From Candidatus Thalassarchaeaceae archaeon (GTDB taxonomy: Archaea > Thermoplasmatota > Poseidoniia > Poseidoniales > Thalassarchaeaceae), in NCBI GenBank assembly GCA_023700255.1, contig JAJPRD010000001.1, forward strand, positions 53,566-117,565: DNA of 64,000 nt, written 5' to 3'. How positions within the stretch are numbered: the first letter of the stretch is position 1; each line of letters begins with the position of its first letter. Below are positions 1-64,000 of this stretch, piece by piece. The notes beneath the pieces were generated by a model, which saw only the letters and a program-made list of their open reading frames with translations, searched no databases and was not told the origin of the DNA. The position numbers and the translations under genes were made by a program.

Positions 1-124
1 CTGCAAATGTTGATACTAACAATAAAAATGTCAGAAGATAAACTGTCTCAGTTCGAGAGCGCATAGCGCTCTCGCATGGTTACTCACACATCAATCTCGC
101 GATTGACGTTTCTCAGATAAAATT

Positions 125-892
125 TCAGAGTAAGTCTGCTAATTCATCTTGAATAAACTGGACTGCCTCAAGGATTTCATCCTTATGCCTTGCGCCAGTT
201 ATAACCATCTTTCCACTACCGAAAATCAAACATACAACTTTTGGATAGTCTAATCTATAGATAAGTCCAGGGAATTGCTCTGGTTCATATTCTACCTTAT
301 CGAAAGGCAAGTGAAAAGTCAAATTATTTAGATTAAGTTTTCGAGGAAGAGCTGCTAAAGGTTCTCCTTCACGTATTCCACGAATTCTTTCATCATTTTC
401 TTTAACTTCTTCATCAGTAGCTGCTCTCATGCCACCATCTTCTAGATCAATAACACGTGTATTGTTGTCATCCATTCTAGCAGTCCCATTGTAATCTTCT
501 GGATAGAATAGGGAATATGTAGCAACCATATTTTGAACTTCTATTTCTACATCTTTCAAATCCCAAGTTTCGATTCCTGCATTTCGTAAGTCAGCAGTCA
601 TTCTTTCGATTCCTGTATGAATATTTTGCTCATTTTTTCCACCAGTGCAAACAGCTCTCCCTGAACGGAACATTAGTATTGCAAGTTTTGGATCTACGAC
701 TCTGTAAACAACCCCAGGGAACTGTTCAGGCTCATACTCACAATTCAATTGAATTGCGATATCCGGAAGATCTAGTTCTTCCGCTACTCGGGTTGATGCA
801 ACTACATTCACTACAGTTAGGCGTTCTTCGTCACTAAGCATATCGCTCGCACTTACATTCCCCTTATAAAGAATAGTTGTCTTGAAATCCAA
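125..892 (-). CDS. tbp: TATA-box binding protein (TBP) with an internal insertion in the second repeat
   Basis: Two TBP repeats are present: NCEYEPEQFPGVVYRV...ILMFRSGRAVCTG and KVEYEPEQFPGLIYRL...CLIFGSGKMVITG. The QNMV repeat-junction motif is present. An extra stretch of about 60 aa lies between the repeats. Confidence 0.85.
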   Translation of the reverse strand: MDFKTTILYKGNVSASDMLSDEERLTVVNVVASTRVAEELDLPDIAIQLNCEYEPEQFPGVVYRVVDPKLAILMFRSGRAVCTGGKNEQNIHTGIERMTADLRNAGIETWDLKDVEIEVQNMVATYSLFYPEDYNGTARMDDNNTRVIDLEDGGMRAATDEEVKENDERIRGIREGEPLAALPRKLNLNNLTFHLPFDKVEYEPEQFPGLIYRLDYPKVVCLIFGSGKMVITGARHKDEILEAVQFIQDELADLL

Positions 893-922
893 GGATAATC
901 TGGTTTCAGGTGTTTTAGTTGC

Positions 923-1921
923 TCATTCTTTCCTTATTTTAGCACCTCGAGATCCAAATCTCGAAATTAGTGGTTTCCCGCCACATAGTTCAATTTCTTG
1001 GGCAACTCTCTCAGGGTTTTCAGTTAATGCAACCATACATCCGCCCCCTCCTGCTCCAGTTAATTTAGAACCAAATGAATACTCTCTAGTTGCAGTGACC
1101 ATATTATCTAATGACTCATTACTAACTCCAAGAATCTTTAATTTTTCATGACAACTGTTCATTGCCATTCCTACTGCTTCTAAATTTCCTAATTCCAATG
1201 CGGTTAATCCTGCTTTAGTAATATTCTCAATAGCTTGCATTTCATCATGTAGTGCTGGATTTTCTTTTAGTCGATTAGCTACACCTGAAACCATATCTCC
1301 AGTAGGTGCTGCTTCTCCTGTAAATCCTAGGACTAACCATGCATCATTGATGTTCTTGTGTAATTCAACACTGTGTATTGACCAGCTTCTTTCCCCCTCT
1401 GGAGTTAATAGTTTAGTGTCATAAACATGATTTAATGACTCTATTTTTTCACCCGAAACAACGATGCAACCTCCTAGCGAACTAGTTGCAGAATCCGTTG
1501 GGCTTGCTCTTCCTGCTTGTGCACTTGCTTCTGCTGAGTGGCCTATTTTTGCTAATTTAATTAGATTTATTTCTTCATTAGGTTTAGTCAACTGGTGAAG
1601 GGCAGCTCCCATTGCATTCGAAAGTGCAGCACTGGAACCGAGTCCAGCCGCTGAAAATAAATTTGATTGAATGTTTATTCTAAGAGGCGATCCATTATAT
1701 TCAAAAATCTCACTAATGATATGTTGAATATGAGGGTTTTTTTCTGCTTTAAATTCTACGTATTTGTTAGTGTGGTAAGAATTCCTAATTTCCCATTGTT
1801 CAGAAAACTCTAGTTTTACTTCTACTCCTGCGTCAATGGCTACGGCTACTGCAGGGTGTCCATAGACTACTGCATGTTCTCCAAATAATATACACTTGCC
1901 GGGGGCGAAGGCAGTTGACAT
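923..1921 (-). CDS. mvk: mevalonate kinase (GHMP kinase family)
   Basis: N-terminal PGKCILFGEHAVVYG motif. GHMP ATP-binding motif GLGSSAA. C-terminal KLTGAGGGG. The length is typical for mevalonate kinase. Confidence 0.85.
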   Translation of the reverse strand: MSTAFAPGKCILFGEHAVVYGHPAVAVAIDAGVEVKLEFSEQWEIRNSYHTNKYVEFKAEKNPHIQHIISEIFEYNGSPLRINIQSNLFSAAGLGSSAALSNAMGAALHQLTKPNEEINLIKLAKIGHSAEASAQAGRASPTDSATSSLGGCIVVSGEKIESLNHVYDTKLLTPEGERSWSIHSVELHKNINDAWLVLGFTGEAAPTGDMVSGVANRLKENPALHDEMQAIENITKAGLTALELGNLEAVGMAMNSCHEKLKILGVSNESLDNMVTATREYSFGSKLTGAGGGGCMVALTENPERVAQEIELCGGKPLISRFGSRGAKIRKE

Positions 1922-2042
1922 GACTATCGGTAATGGGTCTAGGAAATTAGCATTGGGTACATGCTATCAATCGGTTAATTGAAAGTGCTGCTTCTCTTCC
2001 GAGACATAATCCGGTATTGGTTAGGCTAAGGAGTAATAGAAT

Positions 2043-4046
2043 ATGAAGCACCCATTAGAGATACAATATGGACCATTAGATGGATGGATAATCCTTCTTA
2101 TAATGGGAGGATTATCCATATCTTTCTTCTCATATCAAGTTATTAAAGCCACTAGACTGGTAATGCTTGGTGCTCCAGATAATCGTTTTGATTCATGGGG
2201 ATTAAGAATTAAAGAAATGCTTGTAGGATGGTTAGGGCAGAAGAAAGTCCTTAGAGATAAGATAGCAGGAACAATGCATGTATTGATGTTCTGGGGATTC
2301 CTTATGCTTGGGAGTGATATGCTTGACCTCGTTAGTGCGAATTACTTTTCGGAACATTTACTTCCTTCATTTCTTAATAACCCCTGGAATGGTATTGTAG
2401 AATTGGGCTATACTACTGCTTTATTGGGTGCTTTAGCCGCTTTGACCCGGAGAGTACTTTTTACTCCTACGAAACTCAAGGGCAAATCGCAGTTGGAAGG
2501 GAATTTCATCTTAGTGCTAATTTTGACTATAACTTCTACTTCTTTTATTATTGAGTCACCAGAAAATCCTGATAGAATATGGGAGCCATTAGGTTTCTGG
2601 GTTTCAGGACTTGGTTTATCTAGTAATTTCATAATCGCATCTTATTGGGCACATATGGTTTCAATATGCAGTTTCTTAGTGTTGATTCCATTATCTAAAC
2701 ATATGCACCTAGTTATGGCAATACCAAATGTATTCTTTCATGACACTCAAGCACTTGGTAAAATGCGTCCATTAGCAATCGGTGATGATGGTAAAGCAGT
2801 ACCTTTAGAAGATCTCGATATAGATTCATTTGGAGTTAGTACTTTTGATCAATATACTTGGAGACAAATAATTGATGGATGGTCATGTACATCTTGTGCA
2901 CGGTGTCAAGATGTTTGTCCAGCTTATGAGTCAGGAAAAGGATTGAATCCTATGCAAGTAATTCATGATGTTAGAGACTATGCTAATGAATATGCTCCAA
3001 TTCTTTTGAAAGGTGAGAATCCTGAAGAAACTATGCTGGCAAGAATAACCAGTGAGGCAGTTTGGGCTTGCACTACTTGTAATGCATGCGTTGATATTTG
3101 TCCACTTTACATCGAACATGTGCCTAAACTAACTGAACTTAGAAGAAATGCAATGATGGAAACAATGGACTATCCTGAAGAACTAAACGTTGCTATGGGT
3201 AATCTAGAATCTGCATCTAATCCATATGGTTTTGGGGCACACGAGAGAGCAGATTGGGCCTCTGATTTAGATGTTAAAGTAGGCCAACCTGCTGAATATA
3301 TTTATTTTGTAGGCTGTGCCGCTAGTTTTGATGAAAGAAATCAAAAGGTTGCTCGAGCAACTATATCTTTAATGAAAGAAGCCGGATTAGATGTTGGAAT
3401 TCTTGGGATGCAAGAAGGATGTTCTGGTGACCCTGCGAGACGTGCTGGTAACGAATATTTATTCCAAATGCTCGCTGAGACTAATATCACAACATTCCAA
3501 GAACTAGGTGTCAAAAGAATCGTAGCTTCCTGTCCTCACTGCTTCCATACATTAGGTAAGGAATATGGGGATTATGGTGCTGATGAACTAGAGGTATTCC
3601 ATCATACTGAGATCATGGCAAAATTACAAGAAGAAGGTAAACTTCCTGCATTTGATAAAGATGGAACAAGTATCACTTATCATGATCCTTGCTATCTTGG
3701 TCGTATAGGTGATGTGATTGATGAGCCTAGATCTGTCCTTGGAGGGATTGATGTCGAAGTTGAAAGACATGGTAAAGATTCTTTCTGTTGTGGTGCAGGT
3801 GGCGCTCAAATGTGGATGGAGGAAGATTCTGATAAGAGAGTGAATAAGATACGTGCTGAGGAAATTGCGGCAACAGGTTGTGATACAGTTGCAATAGGGT
3901 GTCCATTCTGTTCAGTTATGGTTAAAGATGGTCTTGATTCAGTAGGTTCTGAAATGGACGTAAAAGATGTAGCTGAATTACTTTGGGAACAAATTGTGGC
4001 TAGAGATGAAGAAATTCATGCCTCAGCAAGTGTAACAACTGAGTAG
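2043..4046 (+). CDS. membrane-bound Fe-S oxidoreductase, heterodisulfide reductase D/E-like fusion (NarI-like TM domain + 2x[4Fe-4S] + CCG domains)
   Basis: About five N-terminal TM helices. Two CxxCxxCxxxCP ferredoxin motifs (CTSCARCQDVCP, CTTCNACVDICP). CCG-type Cys-rich domains (CPHCFHTLG, FCCGAGGAQ, CPFCSVM). Confidence 0.7.
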   Translation: MKHPLEIQYGPLDGWIILLIMGGLSISFFSYQVIKATRLVMLGAPDNRFDSWGLRIKEMLVGWLGQKKVLRDKIAGTMHVLMFWGFLMLGSDMLDLVSANYFSEHLLPSFLNNPWNGIVELGYTTALLGALAALTRRVLFTPTKLKGKSQLEGNFILVLILTITSTSFIIESPENPDRIWEPLGFWVSGLGLSSNFIIASYWAHMVSICSFLVLIPLSKHMHLVMAIPNVFFHDTQALGKMRPLAIGDDGKAVPLEDLDIDSFGVSTFDQYTWRQIIDGWSCTSCARCQDVCPAYESGKGLNPMQVIHDVRDYANEYAPILLKGENPEETMLARITSEAVWACTTCNACVDICPLYIEHVPKLTELRRNAMMETMDYPEELNVAMGNLESASNPYGFGAHERADWASDLDVKVGQPAEYIYFVGCAASFDERNQKVARATISLMKEAGLDVGILGMQEGCSGDPARRAGNEYLFQMLAETNITTFQELGVKRIVASCPHCFHTLGKEYGDYGADELEVFHHTEIMAKLQEEGKLPAFDKDGTSITYHDPCYLGRIGDVIDEPRSVLGGIDVEVERHGKDSFCCGAGGAQMWMEEDSDKRVNKIRAEEIAATGCDTVAIGCPFCSVMVKDGLDSVGSEMDVKDVAELLWEQIVARDEEIHASASVTTE

Positions 4047-4083
4047 TAAGTATTTTCTTAAACTCAATCTCTTTCGTAAGGTC

Positions 4084-4479
4084 ATGAGTGATGATTTCAA
4101 ATTTCTAGGCCAATCTATTCCAAACTTTGCTATTATTTGCGGTGGAATTCTTATCTTGTGGGGAATCGCCTCTTATGCAATAAGTGATACAGGTAGTATA
4201 ACTGCATTAATTCCATCATTTTTTGGAACACCTTTGTTGATACTTGGTGTTCTTTCAATTAAAAATAATGCTAACAAACATCATTACATGCATGCATCTA
4301 TGGTTTTCTCAATGGTTTCAGTTTTAGGAGGATTTCGAATCTTCTCTCTCGACGATGCTAGTGATTTGACTTTAGCATCTCATATGATTTTGATTATAAT
4401 TGGTGTAGTTTTTATGGTTGGTGGAATTCTTTCGTTCAGGCATGCAAGGAAATTACGAGAGTCACTTGGTAGTGAATAA
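4084..4479 (+). CDS. small integral membrane protein, hypothetical
   Basis: 131 aa with 3-4 predicted hydrophobic helices. It is tightly spaced after the Hdr-like gene and abuts the next gene. Confidence 0.4.
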   Translation: MSDDFKFLGQSIPNFAIICGGILILWGIASYAISDTGSITALIPSFFGTPLLILGVLSIKNNANKHHYMHASMVFSMVSVLGGFRIFSLDDASDLTLASHMILIIIGVVFMVGGILSFRHARKLRESLGSE

Positions 4480-4481
4480 AA

Positions 4482-5168
4482 ATGAGACCTCTAATTGGGA
4501 TAACAACATCTGTTAATTCTCGCGATTATGAGGTTTCTAATCAATCGGTAGTAATGTTACCTGAAACTTATCCTAAAGCTGTTCAACGAGCAGGAGGGAT
4601 TCCTCTTCTACTATCTGAATGTGATGATAGTGAGGAATTGTTAGATTGCTTAGATGGATTAATAATTTCAGGAGGAAGAGATATTAATCCTAAATTGTAC
4701 AATCAAGATGCTCATCAAAAAACTATTGATTTCAGTGATAGCCAAGATAAATGGGAAGCTTCTTTGATTGAAGGTGCTATAGAAAGGGATATCCCTCTTC
4801 TCTGTATTTGCCGCGGTCATCAACTGCTTTGCGTCATTCGTGGGGGTGAATTATTTCAGGATCTTCCTACTACTGAAGGTTTTGAAAAACATGGAGAGTC
4901 CGGAGGAAAATGGTCTCAACACATTGTTAAAATAGAGCCGGGTTCTTTAATTCATGAGTTATTAGGTGATGAAGTGAATGGAAATTCCGGTCATCATCAA
5001 GGCGTATCTGATGCTGGTGATCTGAAGGTTGTTGGGAGAACTTTAGATGGTTTAATTGAGGCTGTCGAATTAGATACTTGTAGATTCCTTATTTCTACTC
5101 AATGGCATCCGGAGATGCTAGGACAAAATTCTATTTTTGAAGGACTAATTAAAGCGTCCATTGAATAA
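4482..5168 (+). CDS. class I glutamine amidotransferase / peptidase C26 (gamma-glutamyl-GABA hydrolase-like)
   Basis: Nucleophile elbow CICRGHQLL. His/Glu region QWHPE. Size is about 230 aa. Confidence 0.7.
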   Translation: MRPLIGITTSVNSRDYEVSNQSVVMLPETYPKAVQRAGGIPLLLSECDDSEELLDCLDGLIISGGRDINPKLYNQDAHQKTIDFSDSQDKWEASLIEGAIERDIPLLCICRGHQLLCVIRGGELFQDLPTTEGFEKHGESGGKWSQHIVKIEPGSLIHELLGDEVNGNSGHHQGVSDAGDLKVVGRTLDGLIEAVELDTCRFLISTQWHPEMLGQNSIFEGLIKASIE

Positions 5169-5209
5169 TAGTCAAACTAATTATTAATCATTCCTTTCAC
5201 GGCTATATT

Positions 5210-5908
5210 ATGTTAGGTGTAATAAGTCCAGTAATTGGCATCACCTGCCCTGCTCGCCCTACGAAATGGGCTAATTGGGAACTTGATGCAGTAGTGCTAC
5301 CTACAACTTACCATAAAATGGTGATCGAATGTGGTGGTATACCTCTACTTATCCCACCGGGTTGTAGTTCTGATGTAATTGATAGGATCGATGGGTTACT
5401 AATATCTGGTGGCCCTGATATAAATGCAAAACTCTACGGTGAAATCAATGGCCCCTATACTAACGAAATATATCCTGAACAAGATGCCTCTGAGATTGAA
5501 TTAATGAAATCTGCAATAGCTAAAGATATCCCTCTATTGTGTATATGCCGTGGATTCCAATTACTTTGTGTGATAAATGGTGGGAAATTGCATCAACATT
5601 TACCTGAAACAGAAGGCCATCGAAATCATGGTGGGTGGAACGGCGAAGTGACTGAGCATGGTGTTGAAATTCTTGAAGGGACTAAATTATGGGAAATCAT
5701 GGGTCCTCATGCAACTGCTAACTCAACCCATCATCAAGGTGTATCTGACCCTGGAGAACTATCTGTTTCTGCGTATTCTAGTCATGATAATTTGATTGAA
5801 GCAGTAGAAATAAAAAGTCGTAAATTTTGTATTGGAGTTCAGTGGCATCCGGAACGCATAGATCATGTTAGTTTGTATCTCGCCTTCATTAAATCAGCGC
5901 GAGGTTAA
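5210..5908 (+). CDS. class I glutamine amidotransferase / peptidase C26 (tandem paralog)
   Basis: CICRGFQLL, VQWHPE and GGPDIN match the upstream gene along the whole length. The stop overlaps the cysS start (TAATG). Confidence 0.7.
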   Translation: MLGVISPVIGITCPARPTKWANWELDAVVLPTTYHKMVIECGGIPLLIPPGCSSDVIDRIDGLLISGGPDINAKLYGEINGPYTNEIYPEQDASEIELMKSAIAKDIPLLCICRGFQLLCVINGGKLHQHLPETEGHRNHGGWNGEVTEHGVEILEGTKLWEIMGPHATANSTHHQGVSDPGELSVSAYSSHDNLIEAVEIKSRKFCIGVQWHPERIDHVSLYLAFIKSARG

Positions 5909-7371
5909 TGACTGTAAATGTGTACCATGATTTGATAGGTATGGTGCTGCGACTCTACGATACTCGTTCTCGCAGTAAAAGAACCTTGAAAACATTAGTT
6001 CCCGGTGAGGTCGGAATTTACGTATGTGGCATAACTCCTTACTCTCCTAGCCATATAGGTCATGCACGTCAAGCCATTGCCTTCGACATTATTGTAAGAT
6101 GGCTAAGAAAAAGTGGCCTTATCGTTAATCATATTACTAATTTCACCGATATTGACGATAAAATAATACGTATTGCTAACGAGGAAAACATCAATTTCCT
6201 TGATGTTGCAAATAGGAATATTGCAGATTATTTTGAAGTTATGGATTTACTAAATGTAATACCCGCTGATTCTTACCCAAGAGTGACTGAAATAATTCCT
6301 GAAATAATTGATATGATTACTAAGTTAATTGAGTCTGGTAATGCTTATTCATCCCCCGATGGCGTATATTTCGAAATTGATACTGCACCCGAAAAATATG
6401 GTCAATTGACAGGGCAAACATTAGAAATGGTTAGAGAAGGTGCTGGAGGTAGAGTTTCCAAAACAGGTACAGGGAAGAAAAATCATAGAGATTTTGCATT
6501 GTGGAAATTAGCCAAACCTGGCGAACCACATTGGCCAAGTCCTTGGGGTGATGGTCGACCTGGTTGGCATATCGAATGCTCAGTCATGTCTTTACAACAT
6601 CTAGGTGAGCAATTCGATATCCATGGTGGAGGTTCAGATTTAATGTTCCCTCATCATGAAGCCGAGATATTTCAATCAGAATGCTGCCTTAATCATGACC
6701 CAGTAGTTCAATATTGGATCCATAATGGTATGATTAATGTTGATGGTGAGAAAATGAGTAAATCTTTAGGGAATTTTTGGACTATAAGGGACGCAATTTC
6801 TAAGGTAGAGCCATTAGAATTGAGATATTGCCTAATTAATGCACCATATAGGCAACCCGTTGAGTTTAATGACGTCATGCTTGATGACTCATCAAGTCAT
6901 TATCGTAGATTATTATCTGCATATGGTGAAGGTATTTCTAAGTGTAGTAAGGGGGATTGGAGAAGTTCTGAATTTTTACAAGAAGCTGAATCTAATTTTT
7001 CAGAAGGGATGAATGATGATTTCAATACTAGAGTGGCGATAGTTGAGGTTCAATCTGTAGTCAAACATCTAAGAGAAAAATTAGATTCTAACTCTTATGA
7101 CGATGTATCATCTGCAGTGTCTTGGTTATCTGAATTTGCAGGCGATGTCTTAGGTATTTTACCAAGTGATCCGATAGTAAAAGAAAAAATCAAAAAAATA
7201 GAAAGTGAAAGAATGCAGGTTTCTAATTTAGTTACTGATTTACTTAATCAAAGAAAAATAGCTCGTGAAAATAAAGATTGGAATAAAGCAGACCTGATTA
7301 GAAATCAACTAAATGAAATTGGCGTAATAGTAGAAGACTCTCCAAATGGTCCTGTTTGGAAACTAAAATAA
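5908..7371 (+). CDS. cysS: cysteine--tRNA ligase
   Basis: HIGH motif SHIGHAR. KMSKS motif KMSKSLGN. Zinc-binding Cys positions of class I CysRS. The true start could be the internal ATG at 5941 (MVLRLYDTR...). Confidence 0.9.
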   Translation: MTVNVYHDLIGMVLRLYDTRSRSKRTLKTLVPGEVGIYVCGITPYSPSHIGHARQAIAFDIIVRWLRKSGLIVNHITNFTDIDDKIIRIANEENINFLDVANRNIADYFEVMDLLNVIPADSYPRVTEIIPEIIDMITKLIESGNAYSSPDGVYFEIDTAPEKYGQLTGQTLEMVREGAGGRVSKTGTGKKNHRDFALWKLAKPGEPHWPSPWGDGRPGWHIECSVMSLQHLGEQFDIHGGGSDLMFPHHEAEIFQSECCLNHDPVVQYWIHNGMINVDGEKMSKSLGNFWTIRDAISKVEPLELRYCLINAPYRQPVEFNDVMLDDSSSHYRRLLSAYGEGISKCSKGDWRSSEFLQEAESNFSEGMNDDFNTRVAIVEVQSVVKHLREKLDSNSYDDVSSAVSWLSEFAGDVLGILPSDPIVKEKIKKIESERMQVSNLVTDLLNQRKIARENKDWNKADLIRNQLNEIGVIVEDSPNGPVWKLK

Positions 7372-7446
7372 ACTATCCAATCCGATTATTGGAATTCGAG
7401 AATAGATAGCGAAGCACCGATAAGTCTCTTCATTCCCCCCAGTATT

Positions 7447-8886
7447 ATGTCTGACCTATCCGTGGTTCAAACTGTGTTTGTAGTATTGATAGTATCTAGT
7501 ACTGCAATGGCTGGATGTTTGGAAGCAGTCGAATCAGCAACAGAGGGGCCACCAGATTGGGATAAAGACTTAATTTATTTAGAAGATCCATTAACTCATG
7601 AAGATCCTAGAGAATTTACTACTAGAACAATTACAGATAGAGGATCTGTAGAAGGTGAAGCTTTTTGGGCAGTATTCGGTAATGAAGAAGGAGGTAATTG
7701 TTGTGAACATTATCTCGCAGGAACTAAAGAAGGATGGATTGTTAATTTCGGAGGAGAGTATCCTACGTGGTCAGAAGATAGAGGACATACATGGCAAGAG
7801 TACCAGCCAACTATTTTCTCTCAACTCGGCTGTTTGGAACCTAAGCCTACTATCCCAGGCCAAGAAGGGCTCGGTGAAGGGAGTATAGTTCAGGCAACAA
7901 ATGGTGACTTGATTTCTATGGGGTGGTTTCCTTATCCTAGTGCTAGTGGAGCAGATCAATTCTATGCATTTCTCTATGATGCTGAAGATGAGGAATGGAG
8001 TTGGTGTTTCAATCGAACACCTGAACCATTTTATGATCGTTCATGGCAAGTTGAAGTAATAGGTCCAATTAACGGTGGTATTTATGGAAATGGTGACTAT
8101 GCCAGCCTAGTAATATCTAACTTTTGGCATCAAGTACAGAATGTTGGCGGACAAATCTCTACTGATGGTTTAAACTATGACTACTTTCCTTTTCCCGATA
8201 GAGATGGAACTCTAGATAGTATAGAAGTCAATCTAATTTCTGAAGATTTAGGAGTTGAATGGGACTTTACTAAACCTCACAAGGAAATGAGATCATTCCC
8301 TGTCCCATCTGGGGGTCTTTATTTTCCAAACTACTTCATTGATGGTACGGATGCATATTTAGATACATCACTTAATTGGTGGTCCGCTACAAATCAAAAT
8401 GGTTCATCTCTTCCCTCGGAGTATTGTGCATTTGATTCATCCAGCGCACTACATTGTGTAGTTTCCGAATCAAATATAATTACTCATTTTATCTCTTTTG
8501 ATGGTGGTGAAAATTGGCAAAATTTCACCTATGATTTATCAAATGACGTTAGTGCAATTGAAGAATGGGAGTTCCATTCTAGTGGAGTCCACGACCTCTT
8601 TGTTCTGAGTGTTAGGTATCAAAGTTCTTTGGGCCCTGACGTTGATGTCGCATACCATGTTCGTGATTTCTCTGAATCATTATATCCTGATCAAATAACT
8701 TACATTGGTCAAGGTGATTTAGATTCTACATCAGGTGCAGGTGCAGATATTCGATTTGATTTTGCTAGTATGGGTATACTCCCTGATGGTGGTTCTTTCA
8801 TTGCTTATATGGATTCAACAGATCCTGATCCTTTATTCGCTGTAGAAATGCTTCTACCTGATAATTATCAAGATAATATGATGTAA
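7447..8886 (+). CDS. secreted lipoprotein with BNR (sialidase-like) repeats
   Basis: Signal peptide plus lipobox MAGC. BNR-like motifs (SFDGGENWQ, DRGHTWQ). Acidic extracellular protein. Confidence 0.55.
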   Translation: MSDLSVVQTVFVVLIVSSTAMAGCLEAVESATEGPPDWDKDLIYLEDPLTHEDPREFTTRTITDRGSVEGEAFWAVFGNEEGGNCCEHYLAGTKEGWIVNFGGEYPTWSEDRGHTWQEYQPTIFSQLGCLEPKPTIPGQEGLGEGSIVQATNGDLISMGWFPYPSASGADQFYAFLYDAEDEEWSWCFNRTPEPFYDRSWQVEVIGPINGGIYGNGDYASLVISNFWHQVQNVGGQISTDGLNYDYFPFPDRDGTLDSIEVNLISEDLGVEWDFTKPHKEMRSFPVPSGGLYFPNYFIDGTDAYLDTSLNWWSATNQNGSSLPSEYCAFDSSSALHCVVSESNIITHFISFDGGENWQNFTYDLSNDVSAIEEWEFHSSGVHDLFVLSVRYQSSLGPDVDVAYHVRDFSESLYPDQITYIGQGDLDSTSGAGADIRFDFASMGILPDGGSFIAYMDSTDPDPLFAVEMLLPDNYQDNMM

Positions 8887-8900
8887 TAAGAGTTGGAAAT

Positions 8901-9728
8901 ATGGATAATTTAGAATCTAATTCTCAAGGAAAGAATTACAAATCAATTATTCATGAAGTTATTTTTGAAGCTGATACCCGAGCTGGAAAATTATTTGATA
9001 TTCTTCTATTGATTTCTATATCAGCCTCAGTTATTGCAGTTTCACTTGAAAGTGTAGGATCTATTGACAATGTTTATGGTGACCAACTATATTTTATTGA
9101 ATGGCTTTTTACAATACTATTCACAATTGAATATATTCTTAGATTATATTCTGTAATTAAACCTATGAAATATGCTACTTCATTTTTTGGAGTTGTAGAT
9201 TTAATGTCTATTTTACCTACATTTATTGGTTTAATCTATCCTTATGCAGGTTTCCAAAGTTTACTTGTAATCAGGGCATTACGGCTTTTGAGAATTTTCA
9301 GAATATTCAAACTAACCAGATATTTAGGTGAGGCTACGGTATTGAGTCAAGCTCTGATTCAGTCTAAAGATAGAATCATAGTTTTTCTTTCAACAATCAC
9401 AGTTCTAAGTTTTATAAGTGGTGCTGGTATGTATTTGGTAGAAGGCCCTACTAATGGTTTCACCTCAATTCCTCAAAGTGTATATTGGGCTATCACTACA
9501 CTAACAAGTACCGGTTATGGTGACACAGTGCCTCAAACTCCATTTGGCAAAATACTTGCTATATTTATTATGGTAATGGGTTATAGTTTGATTATAGTTC
9601 CAACTGGTATAATTACAAATCAGTTAGTTAACTCTTCAGGAATAACCACTCAAGCATGTCCTTATTGTTCCAAAGAAGGACATGATGTTAATGCTAAACA
9701 TTGCAAATTTTGTGGTTCGAAAATTTAA
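8901..9728 (+). CDS. voltage-gated potassium channel (6TM) with a C-terminal zinc ribbon
   Basis: S4 voltage sensor RALRLLRIFRIFKLTRY. K+ selectivity filter TTLTSTGYGDTVP. C-terminal CPYC...CKFCG. Confidence 0.75.
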   Translation: MDNLESNSQGKNYKSIIHEVIFEADTRAGKLFDILLLISISASVIAVSLESVGSIDNVYGDQLYFIEWLFTILFTIEYILRLYSVIKPMKYATSFFGVVDLMSILPTFIGLIYPYAGFQSLLVIRALRLLRIFRIFKLTRYLGEATVLSQALIQSKDRIIVFLSTITVLSFISGAGMYLVEGPTNGFTSIPQSVYWAITTLTSTGYGDTVPQTPFGKILAIFIMVMGYSLIIVPTGIITNQLVNSSGITTQACPYCSKEGHDVNAKHCKFCGSKI

Positions 9729-12700
9729 TCTATTTGACTTACAATATATTTCACGGTAACTCCATCAACCTCGAATGAATCGAAATTATTTGATATATTT
9801 TCTTCGTTAAGTGTTGCATCCCCTGCTCTCGTTTCTGTCTGAATATGATTCCAATCCTCTGCAAATAAATCTTGTCCATCCACCCAAACTTCAAGTTTTA
9901 TTGATGATTCAATATCAAAATTAATTTCTTTTCTTTTAGCCTGAACATGCCTAATTATGTCTCTTGCCAATCCTTTCGATAATAATTCGTCATTAAGTTT
10001 CATATCTAATACTAGAGATACATCTCCAATTTCGTCGATAGATATAGTTGCCGCAGCATACCCATCTTTCTCAACTCTCTTGATTTCTATATCTTCCATA
10101 GTGATGTCATAACCTTCTATGATACAAATCTCTGCTTCTATTTCAAGTAGGATGTTATCTGGGTCCGCATCTGCCAATAAGTCCAATACTGCTGGTAAAT
10201 CTTGTCTACATTTCTTGCCTAATGCTTTACGATTTGGAGCGATTTGGATCTTTTGAAAACGATCTAAATCATCTTCAGTAGTTAACAATTCAACGTTTAA
10301 TTCCTCTGCTAAAATCTCATGGAACTCCGAAATATCTGGTCCTCCTACAATCCAACCGGATTTACACGGTAGCCGTTGCCTTCTACCAGCATTTACGCGC
10401 ACTCTTCTGCCAGTCTCTGCTAATTTTCTTACTAGAGCCATTTCTTGTTCCAAGACCCAGTTTTGAGGAGGTAAGTTACTAGGGACTAGTGATGAACCTA
10501 CTGGCCAATCAGTTAAATGAACTGATGTTCCAGTCAAATCTCTGTGTATTTGGTCAGGTATGAAAGGCGCTACTGGTGCCATTAGACGACAAACTGTCAA
10601 TAAAACTTCATGCAAGGTATGTTGACAGGCTCTTTTATCATTACTATCATCTTCATTCCAAAGACGTCTTCTCGATCTTCTAACATACCAGTTTGATAAA
10701 TCATTAATTACGAAATTTTCTAACTCTCTACCCGCTTTATGGAAATCCCATGATATGAAATTTTCATGGTAAGTCTCCGCAACGGTAGCCATACGGGACA
10801 GTATCCATTTGTCAAGAGGACTTCTATCTTTGACATTTATTTTCCCGGATTTTTCATCAGGATCAAAGCCATCTAAGGCTGCATAATCGGAATAGAAACG
10901 ATGAACATTCCATAGCGTCAAGAACATTTTCGCATAAGATTCTCTAACTCCATTAGAGTCAAAGTTAGTTGGTGTCCAAGGGGCACTCTGGGTCATCATA
11001 TACCATCGAATTGAATCGGATCCTTCTTTATTGAAATGATCCCATGGATTAACTACATTCCCTCTTGACTTACTCATTTTCTTCCCATCTTTATCCAATA
11101 TATGCCCTAGTGATAGGCATCTCTTATATGCGACATTATCGAAAACAGTTGTTGATACGGCAAGTAATGAATAGAACCACCCTCTTGTTTGGTCGACAGC
11201 TTCACAAATATAATCGACAGGAAATACTCCTTCGAATTTTTCTTTATTCTCAAATGGATAATGCCACTGAGCGAAAGATGCGCATCCTGAATCAAACCAG
11301 CAATCCATTACATAAGGTTCTCTAATCATCTCTCCTGAACATCCTTTATTGTTGCAATTTAATTTCACATCATCTACATATGGTCGATGTAATTCGGGAG
11401 GTGTCGGTGAATCATTAGTTTTCATAGAAATCATTTCATCAATACTTCCTATACAATGTTCATGTTGACAATCTTGACATATCCATACTGGAATCGGTGT
11501 CCCCCAGTATCTTTCACGACTTATTGCCCAGTCTTTGATATTTGATAGCCATTCGCCCATCCTCTTTGCTCCAGTCCATTCTGGAGCCCATTCAACTTGT
11601 GAATTAAATTCAAGAATTTGTTCACGAACCGCAGTCATTCTTACGAACCAACTATCCATGGCATAGTACAACAATGGATGATCAGTTCTCCAACAGTGTG
11701 GGTAATCGTGAGTGTAAATATGTTCTCGGTATAACTGCCCATTAGAACTCAACAAGTCAATTATATCTGAATCACATTCTTTGACATATCTATTATCTAG
11801 TGTCTCATGTGTTCCTTCTATGAATTTTCCATCTATTCCAACAGTATGCTGTGCCGGAAATCCTTCTTTCATTCCAAGGTTATAATCATCTTCTCCATAC
11901 ATTACAGCAGTATGAACGACTCCAGTGCCATCACTCGTAGTGACAAAGTCTGCTCCAACTACAGTCCATGCATTGGAATTTTCTCCATCTATAGCTCCGG
12001 GGAATAGTGGTTCATATGATTTGCCTAATAATTCAGAACCAGGGAACTCTTCTAAAACTTCCATTTTATGTCGTAGAACATTTCCAAGTAAATCTTTAGC
12101 CAATATCAATTCTTCTCCAACATCTGCTCCCCCCCTACCTTCCCAAGAATTTGAAGGTTCAGTAGTAATTTTTACTCGACAGTAGGTGACTTCTGGTCCC
12201 ACAGCTAGACCAACATTACCAGGCAAAGTCCAAGGCGTAGTAGTCCAGGCTAATATTGAGGAATTACTATCTTTTAATTGGAATTTAACAAAAACTGCCG
12301 GTTCTGAAACTTCTTTGTACCCTTGGGCTACTTCGTGGCTAGAGTAACTTGTTCCAGTCTGTGGACAGTATGGTAAAACTTTGTGACCTCTGAATAGAAG
12401 TCCTTTGTCAAACATTTGTTTTAATGACCACCAAGCGGATTCTATATAATTGTCATGAAGAGTGACATACGGGTCATCCATATCTACCCAGAATCCCATT
12501 CTTTCAGTCATTTCTCTCCAAGCTTGTTCATAGGTCCAAACACTTTCTTTACATTTCTGATTGAATGCTTCCATACCATAAGCCTCAATAGCTTCATTAG
12601 ACATCAAATCAAGTTGCTTCTGAACCTCAATTTCTACAGGCAGACCATGAGTGTCCCAGCCGGCCTTTCTCTCAACAATATGGCCTTCCATAGTTTTCCA

Positions 12701-12916
12701 TCTACAAACCATGTCTTTGTAGAGTCTTGATATTACATGATGTATTCCAGGTTTTCCATTGGCAGTAGGAGGTCCTTCGAGGAAGGTAAATGGTGACTCG
12801 CCACCTCTACGATTTTCAATAGACTCAGCGAATGTTTTCTCATTATTCCATATTTCAATTAAAGAGGTCTCAAGAGCGACCGGGTCGAGTTCACCAGCTG
12901 CCTTAGGTACGGTCAT
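9725..12916 (-). CDS. ileS: isoleucine--tRNA ligase
   Basis: 1063 aa. HIGH region (PPTANGKPGIHHV). KMSKS (KMSKSRGN). Editing domain. C-terminal zinc-binding Cys. Archaeal/eukaryal-type length. Confidence 0.95.
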   Translation of the reverse strand: MTVPKAAGELDPVALETSLIEIWNNEKTFAESIENRRGGESPFTFLEGPPTANGKPGIHHVISRLYKDMVCRWKTMEGHIVERKAGWDTHGLPVEIEVQKQLDLMSNEAIEAYGMEAFNQKCKESVWTYEQAWREMTERMGFWVDMDDPYVTLHDNYIESAWWSLKQMFDKGLLFRGHKVLPYCPQTGTSYSSHEVAQGYKEVSEPAVFVKFQLKDSNSSILAWTTTPWTLPGNVGLAVGPEVTYCRVKITTEPSNSWEGRGGADVGEELILAKDLLGNVLRHKMEVLEEFPGSELLGKSYEPLFPGAIDGENSNAWTVVGADFVTTSDGTGVVHTAVMYGEDDYNLGMKEGFPAQHTVGIDGKFIEGTHETLDNRYVKECDSDIIDLLSSNGQLYREHIYTHDYPHCWRTDHPLLYYAMDSWFVRMTAVREQILEFNSQVEWAPEWTGAKRMGEWLSNIKDWAISRERYWGTPIPVWICQDCQHEHCIGSIDEMISMKTNDSPTPPELHRPYVDDVKLNCNNKGCSGEMIREPYVMDCWFDSGCASFAQWHYPFENKEKFEGVFPVDYICEAVDQTRGWFYSLLAVSTTVFDNVAYKRCLSLGHILDKDGKKMSKSRGNVVNPWDHFNKEGSDSIRWYMMTQSAPWTPTNFDSNGVRESYAKMFLTLWNVHRFYSDYAALDGFDPDEKSGKINVKDRSPLDKWILSRMATVAETYHENFISWDFHKAGRELENFVINDLSNWYVRRSRRRLWNEDDSNDKRACQHTLHEVLLTVCRLMAPVAPFIPDQIHRDLTGTSVHLTDWPVGSSLVPSNLPPQNWVLEQEMALVRKLAETGRRVRVNAGRRQRLPCKSGWIVGGPDISEFHEILAEELNVELLTTEDDLDRFQKIQIAPNRKALGKKCRQDLPAVLDLLADADPDNILLEIEAEICIIEGYDITMEDIEIKRVEKDGYAAATISIDEIGDVSLVLDMKLNDELLSKGLARDIIRHVQAKRKEINFDIESSIKLEVWVDGQDLFAEDWNHIQTETRAGDATLNEENISNNFDSFEVDGVTVKYIVSQID

Positions 12917-13021
12917 GTTGATACCGACAGGATATGCTTTCTTGAACGTGACGAATCAAGATGAAACTGAATTACCAAATAACCACGCCTTCAAAAGGTA
13001 GTGCCTAGTGGAAGATATTAG

Positions 13022-13663
13022 ATGTCAGAGGCAGTTTCAATAGAGGTTGGTGGAATGACCTGTACCGGTTGCTCTGATAGAGTCAGAAATGCTCTTGAAG
13101 AAATCACTGGAGTTCATTCAGCGGAAGTTTCTCATGAATCAGGAATAGCTATAATTCAACATGAGAATGTATCTAGAGATTCAATGGCATCTAGTATCCA
13201 GTCGATAGGCTATACAGTTGATGGTAAGGGTGAAGAATTTAATTGGCGCGATAGTAGTGTTTGGAAACAATCAGCACACAATACAAAGTGGTGTTTAGTT
13301 GGTTGCAGCATTGGTGATTTTGGCACTATTGCATCATTCCAATTTGTATTTACTGATTCAGGCTGGACTCCTATGATGATCATGGCGCTGGCTATGTTTA
13401 ATGGAATTATGACCTCCATCGCACTTGAGACAGCAATATTATCTGCTCAAATGGCTTTGAAAGAGGCTTTCAAGGTAGCAGTCGGGATGTCATTAATTTC
13501 AATGATTTCTATGGAGGCTGCAATGAATACAGTGGATTTAGTTTTGACAGGTGGTGCCAAACTTACCTGGTGGGTAATTATACCTATGTTCATAGCGGGA
13601 TTCCTTGCTCCTTGGCCATATAATTATTGGAGACTGAAGAAATACGGTGTCGCATGTCATTAA
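13022..13663 (+). CDS. heavy-metal-associated (HMA) domain fused to a 4-TM membrane domain; putative metal-binding or transport protein
   Basis: N-terminal GMTCTGC (MxCxxC) HMA motif. The C-terminal half is hydrophobic, with a CLVGC pair in the first helix. Confidence 0.6.
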   Translation: MSEAVSIEVGGMTCTGCSDRVRNALEEITGVHSAEVSHESGIAIIQHENVSRDSMASSIQSIGYTVDGKGEEFNWRDSSVWKQSAHNTKWCLVGCSIGDFGTIASFQFVFTDSGWTPMMIMALAMFNGIMTSIALETAILSAQMALKEAFKVAVGMSLISMISMEAAMNTVDLVLTGGAKLTWWVIIPMFIAGFLAPWPYNYWRLKKYGVACH

Positions 13664-13675
13664 GGTGGTATTAGA

Positions 13676-14461
13676 ATGTCGAAATGGAAGAGTCTTAGCG
13701 AAGATATCTCCAATTGGATTTTGAATTATGCCAATAGCAATAATATTTCTACTCTAGTAGTTGGAGTTTCAGGAGGTATCGATTCTGCTGTGACTTCTAC
13801 ACTTTGTGCTAAAACAGGTTTGAGAACTCTAGTAGTCAATATGCCGATACATCAGAATGATTCTGAGTATAATCTTTCTAATCAACATATGATGTGGTTG
13901 AGGTCAAATTGGGATAATGTCGAAAGTCATGTCATTAACTTATCAGAAACTTTTGATGTTTTGAAAAACGAACTTAGTAAGAAAAAAGTCTCTGATCTCG
14001 CCATGGCAAATACTAGAGCTAGAATTCGAATGACTGCATTGTATTCGTTAGCTGGTTCAAATAATGGTATAGTGGTAGGTACTGGGAATAAGGTTGAAGA
14101 TTTGGGGGTAGGATTCTTCACCAAGTATGGAGACGGAGGTGTAGATATTTCTCCTATTGCTGATTTGTATAAATCAGAGGTTTACTCCTTAGCAGAGTCA
14201 TTAGATGTAATTGCTGAGATTCAGAATGCATCACCTACTGACGGATTATGGGATGATGGTAGAACCGATGAAGATCAAATAGGTGCTACATATGATGAGT
14301 TAGAATGGGCTATGAATGAAATTGAGAATCCATCTGTTGAAATAGAACTTAATGAAAGACTTGCCCAAGTGATGAAAATATATCTAAAACTTAATCTAAT
14401 GAATTCTCACAAAATGCACCCTATTCCTATTTTCAAAAACACAAACAGAAAACTCCAATAA
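13676..14461 (+). CDS. nadE: NH3-dependent NAD+ synthetase
   Basis: PP-loop SGGIDSAV. NadE fold length of about 260 aa. Downstream NadE motifs (GTGNK..D, YGDGG). Confidence 0.85.
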   Translation: MSKWKSLSEDISNWILNYANSNNISTLVVGVSGGIDSAVTSTLCAKTGLRTLVVNMPIHQNDSEYNLSNQHMMWLRSNWDNVESHVINLSETFDVLKNELSKKKVSDLAMANTRARIRMTALYSLAGSNNGIVVGTGNKVEDLGVGFFTKYGDGGVDISPIADLYKSEVYSLAESLDVIAEIQNASPTDGLWDDGRTDEDQIGATYDELEWAMNEIENPSVEIELNERLAQVMKIYLKLNLMNSHKMHPIPIFKNTNRKLQ

Positions 14462-14483
14462 GTAGATTAGACATAAGAAGTCT

Positions 14484-15005
14484 ATGGAATCAAATCAAAG
14501 TTATGCAGATAGCGGCCACCTTATGGCAGTTGAATTCGATAAAAAGATAACTATTTATTGGTGGATGGTTGCTAATTTGACTTTACTTTCCAGTATTGTT
14601 GGTATACCATTGATGATTTTCTGGTTGCCATTTGGATGGTTAGTTCATCTGAAACAGTACCAGCACATGTCCGCGGCATTGACTGATCGTTCGGTTAACA
14701 TGCGCGTGGGTTGGATGTTCAAGAAACAGCAGAATATTCCATTAGACAAGCTAACTGATGTGTCAATACATGAGGGACCAATTCTGAATGCATTTGGAGT
14801 TGTCAAGATGCAGTTCGAGACTGCTGGAGCTGCTCCATTCATTTTAACCGGGGTAAAAAACTCCAGTGAATTCCGTGACCTTGTACTGAAGCAAAGAGAC
14901 TTATTAGTTTCTAATCCCCAGCAAATGTCACCTTCAGTAGGCTCAAATGATGTACTTGTCGAGATTAGAGATTTACTAAAGAGTATAGATTCTAGACTCG
15001 AATAA
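14484..15005 (+). CDS. membrane-flanked bacterial PH (bPH_2 / YdbS-like) domain protein
   Basis: A TM hairpin followed by a PH-like block (RSVNMRVGWMFKKQQNIPLDKLTDVSI). Confidence 0.5.
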   Translation: MESNQSYADSGHLMAVEFDKKITIYWWMVANLTLLSSIVGIPLMIFWLPFGWLVHLKQYQHMSAALTDRSVNMRVGWMFKKQQNIPLDKLTDVSIHEGPILNAFGVVKMQFETAGAAPFILTGVKNSSEFRDLVLKQRDLLVSNPQQMSPSVGSNDVLVEIRDLLKSIDSRLE

Positions 15006-15077
15006 GACGCACGTTAGTGATGAATTGTTCAATGTCATGTTACAAAATACCAATACTGGTTACTTCCCGCAATATAC

Positions 15078-15605
15078 ATGGCTGAAGATCTCGAGGAACC
15101 AAAATACGACTTAGTTAGTAATTTCGGGTCTTTTGAGACTCGTCTTTATCATGATACAATACAAGCTCGTGTTAATACAAATAGTGAAGATCAAGATAGC
15201 ATTTCTAATGGCTTCAGAACTATAGCGGGATACATATTCGGAAGTAATGATTCAGGTGAAAAAATAGCGATGACCGCTCCAGTTCATATGTGGAGCGAAC
15301 AGGGGATTATGAAAATGGCTTTTACAATGCCTTCTGAGCACGATTTATCTGATTTACCAGTGCCCAATAATTCATCTATTGAGGTTGTAGAGGTCACTGG
15401 AAGATTGACTGCTGTAATGAAATTTTCTGGTTTTGCAGGCCGAGCAAAGATTCGTAAATTAAGTGTCAATCTTTTAAAATTAATTTCACAAAATAAATTA
15501 GAACCTATATCCTCTCACATCTTGGCAATTTATGACAATCCTTGGACTACATTGCCTTTCTTGAGAAGAAATGAGATATTGGTGCCAATAAAAGATAATT
15601 CTTAG
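15078..15605 (+). CDS. SOUL/HBP heme-binding family protein
   Basis: IAMTAPV core, FSGFAG, and IYDNPWT...RRNEILVPI are typical of SOUL heme-binding proteins. Confidence 0.65.
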   Translation: MAEDLEEPKYDLVSNFGSFETRLYHDTIQARVNTNSEDQDSISNGFRTIAGYIFGSNDSGEKIAMTAPVHMWSEQGIMKMAFTMPSEHDLSDLPVPNNSSIEVVEVTGRLTAVMKFSGFAGRAKIRKLSVNLLKLISQNKLEPISSHILAIYDNPWTTLPFLRRNEILVPIKDNS

Positions 15606-15621
15606 TTTTATATGATATAGT

Positions 15622-16353
15622 TTGAAGGTGCGAGATATGAATATGCAGAGGTGTGGTGAAGATGAAGTTCTTGCAGCTATTGAGGGTGATGAAAAAATCA
15701 GTCTTATTTTAGTTAAGAGAGATACTACATCAATTAAACTTACAACGATTATATCTTACGCTGAAAAATCGGGTATTAAAATTATTCATGGGTCTGAAAA
15801 TGACCTCTGGCGTATGTCTCGGGACAATAGTAATGGTATTCCAAATATACTTGCTTTAGTCGGCCGTAACCCCGATTCATCTTTGGAAGAGGTATTTTCT
15901 AGTGGTGGACTTGTTTGGCTTCTTGCAGGGGCAGCATATCCAGTGAATATCGGTTTCTGTATTCGTACTGCTGAAGTTTCTGGAGCAAATGCAGTCATAA
16001 TCGACGCTCAACTCAATAATCATGAAAGAAGTGCTGCAAAACGTGCCTCGATGAAAGCTCATAGATTTTTACCCGTTCATTGGACATCTGGCTATGAAGC
16101 TATATTAATGGCTAAGAAATTCGGTTTTCGAATAATTTCAGTAGAAGATGTAGGTGAATCTGCACCATGGGATGTAGATATGACTGGTAATGTGGTTCTG
16201 ATAGTAGGTGGTGAAAGGAATGGAATACCTGCAGATATTTTAGCGGAATCCGATGAAATAGTTCGTATACCTATGTCTGGTTTTGTTCAATCATTTAATT
16301 TACAGGCTCCATTAAGTGCGGTTGCCATTGAAGCACAAAGACAGAGAAGTTAG
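15622..16353 (+). CDS. SPOUT-class RNA 2'-O-methyltransferase (TrmH/SpoU family) with an N-terminal L30e-like domain
   Basis: LIVGGERNGIP and SFNLQAPLSAVAIE SpoU motifs. About 240 aa. Confidence 0.75.
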   Translation: MKVRDMNMQRCGEDEVLAAIEGDEKISLILVKRDTTSIKLTTIISYAEKSGIKIIHGSENDLWRMSRDNSNGIPNILALVGRNPDSSLEEVFSSGGLVWLLAGAAYPVNIGFCIRTAEVSGANAVIIDAQLNNHERSAAKRASMKAHRFLPVHWTSGYEAILMAKKFGFRIISVEDVGESAPWDVDMTGNVVLIVGGERNGIPADILAESDEIVRIPMSGFVQSFNLQAPLSAVAIEAQRQRS

Positions 16354-16410
16354 TCGATAACCATAAAATCACCTTTATGCTTTATTGAGTTCCTATACAG
16401 CCCGTCTATT

Positions 16411-18156
16411 GTGAATGTACCAGATGAGTTGATCTTGATGCTTGATGGCAAGCATGGACCTACTAAACAGAAGGCCGCGCGACTTGTCGTAGATCTTGCC
16501 TCTACAGCAGGGGCAACTGAATTTGTTAGATGTGAACATGCTCATGTTTCAGGAGTTAGCGTAATTACTGGAGGCCATGGTCTCCGTAGATTTCTTTCAG
16601 ATTTAGCAGGTGATACTGAAGGTGTTGTTTCAATACCAACAACTCTGAATTCGGCTGGTTGTGATAGGGAGAAAATGGAAGAAATGGGTATTGATTATCC
16701 TGATTTTTTGAAGCATCAGTTTGAAATTATCGAAGCTTATTCGAATTTAGGAATTGATGCCACCTTATCTTGCACACCTTATGACAGAGGAGTGGAATTA
16801 GCTGAAGGAATTGGTTCTTGGGCTGAATCAAATGCAGTTTGTTTCTCGAATTCTTATACTTCTCTAATTACGAACAGAGAATCAGGATTATCCGCATTAG
16901 CTACAGCATTAACCGGCTGGGCTCCTCTATGGGGTCTTCATCTTGAAATGAATCGATTCCCTAATATTCATGTTAAAGTTCAATGTTCAATGTCTAATAT
17001 TTCCGATTGGAGTATATTGGGTGATTGGATAGGCAAACAGATTCGTCCTGAATGGAAATTACCATGGGGAATGATGCCTCACATTTCGGGTCTCCCTGAA
17101 CACGCTAGTTTTGAAATGCGCAAAGCTCTAACTGCAGCAGCTGCAAATTATGGTTGTCCTATGCTTTGGGCTGATGGCCATACAGTATCTCCTCCTGATC
17201 TTAATTTATATGAAGGTGAATTAGAATTTACTGAACATGATTTACAGCTTCGTTATCAGCAATTAGCACCCAAAGGAATTGTTGACTTAGTAGTAATTGG
17301 CTGTCCGCAAGCAAGTGTCGGCGAAGTTAGAACCACAGCTGCTTATGTGCGTTCTCGAATGGAATTAGGTGAAATTATTCCAAATCAAAGATTATGGATA
17401 TTCACCAGCGGTCATAATTATGAGATATTAGAATCGGATGGGACTATCGATCTTCTTGAAGATGCTGGTGCTCTAGTTTTGAGGGATACATGCCCGGAAG
17501 TAACTCCTTATAATAGAAATAAATACAACCATATTTTGACAAATTCTCTAAAGGCAGAACACTATCTTACTTCGGGTTTGAATAAAATGCCTACCAGCGT
17601 ATCTACAATTTCTGAATGCGTATCTCACGCTTTTGACCCTAATTTAATTGAATCACCAAGACCTAAATTAGATTCTAGTAATGCCAAGCCAATGTACTCT
17701 AATAAGTCTCATCAATCTGGCCAAATAAGTATTACTGGGAAAAGTATTCCAAGTCAAAATGAATGGGTAGTCGAAGGTACTGCTTTAGTTACTGATGTCC
17801 CAATTACATACTTGGGATACGTGAATCGAGATACTGGAGTTATAGAAGAAAAAGGTCATCCTCTCGATGGCGTAGCAATTGAAGATACTGTTCTGATATA
17901 TCCTAAAGGTTCTGGTTCAACCGTTGCTCCATTTGTATTAATGGGATTGATATATACAGGGAAAGGCCCTAAAGCGATTATAAATTGTGATGTTTGTCCC
18001 CTTACTTTACCAGCGGCTTCGTTACTTAATGTACCTTATGCGCATGGTTTTGCCTCTAACCCTACTCTAGACATTAACAATGGGGATAGAGTATCAGTAT
18101 CTCTTGAAGATGGAATTGTTCGTCTCTCAGTCATATCTCGCACAAGCGAGGATTGA
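16411..18156 (+). CDS. aconitase X family protein, fused large (DUF521) and small (DUF126) subunits; candidate phosphomevalonate dehydratase
   Basis: The N-terminus, MLDGKHGPTKQKAARLVVDLAS, resembles AcnX large-subunit starts. The C-terminal roughly 130 aa is a swivel-like DUF126 region (GYVNRDTGVIEEKGHPLDG...KGSGSTVAPFVL). GTG start. Confidence 0.65.
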   Translation: MNVPDELILMLDGKHGPTKQKAARLVVDLASTAGATEFVRCEHAHVSGVSVITGGHGLRRFLSDLAGDTEGVVSIPTTLNSAGCDREKMEEMGIDYPDFLKHQFEIIEAYSNLGIDATLSCTPYDRGVELAEGIGSWAESNAVCFSNSYTSLITNRESGLSALATALTGWAPLWGLHLEMNRFPNIHVKVQCSMSNISDWSILGDWIGKQIRPEWKLPWGMMPHISGLPEHASFEMRKALTAAAANYGCPMLWADGHTVSPPDLNLYEGELEFTEHDLQLRYQQLAPKGIVDLVVIGCPQASVGEVRTTAAYVRSRMELGEIIPNQRLWIFTSGHNYEILESDGTIDLLEDAGALVLRDTCPEVTPYNRNKYNHILTNSLKAEHYLTSGLNKMPTSVSTISECVSHAFDPNLIESPRPKLDSSNAKPMYSNKSHQSGQISITGKSIPSQNEWVVEGTALVTDVPITYLGYVNRDTGVIEEKGHPLDGVAIEDTVLIYPKGSGSTVAPFVLMGLIYTGKGPKAIINCDVCPLTLPAASLLNVPYAHGFASNPTLDINNGDRVSVSLEDGIVRLSVISRTSED

Positions 18157-18182
18157 TGACTCGATAGTGTCACAGACCTCTT

Positions 18183-20324
18183 GTGAGTACCCGTCCTGAT
18201 CCTGTTCCTTGCCGCCCTCAAGATTTAGGGAAATTTGAGATTTTACAACGCGATGGTTCCGCAAGAATTGGACGTTTACATACTAAACACGGTATGCTCA
18301 ACACTCCAATGCTTCTTCCAGTAGTCAATCCTAATATTCGAACCATAGAACCTCGAGAAATGTGGGATAAATATCGAGTCGATGGTCTAATTACAAACTC
18401 TTATGTGATGTGGAAACATAATGATTTAAGTGAATATGCTCTAGAACATGGAGTCCATAAATTGATTGATTTTCCTGGTGTTGTTGTAACTGATTCTGGT
18501 ACATTCCAGTCTTATGTATATGGTGATGTTGAAGTTGGAGTTGAAGAGATAGTCGAATTTCAGAGAGATATTGGAGTAGATGTGGGGACTATGCTTGATG
18601 TATTCGGTCGACCTGATATGAGTCGAGACCAAATTATTTCTGCAGTTGATATAACTGCAGAAAGAGCGCCTATTTCTCTTGAAAAGGCAGGTGAGGGACT
18701 ACTTCTTAATGGGCCTATTCAAGGAGGTTTACATGATGATCTTAGAGCATTGGCAGGACAAGTTATGGGAGATGTCAGTGGCGTCCATAGAGGATTCACA
18801 GTTCACCCAATAGGTGGAATAGTGCCTTTAATGGAGAATCAAAAGTATAGAGAGTTATTTCAAATTCTTCTTTCCGCTAAATCTACTTTACCACCAAATA
18901 GACCGATTCATCTATTCGGATGTGGTCACCCACTACTTTTCCCGATGTCAATTGCTCTGGGAGTGGATATTTTTGATTCTGCTGCTTATGCACTTTTTGC
19001 TAGAGGTGGTCGTCTTCTAACACCTACTGGGACAGTTCGATTAGAAGAAATACAAGAATGGCCTCATCAATCTTCTGAACTATTTAATTGGACTCCTGAG
19101 GAGGTGCGAGGGATGGAATCTAAAGAACGTGAGAAAGTGTTAGCTAGACATAATTTGGAAGTCACTCAATCGGAATTAGCACGCTGCCGTGAAGCAATCC
19201 GAAATGGTAAAATATGGCAACTTGCAGAAGAAAGAAGTCATTCATCAGGTCAATTAAGAGAAGCATTTTTATGGGTTTTAGAACAATTAGATGAACCTGA
19301 TGATGGTCCGGTGGGAGTTTCTGCAATGAGGATGATTTCATCTACTAATCCTGTAAGGAGTGGTGGTGAAAACTTAGTCGATGATATTGAAGAAAGACCT
19401 CATATTTTACATTTCAAATCATTACTTTCTATGAGGTGGAGAATCCCTGGTTCTTGGTGGGACGGTTCTTCAGGCCCTCCTAAGCGTGTTGTAATAATTG
19501 AGGGTTCCAAACCTCCATGGAGAGACAGCTCATTACATACAGTAATTTCCAGTTTGAAAGAGGAACCAAACTCGATAGTCGTTATATCAACTCCCATTGG
19601 TTTAATCCCTTATAGTATGGAAGATGTGTCCCCTTGGTGTCATATTGATGGTTCTGATGAAATTTGGGACTTGCCATTAGATGAAGATGAGATAGTTGAG
19701 GAGTTAGATGAATTAGATTTATCTGACTTGCCATTTATTAGAATTTCACCAGGCCCAGTTCCTGAAGAAAAAATCGAAGGGTCTCAAATAATTCGTGATT
19801 GGCTAGATAAATGTTCGATAGTGGATAAACTTTCGGTTTTGAACGGTTTATCTCCAACTTATGGCTGTAAGATAACGTCGGATATGACAAGTAGGAGGTC
19901 GAAAACAGATAGGATGGTAAATCTATATTCAAAGGGAGTTCATGTCATCTCTCCTCGACTAAATGATGGAGGGATTTCTTTAACCTTGGAGGGTGCACGA
20001 CTGCTTCATTCTTATTCATCCAAACCTCCTCTTTCTTTTGGTGAAGAATATAGTGGTGAAGAATTAGATCATCCAGGTATTGCTAGAGTGATGATTATAG
20101 ATGACGCAATACCATTTGTGGGTCAAGGTAGGAATGTCATGCAAGGTTATGTTTTAGGGGCTGACCCTCATCTTATTCCGGGCCAGCCGTGCTTAGTCGT
20201 AGATTCTAAGGGTAATTTGGTTGCCCATGGTCTTGCTATAACTACTGCTAGAGAAATGGCATATCTCAATAAAGGCCTAGCGGTTAGAATCCGTGATGGT
20301 GCCCTTAAGGATTCAGATATTTAA
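18183..20324 (+). CDS. tgtA: archaeosine tRNA-guanine transglycosylase (TGT catalytic domain + C-terminal PUA)
   Basis: FEILQRDGSARIGRLHTKHG and LPVVNP TGT motifs. Zinc-site Cys/His. C-terminal PUA-like block GYVLGADPHLIPGQPCLVVDSKGNLVAHG. GTG start. Confidence 0.85.
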   Translation: MSTRPDPVPCRPQDLGKFEILQRDGSARIGRLHTKHGMLNTPMLLPVVNPNIRTIEPREMWDKYRVDGLITNSYVMWKHNDLSEYALEHGVHKLIDFPGVVVTDSGTFQSYVYGDVEVGVEEIVEFQRDIGVDVGTMLDVFGRPDMSRDQIISAVDITAERAPISLEKAGEGLLLNGPIQGGLHDDLRALAGQVMGDVSGVHRGFTVHPIGGIVPLMENQKYRELFQILLSAKSTLPPNRPIHLFGCGHPLLFPMSIALGVDIFDSAAYALFARGGRLLTPTGTVRLEEIQEWPHQSSELFNWTPEEVRGMESKEREKVLARHNLEVTQSELARCREAIRNGKIWQLAEERSHSSGQLREAFLWVLEQLDEPDDGPVGVSAMRMISSTNPVRSGGENLVDDIEERPHILHFKSLLSMRWRIPGSWWDGSSGPPKRVVIIEGSKPPWRDSSLHTVISSLKEEPNSIVVISTPIGLIPYSMEDVSPWCHIDGSDEIWDLPLDEDEIVEELDELDLSDLPFIRISPGPVPEEKIEGSQIIRDWLDKCSIVDKLSVLNGLSPTYGCKITSDMTSRRSKTDRMVNLYSKGVHVISPRLNDGGISLTLEGARLLHSYSSKPPLSFGEEYSGEELDHPGIARVMIIDDAIPFVGQGRNVMQGYVLGADPHLIPGQPCLVVDSKGNLVAHGLAITTAREMAYLNKGLAVRIRDGALKDSDI

Positions 20325-20400
20325 TCAGGTCTTGCAGGCGATTGATTCAATAGCACAAATTCTAACGAAGTGATGACACCCGTAGGGTGTAGGTGATTTT

Positions 20401-21414
20401 TTGTCTGATATATCTAGTACTAAATTGGTTATTGAAACCAATAATTTAGTCAAAATGTATGGTCCTCACATTGCTCTCGAAGGCCTTAGTCTTAGCCTTG
20501 AGCCTGGTGCAATTGGGATTCTAGGGCCTAATGGGGCCGGGAAATCTACTTTCTTCAAGTGTATTTTAGGCTTGATTAAAACTACTTCCGGTGATGGTAA
20601 AGTATTGGGTTATGATATCAGAACACAGGGTGATATAATACGTTCAAAAATTGGTTATATGCCCGAATATGATTCTTTAGATCCGGAATTAATTGCAGTC
20701 GATCAGGTCAGATATTCCGGCGAGTTAATTGGTATGAATCCAGCAGAAGCAACTCGAAGAGCACATGAAGTTTTAGAATATGTTGGACTTAAAGAACAGA
20801 GGTATCGTAAAATTGGTACATTCAGCAGCGGAATGAAACAGGCGACTAAACTTGCCTGTGCACTAATTCATGATCCTGAGATTTTGATATGCGATGAACC
20901 CACCAATGGGCTCGATCAACGAGCCAGGGAGTTCATGTTGAATACACTTAGAAATACTGTTAAGGATGGTGGTAGAACAGTATTGATGAGTGGCCATGTA
21001 ATGGATGACATCCAAGAAGTATGTGATAGTATTGTTATGATTCATAAAGGTAAAATTGTAGTTCATAGAAGGATTGATGAGTTAGCCAAACAAGTTGACG
21101 AAGAAATCGAGATTTCAGTATGGGGTGGTTCATCTAAAATGCAAGATTCTTTGGAATCTCGTGGATTAAATGTTCGTCGTCTTGGGAGAGTAATGAGAAT
21201 TAAAGTAGAGTCTGATGATACAATCTCAGCAATCTTACAATCCGCAGTTGAAAGTGATGTACAGGTGAGAAGAATGGGCGTATATGAGCCCGATTTAGAA
21301 GATATATTCTTATTAATCATGGAGAAATTAGGTGCTGAAGTAAAGACAACTTCTGATCTCATGACTCCAGGACATACTGGAATTACCATCCCAGGGGGTG
21401 AAATTCATGAGTGA
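20401..21414 (+). CDS. ABC transporter ATP-binding protein (ABC-2 type system)
   Basis: Walker A GPNGAGKST. Signature FSSGMKQ. Walker B ILICDEP. TTG start. Confidence 0.8.
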   Translation: MSDISSTKLVIETNNLVKMYGPHIALEGLSLSLEPGAIGILGPNGAGKSTFFKCILGLIKTTSGDGKVLGYDIRTQGDIIRSKIGYMPEYDSLDPELIAVDQVRYSGELIGMNPAEATRRAHEVLEYVGLKEQRYRKIGTFSSGMKQATKLACALIHDPEILICDEPTNGLDQRAREFMLNTLRNTVKDGGRTVLMSGHVMDDIQEVCDSIVMIHKGKIVVHRRIDELAKQVDEEIEISVWGGSSKMQDSLESRGLNVRRLGRVMRIKVESDDTISAILQSAVESDVQVRRMGVYEPDLEDIFLLIMEKLGAEVKTTSDLMTPGHTGITIPGGEIHE

Positions 21415-22420
21415 TGATCTGATTGATCTTGAAGGTGGCCAAACTGTTATGGAAGCAGCTTATGGCTCAGATGATGGTGATGATGATTCTATAGCAATAG
21501 TCGCTCAAAAAGAGGCATCTTTAGGTGTGATATTTGAACAAAATTATCGGCCATGGGATGGGAATTTAGGGCCGCGATGGGTTAGGAACTATGCTATATT
21601 TCGGCATCATGTATTTGGTTTATTTACATCTAAGGGTCACAGAAATTATAATCCATTTGTTAGACTAACTATATTAGTTATATTTTTGGGAGCGATTTCT
21701 CCAATTGCTATGTTGTTTTTCGCTTCATTATTTGGTTCCGGACCAGATGGTTTTATCGATAAAATGTGGGGGGTAAATCGCAGTAATCTTTGGGGACAGG
21801 TATTAGGATATTTTCCTCGAAATTTATGTTATTGGCCATTATTAACTGCTCTTGTAGTTGGTGGCATGATCTCTGATGACCGCCGAAATGGTACAAGTTC
21901 AATCTATTTCTCTAGACCTATTACCAGAGTTGATTATACTCTTATGAAATATTTGAGTGTATCAGTAGTTCTAGGTTTTGTAATCATATTTTCTTATATG
22001 TCATATTACACTTTAGCAATAGTGTTCAAAGGAGAAGGTTGGGCCTTTTTAATCGATACTTTACCTATGTTTTTATCTGGTTTATTATGTAGTATACTGT
22101 TGGTGATTACATATACTTCAATCGGTCTAGCTTTATCGAGTATTAGTCAAAGTAGATTTTTTGCTGCAATCTCTTTCTTAAGCATAATTTATGGCACTAA
22201 ATTGACCGCTCTATTAATTGATGCACAATTTGATACATCAATAGTATATATCTTGAGTCCTTATGATTGTCTCGCCCATCTTGGCCAGTGGTTGTTAGGA
22301 TTAGACCTGAATTATTCTCATCCCCTCTCATTATCAGTTATTTCTCTTATATTGATGAACGCAGTTTCTATTATGGTATTAATTTCTAGAGTTACTTCAT
22401 TGGAGGTGACCAGAGAATGA
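21398..22420 (+). CDS. ABC-2 type transporter permease
   Basis: About six TM helices. It lies between two ABC ATPase genes with overlapping stops and starts. Confidence 0.55.
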   Translation: MKFMSDDLIDLEGGQTVMEAAYGSDDGDDDSIAIVAQKEASLGVIFEQNYRPWDGNLGPRWVRNYAIFRHHVFGLFTSKGHRNYNPFVRLTILVIFLGAISPIAMLFFASLFGSGPDGFIDKMWGVNRSNLWGQVLGYFPRNLCYWPLLTALVVGGMISDDRRNGTSSIYFSRPITRVDYTLMKYLSVSVVLGFVIIFSYMSYYTLAIVFKGEGWAFLIDTLPMFLSGLLCSILLVITYTSIGLALSSISQSRFFAAISFLSIIYGTKLTALLIDAQFDTSIVYILSPYDCLAHLGQWLLGLDLNYSHPLSLSVISLILMNAVSIMVLISRVTSLEVTRE

Positions 22421-23358
22421 GTGAAGATAGACCTGTTCCATCAGTTCTTGTAGAAAATGTCTCGAAATGGTATGGCCAAGTTATTGGTATTAATGATGTA
22501 TCTTTAGCAATTGAAGGTGGTGTCACTGGTATTCTTGGACCCAATGGCGCCGGTAAATCCACACTTTTCAAACTATTAATGGGACGAATAAAGCCTAGTC
22601 AAGGAAGTGTTAAGTTATTTGGTATAGATCCATGGACTGACACATCTCCTTATCGAAGGATTGGTTATGTTAGTGAATCAGAAAGACTCTACGATTGGAT
22701 GACTGCTCAAGATTTTGTATCAACTCTTGCCAGATTACATGGTATGACTAGAGATGAAGCGAACGAAAGAGCAGAGCACGTCCTTGATTTTGTAGGTTTA
22801 CATGATGTCAGGCATAAAGAAATAGGGAAGTACAGTAAAGGAATGAGGCAGAGGGTGAAGATAGCTCATGCTTTAGTTCATGATCCTGACTTAATAATTC
22901 TCGATGAACCATTGCATGGTTGTGATCCTTTAGCTAGAACTAGTATAATGAATGTAATTCGAGAACTTGGCCGTCAGGGTAAGACGGTACTCATATCCAG
23001 CCATATTTTAGAAGAAATAGAAAGAATTACTGAACAAATAGTAATTCTCCATAATGGAAGGTTGCTTGCTTTAGGTAATTTATATGCGATTCGTGATTTA
23101 TTAGATAAGCATCCACATCGAATTATGATTACCACAGATGAACCCCGTAAGTTAGCTAGCGCCTTTATTGGAGAAGACCCAATATATGGTGTTAGATTTC
23201 CTGAAGAAGGTAAGTTAGAACTACAAACCAATGATTTATCTGCCGCACACTCAGTCTTGCCTCGAGTTATTGTTAACTCGAATGTTTCAGTTTCAAGAAT
23301 TGATAATCCTGATGACAATTTAGAATCATTGTTAGGTTACTTAATTGGAGGTGAATAA
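22417..23358 (+). CDS. ABC transporter ATP-binding protein (second NBD of the same system)
   Basis: Walker A GPNGAGKST. Signature YSKGMRQR. Walker B LIILDEP. Confidence 0.85.
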   Translation: MSEDRPVPSVLVENVSKWYGQVIGINDVSLAIEGGVTGILGPNGAGKSTLFKLLMGRIKPSQGSVKLFGIDPWTDTSPYRRIGYVSESERLYDWMTAQDFVSTLARLHGMTRDEANERAEHVLDFVGLHDVRHKEIGKYSKGMRQRVKIAHALVHDPDLIILDEPLHGCDPLARTSIMNVIRELGRQGKTVLISSHILEEIERITEQIVILHNGRLLALGNLYAIRDLLDKHPHRIMITTDEPRKLASAFIGEDPIYGVRFPEEGKLELQTNDLSAAHSVLPRVIVNSNVSVSRIDNPDDNLESLLGYLIGGE

Positions 23359-24991
23359 AATGGATAAACAAGGCCGAGGACTTTCTGATACGGTTTGGAC
23401 TCAACTCGATAGAAAGGCGGGTGCTATAGTTGAGTTAACAATTCGTCAACTCCGTAATCGTACGTCTACTTGGGCAGTTTTAGGTGTAGGGGTATTATTG
23501 ATATCTTTGTTGCTTGCATTTTATATTGATGCAATAAGGACTGATTTTGAATCAATAGATAACGATGGAGATAGTGAAGATTGGGATAATGATGGGTTCC
23601 CTTTAGGCCAAGAGCTAATTTATGGTACCAGTGATTATGATAATACCCAATACCCAGGGTCATCGCAGTACCAATATCTTGGCGAAATTGACTGGAATGA
23701 TCAACCACGAACTCACTATGGGAATCATACTTGGAACTATGCTTCTGGATATTTTACACCCACTTGGGTCGATACTGAAGCAGTAAATACATTCGATAGG
23801 TATAGTTGGATAGATTGGAATAATGAAGATGGTATTGCTGATTGCCCCGAAGGAAAACCTTTTGATGATTGGTTCCAGAAAATTTGTGTCTTAGACAATG
23901 GTACTTACGTGGTTAATGGTGTAAGTTTTTCAGCAGAAGGTGAACTGTTTGTCGAACCTGGATACAATTCAGAATGGGGGTATATGACTGATTCATTTTC
24001 TGTAGAAAAACATCCTAAATCAATGTATATAGACGAAGATGATATTGATTGGGATGGTACTTCAGGTTCACATGGATTCGATGATGATGGAGATTGTCTT
24101 AAAGAAGGATATGTAATTGAGGATTTGTCTCAAAATGACAATAACCTAAATGGAATATATTGCGATGTCGAATGGTCTTTTGATGAGAATGGTAACTTAA
24201 TACAAATTAGGGCAGACGACGGTGTCGATGAAGATCCCGATGACTCAAAACATGTAGGTGAATCAAGTCATAGAACATTCATAATTGGCACCGGGAAAAT
24301 TGCTTTTATTATGATTCTTGGACTTTTCTTACCCTTATTTTTAGCCTTAGGTTTAGTACGTGATGAATCTGAGAATGGAACGCTTCACTACTTACTCTCC
24401 AAACCGATACATCGTGGAGAATTTATTCTTTATCGTTTGTTGGGTTATCTAGCAATAGTCGCCTCATATACTGTGATATTAATTTCAATAGTTTCGATAA
24501 TAACTTCTATAATAGGTCCGGGTGATTCTATTATTCGATTAAACGATTTCCCTGTATGGATGGGTATCGCACTTTCTACAATTTTAGTATTAAGTGCATA
24601 TGGCGCTATATTCAATACAGTAGGCTTATTAATGCCAAAATATGGTGTTTATCTCTGTATTATTTATGGTATTTGGGAATTTTTAATGGGATTATTCACT
24701 ATTACTATCCCCACAGCAACAATTCCAATGTTATCTATTTCTCATTGGGCAATTCAAATAATTGATGCTGTTGTTCTAATTGTTTGGAGTGACACTAGTC
24801 TCATTCAACAAAAAGCGGATGCGTTTGATTTGGAGACAGGAATCTCCTTTTTCTGGCACCCTCCAGTCCATACTCTGGATACCGGTAATCCCTTCGTAGC
24901 ACTATTGATAAGCGTAGTATTGATACTACTGGTTACTATAGGTATGATTGCGATAGGGCAGTTAGTTTTCCGAAATAAAGAAATCATGTGA
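23345..24991 (+). CDS. ABC-2 type permease with a large acidic extracellular domain
   Basis: N-terminal TM. A roughly 280-aa extracellular region rich in D/N/G/W, including DNDGDSEDWDNDG. About five C-terminal TM helices. Confidence 0.5.
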   Translation: MEVNKMDKQGRGLSDTVWTQLDRKAGAIVELTIRQLRNRTSTWAVLGVGVLLISLLLAFYIDAIRTDFESIDNDGDSEDWDNDGFPLGQELIYGTSDYDNTQYPGSSQYQYLGEIDWNDQPRTHYGNHTWNYASGYFTPTWVDTEAVNTFDRYSWIDWNNEDGIADCPEGKPFDDWFQKICVLDNGTYVVNGVSFSAEGELFVEPGYNSEWGYMTDSFSVEKHPKSMYIDEDDIDWDGTSGSHGFDDDGDCLKEGYVIEDLSQNDNNLNGIYCDVEWSFDENGNLIQIRADDGVDEDPDDSKHVGESSHRTFIIGTGKIAFIMILGLFLPLFLALGLVRDESENGTLHYLLSKPIHRGEFILYRLLGYLAIVASYTVILISIVSIITSIIGPGDSIIRLNDFPVWMGIALSTILVLSAYGAIFNTVGLLMPKYGVYLCIIYGIWEFLMGLFTITIPTATIPMLSISHWAIQIIDAVVLIVWSDTSLIQQKADAFDLETGISFFWHPPVHTLDTGNPFVALLISVVLILLVTIGMIAIGQLVFRNKEIM

Positions 24992-25001
24992 GGGTTGAGT
25001 A

Positions 25002-26201
25002 ATGGCTGATGAATTGGAGAAATTTTCTGGTGATTATTCATCACTCTGGCGTCTAGATATGATGCCAAGTTTACCACGTCTTTCTTGGTGGTGGTGGTGG
25101 GTGATTATCTTTATCCCAGATCCTGAAAATCCTGAACGCTCTAGGCAATTAATGGTTCTTTGGTCATCTAAAGAAACTCCTGCAGTACGTGTTAACGAAC
25201 ATTGGTGGAAACCGGGTTCAAGAATGAGGATTGATGAACATGGAGGCCATGTAGTCCCTGGAATGGTTTGTTCTTGGTGGTTTGATGGTAAAAATATGCA
25301 TGAACCATTAGTTATGCGTGAATGTAAAATGGTTTCAATAGATGATAAACATCCATTATGGCCAGGTGAAGGTGAAGGCAAAGGTTCAGGCGCAGTGGTT
25401 CCTTTGCTTGAAGATGATTTATCTCTAGGATTAACCGAGGGGAACAAGAAATTTTGGTTGAACTTAGTCAGTGATGAGGGTGCACAGAAAAATGGTGCTC
25501 CTAAATCAATTAATGCTGAATTAACTCCTTGGTGGGGTCCTCCAAGTAAATTGACATATAAAAATAATGTTTTCTTTTCAAATATGGGCTATGACATTTT
25601 GAGAGTTCAAGGGACTAAAGCATCTATTGTAATTGATGGAGAGGAGTTTGAAGGAACAGGTTACTTCCAGAAAGTGAGTGTCCAAGCTCCCTCATTACCT
25701 TGGTTTTGGGGTATGTTACATTTCGACGACGGCTCTTATTTAGATTGGTTTATGCCCCATGTTTCTTTTTCTTGTCTTAATTTAAATGATAAACCATGGA
25801 AACTTAGAGATATTTTTAGAAATCCTAAAATTGGGACTGGAATATTTCATGATGCTAAAAGGGACCGGACTGAAGAGTTCAAGTATTGCCAAGTTGAATT
25901 AGCAGAGCCAGATGATAAAGATGAAGAATTATTTGATAATGATGGTAATCCTTTACCGAAATTTAGAGTACGTGTTTGGAATGATAATACCCAGATTTCT
26001 CTGGAAGTGAGGGCGGTTTCCCGCGCTAAATGGACTTTTGATCAGCCAACTAGGGCTGGCATGGTGAGTCATCTAACTTACAATGAATACCCACTTCAGT
26101 TATTGAAAATAGTCATAAAAGACGAGCAAGGAATTAGAACAAAGAAAGATTATTCATGGATACATGGTAATGCAGAGCATTCTTGGGGATTCCTTCATTG
26201 A
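25002..26201 (+). CDS. hypothetical protein following the ABC-2 cluster (possible AttH/CrtC-like lipocalin-fold accessory protein; unverified)
   Basis: 399 aa. N-terminal hydrophobic WWWWW segment. No motif I can assign with confidence. Confidence 0.4.
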   Translation: MADELEKFSGDYSSLWRLDMMPSLPRLSWWWWWVIIFIPDPENPERSRQLMVLWSSKETPAVRVNEHWWKPGSRMRIDEHGGHVVPGMVCSWWFDGKNMHEPLVMRECKMVSIDDKHPLWPGEGEGKGSGAVVPLLEDDLSLGLTEGNKKFWLNLVSDEGAQKNGAPKSINAELTPWWGPPSKLTYKNNVFFSNMGYDILRVQGTKASIVIDGEEFEGTGYFQKVSVQAPSLPWFWGMLHFDDGSYLDWFMPHVSFSCLNLNDKPWKLRDIFRNPKIGTGIFHDAKRDRTEEFKYCQVELAEPDDKDEELFDNDGNPLPKFRVRVWNDNTQISLEVRAVSRAKWTFDQPTRAGMVSHLTYNEYPLQLLKIVIKDEQGIRTKKDYSWIHGNAEHSWGFLH

Positions 26202-26211
26202 ATAAGGTGGT

Positions 26212-27147
26212 ATGATTTTGGAAGACTTAATTTTAGGTTTTAGAGCATCAATAGATGATGCCGTGATTCAAAAAAACTTTCCTTCAGTATCCGAAGATGA
26301 AGTTCCTATTTGGATGGGTTCACCTTCATTCCCATCATATATTCCAAGATATTTACTAGTCCTGATAGTTTTTTTGATTCATTTTTCTTTTTATTTGATA
26401 GTGGTTACCGATTATACATCTGAGGAAAAGAGTTACTTTAATGCCATAATTCGTCTATTAGATTGGTCTTTTGATTTAGTTGATGTTTTTGCATTTATTT
26501 TTGTTATGATTATTTTTGCCCGATTAAATTTTTACCTAAATATCACGACTTCTACACTTAAAAATACGACATTTTTGGTATTTATTGGATTAATACCTGC
26601 ATTCTGGTGGCTTGCTAATGTAATTGACTGGATTCTTGTAATATTACGTCAAGACCCATTGAATGTACCAGAATGGATAGATTCTTGGTTTTTATTACTT
26701 GGTATTATTAATGGTTTAATCCTACTAGTTCCTACTATAATTTCTCAATTCTCATTTTCTTATCTAATCACTGATCAGAATTTACATTTTAGAGAACGTC
26801 ATTTCATCTTCTATAAATCTTATAATTCAATTGGGCTCGATGAATTAAAAAATCTTAAAACACAACAATCCATGATGGGGAAAGTTTTCGGATTTGGAAA
26901 TATCTTACCTATTCAGAATGATAATTTAGAAGCCCCCTCTCATTCTTTAAGCGAACGATCAATGCCAGAGATTTTCTATCGATTTTTCAAATATATCCTA
27001 TTCCATAAACGTAATTTAAAGGTTGATTTATTACCTCCTTCTAAGTGTTTTTTTGGTATTAAAAAACCAATGATTATCTACGAATTAGTGAACGAATTGA
27101 TGGATGCTAGGAATGGCCGACCTGATTTAATCTCGGAAAATAGCTAG
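26212..27147 (+). CDS. membrane protein with two TM hairpins and PH-like (bPH_2) domains
   Basis: Hydrophobic hairpins alternate with YLITDQNLHFRERHFIFYKS...GKVFGFGNI PH-like blocks. Confidence 0.45.
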   Translation: MILEDLILGFRASIDDAVIQKNFPSVSEDEVPIWMGSPSFPSYIPRYLLVLIVFLIHFSFYLIVVTDYTSEEKSYFNAIIRLLDWSFDLVDVFAFIFVMIIFARLNFYLNITTSTLKNTTFLVFIGLIPAFWWLANVIDWILVILRQDPLNVPEWIDSWFLLLGIINGLILLVPTIISQFSFSYLITDQNLHFRERHFIFYKSYNSIGLDELKNLKTQQSMMGKVFGFGNILPIQNDNLEAPSHSLSERSMPEIFYRFFKYILFHKRNLKVDLLPPSKCFFGIKKPMIIYELVNELMDARNGRPDLISENS

Positions 27148-27219
27148 TTCAACCGAAGATTACTATTCCGCACCGTTCTTAATGTAAAAGCCATCGAGAG
27201 ATACATAGAGGGATTCCCT

Positions 27220-27768
27220 ATGTCAGAAGAAGATACCATCACAATTGCAGCACAACACATTACTAAAGGCGATTTTATGGGCGCTATGGAGATTTTTGAA
27301 ACACACGTCACTAATAATCCAAAAGACCCAGCAGGATACCATGGTTGGGCTGAATCAGCAATGTTTGAGATTCAAGAAAATGGTAATTTCGATGATAAAG
27401 GTAAAGATCGAATTAATGAAGGTAAAGTACAATCTTATCTCCGCAAAGCTGCTGGTTTGGAACCGGACAATGCAGAATATCAGGCAGCTTATGCAAATGC
27501 ATTGATAGAATTTGATAGAGTACCTATGGCAGTTAGAGAATTTCAGAAACTTATCAAATTAGGTGAGAAATTGGAAGATGTTGATGTATCATTCCATCTT
27601 TATGAAGCTGCTAAGCAATTAATAGATTCAATAGATGTTAAAGTAGGATATGATAGGAGCGAACAGTTCGCTCAACAATATATTCCTATTGCAATAGAGT
27701 TTGCAATTTTAGGTCTTGGCTTCTCATCAGTCGATGAAGCAATGGAATATTTGTCAACCGAGGAATAA
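27220..27768 (+). CDS. hypothetical soluble protein, helical/TPR-like
   Basis: Acidic 182-aa ORF with helical repeat character. No catalytic motif found. Confidence 0.4.
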   Translation: MSEEDTITIAAQHITKGDFMGAMEIFETHVTNNPKDPAGYHGWAESAMFEIQENGNFDDKGKDRINEGKVQSYLRKAAGLEPDNAEYQAAYANALIEFDRVPMAVREFQKLIKLGEKLEDVDVSFHLYEAAKQLIDSIDVKVGYDRSEQFAQQYIPIAIEFAILGLGFSSVDEAMEYLSTEE

Positions 27769-27783
27769 TCAGGAGGAGTCCAA

Positions 27784-28665
27784 TTGAATCGCGGCCGAAT
27801 CATGGTCGCTTTCGGATATCATGGTGATCTTTTCCATGGTTCTCAGATTCAACCAAATGTCCCTACGGTTCAAAAAGCGATTGAACTCGCGCTTAGAAAG
27901 GTAAGTTGGTGGAGTGATGGTTGTTTAGAAATGTCTAGCAGAACCGATGCAGGTGTTAGTGTACGCATGAATCTTGCTTGTATCGATGTGCCTCTGAAAG
28001 TATGGGAAGAAGTCGATAAAAAAACGATTCTTCGAGTGCTAAATAATAGATTCCCGGGAGGTTTATGTGCTTGGGACGTAATTAAGGTTGAATCGAATGT
28101 TAGAAGTAGAGCAGCAATATCGAGGACATATCTTTTCCGTACCGAACTAATTGAGGAATGGCCAAGTGGTATTGATGAGAATTTATTCAATGAAGCATGT
28201 GAATTAATAATTGGTACTCATGATTTTACTAATTTCTGTAAACTCGAAGAAGGCAAGAATCCAATTCGAACAATATCTAATTGCGAACCTTGGTATTCAT
28301 CTGATGGTAGATTAATTGGATTGTTGATAACTTCTGAAGCCTTTTTATGGAATCAAGTGAGGAGATTAGCAGCTGCAATAACGGGAGTTTCCTCAGGGCG
28401 TATTCCATTTGATATTTTCAAATCAGCATTAAATGAACCTGAAGTTTTGGTAGATTTAGGTAGAGCACAATCTAATGGACTCATACTTTGGGCTATCGAA
28501 CATAAATCCTCTCAAGGTATGGGTTTAAATTGTAATCCAGATACTACTGGTTTTTCCATACCTCCAGAAAAAAGATATCGATTTAAGAGATGGCTATTCA
28601 TGGCGAAGTTAGAAATGGGATTATTGATAGAAAGAGATTGGGAACATTCTCTTAATTTAGCTTAA
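27784..28665 (+). CDS. truA: tRNA pseudouridine(38-40) synthase
   Basis: Catalytic SRTDAGVSV motif. Size is about 290 aa. TTG start. Confidence 0.8.
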   Translation: MNRGRIMVAFGYHGDLFHGSQIQPNVPTVQKAIELALRKVSWWSDGCLEMSSRTDAGVSVRMNLACIDVPLKVWEEVDKKTILRVLNNRFPGGLCAWDVIKVESNVRSRAAISRTYLFRTELIEEWPSGIDENLFNEACELIIGTHDFTNFCKLEEGKNPIRTISNCEPWYSSDGRLIGLLITSEAFLWNQVRRLAAAITGVSSGRIPFDIFKSALNEPEVLVDLGRAQSNGLILWAIEHKSSQGMGLNCNPDTTGFSIPPEKRYRFKRWLFMAKLEMGLLIERDWEHSLNLA

Positions 28666-29101
28666 TCTCTAATTTATCTCCATCTTTACATGGTAATGCT
28701 TCTCTTAAAAAAGATCCAGAAATTACTTCTGCGGTTTGTGTATGTCGTGTCAGGTCAGGGATTAATACTGCGCAATCAATCCATTTTTCGTTGTCAGCAG
28801 AGATTTTAGCAGGGAATGCTGTAGCTCCTCCGAATGATTTTCCATCTCTTTCAAACCCTTTAATTCTAAATGAGTTTGTATTTTGTATGAAATCTCCTTC
28901 CTCTAATCCTGAAATGATTCTTAAATTCTTATAATTCAGTAAACTAGATTCACCCATATCTAGATTCAAAGTACCTGGCCATGCACTGACTTTCAGAACT
29001 TGTTTAAATTGTTCTTGATAATGAGGTTGTGACATAAATATGTGAGCTCTTCCGAGCCCACTCGACACTTCTCCGGATAGATGCATATTTCTCCGTCTCA
29101 C
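28652..29101 (-). CDS. ribK: CTP-dependent riboflavin kinase (archaeal RibK, MJ0056 family)
   Basis: SGLGRAHIFMSQPHYQEQFKQVL...PGTLNLD matches the archaeal RFK PGTLN motif family. Confidence 0.75.
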   Translation of the reverse strand: MRRRNMHLSGEVSSGLGRAHIFMSQPHYQEQFKQVLKVSAWPGTLNLDMGESSLLNYKNLRIISGLEEGDFIQNTNSFRIKGFERDGKSFGGATAFPAKISADNEKWIDCAVLIPDLTRHTQTAEVISGSFLREALPCKDGDKLEIKLN

Positions 29102-29134
29102 CTTATGTTCAAGAGTATTACCGCTTAGAATTTT

Positions 29135-30028
29135 CTATAATGACACTATGTCCTTTCTTTTACATAGCCCCCAGCCATATGATTCTATCATTTTTCTTTC
29201 TTCAGAATCAATGTCATTAGCTGGATTTGAATGATTTAAGTGTATGAAAGAAATTTCTGGGTCACCAGTATGTTTTCTGCCTAATAAATGAAGGCTTTCT
29301 TCGATTGTGGGATGAGGTATTTCTGATAGTTCTCTTCCAGGTAATTCTTCCAGATTCCAAAATGTACCATCAATCCATGCAATGTCTACACCCCGAAATA
29401 TTAATAGTTCTCTAATACTATTCATTGAGAATGAATCTAACGTTTTATCCCATGAATCTTGATCAGGTAAAAATAAAAGAGTTTTTCTTGTTCCTTTAAT
29501 TCGAATAGCCGCCGTATTTCCTAATTCACTTCGATGAGGTATTGGAATTAATTCTAATGTGAAACCACAATCATTCTTCGGTTGAAATTCTTTATTATAA
29601 CGTTGAGAGATTAATTTAATATTTTCTTCTTTAATCATTAATTGTATATCGTTTCTTTCTTCAAGAATTAATTTATTCTCTGAGCTAAGGTAAACGGGTA
29701 AATTTTCTAGATTCATTACTGGTTTACCAAATTGGCCAATTCCTTCAATATGTCCGAGATGTAAATGAGTAATTGTAACTGTATCTGGCAGGTATACCTC
29801 ATCTCTTTTTTCATCTCCACTCCATATCTTTAATTGTTCGGATAAATTTTTTGTAATTTCAATAAGATGTTTAGAACCATCAATTCCTTCTATTCCTATA
29901 GATACAGGATATTTTCTAAGATTTAGATGGTTGTGGGCATTCAAACATCTTTCGCATGAGCATCCTGCTTGTGGAATCCCAGCATCCTGTGCTGTTCCTA
30001 GTATTGTGACCTTAACTTCTTGCTCCAT
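29135..30028 (-). CDS. metallo-beta-lactamase fold protein, PqqB-like
   Basis: The N-terminal ILGTAQDAGIPQAGCSCERC resembles PqqB family starts. MBL His cluster HLHLGH. Confidence 0.55.
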   Translation of the reverse strand: MEQEVKVTILGTAQDAGIPQAGCSCERCLNAHNHLNLRKYPVSIGIEGIDGSKHLIEITKNLSEQLKIWSGDEKRDEVYLPDTVTITHLHLGHIEGIGQFGKPVMNLENLPVYLSSENKLILEERNDIQLMIKEENIKLISQRYNKEFQPKNDCGFTLELIPIPHRSELGNTAAIRIKGTRKTLLFLPDQDSWDKTLDSFSMNSIRELLIFRGVDIAWIDGTFWNLEELPGRELSEIPHPTIEESLHLLGRKHTGDPEISFIHLNHSNPANDIDSEERKMIESYGWGLCKRKDIVSL

Positions 30029-30128
30029 AATCTATGTCGTATAGGTGTTTATCTTTAACTCGTCTGATTTCACTAATCAATGCTCATACAATAGAAGAAC
30101 AAATGTACTGACGTGCAGTGTGAGGCTT

Positions 30129-31310
30129 ATGGTTGCGGATACATCATGGATGTCTCAGCGTTTTAATGAGTTAAAAAATCAAGGTCTCGATTGGAATCCT
30201 CCAACCCTTGAAACCGCTAATGACGCGAAATGCATTATTGACGGTAAAGAAACTATTATGCTTTCATCAAATAATTATCTAAACCTCACTAATCATAAGA
30301 AAGTTATTGATGCAATGTTATCTGCTACTAAAAAATATGGTGCAGGAAGCGGTTCAGTCCGTGCAATAGCAGGAACAATGGACATTCACCTTGCTGCCGA
30401 GGAAAAAGTCGCAGAATTCAAGAAAGTAGAATCATCATTAATTTACTCGGCAGGATATACGGTAAATGTTGGTCTTATTCCAACATTAGTCCGTGGTGCA
30501 AAAGATGTGATTATCAGTGATGAATTAAATCATGGTTCTATAATTGATGGAGTAAGGTTAACAAAAGCCCGACGTGCAGTTTATGCTCATAATGACATGT
30601 CTCAATTAGAGGCAGTTTTGAAGGAAAACTCGGATGCTGATAGGAAATTAATTATCACTGATGGTGTATTCTCAATGGATGGAGATATAGCACCATTAGA
30701 TGAAGTTACTAAGTTAGCGGAAGAGTATGATTCAATGGTATATGTGGATGACTGCCATGGTGAAGGTGTTCTCGGAGACAAAGGAGCAGGCATTGTGGAT
30801 CATTTCAATTTACAAGGAAAAGTACATTTTGAAGTTGGTTCATTTTCAAAAGCACTTGGAGTTCAAGGTGGAATACTGGCAGGTTCTGAAGAAGTTCGAA
30901 ATCACGCGTTAAATCATTCGCGCTCATGGCTATTGTCTGGGAGTCAACCTCCAGGTGTAGCAGCGGCTCAAAAAGCTGCAATAGAGGTTCTAATGAGCGA
31001 GCCTGAACATCATAATAGGCTTTGGAATAATACTAACTATTTCCGTAAAGAGTTACAATCACTTGGTTTTGACACAGGTGTTTCTGAAACTCCAATAATT
31101 CCAATAATGTGTGGTGAATCTCTTATTGCAAAGCAATTATCTAATGAACTCAGTAAAGTGAATATAATGGCAGGAGCAATTGTATTTCCGATGGTTTCTA
31201 AGGATAAAGCAAGAGTTCGAACCCAGATGTCTGCTGGATTAACTAGAGATAATTTAGATCAAGTATTAAGAGTATTAGAAGAAATAGGCCCTAGACTCGA
31301 TTTAATTTAA
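30129..31310 (+). CDS. PLP-dependent 2-amino-3-ketobutyrate CoA ligase / 8-amino-7-oxononanoate synthase family acyltransferase
   Basis: Class II aminotransferase fold. PLP-Lys region SFSKALG. Substrate-site motif NYLGL-like (NYLNLTNH). The start was moved to the internal ATG at 30129 that aligns with Kbl/BioF N-termini; the ORF track starts at 30045. Confidence 0.75.
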   Translation: MVADTSWMSQRFNELKNQGLDWNPPTLETANDAKCIIDGKETIMLSSNNYLNLTNHKKVIDAMLSATKKYGAGSGSVRAIAGTMDIHLAAEEKVAEFKKVESSLIYSAGYTVNVGLIPTLVRGAKDVIISDELNHGSIIDGVRLTKARRAVYAHNDMSQLEAVLKENSDADRKLIITDGVFSMDGDIAPLDEVTKLAEEYDSMVYVDDCHGEGVLGDKGAGIVDHFNLQGKVHFEVGSFSKALGVQGGILAGSEEVRNHALNHSRSWLLSGSQPPGVAAAQKAAIEVLMSEPEHHNRLWNNTNYFRKELQSLGFDTGVSETPIIPIMCGESLIAKQLSNELSKVNIMAGAIVFPMVSKDKARVRTQMSAGLTRDNLDQVLRVLEEIGPRLDLI

Positions 31311-31320
31311 GGGTGATTAA

Positions 31321-31740
31321 ATGGTTAAATCTTCAACACTTGATGATGACATGATACAATCAATGATGACTCGAATAAATTCTGTTCCAATAACATCTAC
31401 TTTAGAAATGGAAATATTGAGATTAGATAAGGGTGAATGTGAAGCACTTGTACCCCGAAAAGAAATGTGGGATGGTATATACGAGACATTTCATGGAGGT
31501 CTTCTGGCAACAATTGCTGATAGTATAACTTGCTGGTCAATCCTAACCGAAATAGGTTCTGAATCCAATGTTGCTACTACTGATTTTAATATCCGTTTTT
31601 TACGTCCATGTAAGACAGATGTAAGATGCTTGGCTAAAGTCATTAAAATAGGTCGAACCATGGTTCTTGCTGAAGCCCAACTTTTTGATACGGATAATAA
31701 GCTAGTTGCAGTCTCTCAAGTGAACTATATTCGATTATAG
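31321..31740 (+). CDS. PaaI/YbgC-type hotdog-fold thioesterase
   Basis: FHGGLLATIADS hotdog motif. 139 aa. Confidence 0.7.
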   Translation: MVKSSTLDDDMIQSMMTRINSVPITSTLEMEILRLDKGECEALVPRKEMWDGIYETFHGGLLATIADSITCWSILTEIGSESNVATTDFNIRFLRPCKTDVRCLAKVIKIGRTMVLAEAQLFDTDNKLVAVSQVNYIRL

Positions 31741-31746
31741 AATCAG

Positions 31747-32382
31747 TTAATCTAATTCTTCAATTACATTTTCTATTTCTGCATTATTTTTCTCGATAGT
31801 CTTTTCATTTTCATTTTGTGCATGAATTGTTTTCTTCATACCTTCAAATGGGTCTAGATCTCTATCTATTCTTTCTAGCATCCTCCATCTTGGTGCATAG
31901 GATAGTTGAATATACAATGGACCTGGTGATATTATTAGAAAATATCCAATCCATTCTAACTCTTCAGGTGTTGAAAATGTTATCGCAATCATTGTAATTA
32001 ACAATCCAATGAAAGGAATAGGGTAAAGATATCTTCTTCTTTTTTCAAGCCTTACGGGTGGTCTCTTCAATATTGATGACATCATTATTGAAATACCGCC
32101 AAGAATTGCACAGATGAATAAGATTATCAAACTTTTAATAAGCCATAGTTGAAAGATTACTAAAAATCCTTCTGAGTTGAGATAACCATCATAGATACTT
32201 GTTAAAACTAAAATAAAATTAATAATTAAACCATAAATCAAACCTACAAATACTGGATGTGAATATGTTAATGGATATCCTAGGAATAGTTGACTTATCG
32301 AGCCACCTTCTAGCATGAGTTGATGTTCTTCATCAAGTTCACTCAGGCTCTCCCGCCACCTTGACATATTCATCCGGCCCAT
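31747..32382 (-). CDS. integral membrane protein, hypothetical
   Basis: About five hydrophobic helices. No assignable motif. Confidence 0.4.
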   Translation of the reverse strand: MGRMNMSRWRESLSELDEEHQLMLEGGSISQLFLGYPLTYSHPVFVGLIYGLIINFILVLTSIYDGYLNSEGFLVIFQLWLIKSLIILFICAILGGISIMMSSILKRPPVRLEKRRRYLYPIPFIGLLITMIAITFSTPEELEWIGYFLIISPGPLYIQLSYAPRWRMLERIDRDLDPFEGMKKTIHAQNENEKTIEKNNAEIENVIEELD

Positions 32383-32522
32383 GTCCCCCCTCTTTCACTA
32401 TTACGGGTAGTAAAAGTTCGAATAATGTCATTATAGCGTGTTTATCTAGTATTATGATTTCTAATCACAATATCGGAGATATTATGACTTGTTCACATTG
32501 GGGAATGATTTTGTGGTATTAG

Positions 32523-33692
32523 ATGAGTAGTGAAGATGTGTTGTTTACGATTACTAGCAAGAACCTAGATTCCGGATTAAGAGGCGTGCCGGTGGGGACT
32601 TGCCAAACCTCATTTGTAGACCCTTACGAAGGTGTACATTATGTTGGTTATCCAGTGGAAGATTTAGTGAATATGGAAGAAGAGGATGTTATATTCTTGT
32701 TAATGAACAAACGTCTACCCACAGAAGAAGAAGCTCAAGAGTTCCATTCTGAATTGACACAAAGGGGCGAAAATATACCTACTGGAGCACTTAGAGTATT
32801 AGAGTCATTAACTCCAGGAAGTGGCCATCCTATGGACTGGCTTTCAATAGGGATAATGGCACTTGGTGCAGCTGAAAATACAGGAGATACAAAAGCAGAT
32901 GCAATGAATTTAATTGCTAGGATGCCTGAGTTAATGGCGAGAATTTTCCGTCTTAGAGCAGGTGAGAAAGATAAATTAAAACCTCGTAGACCTGGTTTAG
33001 GACTAGTAGAAAATTTTGTTCATATGATGGGTTTTGAGGGTCAAGAGGCAAGAGATATCGAGAGAGTATTACGTTTCTTTTTCATTCTTCATATGGATCA
33101 TGGTGGAGGAAATTTGTCAACTTTCTCAGGGAAAGCAGTGGCATCGGGGTGGGCTTCGATTTATTCATCAATTTCAAGTGCAATGAATGCTCTTTCCGGG
33201 CCTCTTCACGGCCGGGCGAATCAAGCATGCCTTGAATTTGTACAACGAATTGGAACTTCTGATCATAAAGAAATTGAAACTTTTGTTCGTGCTGAATTAG
33301 AAAATCGTCGACCAATATTTGGATTCGGACACGGTGTTTTGAGAGCCGAAGACCCACGCGCTCGTTTACTTATTGAACTCGGTGAAGAGATCTGTCCAGA
33401 TGATGACAATTTCAAGATAGTTAGAGCATTGAGAGAAGTTGTACCTCCAATACTTAGTGAAATACCTAAGATAAGTAATCCTTACCCTAATGTTGACATT
33501 GCTAGCGGTAGTCTTCTTCATTCAGTAGGTTTTACAATGCCTGAATACTATACTACATTCTTTGGTTGGGCACGTGTAGCTGGAATAAGTGCTCAGATAT
33601 TAGATGAGCGAAATTCTAGAGACGGTAGAGGTACACCTATTTATAGACCAAAATATATACCTAAAAACCAGCCTTTACGAAGATTAGATTGA
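32523..33692 (+). CDS. gltA: citrate synthase
   Basis: GFGHGVLRAEDPRA citrate-synthase signature. Catalytic His/Asp context. About 390 aa. Confidence 0.9.
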   Translation: MSSEDVLFTITSKNLDSGLRGVPVGTCQTSFVDPYEGVHYVGYPVEDLVNMEEEDVIFLLMNKRLPTEEEAQEFHSELTQRGENIPTGALRVLESLTPGSGHPMDWLSIGIMALGAAENTGDTKADAMNLIARMPELMARIFRLRAGEKDKLKPRRPGLGLVENFVHMMGFEGQEARDIERVLRFFFILHMDHGGGNLSTFSGKAVASGWASIYSSISSAMNALSGPLHGRANQACLEFVQRIGTSDHKEIETFVRAELENRRPIFGFGHGVLRAEDPRARLLIELGEEICPDDDNFKIVRALREVVPPILSEIPKISNPYPNVDIASGSLLHSVGFTMPEYYTTFFGWARVAGISAQILDERNSRDGRGTPIYRPKYIPKNQPLRRLD

Positions 33693-34829
33693 TCAGGAAA
33701 ATCCACCACGATGGGATTTTCCCGTTCCTCTGTGTCCAATGATTCGTGATGCTTCCCATGGTAAACTAGATTCTGAAGTCTCTTTCAACAAAGTATTCAT
33801 TTCTCTTTCCCATAACCATCTTTCACTCCAGTTACTAATGAATGACTTTCTTTCATTATGAGATAGTTCATGCCATGGTGACACCGTATTCTTTAGTTCA
33901 GATATTTTCGAATAATGCTGATCCACAGGAGTTTCATCTAATTCTTTTCTTAATTCATCGGTCAAAGGTTGTGTTGCAGGTTTTGTCCAGCGCGCTTGTC
34001 CTGTTTCTAGGGTTACTGAATAAGGTGATAAATCATCAGTCAGTCCAGTCAGTCCAGCATCTAGGAGTAACCTTTCTGCATCAGATTTTGACGGCCATAC
34101 ATAAACTGGATATCCTCTTCGATATTTTGTCAATTTTTCTAATTTTTTCCCCTCGAGTCCAACGGTCCAACCCATGCTCACATTACTCTCAAAACCTCTA
34201 AGGTATTGTAATGAACAAGGTAGCATAGGTGATTTTTCTTTTCTCTGCATATCCATTAATTTAGGTAATGAGTTCAATAAAAATGATGGTGCCGCACAAA
34301 TTCGTTGTGTCGTCCAATTACCCCATGATCTAATGTGTGGCCTTAATCTACTAAATTTCAAATCACTATTTACCTTTTTAGAAGCTGATGTTAACTTCGG
34401 TTCGAATGAATAAATTACTGTGCTACTCTCGCTTCGTTCAATTGGATCAAGCAAATATTTTAATTCATTAATCATTTTAATCATATGCTTTTCTTTAGCA
34501 TTACCATCAAACCAACCTCCTGCCTTTCCACTAGAGGGGTGTGGTGCTTTGAGCTCGATACAAGTGAACGCCCCTTCTTCTGTCCATCTACGAATAAAAT
34601 CTTTATTTTTAAGTAAGTCATCAAATAGATCAACATATTCTGGTAACTCTTCGAGAGTCATACATTCAGGGTAATGTCCCGATTCAGTTTTAGAATCATG
34701 ATGAAGTATTAGTCGATTATCTTCACTAAGTCGTAAATCTAGTTCTACTCCATCGCAAGCTTGCATTCCATAAACTAGGGCGTCAACGGTATTTTCTCTT
34801 GGACGGGTCCAATCGTCGTCTCCATCCAT
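33693..34829 (-). CDS. glycerophosphodiester phosphodiesterase (GDPD)-like protein, atypical architecture
   Basis: N-terminal ENTVDALVYGMQACDGVELDLRLSEDNRLILHHD matches the GDPD core but lacks the preceding HRG strand. The protein ends with IIGHRGTGKSHRGG. Confidence 0.55.
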   Translation of the reverse strand: MDGDDDWTRPRENTVDALVYGMQACDGVELDLRLSEDNRLILHHDSKTESGHYPECMTLEELPEYVDLFDDLLKNKDFIRRWTEEGAFTCIELKAPHPSSGKAGGWFDGNAKEKHMIKMINELKYLLDPIERSESSTVIYSFEPKLTSASKKVNSDLKFSRLRPHIRSWGNWTTQRICAAPSFLLNSLPKLMDMQRKEKSPMLPCSLQYLRGFESNVSMGWTVGLEGKKLEKLTKYRRGYPVYVWPSKSDAERLLLDAGLTGLTDDLSPYSVTLETGQARWTKPATQPLTDELRKELDETPVDQHYSKISELKNTVSPWHELSHNERKSFISNWSERWLWEREMNTLLKETSESSLPWEASRIIGHRGTGKSHRGGFS

Positions 34830-34930
34830 ATATATCGGAAATAGGTTCTAATAATTAATTAAGTGTTTTTCAAGACTTATCCGCCCCAACGCTAAAGTGA
34901 GTAAAAGACAACGCGAGGCTAGGTATAACC

Positions 34931-36718
34931 ATGTCAGAGACAATTCAACTTGACCGAAAATCAAACCCGCAAGAAGTAAGGGGATACGCATTATATGATT
35001 GGGCAAAGTCAGCATTTGAGACTTCAGTAACAGTAGCCGTTCTACCAGCTTGGTATGCGTATCTTTTCCTTAAAGCAAATGGATTGACAACTACGATTGG
35101 TTCAATTGAGATGCAGGGCGATGCAATTTGGTCCTTTGCAGTTGCTTTTGGTACATTATTTGTAGCACTTATAAGTCCATCATTAGGTGTAATTGCAGAT
35201 AGAAGAAGAATCAAGATGTGGTGGTTGAGAATTCTCACTTATGTGGGTGCAGGATCAACTTTTCTCTTAGCATTCGCTCCGATGTTACCTATAGATACTC
35301 AATGGGTTTGGTTAATGGTTTTCTTCATGCTAGCAAATGTGGGATTGAATGGTGCGGGTGTATTCTACAATGCTCTTCTTCCACATATTGGTACTGATGA
35401 TGAAATGGATAGGATTTCGAATCTTGCTTTTGCATATGGTTATCTCGGAGGAGGACTATTACTCCTTGTTCACTTAGTTATGGTCTTATCTTTAGATGGA
35501 GATTGGGTAATTCCATTCGTCATGGCATCTTCAGGAATTTGGTGGTACGGTTTTGCTCTGTTCACATTCAAATGGGTACCTGAACCCCCGATTGAAAATG
35601 AGATGGATTCACTCGGTTTTACTGCATCTGCAAAACTAGCTTTTTCTGAAATAAGAAAAACTATTGGTGAGATAGAAAAATTTAGAACCCTTTTCATTTA
35701 CATGCTAGCATACTTTTTCTTTATTGATGGTATAAACAGTGTGACTGCTTTAGGGGGTGTATTTGGTTCTACAGTTCTAGGAATTACAACTGTTGATTTA
35801 ATTGTGACAATTCTTGCTATTCAATTTGTTGCTTGGCCATCTGCACTTATGTTTACTAGGTTGGCAAGTAAAATAGGTACTAAATCTGCACTTAATGTAT
35901 CTCTAGTGGGCTGGGTAGTTCTTTGTTTTGCAGCACTTTCTTTCGCTCCACTCGAATATACTCAACACACCGATTATCAGATTCAGATTGAAGAGGTTGA
36001 TGGGGAGTGGTTCTATACTCCACATGCTAACTTAGGAGAGACACCTATTGCCTTAGTAGAAGGAGGTGATGAACAGTTATGGGCTGAATCTATGTTGCTT
36101 TCTTTGGGAATAGTCCAGCCAGATGCAGATATTACTGATGCCGAAATTTTTGAGTGGGCAGGTTTTGATGATGATGGCAATGTAATTACTATCAGTATGG
36201 GTACTCTGGATTCGGAAACTATAGCATCTTTATCTGATTCATTCGAAGATACAAGATTTTCAATTAGTGCCAAAGACACTTCTACTATGGTGGGATTCGA
36301 ACATCCTACAAGCCTTGGTGATGGTGTTATTGATATTATTCCTGAAACTGTAAGGACTTTAGTTTGGGCTCCATTAGGGCTTACAGTAGGGATTCAATTC
36401 TTAATTTTAGGTTGTTCTATGGGCACTCTTCTTGGTGGTTCTCAAGGATTAGCAAGAAGTATGTTTGGTCAAATGGTACCTGAAACTAGAAGTGCTGAAT
36501 TCTTTGGTTTCTTTGGTTTCTTTGGGAAAGTTGCTGCATTCATAGGGCCATTATTGTATGGATTTATGACTGTGATGTATGATAGTCGAATGGGTCTTCT
36601 ATCAATCGCAATACTGATTTTAATTGGTGCATTAATGATGAGAATGGTTGATTTAGATCAGGGTCGCCTTGACGCTCAAGCTGAAGATGCTCGTAATCGA
36701 GGATTAGATATCGAATAA
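34931..36718 (+). CDS. major facilitator superfamily transporter with a large inserted soluble loop
   Basis: About 12 TM helices. MFS-like loops. A roughly 150-aa hydrophilic insertion in the second half. Internal FGFFGFFG repeat. Confidence 0.65.
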   Translation: MSETIQLDRKSNPQEVRGYALYDWAKSAFETSVTVAVLPAWYAYLFLKANGLTTTIGSIEMQGDAIWSFAVAFGTLFVALISPSLGVIADRRRIKMWWLRILTYVGAGSTFLLAFAPMLPIDTQWVWLMVFFMLANVGLNGAGVFYNALLPHIGTDDEMDRISNLAFAYGYLGGGLLLLVHLVMVLSLDGDWVIPFVMASSGIWWYGFALFTFKWVPEPPIENEMDSLGFTASAKLAFSEIRKTIGEIEKFRTLFIYMLAYFFFIDGINSVTALGGVFGSTVLGITTVDLIVTILAIQFVAWPSALMFTRLASKIGTKSALNVSLVGWVVLCFAALSFAPLEYTQHTDYQIQIEEVDGEWFYTPHANLGETPIALVEGGDEQLWAESMLLSLGIVQPDADITDAEIFEWAGFDDDGNVITISMGTLDSETIASLSDSFEDTRFSISAKDTSTMVGFEHPTSLGDGVIDIIPETVRTLVWAPLGLTVGIQFLILGCSMGTLLGGSQGLARSMFGQMVPETRSAEFFGFFGFFGKVAAFIGPLLYGFMTVMYDSRMGLLSIAILILIGALMMRMVDLDQGRLDAQAEDARNRGLDIE

Positions 36719-36721
36719 TGA

Positions 36722-37516
36722 TTAACGTCGTAATATTTTATCTACTAATAATGCAATTTCTAGTAATAGGATGATTGGTCCTCCAACTAGAAACATTGAG
36801 AGTGGATCAGGTGGAGATAATGCTGCCCCTGATAGAATTGCAATAAACCAAATCATTCCTCTATTCTCAGTAATACTATTTCTACTAATAACTCCATTTC
36901 TCAGTAATAATAATGCGACCAAAGGAGTTTGGAAGCTTACTATTGAACCAAAAAACAGACCAATTATGAATCCTATCCATGATTGTAATTGCCAAGTATT
37001 CGATAATCCTACATTTGCCGCATCATTAGCTAGGAACTCAAGAAGCATAGGTATCAGTATCTTATGAGAATAAAAACCACCAATTATTCCTAGCCCAATT
37101 ATCGATATCAACACTATAATTAATTTAGATAATTTGAAATTATTATTATCAGATTTATTTCTTCTAGCAGTATTAATAATATTTCTTCCGTTCCAAGTCA
37201 AATCCGAAATTATCGCTATAAAAATCAATATTAATCCAATTTGCACGGAAATTCTTAATTTTAGCAGAATAACTTCCATAGGCTGTAATATAATTATTGT
37301 GACTCCACTTGGTAAATAACCATCAGCGTTCAATAACCAATCAATTATATTTTCTGACAAAGGATAACCTAGAACTATTCCTATTAAAAAAACTCCAATA
37401 AATATTGTCAAGCGCCTTTTCAGATAATTAACTAATCCTACGAACTCAGCCATTGGGACCAAGTCCTTTGGACGCTTATCCATGTTGTCGCGTGGGGGTT
37501 CTATTCCTGAATCCAT
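36722..37516 (-). CDS. tatC: twin-arginine translocase subunit TatC
   Basis: Six TM helices. SPPD motif (ALSPPDPLSM). TatC-like N-terminus. Confidence 0.75.
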   Translation of the reverse strand: MDSGIEPPRDNMDKRPKDLVPMAEFVGLVNYLKRRLTIFIGVFLIGIVLGYPLSENIIDWLLNADGYLPSGVTIIILQPMEVILLKLRISVQIGLILIFIAIISDLTWNGRNIINTARRNKSDNNNFKLSKLIIVLISIIGLGIIGGFYSHKILIPMLLEFLANDAANVGLSNTWQLQSWIGFIIGLFFGSIVSFQTPLVALLLLRNGVISRNSITENRGMIWFIAILSGAALSPPDPLSMFLVGGPIILLLEIALLVDKILRR

Positions 37517-37536
37517 CGCTTTGAGGTTTTACAATT

Positions 37537-38652
37537 TTATCTTCTTAGTATGATAGAAAGAATATCTCCATCTTTAAGCCTATGATCTAAACCAACTCTT
37601 TGCCAATCAAACTTTCCACTCGGACCCTTAACTCTTGCATATCTAAATTTTCTTACAAAATCACGATGTAATTTTGCACAAATATCTCTCACAGTAGATG
37701 TATCTTTGATAATCAAAGGTTCAACTAAATCTGCTTCTTGTCCTTGCGGTTTTAGATATATTGACATGAAGTGTAGGTTCTTAAATATGAAATCTTTCAT
37801 GTTATCTATTCCCATACCTGTTTTCGCTGAAACTTTTAAAACAGGCCAATTTTCAGGGATCATTTCCATTGTTCTTTGAATATCATTTTCATTTGCCAGA
37901 TCTATTTTATTAATTACTACAACTGCATTACTGTAAACCCGATTTCCTGCCAGAGTATCTACTATGTGGTCATCTGTCACATTTGTTCTGAGAGTTACTG
38001 TTGCAGAAACGATACCGAAACTTCTGACGATATCTTGTATTTCTTCATGTGTTAAATTTGTTTGCTTAACAGTTGACCTTACTACAATACCACCTCTATT
38101 TGATCTAGTGATGAATACTTGAGGTTCCCTTTGATTTAATCTCATTCCCGATTTCCATAATTCCATGTCTAAAATATCAAAATGTGATTCTTGAAAAGGG
38201 TCTAACACGTAAAGTACCATATCTGATCCTCTTATGACATTGAGAATTTCCCTACCTCTACCTTTACCATCAGAAGCCCCTTTAATTAATCCTGGAAGAT
38301 CTAATATCTGTATTTTTGCTCCTCTATGCTCCATTAAACCAGGTATACATGTAAGTGTAGTAAATGCGAAGTTTCCAATTTCAGATTCAACATCTGTTAG
38401 CTGAGATATAAGGCTTGATTTTCCTACGCTCGGAAAACCAACCAAAGCGACAGATGCATCTCCAGATTTTTTGACTTCGAAACCTGGGCCACCACCACTT
38501 GCTTTTGCATGAGCTTGCGCCTTTTCTTTCCTAGCTCTTAATGCTGCAATCTTCGCTTTTAGTTTGCCTATGTGGGCATTTGTGGCTTTATTTTTCTGAG
38601 TTTTACCTATCTCCTCTTCGAGTAACTTGATTTGTTCCTCGATTGTTGCCAT
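37537..38652 (-). CDS. developmentally regulated GTP-binding protein (DRG/Obg-like GTPase with C-terminal TGS domain)
   Basis: G1 GFPSVGKSS. G3 DLPGLI. A C-terminal TGS-like domain. About 370 aa. Confidence 0.85.
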   Translation of the reverse strand: MATIEEQIKLLEEEIGKTQKNKATNAHIGKLKAKIAALRARKEKAQAHAKASGGGPGFEVKKSGDASVALVGFPSVGKSSLISQLTDVESEIGNFAFTTLTCIPGLMEHRGAKIQILDLPGLIKGASDGKGRGREILNVIRGSDMVLYVLDPFQESHFDILDMELWKSGMRLNQREPQVFITRSNRGGIVVRSTVKQTNLTHEEIQDIVRSFGIVSATVTLRTNVTDDHIVDTLAGNRVYSNAVVVINKIDLANENDIQRTMEMIPENWPVLKVSAKTGMGIDNMKDFIFKNLHFMSIYLKPQGQEADLVEPLIIKDTSTVRDICAKLHRDFVRKFRYARVKGPSGKFDWQRVGLDHRLKDGDILSIILRR

Positions 38653-38771
38653 GTCTAAACCTCTTATCCCGACTTATGAATATGTAGGTGGCCCAGCCCC
38701 CTATTCTTCAATTGAATGCCTAAGCGATAGTTCATTGTCTACTTCTCTTTGGCTATACCTGAGGGGCGGCC

Positions 38772-39458
38772 ATGGCTGATGTAATACTAAATTTAGTAAA
38801 TATGCCAATCTTCAAAAAATTAATGACCATGCCTCTACAAGATTTGTTCAATGAAATTGAAGTTCAAACATTAAGGGGTAAAAGGCCGAAACTTGATACC
38901 CGTTTCCATCGTGATTTCGATGTAGATTTAGAAGGGGATATACTCGAATGGTCTGACAAAAACTCAACTCTTGATTTTTCCAAATCAATAATTCTACAAC
39001 CTGTTTCTAAAGGAGATATTAATGAATTTGGAATATTATTGGCAAAGTGGTCGTCTAAATCCGAATGGAAATGTTGGGATGCTCGCCTATTTCTTTATCT
39101 CGAACCCTCTCTGAATAATCCAATCGAGAGTTCTGATGAGTTTCTTTCTTTTTCAATATGGAATGATTTCGCAATTGCCTTATCTAGAACTGACAAAAAA
39201 AGTTATTCTGAGTCAGTAGTTCTTGATTGGATGGGGAGAAGGGAAGGTTTCGGTGAAACTATGGAACCATCTGAAGATCCAAGAATATTGCCAACTATGG
39301 CTGCGCATAAATCATCTAGTGAGTTATTACATATATTCCTTGATAATCTTCAATCAAAAGATATTAATTTACTCATTGGTCGCGAATATTTAGAACCAAC
39401 CCTTTGGAGTATCAATGGTGTATCTTTAGTAGATTCAATGGAGGACAAATATGAGTGA
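38772..39458 (+). CDS. hypothetical protein, translationally coupled to NMNAT
   Basis: 228-aa acidic ORF. Its stop overlaps the nadM start (ATGAGTGA). Confidence 0.4.
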   Translation: MADVILNLVNMPIFKKLMTMPLQDLFNEIEVQTLRGKRPKLDTRFHRDFDVDLEGDILEWSDKNSTLDFSKSIILQPVSKGDINEFGILLAKWSSKSEWKCWDARLFLYLEPSLNNPIESSDEFLSFSIWNDFAIALSRTDKKSYSESVVLDWMGRREGFGETMEPSEDPRILPTMAAHKSSSELLHIFLDNLQSKDINLLIGREYLEPTLWSINGVSLVDSMEDKYE

Positions 39459-40065
39459 ATTACCTTTATCTCCACCACCTCCTAAATACCCTAATAAATC
39501 TGGTTTTGTTGTTTTAGGGCGATTTCAGCCTTTCCATAAAGGCCATGCTTTAATGATCCAAGAAGCCGAAAAATCCCGTTTAGAAAACCATCCTGGTTTG
39601 AAATTAATAATAGCAATTGGTTCGTCGAACCGCCCTGAAACTCTGAGAAATCCTTGGTCTTCTTCCGAAAGATCAGAAATGATCTCTTGTTGGCTTAAGG
39701 AAGAAGCTGGATTTGACGCGATTATAGTATCAATTCCCGATATAGAAGACCCTCCTAACTGGGTTAATCATGCAGAAAAATATCATGGTAGCGCGGGTGT
39801 ATTTTTTAGTAGTGATCAATATTCCTGTGATTTGTATAGTGATTCGAATTGGACCGTAATTCATACACCATTAATTCAAAGAGATAATTTTGAGGGCTGG
39901 AGAGTTCGTGAAACAGCTAGGATGCTTTCTACAATCCTTGATAAAAAGGCTATTGATACTGTATTAGGTGTTTCTACTCCAAAATCTGTAATCGATTACT
40001 TATTTTCAAATGATTATCTTAAGAGACTCGCCTTCCTAGGTGAAGGTGGGGAACCAGTTGGTTAG
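39451..40065 (+). CDS. nadM: nicotinamide-nucleotide adenylyltransferase (archaeal NMNAT)
   Basis: VLGRFQPFHKGH (HxGH nucleotidyltransferase motif) and overall similarity to archaeal NMNAT, for example IAIGSSNRPETLRNPWSSSER. Confidence 0.75.
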   Translation: MSELPLSPPPPKYPNKSGFVVLGRFQPFHKGHALMIQEAEKSRLENHPGLKLIIAIGSSNRPETLRNPWSSSERSEMISCWLKEEAGFDAIIVSIPDIEDPPNWVNHAEKYHGSAGVFFSSDQYSCDLYSDSNWTVIHTPLIQRDNFEGWRVRETARMLSTILDKKAIDTVLGVSTPKSVIDYLFSNDYLKRLAFLGEGGEPVG

Positions 40066-42129
40066 TTACCAACCAAGATCCTCTTGACTAAATTCACAAT
40101 TTCCTTCACAGGTATCTATTACAGCACCGTTTGAAAGATAATTAAATGCCATTTCTCTTGCCATAGGCAACGCACCTATTGCATTATGTGCAGGATGAGG
40201 TTCTTGCCCATATTCATTACCTACAGGGGGTTGTATATATCCCCCATCAAAGAATACACCTACTGATCCAACATATCCATCTTCAACTATATTTAACCCA
40301 TATGGGGTGATTGTTGAGGAGTTGAGTAATGGGATTCCTCCAGTTCTCATCATTCTTGATGAAGAAATATTTGATATTTGTAAATCTGATATCGAAAACA
40401 AAGTCATTAATTCAAATGGTTCTATTTGATCCAGATATCCGCTTTCTCTTATACTTAGGAATGTATCTGTTTCAGTAGAATCCCATAATGACTGTATTAT
40501 TGACATTACCACTGCTCTATCCAATTGATTGTCATAACCATATTCACTAGCGAAAATAAAGTGAAAGGCATCATATTGAGTACATCTCTCAATTATATGT
40601 GAAAAAGAAGAGCCACCTGCCCATAATACTCCTCTATCTAAATCTGGTGAGAGACCAATTATTGAAGGGCCTCTTAATGCACCATTTGAGTACCCAGTAT
40701 ATGTTGGTTCGTTGGTATCTATTAACTTATATCCATCAACTGTATAATACTCTGGTAGATCCGAACAAATTCCCATGAATGTTTTTATCATAACTACTTG
40801 ATTAATCATAGCTTGTTCTAATCTTTCGGCTTGATGCTGGAAATATTGCATATTTAATACCGCATATTCGATACTAGTACTGTCATCATCAGACCATCCA
40901 TAGAAACTAGTTCCTAGCATTGCAATATTATTTTCATTTGCCCAACCGCTTAATCCTGAGGTATTACCATTACCCAGAAAGCCATGCCCCCATATCGTTA
41001 GATTCGCAGGTTCTTGTAGTTCTACGGAAGATCCTGGAATTACTAACCAGAACGGAATTTCTCTATTCTCAACAAAAACAGGGGTTCTATCTTCTGCGGA
41101 AGTTCTTCTTATTAGTGCTGGAGGGAAAAATGATTCAGTATATTGCGGTGCAGTAAATGTTCCAGTTATCAGCCAATGGCTTCTATTGTCTTCAATCATA
41201 ACTTCAGTATTAGATTCAAATGTACATCCTATTCCATCTCCAGTTCTTTCTAAAGCATCATTTCTCATGGATAGTAATGGACCAATCATCGATTCCGTTG
41301 AAGAGGTATGGAACTCCCAAGCAGTTTGAAGTTCACTGGTCGAGATATCGGCATTGACTTCTATCCAAGAGAATAAGTTTTGGAAACCAGCTCTTCTATT
41401 TTCAATATCAGGCGATGAAGTAATTCGTTGATTTTTTATTGCATCAAAACCTTCTGGAGTGGGAACTAATTCTCCAACTTGGTCAGTTAATCCTGAGATT
41501 ATTACAACATAAGGAGTATTATGTTCCAATGCTTCAATTGTTCTGATATGAAGTATAGTAGGTTGGTCAATTTCAGATCTTATGTCGAGTTCAACCCAAT
41601 GTGCAACCAATTCCCCAGTTAATTTATTCATTAAAATTGTAGGATGCCCATTTTCTAAGCTTTTAGAGATACTATACTGTCCTGCTAGTTCTGATACATC
41701 AGGTTCTATTGTAAAAGCAGTCATAATTTGTGTATTTGGACTAACTCCATCTATCTGATTAAGTATTGGTACTTCTACAGGGCTAACTGTGCCTGAACCT
41801 GGTATAGTGTTTGAAGAATAATGGATTCTTTTACCAGTAATTGTATTTTGGTCATCAATCAGAAACGCATCAGAAGGAAAAGGAAGCATACAATGTATTG
41901 AATTTGTATTGTCGCATCCATCAATATGCGGTATTTCAAGAATTTCAACAGGTTCCTCATAGTAACAACTGTCATCATTTATTGTGGCATTTTCATTAAA
42001 ATTTAATGCATCAGCATCAGTACAGCCTAAAAACTCGAATACATCATCAGTAATCTCATCGTTTACTGCTGTACATCCGGAAAGGATTATACTACAAGAT
42101 AATAGTACTACAAGTGCTTGTTTCATCAT
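40066..42129 (-). CDS. large secreted lipoprotein, hypothetical (possible hydrolase)
   Basis: Signal peptide plus lipobox LSGC. 687 aa acidic extracellular protein. A GHGF segment. N-terminal Cys-bracketed motif shared with OppA. Confidence 0.5.
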   Translation of the reverse strand: MMKQALVVLLSCSIILSGCTAVNDEITDDVFEFLGCTDADALNFNENATINDDSCYYEEPVEILEIPHIDGCDNTNSIHCMLPFPSDAFLIDDQNTITGKRIHYSSNTIPGSGTVSPVEVPILNQIDGVSPNTQIMTAFTIEPDVSELAGQYSISKSLENGHPTILMNKLTGELVAHWVELDIRSEIDQPTILHIRTIEALEHNTPYVVIISGLTDQVGELVPTPEGFDAIKNQRITSSPDIENRRAGFQNLFSWIEVNADISTSELQTAWEFHTSSTESMIGPLLSMRNDALERTGDGIGCTFESNTEVMIEDNRSHWLITGTFTAPQYTESFFPPALIRRTSAEDRTPVFVENREIPFWLVIPGSSVELQEPANLTIWGHGFLGNGNTSGLSGWANENNIAMLGTSFYGWSDDDSTSIEYAVLNMQYFQHQAERLEQAMINQVVMIKTFMGICSDLPEYYTVDGYKLIDTNEPTYTGYSNGALRGPSIIGLSPDLDRGVLWAGGSSFSHIIERCTQYDAFHFIFASEYGYDNQLDRAVVMSIIQSLWDSTETDTFLSIRESGYLDQIEPFELMTLFSISDLQISNISSSRMMRTGGIPLLNSSTITPYGLNIVEDGYVGSVGVFFDGGYIQPPVGNEYGQEPHPAHNAIGALPMAREMAFNYLSNGAVIDTCEGNCEFSQEDLGW

Positions 42130-42158
42130 TATAACGTAATGTCAATCAGTTATCAATA

Positions 42159-42692
42159 CTAGTTTTCAGAAACTATCACTTTTACCGGTCTTAAAACTCG
42201 GTCATGATACATATATCCATCTTCAATAATTTCTAAAACTACTCCCGGATTTTTACCTTCTGGAGCAGGTATTGCTGCTATAGCCTCCATAAATGAGGGG
42301 TTGAATTCAGCATCTAATGCTTCTATTTTCACAATTCCTTCATTTTCTAATGTGATTTTAAGTCTCTTCAATGTCAGATTTACACCTTCTATAAATTTCT
42401 CAGAATCATTATTTTCAATCTCTAGAGCTTTTTCTAGATTATCAACTACTGGTAGTATATTAAATGCCAAATTCATACCTGCAAATTTCACTAATATGTT
42501 CCTTTCTCTTGCATACCTTTGCCTAATATTTGCGATCTCTGCGGTATTATATTGTTTCTCTTTTTGTAATTCTTCTATTTGTTGTTCAAGGATTACAATA
42601 GGGTCTATTTCATCGTTTTCTTCAAGAATAATCTCTTCGGATAATTCCTCTACCGTTTCATCGACCTCGTCCGTCATGCCCTTGGGTTTCAA
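42159..42692 (-). CDS. grpE: nucleotide exchange factor GrpE
   Basis: Coiled-coil N-terminus. GrpE core IANIRQRYARER...VLRPVKVIVSE. Confidence 0.75.
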   Translation of the reverse strand: MKPKGMTDEVDETVEELSEEIILEENDEIDPIVILEQQIEELQKEKQYNTAEIANIRQRYARERNILVKFAGMNLAFNILPVVDNLEKALEIENNDSEKFIEGVNLTLKRLKITLENEGIVKIEALDAEFNPSFMEAIAAIPAPEGKNPGVVLEIIEDGYMYHDRVLRPVKVIVSEN

Positions 42693-42720
42693 ACATCCTT
42701 CAAGAATCCAATGGTCTTAG

Positions 42721-44499
42721 TTATTCGAGATAGAAGTATTCACCGGCTACTTTTTGCTCCCTATCTTTACGACTATCAGGTTTATTGATACGTGGTCTAT
42801 GAGATTCATGATCTCTTCTAAACGTGACATTTACGTCTTTCAAGAATTTATTCATACCCTTTCGTAGACTTAGGGGTCCTACAGCGTTTCCATGCTTGCC
42901 ACCTTCTCCATCAAAAACCAGTAATGAATCACTTACAATATCAATGAAGTAAATATCATGATCAATTACCATGGCTGCTTTTTCATTACTCTCCATTGTT
43001 CTTCGGATAGCCTTTGCAGCCTCCATTCTTGCATTCGCATCAAGGTGTGCACTAGGTTCATCAAGAAGATACAAATCTGCTTCCCTACCTAGGCAAATGA
43101 CTATGCTGACAGCTTGTAACTCTCCTCCTGAAAGTTTTTTGGCTTTAAGTTCTAACAATTGATCAACTTTTAATGGTCGAACTACTTGTGTATGGAATTC
43201 TCCAGTTCTCCACTTGGGACCTAATTCTGTATTCAACCAATCTTCTACACTACCTTCAAAATCAGTATGTACATGTTGAGGTTTATACGATACTTTCGCA
43301 TCCATTGTGCACCATCCTTGATCTGGTTCTATTTCTCCAGCAATCATTTTGACCATGGTGGTTTTACCAGTGGCATTCGGTCCAACAACGCCTACTACCT
43401 CTGCACTTCGGACCATTCCTTCACCGGTTTTAAGTTTGAAACTTCCAAGAGTTTTTTCCATATCCCCCCATTTTAAAATTGGTAATCCTATGCCTTCTCC
43501 CCTTACCCTTCCTCTCAAAAATTGTATTGGTTTATCTCTTATTCTTACGTTTTCTTCAGGTAAGAAACCCTCTAAGTATGCATTTATTGCACTTCTTGTA
43601 GATCTTGCAGGTGTGAAAATTCCAAATGCAGCTCGCTCCCCATAGACTACGTGAAGTAAATCACAAAGAACATCAAGTATAGCCAAGTCGTGTTCAACAA
43701 CAATCACTCTTTTCCCCTTTTCTGCCAAGTCTTGTATGATTTTCACCATTCTCATACGTTCATGTATGTCCAGGTAAGAGGATGGTTCGTCAAAGAAATA
43801 TACCTCTGCTTCTTTCAGCATAGTTGCACAAATTGCTACCCTTTGCAATTCTCCTCCAGATAACTGACCTATATTCCGTTCTAATATGTGATTAATAGCT
43901 AATAACTCAGCATATTCATTTAGTTCACCACGGTCATCAACTCTTTCGAGTAATTCTCTTGCTTTTCCATCGAATATTTTTGGTAATTTATCGATGTATT
44001 GTGGTTTTACTGCAATTCTAACCTTATCATCAGCAACTAATTTCAAATAATCTCTCAATTCTCCTCTCGGGAATGACTCAATTATATCATCCCATTCTGC
44101 AGAGTTAATTGTCCAGTCACCTAAGTTTGGTTGTATCGAGCCAGAAAGAAGGTTGATTGCAGTTGATTTACCCATTCCATTAGGGCCTAATATACCTACA
44201 ACTTGCTTTTCTCTAGGAGCAGGTAATCTGAAAAGCCTAAATCCATTTTGTCCATATCGATGAGTCATTTCACCCTCTAATTCTTCTGGTAAGTTTGTAA
44301 TTATTAAGGCATCAAATGGACATTTTGTAATACAAATTCCACATCCTATGCAAAGAGGTTCTGAAACAATTGGTTTTCCACTAGAGTCATCGAGAATAAT
44401 ACATTCAATTCCATTTCGAACAGGTGGACAAAATGCCCAACATTCCGCATTACATTTCTCAGGGCTACACCTATCTTCTAGAAGTACAGCCACTCTCAT
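42721..44499 (-). CDS. abcE1: ABCE1 / RNase L inhibitor-type ribosome recycling ATPase
   Basis: N-terminal 4Fe-4S ferredoxin [16 protein letters not shown]. Two ABC NBDs ([18 protein letters not shown]). 592 aa. Confidence 0.9.
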
Positions 44500-44567
44500 A
44501 ATATCATCTCACTCGTATTTTATTCAATATGTCTTCTATTATATAGGCGGATTTAAGTTGATTTCAA

Positions 44568-45818
44568 TCATACTGCAAAGAAACGGTGTCTGACATAAAT
44601 ATACGCTGCCAAGCCTATTTTCTCTGTTTTAGATAATTGAGTTCTTTCAGAGAACACATCACCATCATTTTTTTCAATTTTCTTCATTATTGAGTGATAA
44701 AATGTAGTCATTGCAGCAGGTGAATATCTACTCGACTTGTCAAGTAGAGGGAATAATTTGATACCTCTTTCACGATACTTATCTGCTCTTGAAATAAATT
44801 CTGAAACGAATGGTTTCCATCCTGGATGATTCAAAATTTCTTTACCTTTTCTTAAATCCTCTTCGGAAATTCCGTATCGTGCGAGATCTTCTATCGGTAG
44901 ATATATTCGGTCGCGTTCAATATCTTCAGCAACATCTCGTAGTATATTCGTTAGCTGCATATAAATCCCCCAAGATTCCGCATACTCTCTCGCCTTTTTA
45001 TCCTCATATCCATATATTTCAATACATACAAGCCCTACTGTTGATGCGACCTTATAGCAGTATGAATAGAGATCCTCAAATGTATCATATCTATTACGGT
45101 GAAAATCTTCTTCCATGCCACTAATCATGTCATCGAGAAGTTGTCGAGATATTCCGTATTTGTTAACTGTATCTTTTAGGGCAATGAATATCGGGTCAGT
45201 CGATGTAATTTTCCCATATGCTGTCGATAATTTTTTCCTATAATAAAATAATTGTGACATTTTATCATTATATGATGATCGGTCTAAAACTGGTCTTCCA
45301 TCGATTAATCTCTCAATTTTTGTCCTATAATCTATAGACTCTTGATTATCTTCTGAACCACCAGGGAAATAATCAACATAATCTCCATCTGCAATATCAT
45401 CAGCACGTCTACAAAATGCATAGTAAGCCATAATCGATTTTCTTTCTTCTTCTGGTAGGTACTTGAATGAATGATAAAAATTACCAGCCTCTCTCCGTGT
45501 TAATTCTTCACAATAATTGTAAGCCGAGTCTACGATATCTTGCGGCACAATATTTTCCGACCAAATTGCAGCATCTATATGGGTGAATGGATTTACAAGT
45601 TCCCCTCTAGAGCCGATTACTCCCATGAAAACAGCACTCTCTCTCAGTGTTTCTAGTGCAGTAATACTAATCGCATGAACAGCCTCTCTCGTGATGCCTA
45701 CAGCCGTTCGAACTTTTTCGATAGGTTGAGCATCAGAGTCTGCATCGACAAGAGTAATACTCTTGCCTTGGCCATAATCAACCATGGGCTCAGAATTGTT
45801 TATCTGTCCCCCCGACAT
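44568..45818 (-). CDS. squalene/phytoene synthase family enzyme (CrtB-like) with an N-terminal extension
   Basis: Asp-rich motifs FCRRADDIAD and ILRDVAEDIERDRIYLP. YSYCYKVASTVG motif. Confidence 0.8.
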   Translation of the reverse strand: MSGGQINNSEPMVDYGQGKSITLVDADSDAQPIEKVRTAVGITREAVHAISITALETLRESAVFMGVIGSRGELVNPFTHIDAAIWSENIVPQDIVDSAYNYCEELTRREAGNFYHSFKYLPEEERKSIMAYYAFCRRADDIADGDYVDYFPGGSEDNQESIDYRTKIERLIDGRPVLDRSSYNDKMSQLFYYRKKLSTAYGKITSTDPIFIALKDTVNKYGISRQLLDDMISGMEEDFHRNRYDTFEDLYSYCYKVASTVGLVCIEIYGYEDKKAREYAESWGIYMQLTNILRDVAEDIERDRIYLPIEDLARYGISEEDLRKGKEILNHPGWKPFVSEFISRADKYRERGIKLFPLLDKSSRYSPAAMTTFYHSIMKKIEKNDGDVFSERTQLSKTEKIGLAAYIYVRHRFFAV

Positions 45819-45892
45819 ACTACTTCAACCTCAAGCCCAATTGATTCGTTCTTGAACCCAACGCTCGATTGGGTAATCTATAATTCAATGAT

Positions 45893-46948
45893 TTAACTAA
45901 AATAAGTCATTTTTTTGGGGTTTTTCCTAGTCATACATAACCAAATTGATTTTCTCATAATTTTTTTTATTTCTGGTCTTAAAACTTTTATTCTATTCTC
46001 TGAATTTAGAATATTTCCTTCCTTCATAAGAATCAATGTCCTTTGCCCTATTAAGACAGGCAACATACATGATAATCTGAGGCGATATTGATTTTTAGGT
46101 AACATTTCAATATATTCTACGGCATTATCTAGGTAAGTACTTGCGGTTTCGAGATAAGAATTGAATAATGGTCTAAATGAACTCATATTTTCAGAATTTA
46201 ACAAATCTTCAGGATTCAAATCATATTCTGAGAGTGTTCTTCTAGGTAAGTAGCATCTACCCATTTGTAAATCCTCTGGTAAATCTCTTAAAATATTAAT
46301 TAATTGTAAAGATTTACCAAAATTCACTGCTTTTTCAAATATTATTTCTTTATCTCCTTGCCCTATTTTGAAAAGATGATCTAATGACATATGTGTCCAA
46401 AATTCCCCTACACACCCAGCCACTCTATAGGTGTAATCATCTAATTCATCCTCACTCTCTAATGCAATTATTTTTTCTCCCGAAGCATCAGTAAATCGTT
46501 CTAAATCTAGTGATTGGCCTCCAATGATTATATCTAAGCAAGACCTAATTTTCATCTTATCTGAATTTGAAAAATTATTAGATTTTTCTAAATAATTGAC
46601 AGGTATTTCCACATCATATAGTAACTCAGCTTCAGCCTTGTTTTCTTGAATAGTCGCTAGCTCACTAAAATCTGGCAATTTTTGATTTTGATTTTGAATT
46701 CTTAAATTATATTCTTCTAGGAATTCGAGTAATTTCTTATTTTCTCCAACTTTTGAGTCTGCAATCGTATCCGCCAGACGTGCTAATAAATACATCAAGC
46801 CAACGTGTCTGCGTATTTTTTTAGGTAGAACTTTAAGGCTCAGGAAAAATGATCGAGAGGTTCCTTTGAGTAAATAATCAATCCTTTTTTCAGACTCGCC
46901 TACCCCTAGCATGCCTTCTCCCATGGACTTTGAGGGAATGTTTGACAT
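45893..46948 (-). CDS. squalene/phytoene synthase family enzyme (second paralog)
   Basis: Motifs LARLADTIAD, YRVAGCVGEF and NILRDLPEDLQMGRCYLP. Confidence 0.75.
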   Translation of the reverse strand: MSNIPSKSMGEGMLGVGESEKRIDYLLKGTSRSFFLSLKVLPKKIRRHVGLMYLLARLADTIADSKVGENKKLLEFLEEYNLRIQNQNQKLPDFSELATIQENKAEAELLYDVEIPVNYLEKSNNFSNSDKMKIRSCLDIIIGGQSLDLERFTDASGEKIIALESEDELDDYTYRVAGCVGEFWTHMSLDHLFKIGQGDKEIIFEKAVNFGKSLQLINILRDLPEDLQMGRCYLPRRTLSEYDLNPEDLLNSENMSSFRPLFNSYLETASTYLDNAVEYIEMLPKNQYRLRLSCMLPVLIGQRTLILMKEGNILNSENRIKVLRPEIKKIMRKSIWLCMTRKNPKKMTYFS

Positions 46949-46969
46949 CTAAGACTCTCGCTTCCTAGT

Positions 46970-47890
46970 TTATCTTAGTCCTGCATCTTTCAATGCTTTA
47001 ACCAATACATTTCCTATTTCTGATGGGTCTCTAGCGACGTAAATTCCTGCTGCTTCGAAAGCAGCGAATTTCTCTTGAGCAGTACCCTTTCCACCTGAAA
47101 TTATGGCTCCAGCATGCCCCATCCTTTTCCCTGGTGGTGCAGTTGATCCAGCAACGAAACCTACTATGGGTTTACTCATATTTTTAGAGGCCCATTCAGC
47201 AGCTTCTTCTTCTGCTGATCCGCCGATTTCACCAATCATTACTATTGCTTCTGTTTGCGGGTCTGCCTCGAAAGCAGCAAGGCAATCGATAAACCCAGTT
47301 CCATTAACTGGATCTCCACCAATACCTACGCATGTTGATTGCCCCTCATCTACACTCATAGTTTGTGCTACTGCTTCATAAGTCAAAGTTCCAGATTTTG
47401 AAACAATTCCAATCCTTCCTTTTGCATGAATAAATCCTGGCATTATTCCAACCTTGCATCCACCATTTTCACCCGGTGTTATGATACCGGGACAATTTGG
47501 TCCAATCAATCTTACATTTGGATATTTATCTACTCGTGCAACAGCTCTAATCATATCTAGAATTGGAATTCCTTCAGTAATGCAGACAATCAATCCTCCT
47601 CCATTTTGTTCGAAAGCATCAGCGGCTTCAATTATTGCCGCAGCAGCAAATTTTGCGGGAACATATATTACACTTACATCGGCATTAGTTTCTTCAAGTC
47701 CTTCAGAAACGGAATTAAATACGGGGACATTCTTATTCGGCAGTTCTACAATTTGCCCACCTTTTCCAGGTGTTACTCCTCCTACAACGTTGGTTTGGTA
47801 TTCATCCATCATTGTTCCATGAAATGTACCTTGTTTACCAGTAATCCCTTGAATAAGGACTTTGCTTTCTTCATGAATCCAAATAGACAT
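46970..47890 (-). CDS. sucD: succinate--CoA ligase subunit alpha
   Basis: CoA-binding Rossmann fold. Phospho-His region [10 protein letters not shown]. About 300 aa. Confidence 0.9.
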
Positions 47891-49107
47891 TATTGTTCAC
47901 CTCTAGTTAATTTGACAATCTTTTCAGCGCCTTCTGCCAGAGTACTTGCTGTATAGACATCTAAATCACAATTATCTAGGACTGCTTTACCTTCGACATG
48001 GTTAGTTCCAGAAAATCTAACTACTAACGGAACTTCTAATCCCAGTTCGTTTGATGCCTCAATGACACTTCTAGCAACCATGTCGCATTGAATAATTCCT
48101 CCAAATATATTTACTAGGATTCCTTCAACATTCTCATCTTCAAGAATAATTCCAAAGGCAGTTGTTATTGATTCTCTTGTAGCGCCTCCTCCTATATCTA
48201 GGAAATTTGCTGGTTCACCTCCGTACAATTTTATCACATCCATTGATGCCATCGCTAATCCTGCTCCATTTACTAGGCAACCAATATTTCCTTCTAATTT
48301 CACATAAGATAGTCCATGCTCGTGTGCTCTAATCTCAACTTCTTCTTCCTCAGCATGATCTCGCATTTCATCCATCCATGGATGTCTATATGATGCATTA
48401 TCATCAAAGCTTACTTTTGCATCTAGTGCAATCATTTCTCCAGACTCTGAACGGACAAGTGGATTAATTTCTATCATCGCACAATCTTTTTCTACAAACA
48501 TTTTTGATAATGATGAAAGCATTGATACTAAGTCATCTTTCGATGAATCAACCAGCCCTAACTGATCAGCCATATTCTCTGCATCTTTTATGTCCAAACC
48601 ATCGATTGGGTGTGCCCAAATTTTATGTATCGCTTCAGGTGTATTTTCAGCTACTTCTTCAATATCAACTCCTCCTTCTTTTGAAGCCATGATAAGTACT
48701 GATTTTGCTTCACGATCAATGAGAAGAGCGAGATAATACTCGTGCGCAATAGAACATCCAGACTCTATGTATAGATTGTTTACTATTTTACCCTCAGGGC
48801 CGGTCTGTTTTGTGACCAGTTTCCTACCTATTATGTTGCTTGCATAGGTCTCAACCTCATCTCTGGAAAATGCGATTTTCACGCCTCCTTCCATAATTAA
48901 GTCACCATTTTCAGGGTCGTAAAGATTGCCTTTCCCTCGGCCTCCTGCATGAATCTGCGACTTTACTGCAACTATCTTAGATCCCAAACTGTCATATGCT
49001 GACAATGCATCAATTACTGTTTTACAGTGTATTCCATCTTGTACTTTCACACCTGCTTCTTTAAACAGAATTTTTCCTTGATACTCGTGAATATTCATAT
49101 CTATCAT
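47890..49107 (-). CDS. sucC: succinate--CoA ligase subunit beta
   Basis: ATP-grasp N-terminus [10 protein letters not shown]-terminal ligase-CoA domain. It overlaps sucD by 1 nt. Confidence 0.9.
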
Positions 49108-49202
49108 GCCTCCGAACCGAACTCGCTCTTTGAACGATGCGCTGATAGAAGTTCAAATCCTAGACACGAAGTGCTGAAATCAATTGTCATATCCGACAGG
49201 GT

Positions 49203-50165
49203 ATGGACGTAGTAGTTCTAGCAGGCGGTTTTGGTACTAGGTTGAGACCTTGGACTGAAGGAAGGGCGAAACCATTGCTTCCCGTGTTAGATAAAACTCT
49301 TTTAGAGAGAGTTGTTGAATGTGTTCCTCCTAAACTAATTGATAGGGTGGTAATTGCAGCAGGTTATAGCATAGATGAAATGCAGGAATTCTTTAATTCA
49401 TCTGATATTTCTTATGATGTAGTAATATCTGTTGAAGATGACCCGTTAGGTACCGGGGGTGCTATCGCTAAAGCACTAGAACATCTTACAGGCGAGGGAC
49501 CAGTATTGGTATTAAATGGCGATTTAGTATCAAGTGTAAATGTAATCGAGTTGCTTAATCATCACCAAGAAAAAGAAGCTAAAGTCACACTTTCACTTTG
49601 GCATGTAGATGATCCGAGCAGGTTTGGAGTATGTGGTTTAGAAAGTTCCGGGATGATTACGAGATTTCAAGAAAAACCAGCACCTGGTACTGAATTTTCA
49701 AATCTTATAAACGCAGGGTGTTATTTGATAGAAAGGGAAGTTTTAGAGTCTCTTTCTAGTGAGAAACATAGTATGGAAAGAGAAGTATTCCCAGTTATTG
49801 CAAATAATGGAGATATGGCAGGCTTAGAATTCAAGGGCTATTTTGTTGATGCAGGAACTCCCTCTTCATTCCTAGATGCAACAAAGGTTTGTATATCTAA
49901 TAATAGATATTCTGTCGGAATTGTCGATGGAAATAATTGGTATTCAGATATTAATTTCAGTACCAGTTCATCTATTGAGGGAACGTCTATTTCTAACGAT
50001 GTCTCGATTGGCAAAAATTCTATAATTATTGATTGCGTAATTTTATCGGGCGCAAAAATAGGTGAAAATTGCACTTTGCATCGTTGCTTAGTAGGTGAAT
50101 CATCAATCATTTCCAGTGATTCTATAATTTCGGATAGAGTCATTGGACATGGCGAAATTGTTTAA
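49203..50165 (+). CDS. sugar-1-phosphate nucleotidyltransferase with a C-terminal left-handed beta-helix
   Basis: LAGGFGTRLRPWT NTP-transferase motif. C-terminal hexapeptide-repeat region. Confidence 0.75.
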   Translation: MDVVVLAGGFGTRLRPWTEGRAKPLLPVLDKTLLERVVECVPPKLIDRVVIAAGYSIDEMQEFFNSSDISYDVVISVEDDPLGTGGAIAKALEHLTGEGPVLVLNGDLVSSVNVIELLNHHQEKEAKVTLSLWHVDDPSRFGVCGLESSGMITRFQEKPAPGTEFSNLINAGCYLIEREVLESLSSEKHSMEREVFPVIANNGDMAGLEFKGYFVDAGTPSSFLDATKVCISNNRYSVGIVDGNNWYSDINFSTSSSIEGTSISNDVSIGKNSIIIDCVILSGAKIGENCTLHRCLVGESSIISSDSIISDRVIGHGEIV

Positions 50166-50192
50166 TTCATCCGTCATTATCATATCAGTTTA

Positions 50193-50870
50193 ATGTCTCG
50201 GAGATTCATGAGAGAACAACTCGTGGTTGTAAATTTCAAAACATATGAGACTGCTCATGGTATAGCGGCGGAAAAATTAGCCCTAATCATGGAATCAATT
50301 GAAACAGATGCACGGATGATAGCTGTTGTTTCAGCATTTGATTTATCTGCAGTGGTTTCTGTAGCACCTAATCTTGAGGTATGGACACAACATCTTGACC
50401 CGATTAGTTTTGGTTCAAACACTGGTTGGTTGCATCCTGAGACTGCAATACAAAGAGGTGCAAAGGGTACCTTGATTAATCATGCTGAACATAAAGTTTC
50501 AATTGAACATATTGCCATGTTACTCGATACTGTACCCGAAGGGTTCACTGTTTGTGCATGTGCTGCTGATATAGATGAAGCCCGGGCTTTGTCTGCACTT
50601 ATGCCGGATTATGTCGCAGTTGAACCTCCTGAATTAATTGGTGGAGATATATCTGTCACGACGGCGGATCCTGAGATTGTGAGTAGTACTGCTAGGGCTA
50701 TCCGTGAAATAAGTGAAGAAGTAGGGATTCTTTGTGGCGCCGGCGTCAAAAATGGAAACGACGTCCTCAAGGCTATAGAATTAGGAACTTCTGGAGTATT
50801 GTTAGCGAGTGGTGTAACTAAAGTTGAAGATGCTGCACAGGCTCTGAAGGATTTAATTTCGAAAATATAA
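50193..50870 (+). CDS. tpiA: triose-phosphate isomerase (archaeal short type)
   Basis: VVNFKTY start region. GTLINHAEHK (catalytic His). About 220 aa, as in archaeal TIM. The start may be the internal ATG at 50208. Confidence 0.8.
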   Translation: MSRRFMREQLVVVNFKTYETAHGIAAEKLALIMESIETDARMIAVVSAFDLSAVVSVAPNLEVWTQHLDPISFGSNTGWLHPETAIQRGAKGTLINHAEHKVSIEHIAMLLDTVPEGFTVCACAADIDEARALSALMPDYVAVEPPELIGGDISVTTADPEIVSSTARAIREISEEVGILCGAGVKNGNDVLKAIELGTSGVLLASGVTKVEDAAQALKDLISKI

Positions 50871-50935
50871 TGTCTTATTTTCAGTTGAAAATAAATAATT
50901 TATCTGTAGTCGAATACCGCTAAGAAGCAGGATAA

Positions 50936-51043
50936 TCACTGTTTTGCTCTCTTTCGAGATGCTTTTCGACGACGCAATTTCTTCTTACGCCATTTCCAGC
51001 GTTGGTTTCCTTGCTTCTTCCAGGCACGTGAACCTCGCTTCAT
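50936..51043 (-). CDS. rpl41e: ribosomal protein L41e-like micro-protein (35 aa, extremely basic)
   Basis: Translates to MKRGSRAWKKQGNQRWKWRKKKLRRRKASRKRAKQ. It is below the ORF-track length cutoff. Its composition and the RWKW core resemble archaeal/eukaryal L41e. It sits directly downstream of tRNA-Arg on the same strand. Confidence 0.55.
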   Translation of the reverse strand: MKRGSRAWKKQGNQRWKWRKKKLRRRKASRKRAKQ

Positions 51044-51125
51044 TCAGCCCGCCGACCTACTGCCCCTATATGAGCGATTTGTAGAGTGAGAACAAACCTT
51101 CGTCACTCAAGTCGTTGTCTTTGAG

Positions 51126-51203
51126 TGGTGGGCGATACAGGATTTGAACCCATGTCATCGGCTTAGAAGGCCGATATGATATCCAGACTACACCAATCGC
51201 CCT
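51126..51203 (-). tRNA. tRNA-Arg (anticodon TCT), encoded CCA
   Basis: Acceptor stem GGGCGAT/ATCGCCC. Anticodon stem TCGGC/GCCGA with loop CTTCTAA. T-loop TTCAAAT. Discriminator A followed by CCA. The D-arm is irregular (3-bp stem, long loop). Confidence 0.75.
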
Positions 51204-51243
51204 TGGGCTGTCGCGGCAGTATCTCTCTCATGAACCCTACACA

Positions 51244-52020
51244 TCAAGCATTTTCTTCCAGGAGGTCTTCTACAGCGTCTTCCAATATGTCTTGCATCTG
51301 GTTTACATCCTCTCCCGCGCTATAATTTAGTTTCCCATCATCTTGTATATCTGTTCTAATATCTTTTACACTTCTTCCGATTTTTTTAGAAATTTCTTTT
51401 TTCTTTGTCAAGTTTTTTCTTCTTAATAATACCAAATTTGATATTGCAGAGATACTACGTAATATACTTTCTAAGACAGCGATTAAGAATAGGCTGCTCA
51501 AGAATGATGTGGCGACTTCATTGAGGCTACGAAATAATGATTCGATCTCCGAAAATTGTACCTGAGCATCTCCTACTAAAAATACACCCAGAACTCCGAA
51601 TGGTAGCATTTTTGCTACATCTCTTGAAAGATCCTCAGTCCAATAGGATAGGATTCTAACCGCTCCTACAACAGAAGTTGCAATTAGGGCGTTCCTTGAA
51701 TGATCTGCATCTGGAGATAGTAAAGTCAAGATGACAGCTAGAACTAGTGTCCAGAATGTGATAAGTATTGGGACAATGACGATATATTGCATAACAAAAA
51801 TAATCGTTCTAGTATACTTCTTTATTTTACCTCCGAAATTATTTGAATAATGCTCTAAATTCAGGGTTATAAGGTCCCTTTTAGCTAAGACTCTATAGAA
51901 TATAAATACGAATACGGAGTAAGCAGATATTGCAATAATTGCTCCTAATGTAGGGTATGATTCTTTGACAATAACTTGTATCAAATCTTCTACATCTGAC
52001 ATGTTGCTAGGCAAATCCAT
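51244..52020 (-). CDS. integral membrane protein, hypothetical
   Basis: 258 aa. About four TM helices, then a charged C-terminal region. Confidence 0.4.
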   Translation of the reverse strand: MDLPSNMSDVEDLIQVIVKESYPTLGAIIAISAYSVFVFIFYRVLAKRDLITLNLEHYSNNFGGKIKKYTRTIIFVMQYIVIVPILITFWTLVLAVILTLLSPDADHSRNALIATSVVGAVRILSYWTEDLSRDVAKMLPFGVLGVFLVGDAQVQFSEIESLFRSLNEVATSFLSSLFLIAVLESILRSISAISNLVLLRRKNLTKKKEISKKIGRSVKDIRTDIQDDGKLNYSAGEDVNQMQDILEDAVEDLLEENA

Positions 52021-52060
52021 GGCTATTGGTAGACCTATTGTGATAATATGATTATGTATT

Positions 52061-52615
52061 TCATGATTTGAATGGCCTAGCGCATTTAGGGCATCTACTA
52101 GGCATGGTTACTCTTTTCCGTTCCCATGTATATCCACAATCTCCACATATCCATTGTCGTTCAGGTAATTTTTCTAATACTCTTTCACGCATTTCTTGTA
52201 ATACTGTTGATTCTGCCAATTTAGGAGGAGGAGAAATTTCTTTAGCTAAATCTGCATGTATGCTTCCATGGTCAAGTAAACCTGAAGCATGTAACAATTC
52301 ATGCACTAAGGTGTGACGGTACAGAACCAAATCATTATTCAATAAGGGATTTAATCCTATAGTCACAGGTCCACAAGATACTTTCAGTTTCCTTCTGCGA
52401 AATAGTTCGTTAGGATTACATTCGAAACGAGTCATACCTAATCTTGATTCATTTTCATCTATCCAAATAAGCTCTAGGTTCTTTCCCAAAAATTTCAGAA
52501 AAGGAGCATCCTTTTTATCTAGCCTGGTTTTTAATTCAGGTATCAATTCATCAGGAAGCCATGGTTTTTCAGGGAGTTCAAGTATTGTTCTATCTGGCCC
52601 GTCTGCCTCACTCAT
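52061..52615 (-). CDS. SprT-like zinc metallopeptidase with a C-terminal zinc ribbon
   Basis: HExxH (TLVHELLHASG). C-terminal CGDCG...CPKC ribbon. Confidence 0.55.
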   Translation of the reverse strand: MSEADGPDRTILELPEKPWLPDELIPELKTRLDKKDAPFLKFLGKNLELIWIDENESRLGMTRFECNPNELFRRRKLKVSCGPVTIGLNPLLNNDLVLYRHTLVHELLHASGLLDHGSIHADLAKEISPPPKLAESTVLQEMRERVLEKLPERQWICGDCGYTWERKRVTMPSRCPKCARPFKS

Positions 52616-52636
52616 ACCCTTGCCTACTCCATTTCC

Positions 52637-52644
52637 CTTAAATG
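52637..52644 (+). promoter_or_regulatory. putative archaeal TATA box for tRNA-Ala
   Basis: CTTAAATG lies about 27 nt upstream of the tRNA 5' end. Confidence 0.35.
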
Positions 52645-52668
52645 GCCGTCGTAAGTCGCTTGTTCAAT

Positions 52669-52745
52669 GGGCGTGTGGCGCAGCTTGGAAGCGCGCTTCT
52701 TTGGCTAAGAAGAGGCCCCGAGTTCAAATCTCGGCTCGTCCACCA
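52669..52745 (+). tRNA. tRNA-Ala (anticodon GGC), encoded CCA
   Basis: D-stem GCGC/GCGC. Anticodon stem CTTCT/AGAAG with loop TTGGCTA. T-arm CCGAG-TTCAAAT-CTCGG. A G3:U70 pair is present. One U6/U67 mismatch in the acceptor stem. A T-rich tract follows. Confidence 0.7.
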
Positions 52746-52913
52746 TTAGTTAAATTTCAATATTTATTTCCCTTGATATCTTTTTTTTATTATTTTTTTT
52801 GTACAACTGTTATTTTTGTGTATTCTTTATTACTATTTGTAAAAAACGCCTGACTGATAGGGAATCGTAGAAACGATTGAAAACAAACATTCTATGAGCA
52901 TCCGCCAATCAGG

Positions 52914-52921
52914 CTATATAT
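52914..52921 (+). promoter_or_regulatory. putative TATA box of the oppA promoter (leaderless or near-leaderless transcript)
   Basis: CTATATAT is centred about 23-26 nt upstream of the ATG at 52941/52944. Confidence 0.35.
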
Positions 52922-52940
52922 TGCACATTGAGTCGATGCA

Positions 52941-54971
52941 ATGATGAAGCTTAGATTTAGTGCTCTATTTTTATGCACGCTAATGATTGCCTCGGTATTT
53001 GCCGGGTGTCTCGGTGGGGAAGACGATGTAGAAGGTTGTATGGATGCAACTGCTAACAACTACAACGCTGACGCTACAGTAGACGACATGTCATGTACCT
53101 ATGACCCAACTGTGAGTTCTGTAAAAGACTCATTTGCAGCTGGAACCATGGCTTATGATGACGCCTGGTCATCTCTGCAAAGCATGCGTGCTTGTGCCGA
53201 GACCGGATCAAACAACCCATGTGAGATTGTTTCAATGACAATCGGTGACGCATCTACGTTTGATCCTCATGATGCTTATGATTCAGCATCTGGCGACGTT
53301 ATTGAGAATGTTTTCGATACCCTATACAGGTATGAAGGAGACGGATCAGGTAATGCAATCATCGTACCTCGTTTAGCTACTGGTCACACTATTAGTGATG
53401 ATCAACTGACATATACTTTTACTCTACGTGATGATGTATACTTCAGTAATGGTGACCATATGACTGCAGAAGACGTTGTTTATTCATGGGAAAGAGTGAA
53501 TGAAATGGGAAGTCCACTTTCACATGTTTCATGGATTACTGAGCAAAACTTCAATACTTCAGGCCTAACAATGATTGATGACACTCACTTCTCAGTGACT
53601 CTGACTCAACCATATGCTGGTTTCATTTCAACAATTGCTTACACTGTTGGTGCAATTGTAAACAAGGATCTTTGTGAAGCAAATCGTGTAACTACTGCTG
53701 ATGATACTTCTACTGCTGATGTAGACGAGTCATCTGATGACTGGTGCCACACATGGATGGACGAAGCTCCTCTGGGTGCTGGAACTGGTGCTTATATTGT
53801 TGATTCATGGACTCGTGAAACTTCTATTGTTCTCACACCTAACTGGATGTACTGGGAAGATGGCGGATTTAACATCAACCGTTTCACTGAACAGATAGTT
53901 ACTGAAGCTTCTACTCGTCTTCTTGCATTCCAAGATGGTGAGGCTGATTTCGGTGCACTTAATATTGAAGATGAACCTCAATTCTGCGATAACTATGAAG
54001 ATGCACCTAATGTAGCTGGTAAGGATGGATTTGTATGTACTTACAGAGAATCTTTCTCAGTGACTCTATCTGCAATGAACCTTATGCCTAAGGCATTAGA
54101 TGCTGGTGAACAAACCAATAACACTGATGCTAACTCATCTCTAGTTCTAAACTTCGACTGTGATGGCGATGGCACAATGGATTGTAACGTAATGTCACAA
54201 TCTGCAGTTCGTAAGGCTATTGCATATGCTTTCGATTATGATACAGCTCGTCGAGATACTTACAGTGGACAATTGGCTCCAGTATACGGTCCAATCCCTA
54301 ACGGGTTCTTGTACGATGAGACTCAGTCTCAAGTATTCAGCTACGATCTAACTGTTGCTGAAGCAGCTCTTGAAGATGCAGGATTCATCAAGCAATATGA
54401 ATGTTCAAGTCTAACTGTTGCTGGTGAACCAACTGTAGTTCCTGAGGCAGATAGAGATGGTGACGAATGCCGTCTACCAAACATCCTTAGAATCATGGCT
54501 AACGAAGGTAACGATTACCGTATTGCTATGTCTGGACAAATCGCTCAGTCACTAAGTTCAATTGGTGTTGCAACAGATGGTGATGCAAAGCCTTGGGCTG
54601 AGTATCTAACTATGTACTATACAAGTACATTCGAGATTAGATTTAGTGGATGGGCTCCTGATTATCTGGACCCAGATAACTACTGGACTCCATTCGCTGC
54701 AAGTCACGATGCTGGAGGAGATGCATACGGTACAAACTACCATAATGCAGCTCTAGATGAGAATCTAACAGCAGCTCGTATTTCAACAGATGATGCAGAG
54801 CGTACACAACTGTACAGCAATGCATTCGCTCTTTGGACAGAAGATCCGAACATGATTATCATAGGTCAAAGTAATGGTATTAGCGTAAAGCGTACTGATA
54901 TCGTATCTGCACCATGGGCTGCTATAGGTTCAGCTCACTGGTTCGATTACGATAAGTTACCAATAGCTTAA
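52941..54971 (+). CDS. oppA: ABC transporter substrate-binding lipoprotein, oligopeptide/dipeptide family (SBP family 5)
   Basis: Signal peptide plus lipobox FAGC. 676 aa. It is followed by oppBCDF. The gene has a distinctly GC-richer, biased codon usage. Confidence 0.8.
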   Translation: MMKLRFSALFLCTLMIASVFAGCLGGEDDVEGCMDATANNYNADATVDDMSCTYDPTVSSVKDSFAAGTMAYDDAWSSLQSMRACAETGSNNPCEIVSMTIGDASTFDPHDAYDSASGDVIENVFDTLYRYEGDGSGNAIIVPRLATGHTISDDQLTYTFTLRDDVYFSNGDHMTAEDVVYSWERVNEMGSPLSHVSWITEQNFNTSGLTMIDDTHFSVTLTQPYAGFISTIAYTVGAIVNKDLCEANRVTTADDTSTADVDESSDDWCHTWMDEAPLGAGTGAYIVDSWTRETSIVLTPNWMYWEDGGFNINRFTEQIVTEASTRLLAFQDGEADFGALNIEDEPQFCDNYEDAPNVAGKDGFVCTYRESFSVTLSAMNLMPKALDAGEQTNNTDANSSLVLNFDCDGDGTMDCNVMSQSAVRKAIAYAFDYDTARRDTYSGQLAPVYGPIPNGFLYDETQSQVFSYDLTVAEAALEDAGFIKQYECSSLTVAGEPTVVPEADRDGDECRLPNILRIMANEGNDYRIAMSGQIAQSLSSIGVATDGDAKPWAEYLTMYYTSTFEIRFSGWAPDYLDPDNYWTPFAASHDAGGDAYGTNYHNAALDENLTAARISTDDAERTQLYSNAFALWTEDPNMIIIGQSNGISVKRTDIVSAPWAAIGSAHWFDYDKLPIA

Positions 54972-55006
54972 GTCTTAATTGACTAGTTCGAAAATACGTA
55001 AGGCCG

Positions 55007-55050
55007 ACAACAGCCACTTTCGAGTGGCTGTTGTTGTGCCGTTTTTTTTT
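55007..55050 (+). terminator. hairpin + oligo-T terminator/attenuator downstream of oppA
   Basis: Perfect 11-bp inverted repeat ACAACAGCCAC/GTGGCTGTTGT with loop TTTCGA (55007-55034), followed by T9 (55042-55050). Confidence 0.5.
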
Positions 55051-55149
55051 ATTTTCAAATATTTGGCTCACCCTAAACTTATTTAGAAAGTAGACTAATG
55101 GTTGTATGATAACCAACTTGTACGTCCCTAACAGGAGGATGCGAATTAA

Positions 55150-56286
55150 ATGAAACTACAGGAATTTATAGTCAGAAGGTTAATTCTTCTCATTCCAGTA
55201 ATTATGGGTGTTTCAATATTCACCTTCGCTATAGCTCAAATAATTCCTGCTGATCCTGCTGCAGCACTATGTGGTGAAAAATGTGGGATTGTAGGCTCTA
55301 ATGGGCTTACTGCTTACGAATCTAATGTCATAAGATTAGGTTTAGACAAACCAGTTTGGCAGCAATATGTCATTTATGTCACTAATCTTCTTGAGGGTGA
55401 TTGGGGTGAATCTGTTACATTCCACCGCCCAGTTATTGAAAAGCTCAGAGATGCGGCTCCTATCACACTTGAGATGTCATTTTTATCTCTTGCAATGGGC
55501 TTTCCAATGGGTATTACTCTTGGTATTTTTAGTGCAGTTTGGCAAGATAAATTATTTGATCAGGCCTCCCGATTTATTGCAATAGCATTTGTCAGTTTAC
55601 CAATATTTTGGTTGGCTATGATGTTTCAATATATACTAGGTACTCAAGTTGGTATATGTGATCCAATAACTCAGGCCTTACCTCTCATACCTGATACTGA
55701 TGGTGGTTGTTTCCCAATATATGGAAGGCATGAACCAACCTACACTTTTCCAGATACTGGGACTGGTTTTCATTTGATTGATAGTTGGATAGTTGAAGAG
55801 CCAACTAAATTCAATCCACAGACTAACCGTTATGAAGTTTCAATGACTCATTGGGATATGTTCATTGATACATTAACACACCTATTTTTACCTTGTTTCA
55901 CTCTAGCCGTAGCTAGTACTGGTGGCCTTCTAAGGTACATGAGGGCCAGTCTTTTAGAAGTTATGAATGAAGACTATGTTAGGACCGCTCGAGCAAAGGG
56001 GATATCTGAAACAAGAGTCATTTTAGTTCATGCTGTAAGAAATGCATTAGTGCCTATCGTCACAATTCTAGGATTTTCTATAGGTGGCGCAATAGGAGGA
56101 GCGGTTCTGACTGAAACAATATTTGCATTCCCAGGGATGGGTAAAACAGCAGTAGATGCCATTGTTTATTTGGATTTCTCAATGATAATGGGTGTGACTT
56201 TAGTCACAGCAATAATTTTCCTTCTTTCTAATTTACTTGTAGATATTTCATATGCAATAGTTGACCCAAGGGTGAGATTAGAATGA
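55150..56286 (+). CDS. oppB: oligopeptide ABC transporter permease (OppB/DppB type)
   Basis: Six TM. Conserved permease motif region (VRTARAKGISETRVILVHAVRNALVPIVT). A roughly 60-aa hydrophilic loop insertion. Confidence 0.8.
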   Translation: MKLQEFIVRRLILLIPVIMGVSIFTFAIAQIIPADPAAALCGEKCGIVGSNGLTAYESNVIRLGLDKPVWQQYVIYVTNLLEGDWGESVTFHRPVIEKLRDAAPITLEMSFLSLAMGFPMGITLGIFSAVWQDKLFDQASRFIAIAFVSLPIFWLAMMFQYILGTQVGICDPITQALPLIPDTDGGCFPIYGRHEPTYTFPDTGTGFHLIDSWIVEEPTKFNPQTNRYEVSMTHWDMFIDTLTHLFLPCFTLAVASTGGLLRYMRASLLEVMNEDYVRTARAKGISETRVILVHAVRNALVPIVTILGFSIGGAIGGAVLTETIFAFPGMGKTAVDAIVYLDFSMIMGVTLVTAIIFLLSNLLVDISYAIVDPRVRLE

Positions 56287-58190
56287 GTGATTTCAAAATT
56301 GATTTCATCATTTATTCTATATTTTTAATTTTTATATTTTTAATTTTTGGAATTATCTCGGATACGCTCCGTGGACATAAATGGTCGAATAGTCTTGAAG
56401 ACCGTAATGAAAGTCTGAATAGGTTCATTCAAGGTTGGAGGCAGCGTATTTACGATATACGAAAAAGTTGGAAAATATTTAGGAAATCAGTACTTGCAAT
56501 CATTGGTTTAATGTTGATAGTTACTGTTTCAACCATCAGTATTTTTGCAGACGATATTGCAGTTGAACACCCTTATAGGAATTTACAAGATACTGAAGAT
56601 CTTTGGTGGATTGATAATGAGCCACGGAGAGAAGCGCCATTTTCTGAGGCTTGTGACTGGCATGAGCAAGGAATAGATATGTTTGGTATAAAAACCAAGG
56701 GTTATTCTCGTTATGTCACTGCAGTATCTGATCCTGTATTTGATGAAAACGGTTCATTGAATCCAAGACCTCTAATTATCATAGAAATAGAGTCTATGGA
56801 AGATGACCTAGGTTATGAATTGAATAATTCTTTGATAGTTATGCATAATGAAACAACATTTTTTGTAACTGATGATGCATTAAATGTCAGTAGTTCAAAA
56901 ATATGGGTGACTTTTGAATTCCAGAATGATGAGATGCACCATTGGTGGTTACCTGATGGACATGATGTCTGCATTATGGGTACTACTAATACAGGGCAAG
57001 ATTTGTTTAGTAAAATTCTTTATGGATCTAGAATTTCTTTGAAAATTGGTATTACAGTCGCATTCTTAACAGTGGCTTTAGGGACTATGATTGGTAGTAT
57101 AAGTGGCTACTATGGCGGAATAATTGATGAAGTAATTATGAGGATAACTGATGTATTTTTTGCAGTCCCTGGTTTAATTTTGGCCATGGCATTTGTTGCA
57201 GCCTTACAGAATACCACTAGTTTGACTATGCCAATGTTCTCAGTAGTTGTTTTGTTGCTATTTTTTGTATTTCTTTCGACACGGAACGTAATTTCGGAAT
57301 TAATTACGGGGGAAGGTACAGATCAAAACACTATTTTCAAAATCAAAGGTAAATTGAAGGAAATTTCTAACCTAGGTGAGGTGGGAAATCCTCTCGGTAT
57401 TTCCATACTCAAGACCTCATTATTTTTACTACGCTACAGGGGGTTCTTTTCGATTATTTTAGCCATGTTCGCTCTGACATTTTGGTCTAATTTTTGGCCT
57501 AATAATCCTGGAATGGAATTAGAGAAATCTTTGATGTTAGTTGCTATTTTCATATTGTGTATAATGGTAATGATTCTCGACCAAAACTTAAACCAAGGCG
57601 TGCCAAGAAAATTGATTTCAGAAAGAGTATCAGGATTATTTGATTTTGGAAACCCCTATCGTTTCTTAGCATTAAGGACAATTCTGATATTTGTATCAGT
57701 CGTTTTGTTGATATTTGTGACAAAATCTAATGAATCTAATTTTGTTGTTATCAAGGATTTTGATAGGCTATGGAAAATTCAGGCTGCACTAATATTGACA
57801 GGTTGGCCGGGTTATGCACGACTAATTCGTGGTCAAGTATTGTATATCAGAGAAATGACTTTTGTTGAAGCTGCTAAATCTGTTGGAGCTCCAGATGGAA
57901 GAATAATGTTTAGGCATATATTACCCAGTGCTTGGGCTCCATTGTTGGTAGCCTTCACTCTTGACGTTGGTGGAACTATATTGTCGGCATCGGGGTTATC
58001 TTTCATAGGGCTTGGTGCTGAACCCGGTACTGCTGAATGGGGTATTCTTGTTTCTGATGGCCGTAGATTCTTTCCAAACTCCTGGTGGTTAGTAACATTC
58101 CCTGGTTTGGCAATACTGTTCACAACACTCGGTTTCAACTTACTCGGAGACGGATTAAGGGATATAGTCGATCCGAAAAATAAGAGGTGA
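56283..58190 (+). CDS. oppC: oligopeptide ABC transporter permease (OppC/DppC type) with a large N-terminal extracellular region and an internal hydrophobic insertion
   Basis: EAA-loop region YARLIRGQVLYIREMTFVEAAKSVGA. C-terminal LGDGLRDIVDPK. It is 635 aa against about 300 typical. Confidence 0.8.
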   Translation: MSDFKIDFIIYSIFLIFIFLIFGIISDTLRGHKWSNSLEDRNESLNRFIQGWRQRIYDIRKSWKIFRKSVLAIIGLMLIVTVSTISIFADDIAVEHPYRNLQDTEDLWWIDNEPRREAPFSEACDWHEQGIDMFGIKTKGYSRYVTAVSDPVFDENGSLNPRPLIIIEIESMEDDLGYELNNSLIVMHNETTFFVTDDALNVSSSKIWVTFEFQNDEMHHWWLPDGHDVCIMGTTNTGQDLFSKILYGSRISLKIGITVAFLTVALGTMIGSISGYYGGIIDEVIMRITDVFFAVPGLILAMAFVAALQNTTSLTMPMFSVVVLLLFFVFLSTRNVISELITGEGTDQNTIFKIKGKLKEISNLGEVGNPLGISILKTSLFLLRYRGFFSIILAMFALTFWSNFWPNNPGMELEKSLMLVAIFILCIMVMILDQNLNQGVPRKLISERVSGLFDFGNPYRFLALRTILIFVSVVLLIFVTKSNESNFVVIKDFDRLWKIQAALILTGWPGYARLIRGQVLYIREMTFVEAAKSVGAPDGRIMFRHILPSAWAPLLVAFTLDVGGTILSASGLSFIGLGAEPGTAEWGILVSDGRRFFPNSWWLVTFPGLAILFTTLGFNLLGDGLRDIVDPKNKR

Positions 58191-58194
58191 TTTT

Positions 58195-60159
58195 ATGTCT
58201 GATGATTCGTTATTAAAGATTCAAAATCTCAAAGTTCATTTTGATACGCTCGAAGGTCCAGTTGAAGCTTTACATGATGTAAACCTTGAAGTTAAAAAAG
58301 GCCAAATAATGGGTGTAGTTGGTGAATCAGGATGTGGTAAATCAGTCACCTCATTAACCAGTATTGGTTTAGCTACTTGCATTGTAGATGAGGGAAGTAT
58401 CAAGTATGACGGTAAAGAAATGATTTTCCATGAAAAAGAAAAGGACCCTTATCTCGTACTTCTAAGTATTATATTACCATATATCGCGGTCTTAATTTCA
58501 TTCCCAATCGGTTTTGTATATCTGATGCCTTTTATGAAAGATCCATTATTCGGCTTTCAAATCATAATGTCAGGTTTTGGATTGATTATTATTTCGATTA
58601 TCATAAAATATTTCATTCATTCAGATTTCAGAGAACATGAGAAATTTATGAGATTCATCAGAGGTAATGAAATAAGTATGATTTTTCAAGAGCCAATGAC
58701 TGCTCTAAATCCTCTATATACTGTTGAGAAGCAGATTTTTGAGGTCATGAAAACACATAAACGTTTAGTTGACCCCAGTTTATCTCAATATAATAGAATC
58801 ATTTCATCATTCAAGGCTCCATTTAGATTCTTGTATAATTGGATTTTATCTGACCGATTTTCAGCAATATTTTTCTCTATTCTTATCTTAACTTATCTGC
58901 TAGTTTCATGTATGGGTCCAAACTCAATTTCTTCATGGGGGACGAGATTTATCGTGATATTCTACGCATCTGCAGAAATATCAATGTCTTGTACTAATTA
59001 TACCGATGAATTAATGTCATATTGCTTTTTATTGATTCCTTTAGGTGCACTCAAATCTTCAATCCAATCTTCGATGACTCGGGGAGATGATTCCAGAAAA
59101 ACTCTGATGTCTATACCATATGTATTTATCATAATAATGTTTATTTTATGGTATGATCAGACGCTTCTACGATCCACCATTATTATAGGTGGTATAATGA
59201 TTTTTATTACGCTAATTTCCTTAATTAAACTGAACTTATGGGAACAAGAATCTGATGTGGTGACTGATATTTCCTCTTTCCTCGCAGCTGTTTTTCACAG
59301 TATTATTCCAGATAATTCAGCAATTAGGTCGATCCCCTTTACATTCACTTTAGCATTGACCTATGCAATTCTTCTGTGGACTCCAAATCAAGTTGTTGGA
59401 ACTGTCTTAGCTTTGATAATGACCGTCTCAATACCTAGTATAATATTGATTGATTTCTTACAATTAGATCCTGCTCATAGAAATCAAGTAATAAAAATCA
59501 TTGAGGATGTTCAGATACCTAATCCTAGTGCAGTCATAACAATGTATCCTCATGAATTATCAGGTGGTATGCGTCAAAGAGTTATGATTGCTATGATGAT
59601 GTCTTGCGAGCCTAAATTACTAATTGCAGATGAACCAACTACAGCTCTTGATGTAACAATACAAGCCCAAATCCTTCACTTGATGCGTGACCTTAGAGAT
59701 CGAAAGGGTACTTCGATAATGCTGATAACTCACGATCTTGGAGTTATTGCTGAACTCTGTGACTCAGTATCGGTGATGTATGCTGGGTCAGTAGTAGAAA
59801 CTGGAACTATTGAAGACATCCTTACGAATCCAAGGATGCCTTATACCATTGGTCTTCTACATAGTATACCTAAAATAGTTCACTCGGATAAACGCGGCGA
59901 ACGCACTAGTCTTCCAATAATCCCTGGGCAGGTTCCAGACCCAAATACTCATTTTGATGGCTGTCGTTTCCATCCTCGATGCCCTTTTGCAGATGACCTT
60001 TGTCGTTCAATTAGGCCTGACATGATTGAAGTTAACGAAGGACACTTTGCCGCCTGCCACTATACTGAACGGACTATTAATTCTAAAGATGTTGAATCCT
60101 CTTTTGATGAATTTTCAAAGGAATTTGAAGGAGTAGGAGGTGAAGTTGTTGTCCGATAA
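58195..60159 (+). CDS. oppD: oligopeptide ABC transporter ATP-binding protein (OppD type) carrying two large hydrophobic in-frame insertions
   Basis: Walker A GESGCGKS. Q-loop MIFQEPMTALNP. Signature LSGGMRQRV. Walker B LLIADEPT. C-terminal oligopeptide-ABC Cys/His tail. There are about 65 aa and about 225 aa of extra hydrophobic sequence between the conserved blocks. Confidence 0.8.
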   Translation: MSDDSLLKIQNLKVHFDTLEGPVEALHDVNLEVKKGQIMGVVGESGCGKSVTSLTSIGLATCIVDEGSIKYDGKEMIFHEKEKDPYLVLLSIILPYIAVLISFPIGFVYLMPFMKDPLFGFQIIMSGFGLIIISIIIKYFIHSDFREHEKFMRFIRGNEISMIFQEPMTALNPLYTVEKQIFEVMKTHKRLVDPSLSQYNRIISSFKAPFRFLYNWILSDRFSAIFFSILILTYLLVSCMGPNSISSWGTRFIVIFYASAEISMSCTNYTDELMSYCFLLIPLGALKSSIQSSMTRGDDSRKTLMSIPYVFIIIMFILWYDQTLLRSTIIIGGIMIFITLISLIKLNLWEQESDVVTDISSFLAAVFHSIIPDNSAIRSIPFTFTLALTYAILLWTPNQVVGTVLALIMTVSIPSIILIDFLQLDPAHRNQVIKIIEDVQIPNPSAVITMYPHELSGGMRQRVMIAMMMSCEPKLLIADEPTTALDVTIQAQILHLMRDLRDRKGTSIMLITHDLGVIAELCDSVSVMYAGSVVETGTIEDILTNPRMPYTIGLLHSIPKIVHSDKRGERTSLPIIPGQVPDPNTHFDGCRFHPRCPFADDLCRSIRPDMIEVNEGHFAACHYTERTINSKDVESSFDEFSKEFEGVGGEVVVR

Positions 60160-61156
60160 AAAAATCTTAATCGAACTAAATAATGTTAAAAAATGGTTCC
60201 CCATAAAATCGGGTCTACTATCTCCCGTGAAAAATTTTGTTCATGCAGTCGATGGAGTCAGTCTTGTTGTAAATAAAGGTGAAACACTGGGTGTAGTTGG
60301 TGAATCTGGTTGTGGGAAGACTACTCTAGGGCGACTTATTCTTAATTTAATACCGATAACTTCCGGCTCAATAATATACGAAGGCGTCGAATTAAAGCGA
60401 ATGAGAAATAGAGATATTAGGAAAAAAATGCAGATTGTATTTCAAGATCCTGGCGGGTCAATGAATCCTCGTATGACAGTGAGATCAATAGTATCTGAAC
60501 CTTTGATTGTAAATGGTCATTCTGATGGGGCTGAAATGACTAAGAAAGTAGGTGATCTGTTAGAATCGGTTGGTCTGAAAAAAAACCATATGACTCGTTT
60601 TCCTCATGAATTCTCAGGTGGGCAAAAACAAAGAGTTGCTTTAGCTAGAGCATTAGCTCTAGAACCAGATTTCATACTTCTAGATGAGCCAACAAGCGCA
60701 TTAGATGTTTCAGTTCAGGCGCAAGTTCTAAACTTATTAGACGAGATTCAGAAACAAAGAGGCTTAACATTCGTTTTCATAACTCATTCTCTAAATGTGG
60801 TACATCATATATCTGATAGAGTTGCTGTTATGTACCTCGGGAAAATCGCCGAGTTAGCTAAAACCGATGACTTATTTGAGCGACCAGCCCACCCGTATAC
60901 TCATGCTCTACTTTCCGCTATTCCTGAGCCAACTGTAGGTCAGGACAGGTCTGAAAGAATAGTGTTGAGTGGAGACGTTCCTAGTCCTGCTGATCCACCT
61001 TCAGGATGTCGTTTTCATACAAGGTGTCCGATAGCAAAACCGGGTACTTGTGATGTTGAAGAACCCGAGTTAATTGAGATAGATACGGGACATAAAGTGG
61101 CATGTCATTTCCCATTGGTGCCAGGGCAAAAATTACCTATGATCAATGAACAATGA
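60140..61156 (+). CDS. oppF: oligopeptide ABC transporter ATP-binding protein (OppF type)
   Basis: Walker A GESGCGKTT. Signature FSGGQKQRV. Walker B ILLDEPTSALD. Standard length with no insertions. Confidence 0.85.
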   Translation: MKLLSDKKILIELNNVKKWFPIKSGLLSPVKNFVHAVDGVSLVVNKGETLGVVGESGCGKTTLGRLILNLIPITSGSIIYEGVELKRMRNRDIRKKMQIVFQDPGGSMNPRMTVRSIVSEPLIVNGHSDGAEMTKKVGDLLESVGLKKNHMTRFPHEFSGGQKQRVALARALALEPDFILLDEPTSALDVSVQAQVLNLLDEIQKQRGLTFVFITHSLNVVHHISDRVAVMYLGKIAELAKTDDLFERPAHPYTHALLSAIPEPTVGQDRSERIVLSGDVPSPADPPSGCRFHTRCPIAKPGTCDVEEPELIEIDTGHKVACHFPLVPGQKLPMINEQ

Positions 61157-61206
61157 GGTACTCTCATTCTGATTAGTTCTATGACCTTAAGCCCCCTCCC
61201 AGAGTC

Positions 61207-61560
61207 ATGGATGAGTCCGAAGAAAAATCTCCTTCTCTTGATTTCATAGATAAGAAATCTCAGAGGGAAGCTTCCTTCTGGCGATTGAAAAGGGCGTCTG
61301 ATGACCAACGCCACAAGAGAGTCCAATCAATAGTTGGTCAACAATCTGAAGGCTTGAAACTGACATTAGGTCGTCTATTTTATCTCGTCTTGTGTATACT
61401 CTTCGATGGTCTAGTGCTTACTGAGATTCCAATTCGTTTAGGTAGAACTATGCCTTCTTGGTTATTGTTTGGAATAATACTGGGATATGCAATAATTCTC
61501 CAAAAGCAGTATTATGATGAATGGTTTGATGTCGACTTGACTGGCTTAGATATGAATTAG
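61207..61560 (+). CDS. hypothetical small membrane protein
   Basis: 117 aa. Charged N-terminus, then two hydrophobic helices. Confidence 0.3.
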   Translation: MDESEEKSPSLDFIDKKSQREASFWRLKRASDDQRHKRVQSIVGQQSEGLKLTLGRLFYLVLCILFDGLVLTEIPIRLGRTMPSWLLFGIILGYAIILQKQYYDEWFDVDLTGLDMN

Positions 61561-61762
61561 TTCAGCAGTTTCAATAATCTCTTTTTTCATTTGTTCTTTT
61601 CTCTTCACATTCCAATCTTTTTTTTAATCATTTGTTCATCATTTACTATTTTATTTAATCGTATGTACAATAAATGATTCAATTATTGTATTATAAAAGG
61701 TTAAAGCATCTCTTATGTGTTCAATCGAACATATAATAAACCTCATTATTAGACGGTTGCTT

Positions 61763-62773
61763 ATGGCGGATAAAGCAAAATTGGAGTATATTTGGTTAGA
61801 TGGATATTACCCTACACAGAATATGAGAAGTAAAACTATGGTGAGAAATGATTTCAGTGGTAAATTAGAAGATTGCCCCATTTGGTGTTTCGATGGTAGT
61901 TCTACCAAACAAGCAGAGGGTGGTTCATCTGACTGTCTTTTGAAGCCGGTTGCGATTTTTCCAGATCCGGTTAGGGAAAATGGATATCTAGTTATGAATG
62001 AGGTAATGAATCCCGATTCAACCCCTCATGAATCGAATGGTAGGGCAACAATTGATGATGATGATAATGATTTTTGGTTTGGTTTTGAACAAGAATATTT
62101 CATTATGGATGTCGATACACAATTGCCTTTAGGTTTTCCATTAGGTGGCTATCCTGGACCTCAAGGACTCTACTATTGTTCAGTAGGTGGGAAAAATACA
62201 CACGGTCGATCATTTGTTGAGGAACATGCTGATTTATGTATTGGTGCAGGTATTAATTTCGAAGGTATCAATCAGGAAGTGGCATGCGGTCAATGGGAAT
62301 TTCAGTTATTTGCTAAAGGTGCTAAGAAAGCAGGTGATGAGTTATGGATTGCTAGATACTTACTAGATAGGTTGACTGAAAGTTATGGATATTATATTGA
62401 ATATCATCCTAAACCTGTCCCCGGTGATTGGAATGGTTCAGGTATGCATGCTAACTTTTCAGATACTCAATTGCGCGAAAGCGGTGATGAGAAAGTTTTC
62501 AATAATGTATGTGAGGCGTTTGGAAAGAATATCAAAAGGCATATGGATGTCTATGGGGCACATAATGAATTGCGTTTAACAGGACTCCATGAAACTCAAT
62601 CCATTCACTCATTTTCATATGGTGTATCTGATAGAGGGGCATCAATTCGAATACCTATTGGTACAGTGGAAGATGGTTGGAAAGGTAGGCTAGAGGATAG
62701 AAGGCCAGCTTCCAATGCTGATCCCTACAAAATCGCATCTGTAATTGTTAAAACAACTAAATCCACTTATTGA
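61763..62773 (+). CDS. glnII: glutamine synthetase type II (eukaryote-like GS)
   Basis: YIWLDG, CFDGSSTKQAEGGSSD and FGFEQEYF match the GSII N- and catalytic domains. About 337 aa from the ATG at 61763; the ORF track begins 48 nt upstream. Confidence 0.75.
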   Translation: MADKAKLEYIWLDGYYPTQNMRSKTMVRNDFSGKLEDCPIWCFDGSSTKQAEGGSSDCLLKPVAIFPDPVRENGYLVMNEVMNPDSTPHESNGRATIDDDDNDFWFGFEQEYFIMDVDTQLPLGFPLGGYPGPQGLYYCSVGGKNTHGRSFVEEHADLCIGAGINFEGINQEVACGQWEFQLFAKGAKKAGDELWIARYLLDRLTESYGYYIEYHPKPVPGDWNGSGMHANFSDTQLRESGDEKVFNNVCEAFGKNIKRHMDVYGAHNELRLTGLHETQSIHSFSYGVSDRGASIRIPIGTVEDGWKGRLEDRRPASNADPYKIASVIVKTTKSTY

Positions 62774-63699
62774 TTCTTTAGTAATTTAACCACTTCATCA
62801 GCACATCCCCAGGACAGGGTAACTCCAGCTCCTCCATGACCATAATTATGTACGATTGTTTTGTCACTGATTAATTCTTTTTCTAATCTTATTTCATAGC
62901 GTGAAGGTCTTAGTCCAACAGCGGTACCAACAATTTTACTTCTATCTAGTTCGGGCCATAGCGCCTCACACTTCTTAAGGATATATTCTGTATCCTCATT
63001 TCGAATATTTTCGTCCCAATCCCCTTTTTGAGCGGTTCCGCCGAGAACAGTTACATCTCTACGAGGTATTGTGTAGGTTAGTGTGTCAGGTTGTTGATCA
63101 AAGCGCCCAAATCCTGGATCTTGTTCGATATATATCACCTGCCCTCTTACTGGGATAACTGTATCATCATTACATAATTTAGTAGCCCCAATTCCACAAC
63201 AATTTACTATTAAATCGCCTGGTACATCTTCAAGTGATTTGAATTTCCTTAATTCCAAGGTGCCACCTAGCTCTTCAAATCGCGATAATAACCATGGCAT
63301 ATACAAATTCATCTCGATTACCGGAGCTTCTATTTCCCATCCAAAAGAGTAATCTTGAACAATTTCATCTGGTTGGAGAATTCTGAAATGAGGGAGTTCC
63401 AGACTCCAACCTGGTGGGTCACATTTTTTCATTAAATATTCTCTGCCCAGCCTCATAGTAATGAATTCAATTTTGGTTTGGTTTTTTAGATTTAATAATT
63501 CATTGAATGTTTCTGATGCCCATCGATTAGTTTTTTCAATTGGTTCTGCGAGGAATGGGTACCACCAAGCAGCAGCAGTATCTGAGACGGTATTAGGACT
63601 TATTTCTTCAGCCATTATTTTGACATTAAAACCATTTTCTAACAGTCGTATTCCTGTACTTAATCCTGAGACCCCCGCTCCCACTACAGTGACTTGCAT
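62767..63699 (-). CDS. FAD-dependent oxidoreductase, D-amino-acid oxidase family
   Basis: N-terminal VVGAGVSGLSTG Rossmann dinucleotide motif. C-terminal YGHGGAGVTLSWG DAO motif. 310 aa. Confidence 0.7.
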   Translation of the reverse strand: MQVTVVGAGVSGLSTGIRLLENGFNVKIMAEEISPNTVSDTAAAWWYPFLAEPIEKTNRWASETFNELLNLKNQTKIEFITMRLGREYLMKKCDPPGWSLELPHFRILQPDEIVQDYSFGWEIEAPVIEMNLYMPWLLSRFEELGGTLELRKFKSLEDVPGDLIVNCCGIGATKLCNDDTVIPVRGQVIYIEQDPGFGRFDQQPDTLTYTIPRRDVTVLGGTAQKGDWDENIRNEDTEYILKKCEALWPELDRSKIVGTAVGLRPSRYEIRLEKELISDKTIVHNYGHGGAGVTLSWGCADEVVKLLKNQ

Positions 63700-63752
63700 A
63701 GTTTGAGATAAAGGTGAAGTAAATTATTTACTCGGTATCATAACAATCTTGA

Positions 63753-63971
63753 ATGATAGCCCGTCTGGCAATCAAGGGTGGTAAGTTGCCAAAAGTCAAG
63801 AAACCAAAAAAAGGTTGGTTCCGACCCGAAAAAAAGCGACCTCGCCGTGGACCTGTAGTTCAACCTAGTGAGCGGGGTCTGCCTCCATGTCCTGCCTGTG
63901 GGGAATGGAGTATGCAGAAAGATAGTACTCGTAAAGAAATATATTGTGGCTCATGTGGTGCTATTGTTTAG
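63753..63971 (+). CDS. small basic zinc-ribbon protein, possibly ribosomal protein S27ae
   Basis: Lys/Arg-rich N-terminus. CPACG-x14-CGSCG C4 ribbon with spacing resembling S27ae. Confidence 0.4.
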   Translation: MIARLAIKGGKLPKVKKPKKGWFRPEKKRPRRGPVVQPSERGLPPCPACGEWSMQKDSTRKEIYCGSCGAIV

Positions 63972-64000
63972 TTTTTCATCGTAAATCCAATATGGCTTAG

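Follow-up and report, generated by a model that had tools for sequence, protein, structure and literature searches.

A Poseidoniales OppD-type ABC ATPase with two internal inserts predicted to form membrane helices

The opp locus and the ATPase core of OppD

The window, meaning the whole stretch of 64,000 nucleotides that was analysed, contains an operon whose products are recognised in the order SBP_bac_5, BPD_transp_1 (twice), D and F, i.e., oppA-B-C-D-F, followed by a small protein (Table 1). The OppC permease aligns with E. coli DppC in separate stretches (residues 59-103 with reference 19-63, 222-307 with 71-156, and 501-634 with 166-299) and carries three additions: a hydrophobic segment at its N-terminus, a conserved outside insert that contains Cys (aa ~104-221), and, in the outside TM3-TM4 loop, a TM-rich insert of about 4 helices (aa ~308-500, nt 57204-57782); the OppC inserts are conserved in five clades, and no sequence similarity was found between the OppC and OppD inserts. 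The 117-aa protein has no Pfam or NCBIfam match, is 47-77% identical in the syntenic loci L081, L084, and L088, is also present in L090, and lies directly downstream of oppF wherever it is seen in the loci compared; it is a possible candidate for an extra transporter subunit.

Table 1. Features of the opp operon and of the OppD protein (coordinates in the window)
Feature	Coordinates	OppD residues	Strand	Basis
oppA, family-5 substrate-binding protein, lipobox-like N-terminus	52941..54971		+	Pfam SBP_bac_5, 7.1e-61
oppB, essentially canonical 6-TM permease	55150..56286		+	End-to-end alignment with 8z1v_A
oppC, 635-aa permease with extra segments	56283..58190		+	Alignment to E. coli DppC, hydropathy
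oppD, Opp/Dpp-type ABC ATPase with two hydrophobic inserts	58195..60159		+	Single uninterrupted ORF, 654 aa
OppD NBD N-terminal piece: beta strands, aromatic F16, Walker A	58195..58425	1-77	+	Aligns with 8j5q_D 3-76
Insert 1, predicted two-helix membrane hairpin (~71-74 aa)	58426..58647	78-151	+	Absent from reference OppD
OppD Q-loop strand and first helix of the helical subdomain (Q165, E183)	58648..58770	152-192	+	Aligns with DppD 80-120
Insert 2, predicted membrane helices (~233 aa)	58771..59472	193-426	+	Absent from reference OppD
OppD NBD C-terminal piece	59473..59829	427-545	+	Aligns with 8j5q_D from residue 127 on, 175 bits
OppD oligo_HPY tail with four Cys (C590, C596, C603, C621)	59830..60075		+	PF08352; Cys invariant
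oppF, ordinary 338-aa partner ATPase, no inserts	60140..61156		+	Contiguous ABC_tran match 38-186 and oligo_HPY
117-aa protein with two hydrophobic helices	61207..61560		+	Directly after oppF

OppD is matched in Pfam by ABC_tran (2.2e-23; 83.8 bits against a cut-off of 25), in two separate stretches, and by oligo_HPY (PF08352; 1.5e-18; 67.4 bits against a cut-off of 27.1), and its closest sequences in the PDB are M. tuberculosis OppD and E. coli DppD/OppD. The best folds retrieved from the PDB by Foldseek with the OppD model are those of E. coli OppD/DppD, with TM-scores of 0.62-0.65 under target normalisation, and this search matched nucleotide-binding domains (NBDs) and nothing else. In the alignment with M. 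tuberculosis OppD (8j5q_D), residues 5-77 correspond to reference 3-76, 152-192 to 83-123, and 427-627 to 127-323. The motifs are complete and correctly ordered, comprising Walker A GESGCGKS (43-50), Q165 of the Q-loop, the signature LSGGMRQR (455-462), Walker B LLIADE (475-480), the D-loop ALD (484-486), and the H-loop H513, and all the criteria of an ABC ATPase (PF00005) are satisfied; F16, Walker A, the later catalytic motifs, E183, and the four cysteines of the tail are invariant among 44 homologues. These cysteines are spaced by 6, 7, and 18 residues, the spacing of the [4Fe-4S] ligands C284, C290, C297, and C315 of E. coli DppD (PMC12136057); the tail carries the four-Cys iron-sulfur motif intact, cluster binding being inferred from sequence alone. 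Moreover, E183 aligns with E. coli DppD E114 and OppB K283 with DppB K243, two residues described to form a salt bridge within the DppB-DppD pairing (PMC12136057). Because this pair is kept, the usual docking of OppD on OppB is probable, as an inference rather than a physical observation.

With its oligo_HPY tail and its operon placement, OppD meets two criteria of the Opp/Dpp subunit D (TC 3.A.1.5) but fails a third, namely a contiguous domain of ~320-340 aa without membrane segments, and it scores below the curated NCBIfam cut-offs for both OppD (305.7 against 575 bits) and DppD (291.5 against 541 bits). OppD is a complete Opp/Dpp-type ABC ATPase and, as part of the membrane-protein reading developed below, likely a catalytically competent one, its activity being inferred from the intact motifs. 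The possibility of a fused half-transporter with membrane and nucleotide-binding domains on one chain was considered and rejected, since the helices are nested within the NBD and no membrane-domain family (ABC_membrane, ABC2_membrane, FtsX, BPD_transp) is matched.

Two inserts and their predicted membrane topology

Insert 1 separates the strand after Walker A from the helix/strand that leads to the Q-loop. Insert 2 is placed in the helical subdomain, some 10 residues past the glutamate that contacts the OppB coupling helix. The distance from Walker A to the Q-loop is 120 aa in OppD against 48-60 aa (median 49) in a baseline of 148 bacterial Opp-type NBDs, and the distance between the Q-loop and LSGG reaches 292 aa, where the bacterial median is 59, the lone outlier in this second spacing being a fused double NBD with MSGG. 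The inserts are missing from all 148 bacterial NBDs, from the OppF of the window (spacings of 46 and 58 aa), and from two other ABC ATPases of the window. The insert-free baseline was drawn from 80 loci matching the peptide patterns MIFQEPM and NPLYTVEK. As a side observation, both patterns, chosen in a scan for the insert region of OppD, are also present in ordinary bacterial OppD, and no Poseidoniales were among the returned loci.

The original prediction had claimed an OppD with all its motifs in order and two hydrophobic insertions, and this held by ORF, Pfam, the 8j5q_D alignment, and motif spacing; its estimates of ~65 and ~225 aa with 6-8 helices are close to the measured ~71-74 and ~233 aa, and the interval it gave (58440-59460) spans the two inserts. 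The absence of insertions from OppF held as well, as shown by the contiguous ABC_tran match and the spacing, and so did the absence of intein blocks. The further claim that both inserts occupy surface loops and that even numbers of helices form membrane hairpins leaving the NBD cytoplasmic is supported, with membrane insertion remaining a prediction. Those of the proposed checks that could be computed all turned out in favor of the prediction; among them, alignment with the solved DppD/OppD placed both inserts precisely, and structure prediction with AlphaFold returned long helices, most confidently in insert 1.

Hydropathy was scanned with the Kyte-Doolittle scale and a Hessa-type scale. Insert 1 shows two segments (about 87-105 and 119-137), separated by a short outside loop (MPFMKDPLFG) and followed by a K/R-rich return linker. 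Insert 2 begins with amphipathic helices (aa 198-219) and shows five to six segments (222-240, ~278-296, 302-320, 328-346, 376-394, and 401-419), with weaker, ambiguous ones at ~250-266 and ~356-372; its predicted membrane helices are a (221-243), b (~278-296), e (302-322), f (325-349), c (376-397), and d (399-423). At least seven segments of 19-26 residues reach a mean Kyte-Doolittle value of 2.3-2.6 or have Hessa-type sums that are negative or close to zero. Two strongly hydrophobic helices are present in insert 1 of all 44 homologues, and 40 of the 44 have 4 or 6 hydrophobic peaks in insert 2 (four in most, six in the clade of the window), the remaining 4 showing an odd count under a crude threshold; within that clade, one relative (P0051) lacks the central part of insert 2 and shows 4 peaks instead of 6. 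The density of Lys and Arg is 5-10 times higher on the side predicted to be cytoplasmic (per 100 aa, 22.7 inside against 2.1 outside in insert 1, and 12.4 against 2.7 in insert 2), and the loops joining the helices are short and uncharged or acidic, as is typical of outside loops. Neither the 44/44 count nor the charge-bias counts are made of independent observations, since the homologues are related.

Structure prediction by AF2 with only 44 close homologues gave a pLDDT of 53.8, which rose to a mean of 67.1 in a better run with 54 sequences that included more diverse homologues and three other NBDs of the window. In this run, the insert 1 helices (85-110 and 117-141, placed at ~85-110 and ~117-142 in the predicted hairpin) have a pLDDT of 82-91, and in insert 2 the helices at 198-239 reach ~70-84 and those at 379-422 ~50-85, while the poorly conserved middle of insert 2 (aa 243-383) falls below 50.

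What is expected of an integral membrane protein, i.e., helices of at least ~19 residues, in even number per insert, and with positive-inside charges, is satisfied by both inserts. Hydropathy, even helix numbers, and the strong positive-inside bias together support hairpins in the membrane with both ends on the cytoplasmic side, and the OppD inserts likely span the membrane; this is predicted from hydropathy, charge bias, and AF2 helices, with no proteomic data, topology predictor, or experiment behind it. The number of helices in insert 2 is inferred from sequence as a 4-helix core expanded to ~6 in the clade of the window; given the poor conservation and low pLDDT of the middle of this insert, the OppD total is unsettled between 6 and 8. 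Alternatively, the inserts may not span the membrane and may instead fold into a cytoplasmic or peripheral domain of hydrophobic or amphipathic character, which could for instance rest on the membrane surface or be buried against cytoplasmic loops of OppB/OppC. In favor of this explanation are the lack of direct topology evidence, the amphipathic N-terminal part of insert 2 with the two ambiguous segments, and the low AF2 confidence in the middle of this insert. Against it stand the length and hydrophobicity of the seven or more segments, the strict helix pairing and the charge bias, which fit hairpins and are unexpected in a soluble domain, and the outside character of the loops, so that a non-spanning domain appears unlikely.

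Distribution and conservation of the inserts

Independent projects (ENA, JGI, Tara, NCBI MAGs) have yielded OppD relatives with the inserts on hundreds of marine contigs, some of which exceed 100 kb, with lengths of up to 278 kb. Among the 120 best relatives, all the complete sequences are 539-662 aa long and keep both inserts; those with a taxonomic name belong to Poseidoniales, Thalassarchaeum, or Thalassarchaeaceae, and both families of Poseidoniales are covered. An artefact, in the form of a chimeric assembly, a frameshifted annotation, an intein, or an archaeal intron, could be invoked from the G+C content, which is 0.40-0.42 in the flanks and falls to 0.31-0.33 between 58.5 and 59.5 kb. 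The low G+C is, however, accounted for by the Ile/Phe/Leu/Tyr/Asn-rich sequence of the inserts in an AT-rich genome, and the same architecture recurs in many independent assemblies, which excludes the misassembly that the original prediction had asked to be checked. Length differences among homologues are all in frame and substitutions are mostly synonymous, which rules out an untranslated intron. An intein was rejected because no Hint/intein Pfam match exists and the junctions (F78-H79/K150-F151 and V192-D193/P426-A427) lack the C/S...HN-C/S/T residues. No ORF of at least 60 aa was found on the opposite strand across the inserts. Overall, an artefactual origin is all but excluded.

Five clades share this operon organisation, in which OppC and OppD are long, OppF is normal, and the small protein is present. 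The OppC insert of ~4 helices, the small 2-TM protein after oppF, and the mollicute insertions at the insert 1 site discussed below were not part of the original prediction. Insert 2 matches no Pfam family at E<=1, insert 1 yields only chance-level TM matches, and a profile of insert 2 searched against 1.84 billion proteins retrieves this OppD clade alone (13 representatives). Within the wider interpretation proposed below, the nested-insert OppD is likely an innovation specific to the lineage of Marine Group II archaea (Poseidoniales).

At dS of ~0.9-1.1, dN/dS is 0.10 for insert 1, 0.25 for insert 2, and 0.01-0.04 for the core, values that place the inserts under purifying selection. Insert 2 is far more variable than the core in both length (130-242 aa among homologues) and sequence; its middle is variable and its ends are conserved (P209, P381, L394-W395-x-P397, P414, and L424-D425-P426), and invariant Pro/Trp/Asp positions sit within the insert helices. 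The helical periodicity of conservation is weak, with one of five helices at p=0.005, and on so thin a basis a specific packing of the insert helices is not demonstrated. An explanation to be weighed here is that the inserts are embedded in the membrane and yet are neutral passengers, left by an ancient accident such as the capture of hydrophobic sequence, tolerated at permissive loops, and retained only since their removal would by now misfold OppD. This is favored by the location of both sites in loops where the ABC fold accepts insertions, by the mollicute OppD and OppF models, with insertions of ~225 and ~330 positions at the insert 1 site, by the variability of insert 2, and by the lack of detectable homologues of the inserts elsewhere. 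Conversely, the dN/dS values at a dS near 1, the retention of both inserts in every sampled clade of an order-level lineage, and the invariant residues inside the helices speak against it, and the parallel gain of helices in OppC together with the syntenic small membrane protein suggests a co-adapted complex; neutral passengers are therefore considered improbable.

A proposed enlarged importer and its relation to known systems

In the preferred reading, OppD is likely an integral membrane protein with two alpha-helical membrane modules nested in the nucleotide-binding fold, insert 1 being a predicted 2-helix hairpin and insert 2 a predicted 4-helix core with ~6 helices in the clade of the window. 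Since the number of helices is even in each module, the chain would leave and re-enter the cytoplasm and the ATPase fold could close. The ~8 OppD helices would sit beside the OppB/OppC core and, together with the ~4 extra OppC helices and the 2-helix small protein, would make the membrane part of the transporter about twice as large. As for what the inserts do, their most likely role, which is inferred and not shown, would be that of a permanent tether of the ATPase and a scaffold of the complex, and insert 2, being attached to the subdomain that rotates in the ATP cycle, may provide a second, covalent link between the ATPase and the membrane. As a whole, a lineage-specific enlarged peptide importer with an integral-membrane ATPase is the likely interpretation, with the function of the inserts inferred and the reach of insert 1 to the membrane not judged from coordinates. 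A bolder reading is only possible: the nested OppD helices, the four OppC helices, and the small protein may constitute an additional working membrane module and, jointly with it, the rotation of the helical subdomain might be passed on by the covalent link in addition to the classical coupling helix. If so, the system would feature an ATPase-membrane coupling, or a membrane regulation, not known in any ABC importer, and this novelty would reside in the main peptide-uptake system of an archaeal group among the most abundant in the surface ocean.

ABC importers are described as separate permeases and soluble ATPases that touch the membrane domain through the coupling helix alone. An OppD with ~8 predicted helices in two internal loops of the catalytic fold would break this soluble-ATPase rule while keeping every catalytic motif. 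In the literature searched, which covered few subscription journals, no description was found of membrane helices inside an ABC ATPase, nor of this feature in Marine Group II, and the architecture is, within these bounds, apparently undescribed. It offers a natural test case for how much freedom an NBD needs, how alternating cytoplasmic pieces and hairpins are inserted and folded, and whether additional covalent links alter coupling. Tully 2019 (PMC6336850) reports that most genomes of Marine Group II encode an oligopeptide transporter, the sole one of its kind in MGIIa; if the operon of the window corresponds to it, its unusual build bears on peptide uptake by abundant protein-degrading archaea. 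Automatic annotation calls these proteins ordinary OppD/OppC, which makes the architecture invisible in metabolic reconstructions.

Compared with E. coli DppD/OppD and M. tuberculosis OppD/DppD (8z1v, 8z21, 8j5q, 8wd9), the OppD of the window has the same NBD motifs, four-Cys oligo_HPY tail, A-B-C-D-F operon logic, and glutamate bonding to the coupling helix of the B permease. In contrast, known OppD/DppD proteins are soluble or peripheral with ~320-340 aa, or NBD-NBD fusions in M. tuberculosis, whereas the OppD described here has an additional 71 and 233 aa. The mollicute (Mycoplasma mycoides/JCVI-syn) models of OppD (NF043079, 561 positions) and OppF (NF043078, 649 positions) share with it a large insertion at the insert 1 site: OppD residues 6-75 correspond to model positions 1-72, and the Q-loop segment to positions 298-339 of the OppD model or 402-435 of the OppF model. 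The likeness concerns position alone, the hydrophobicity of the mollicute insertion being unknown, and the mollicute models, which are bacterial, have no insertion at the insert 2 site (model 339 to 344). Identity with the mollicute long OppD was rejected, as the score of 276.3 bits lies below the equivalog cut-off of 740 and only the insert 1 site is in common.

An ATPase and membrane helices also share one polypeptide in Sav1866/MsbA, ABCG2, and MacB, which hold the NBD permanently at the membrane. There, the translocation pathway is formed by a membrane domain that adjoins the NBD at one end as a separate block, whereas in OppD the helices are nested at two internal loops and the separate canonical permeases OppB/OppC are present. 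Lastly, big insertions into the ABC fold are known from the Rad50/SMC coiled coils, the UvrA insertion domains, the ABCF arm, and the regulatory insertion of CFTR NBD1; the stretch from the Q-loop to the signature, where insert 2 sits topologically, is especially tolerant of them. All of these examples are soluble, whether as coiled coils, modules that bind DNA or ribosomes, or disordered loops, whereas the OppD inserts are predicted membrane helices.

The OppD ATPase and its two interruptions

The opp genes of the window form a densely packed operon, in which OppD aligns to the solved M. tuberculosis OppD chain 8j5q_D in three blocks only (aa 5-77, 152-192 and 427-627 against reference residues 3-76, 83-123 and 127-323) and therefore contains two stretches, inserts 1 and 2, without counterpart; the alignment to E. 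coli DppD gives the same block picture. Specifically, Walker A and the Q-loop lie 120 aa apart in OppD, against 46 aa in the window OppF and 48-60 aa (median 49) in a baseline of 148 Opp-type ATPase domains out of 80 bacterial loci, and the distance from the Q-loop to LSGG is 292 aa, against 58 aa in OppF and a bacterial median of 59 aa, the lone outlier among the 148 being a fused double domain. The two ATPases of the ABC-2-type pairs, used as internal controls, are uninterrupted, and the opposite strand across the inserts is free of ORFs of at least 60 aa. The original prediction of an OppD interrupted by transmembrane-like insertions was essentially correct in its description, numbers and coordinates.

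Features of the opp region and of related loci (L081, L084, L088 and L090; nucleotide positions within each locus)
Feature	Position (nt)	Strand	Length or residues	Remarks
ABC-2-type pairs	20401-24991	+	337 + 340 aa; 313 + 548 aa	two successive ATPase + permease pairs
ABC ATPase	20401-21414	+		uninterrupted
ABC ATPase	22417-23358	+		uninterrupted
oppA	52941-54971	+	676 aa	SBP_bac_5 (Pfam)
oppB	55150-56286	+	378 aa	BPD_transp_1 (Pfam)
oppC	56283-58190	+	635 aa	BPD_transp_1 (Pfam), two separate stretches
OppC addition				extra N-terminal hydrophobic segment; window's clade only
OppC addition	56592-56945	+	aa ~104-221 (~118 aa)	conserved Cys-containing outside insert after TM1
OppC addition	57204-57782	+	aa ~308-500 (~190 aa)	about four hydrophobic helices, outside TM3-TM4 loop
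oppD	58195-60159	+	654 aa	ABC_tran (Pfam) in two separate stretches, oligo_HPY
Insert 1	58426-58647	+	aa 78-151	absent from solved OppD/DppD
Insert 2	58771-59472	+	aa 193-426	absent from solved OppD/DppD
oppF	60140-61156	+	338 aa	ABC_tran (Pfam) unbroken, oligo_HPY
Small ORF	61207-61560	+	117 aa	no Pfam family
Glutamine synthetase	61715-62773	+	352 aa	short
L081 oppB	2246-3646		466 aa	MGIIb locus, Thalassarchaeum-type operon
L081 small protein	8190-8561
L084 small protein	9096-9449
L088 small protein	9698-10087
L090 small protein	2059-2427

The catalytic and docking residues are intact. No variation occurs among OppD homologues in Walker A, Q165, LSGGMRQR, Walker B with E480, the D-loop or H513, and the four tail cysteines have the same spacing as those that ligate [4Fe-4S] in E. 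coli DppD. In E. coli, DppD is positioned under DppB, with DppD E114 bonded to DppB K243 (PMC12136057); by alignment, these residues correspond to the invariant E183 of OppD and to K283 of the canonical window OppB, and insert 2 begins about 10 residues past E183, where the helix that faces the membrane domain ends. The ATPase is thus intact and its docking on OppB probably normal, the latter being inferred from this residue mapping.

Conservation and predicted membrane helices

The architecture is conserved, and the reading as a misassembly, a possibility raised by the original prediction, is rejected. The closest database protein (98% identity, annotated from a Candidatus Poseidoniales MAG) occurs on 26 contigs and an 80%-identical form on more than 130, the longest of 278 kb. 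The names of the 120 best relatives indicate Poseidoniales, Thalassarchaeum or Euryarchaeota; the complete sequences among them all measure 539-662 aa, and homologue alignments contain both inserts throughout, with length differences all in frame. Between OppD and the 80%-identical orthologue (dS ~0.9-1.1), dN/dS is 0.01-0.04 in the core, 0.10 in insert 1 and 0.25 in insert 2; on these low values, the inserts are translated and selection on them is purifying, so that they cannot be introns. The intein reading is also rejected, as the inserts have neither a Hint domain nor an intein-type junction, and here the earlier claim held. At 58500-59500, the G+C content drops to 0.31-0.33, against 0.40-0.42 in the flanking ATPase-coding parts, and the GC skew flips sign; the dip is likely due to the hydrophobic, Ile/Phe/Leu-rich composition of the inserts, which fits.

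Kyte-Doolittle and Hessa-type windows identify two strong hydrophobic segments in insert 1 (~87-105 and ~119-137) and five in insert 2 (222-240, 302-320, 328-346, 376-394 and 401-419), with a weaker sixth (~278-296) that aligns to a helix which every relative conserves. Insert 1 has two peaks in 44/44 homologues; in insert 2, most relatives (MGIIb-like) show four and most members of the window's clade six, and the insert-2 count is even in 40 of the 44 by a crude threshold. In one relative from this clade (P0051, 577 aa), the middle part of insert 2 is missing and the peaks number 4 instead of 6. When the chain is taken to start in the cytoplasm and successive loops are placed on opposite sides, Lys+Arg per 100 aa amount to 22.7 inside vs 2.1 outside in insert 1 and to 12.4 vs 2.7 in insert 2, a bias that matches the positive-inside pattern to be expected if real hairpins return to the cytoplasm; these counts derive from related sequences and hence are not independent. 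In the AlphaFold model (54 sequences, mean pLDDT 67), which in the PDB best matches E. coli OppD/DppD, and only over its ATPase part, helices 85-110 and 117-141 of insert 1 are among the highest-confidence parts (pLDDT 82-91), while insert 2 reaches ~70-84 in helices 198-239, ~50-85 in helices 379-422 and <50 in the variable middle (243-383). Membrane hairpins are predicted, with two helices for insert 1 and about six for insert 2, and so is a cytoplasmic position of both ends of each insert. The hairpin interpretation originally advanced is therefore supported by hydropathy, even counts, charge bias and AlphaFold helices, as a prediction without experimental topology data.

Associated changes and a putative tether

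OppC is twice the usual permease length, with three additions relative to E. coli DppC; five Poseidoniales clades retain both of its inserts, and a comparison with the OppD inserts found no similarity. Long OppC, long OppD and normal OppF recur in 5/5 clades examined, together with a small protein (117-129 aa) after oppF wherever the contig reaches past that gene. The small protein, which has no family in Pfam or NCBIfam, shows a charged N-terminus, two hydrophobic helices, a conserved CILFDGLVLTEIP motif and an invariant CILFDGL.L.E motif, and is a tentative candidate for a sixth transporter subunit. An oligopeptide transporter is present in most MGII genomes and is the sole such transporter of MGIIa (Tully 2019); the window operon is presumably this system.

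Other features accompany the operon. The OppA N-terminus carries a lipobox-like FAGCLGG and a short Cys-flanked 'NYNADATVDDMSC' module ahead of the binding domain, and OppB is longer in the Thalassarchaeum-type operon than in the window; therefore, the B permease is enlarged too in that family. The downstream glutamine synthetase, syntenic with the opp operon also in L084, best matches type II GlnII (375.9 bits, under the curated cut-off of 500), a type more familiar from eukaryotes and certain bacteria.

The insert helices may pack beside OppB/OppC and would act as a permanent ATPase tether and as a scaffold for a membrane domain of about twice the size; being attached to the mobile helical subdomain, insert 2 may also provide a covalent link for coupling or regulation. 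Alternatively, the inserts may have originated as neutral passengers, which is not excluded, but purifying selection and the co-occurring changes in OppC and the small protein argue against it.

Relation to known ABC systems

An insert-2 profile searched against 1.84 billion representative proteins gave 13 hits, all such OppD proteins or their fragments and none a free-standing membrane protein; those carrying a name belong to Poseidoniales or Thalassarchaeaceae. The literature searched, whose coverage is incomplete, contained no account of an ABC ATPase with membrane helices nested in it. Other ABC-type ATPases, namely Rad50/SMC, UvrA, ABCF and CFTR NBD1, accommodate nested insertions that are soluble, in some cases at the insert-2 position. 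Moreover, Mycoplasma mycoides/JCVI-syn OppD (NCBIfam NF043079, 561 positions) and OppF (NF043078, 649 positions) carry ~225 and ~330 extra positions, respectively, exactly at the insert-1 site, and this loop is therefore a known insertion hot spot in Opp ATPases. These models moderate the novelty of the window OppD, the hydrophobicity of the mollicute insertions not being established. The observation is real and its interpretation supported, and it is of clear interest for ABC-transporter specialists, within the limits set by this unresolved precedent and by a topology that lacks experimental data. In fused TMD-NBD transporters the membrane domain sits at a terminus, whereas in the window OppD the predicted helices lie inside the fold. 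The protein differs from OppD/DppD in not being a contiguous soluble subunit and in scoring below the NCBIfam curated cut-offs for both; conversely, it resembles them in motifs, tail, operon and docking residues, by which it likely works as they do.
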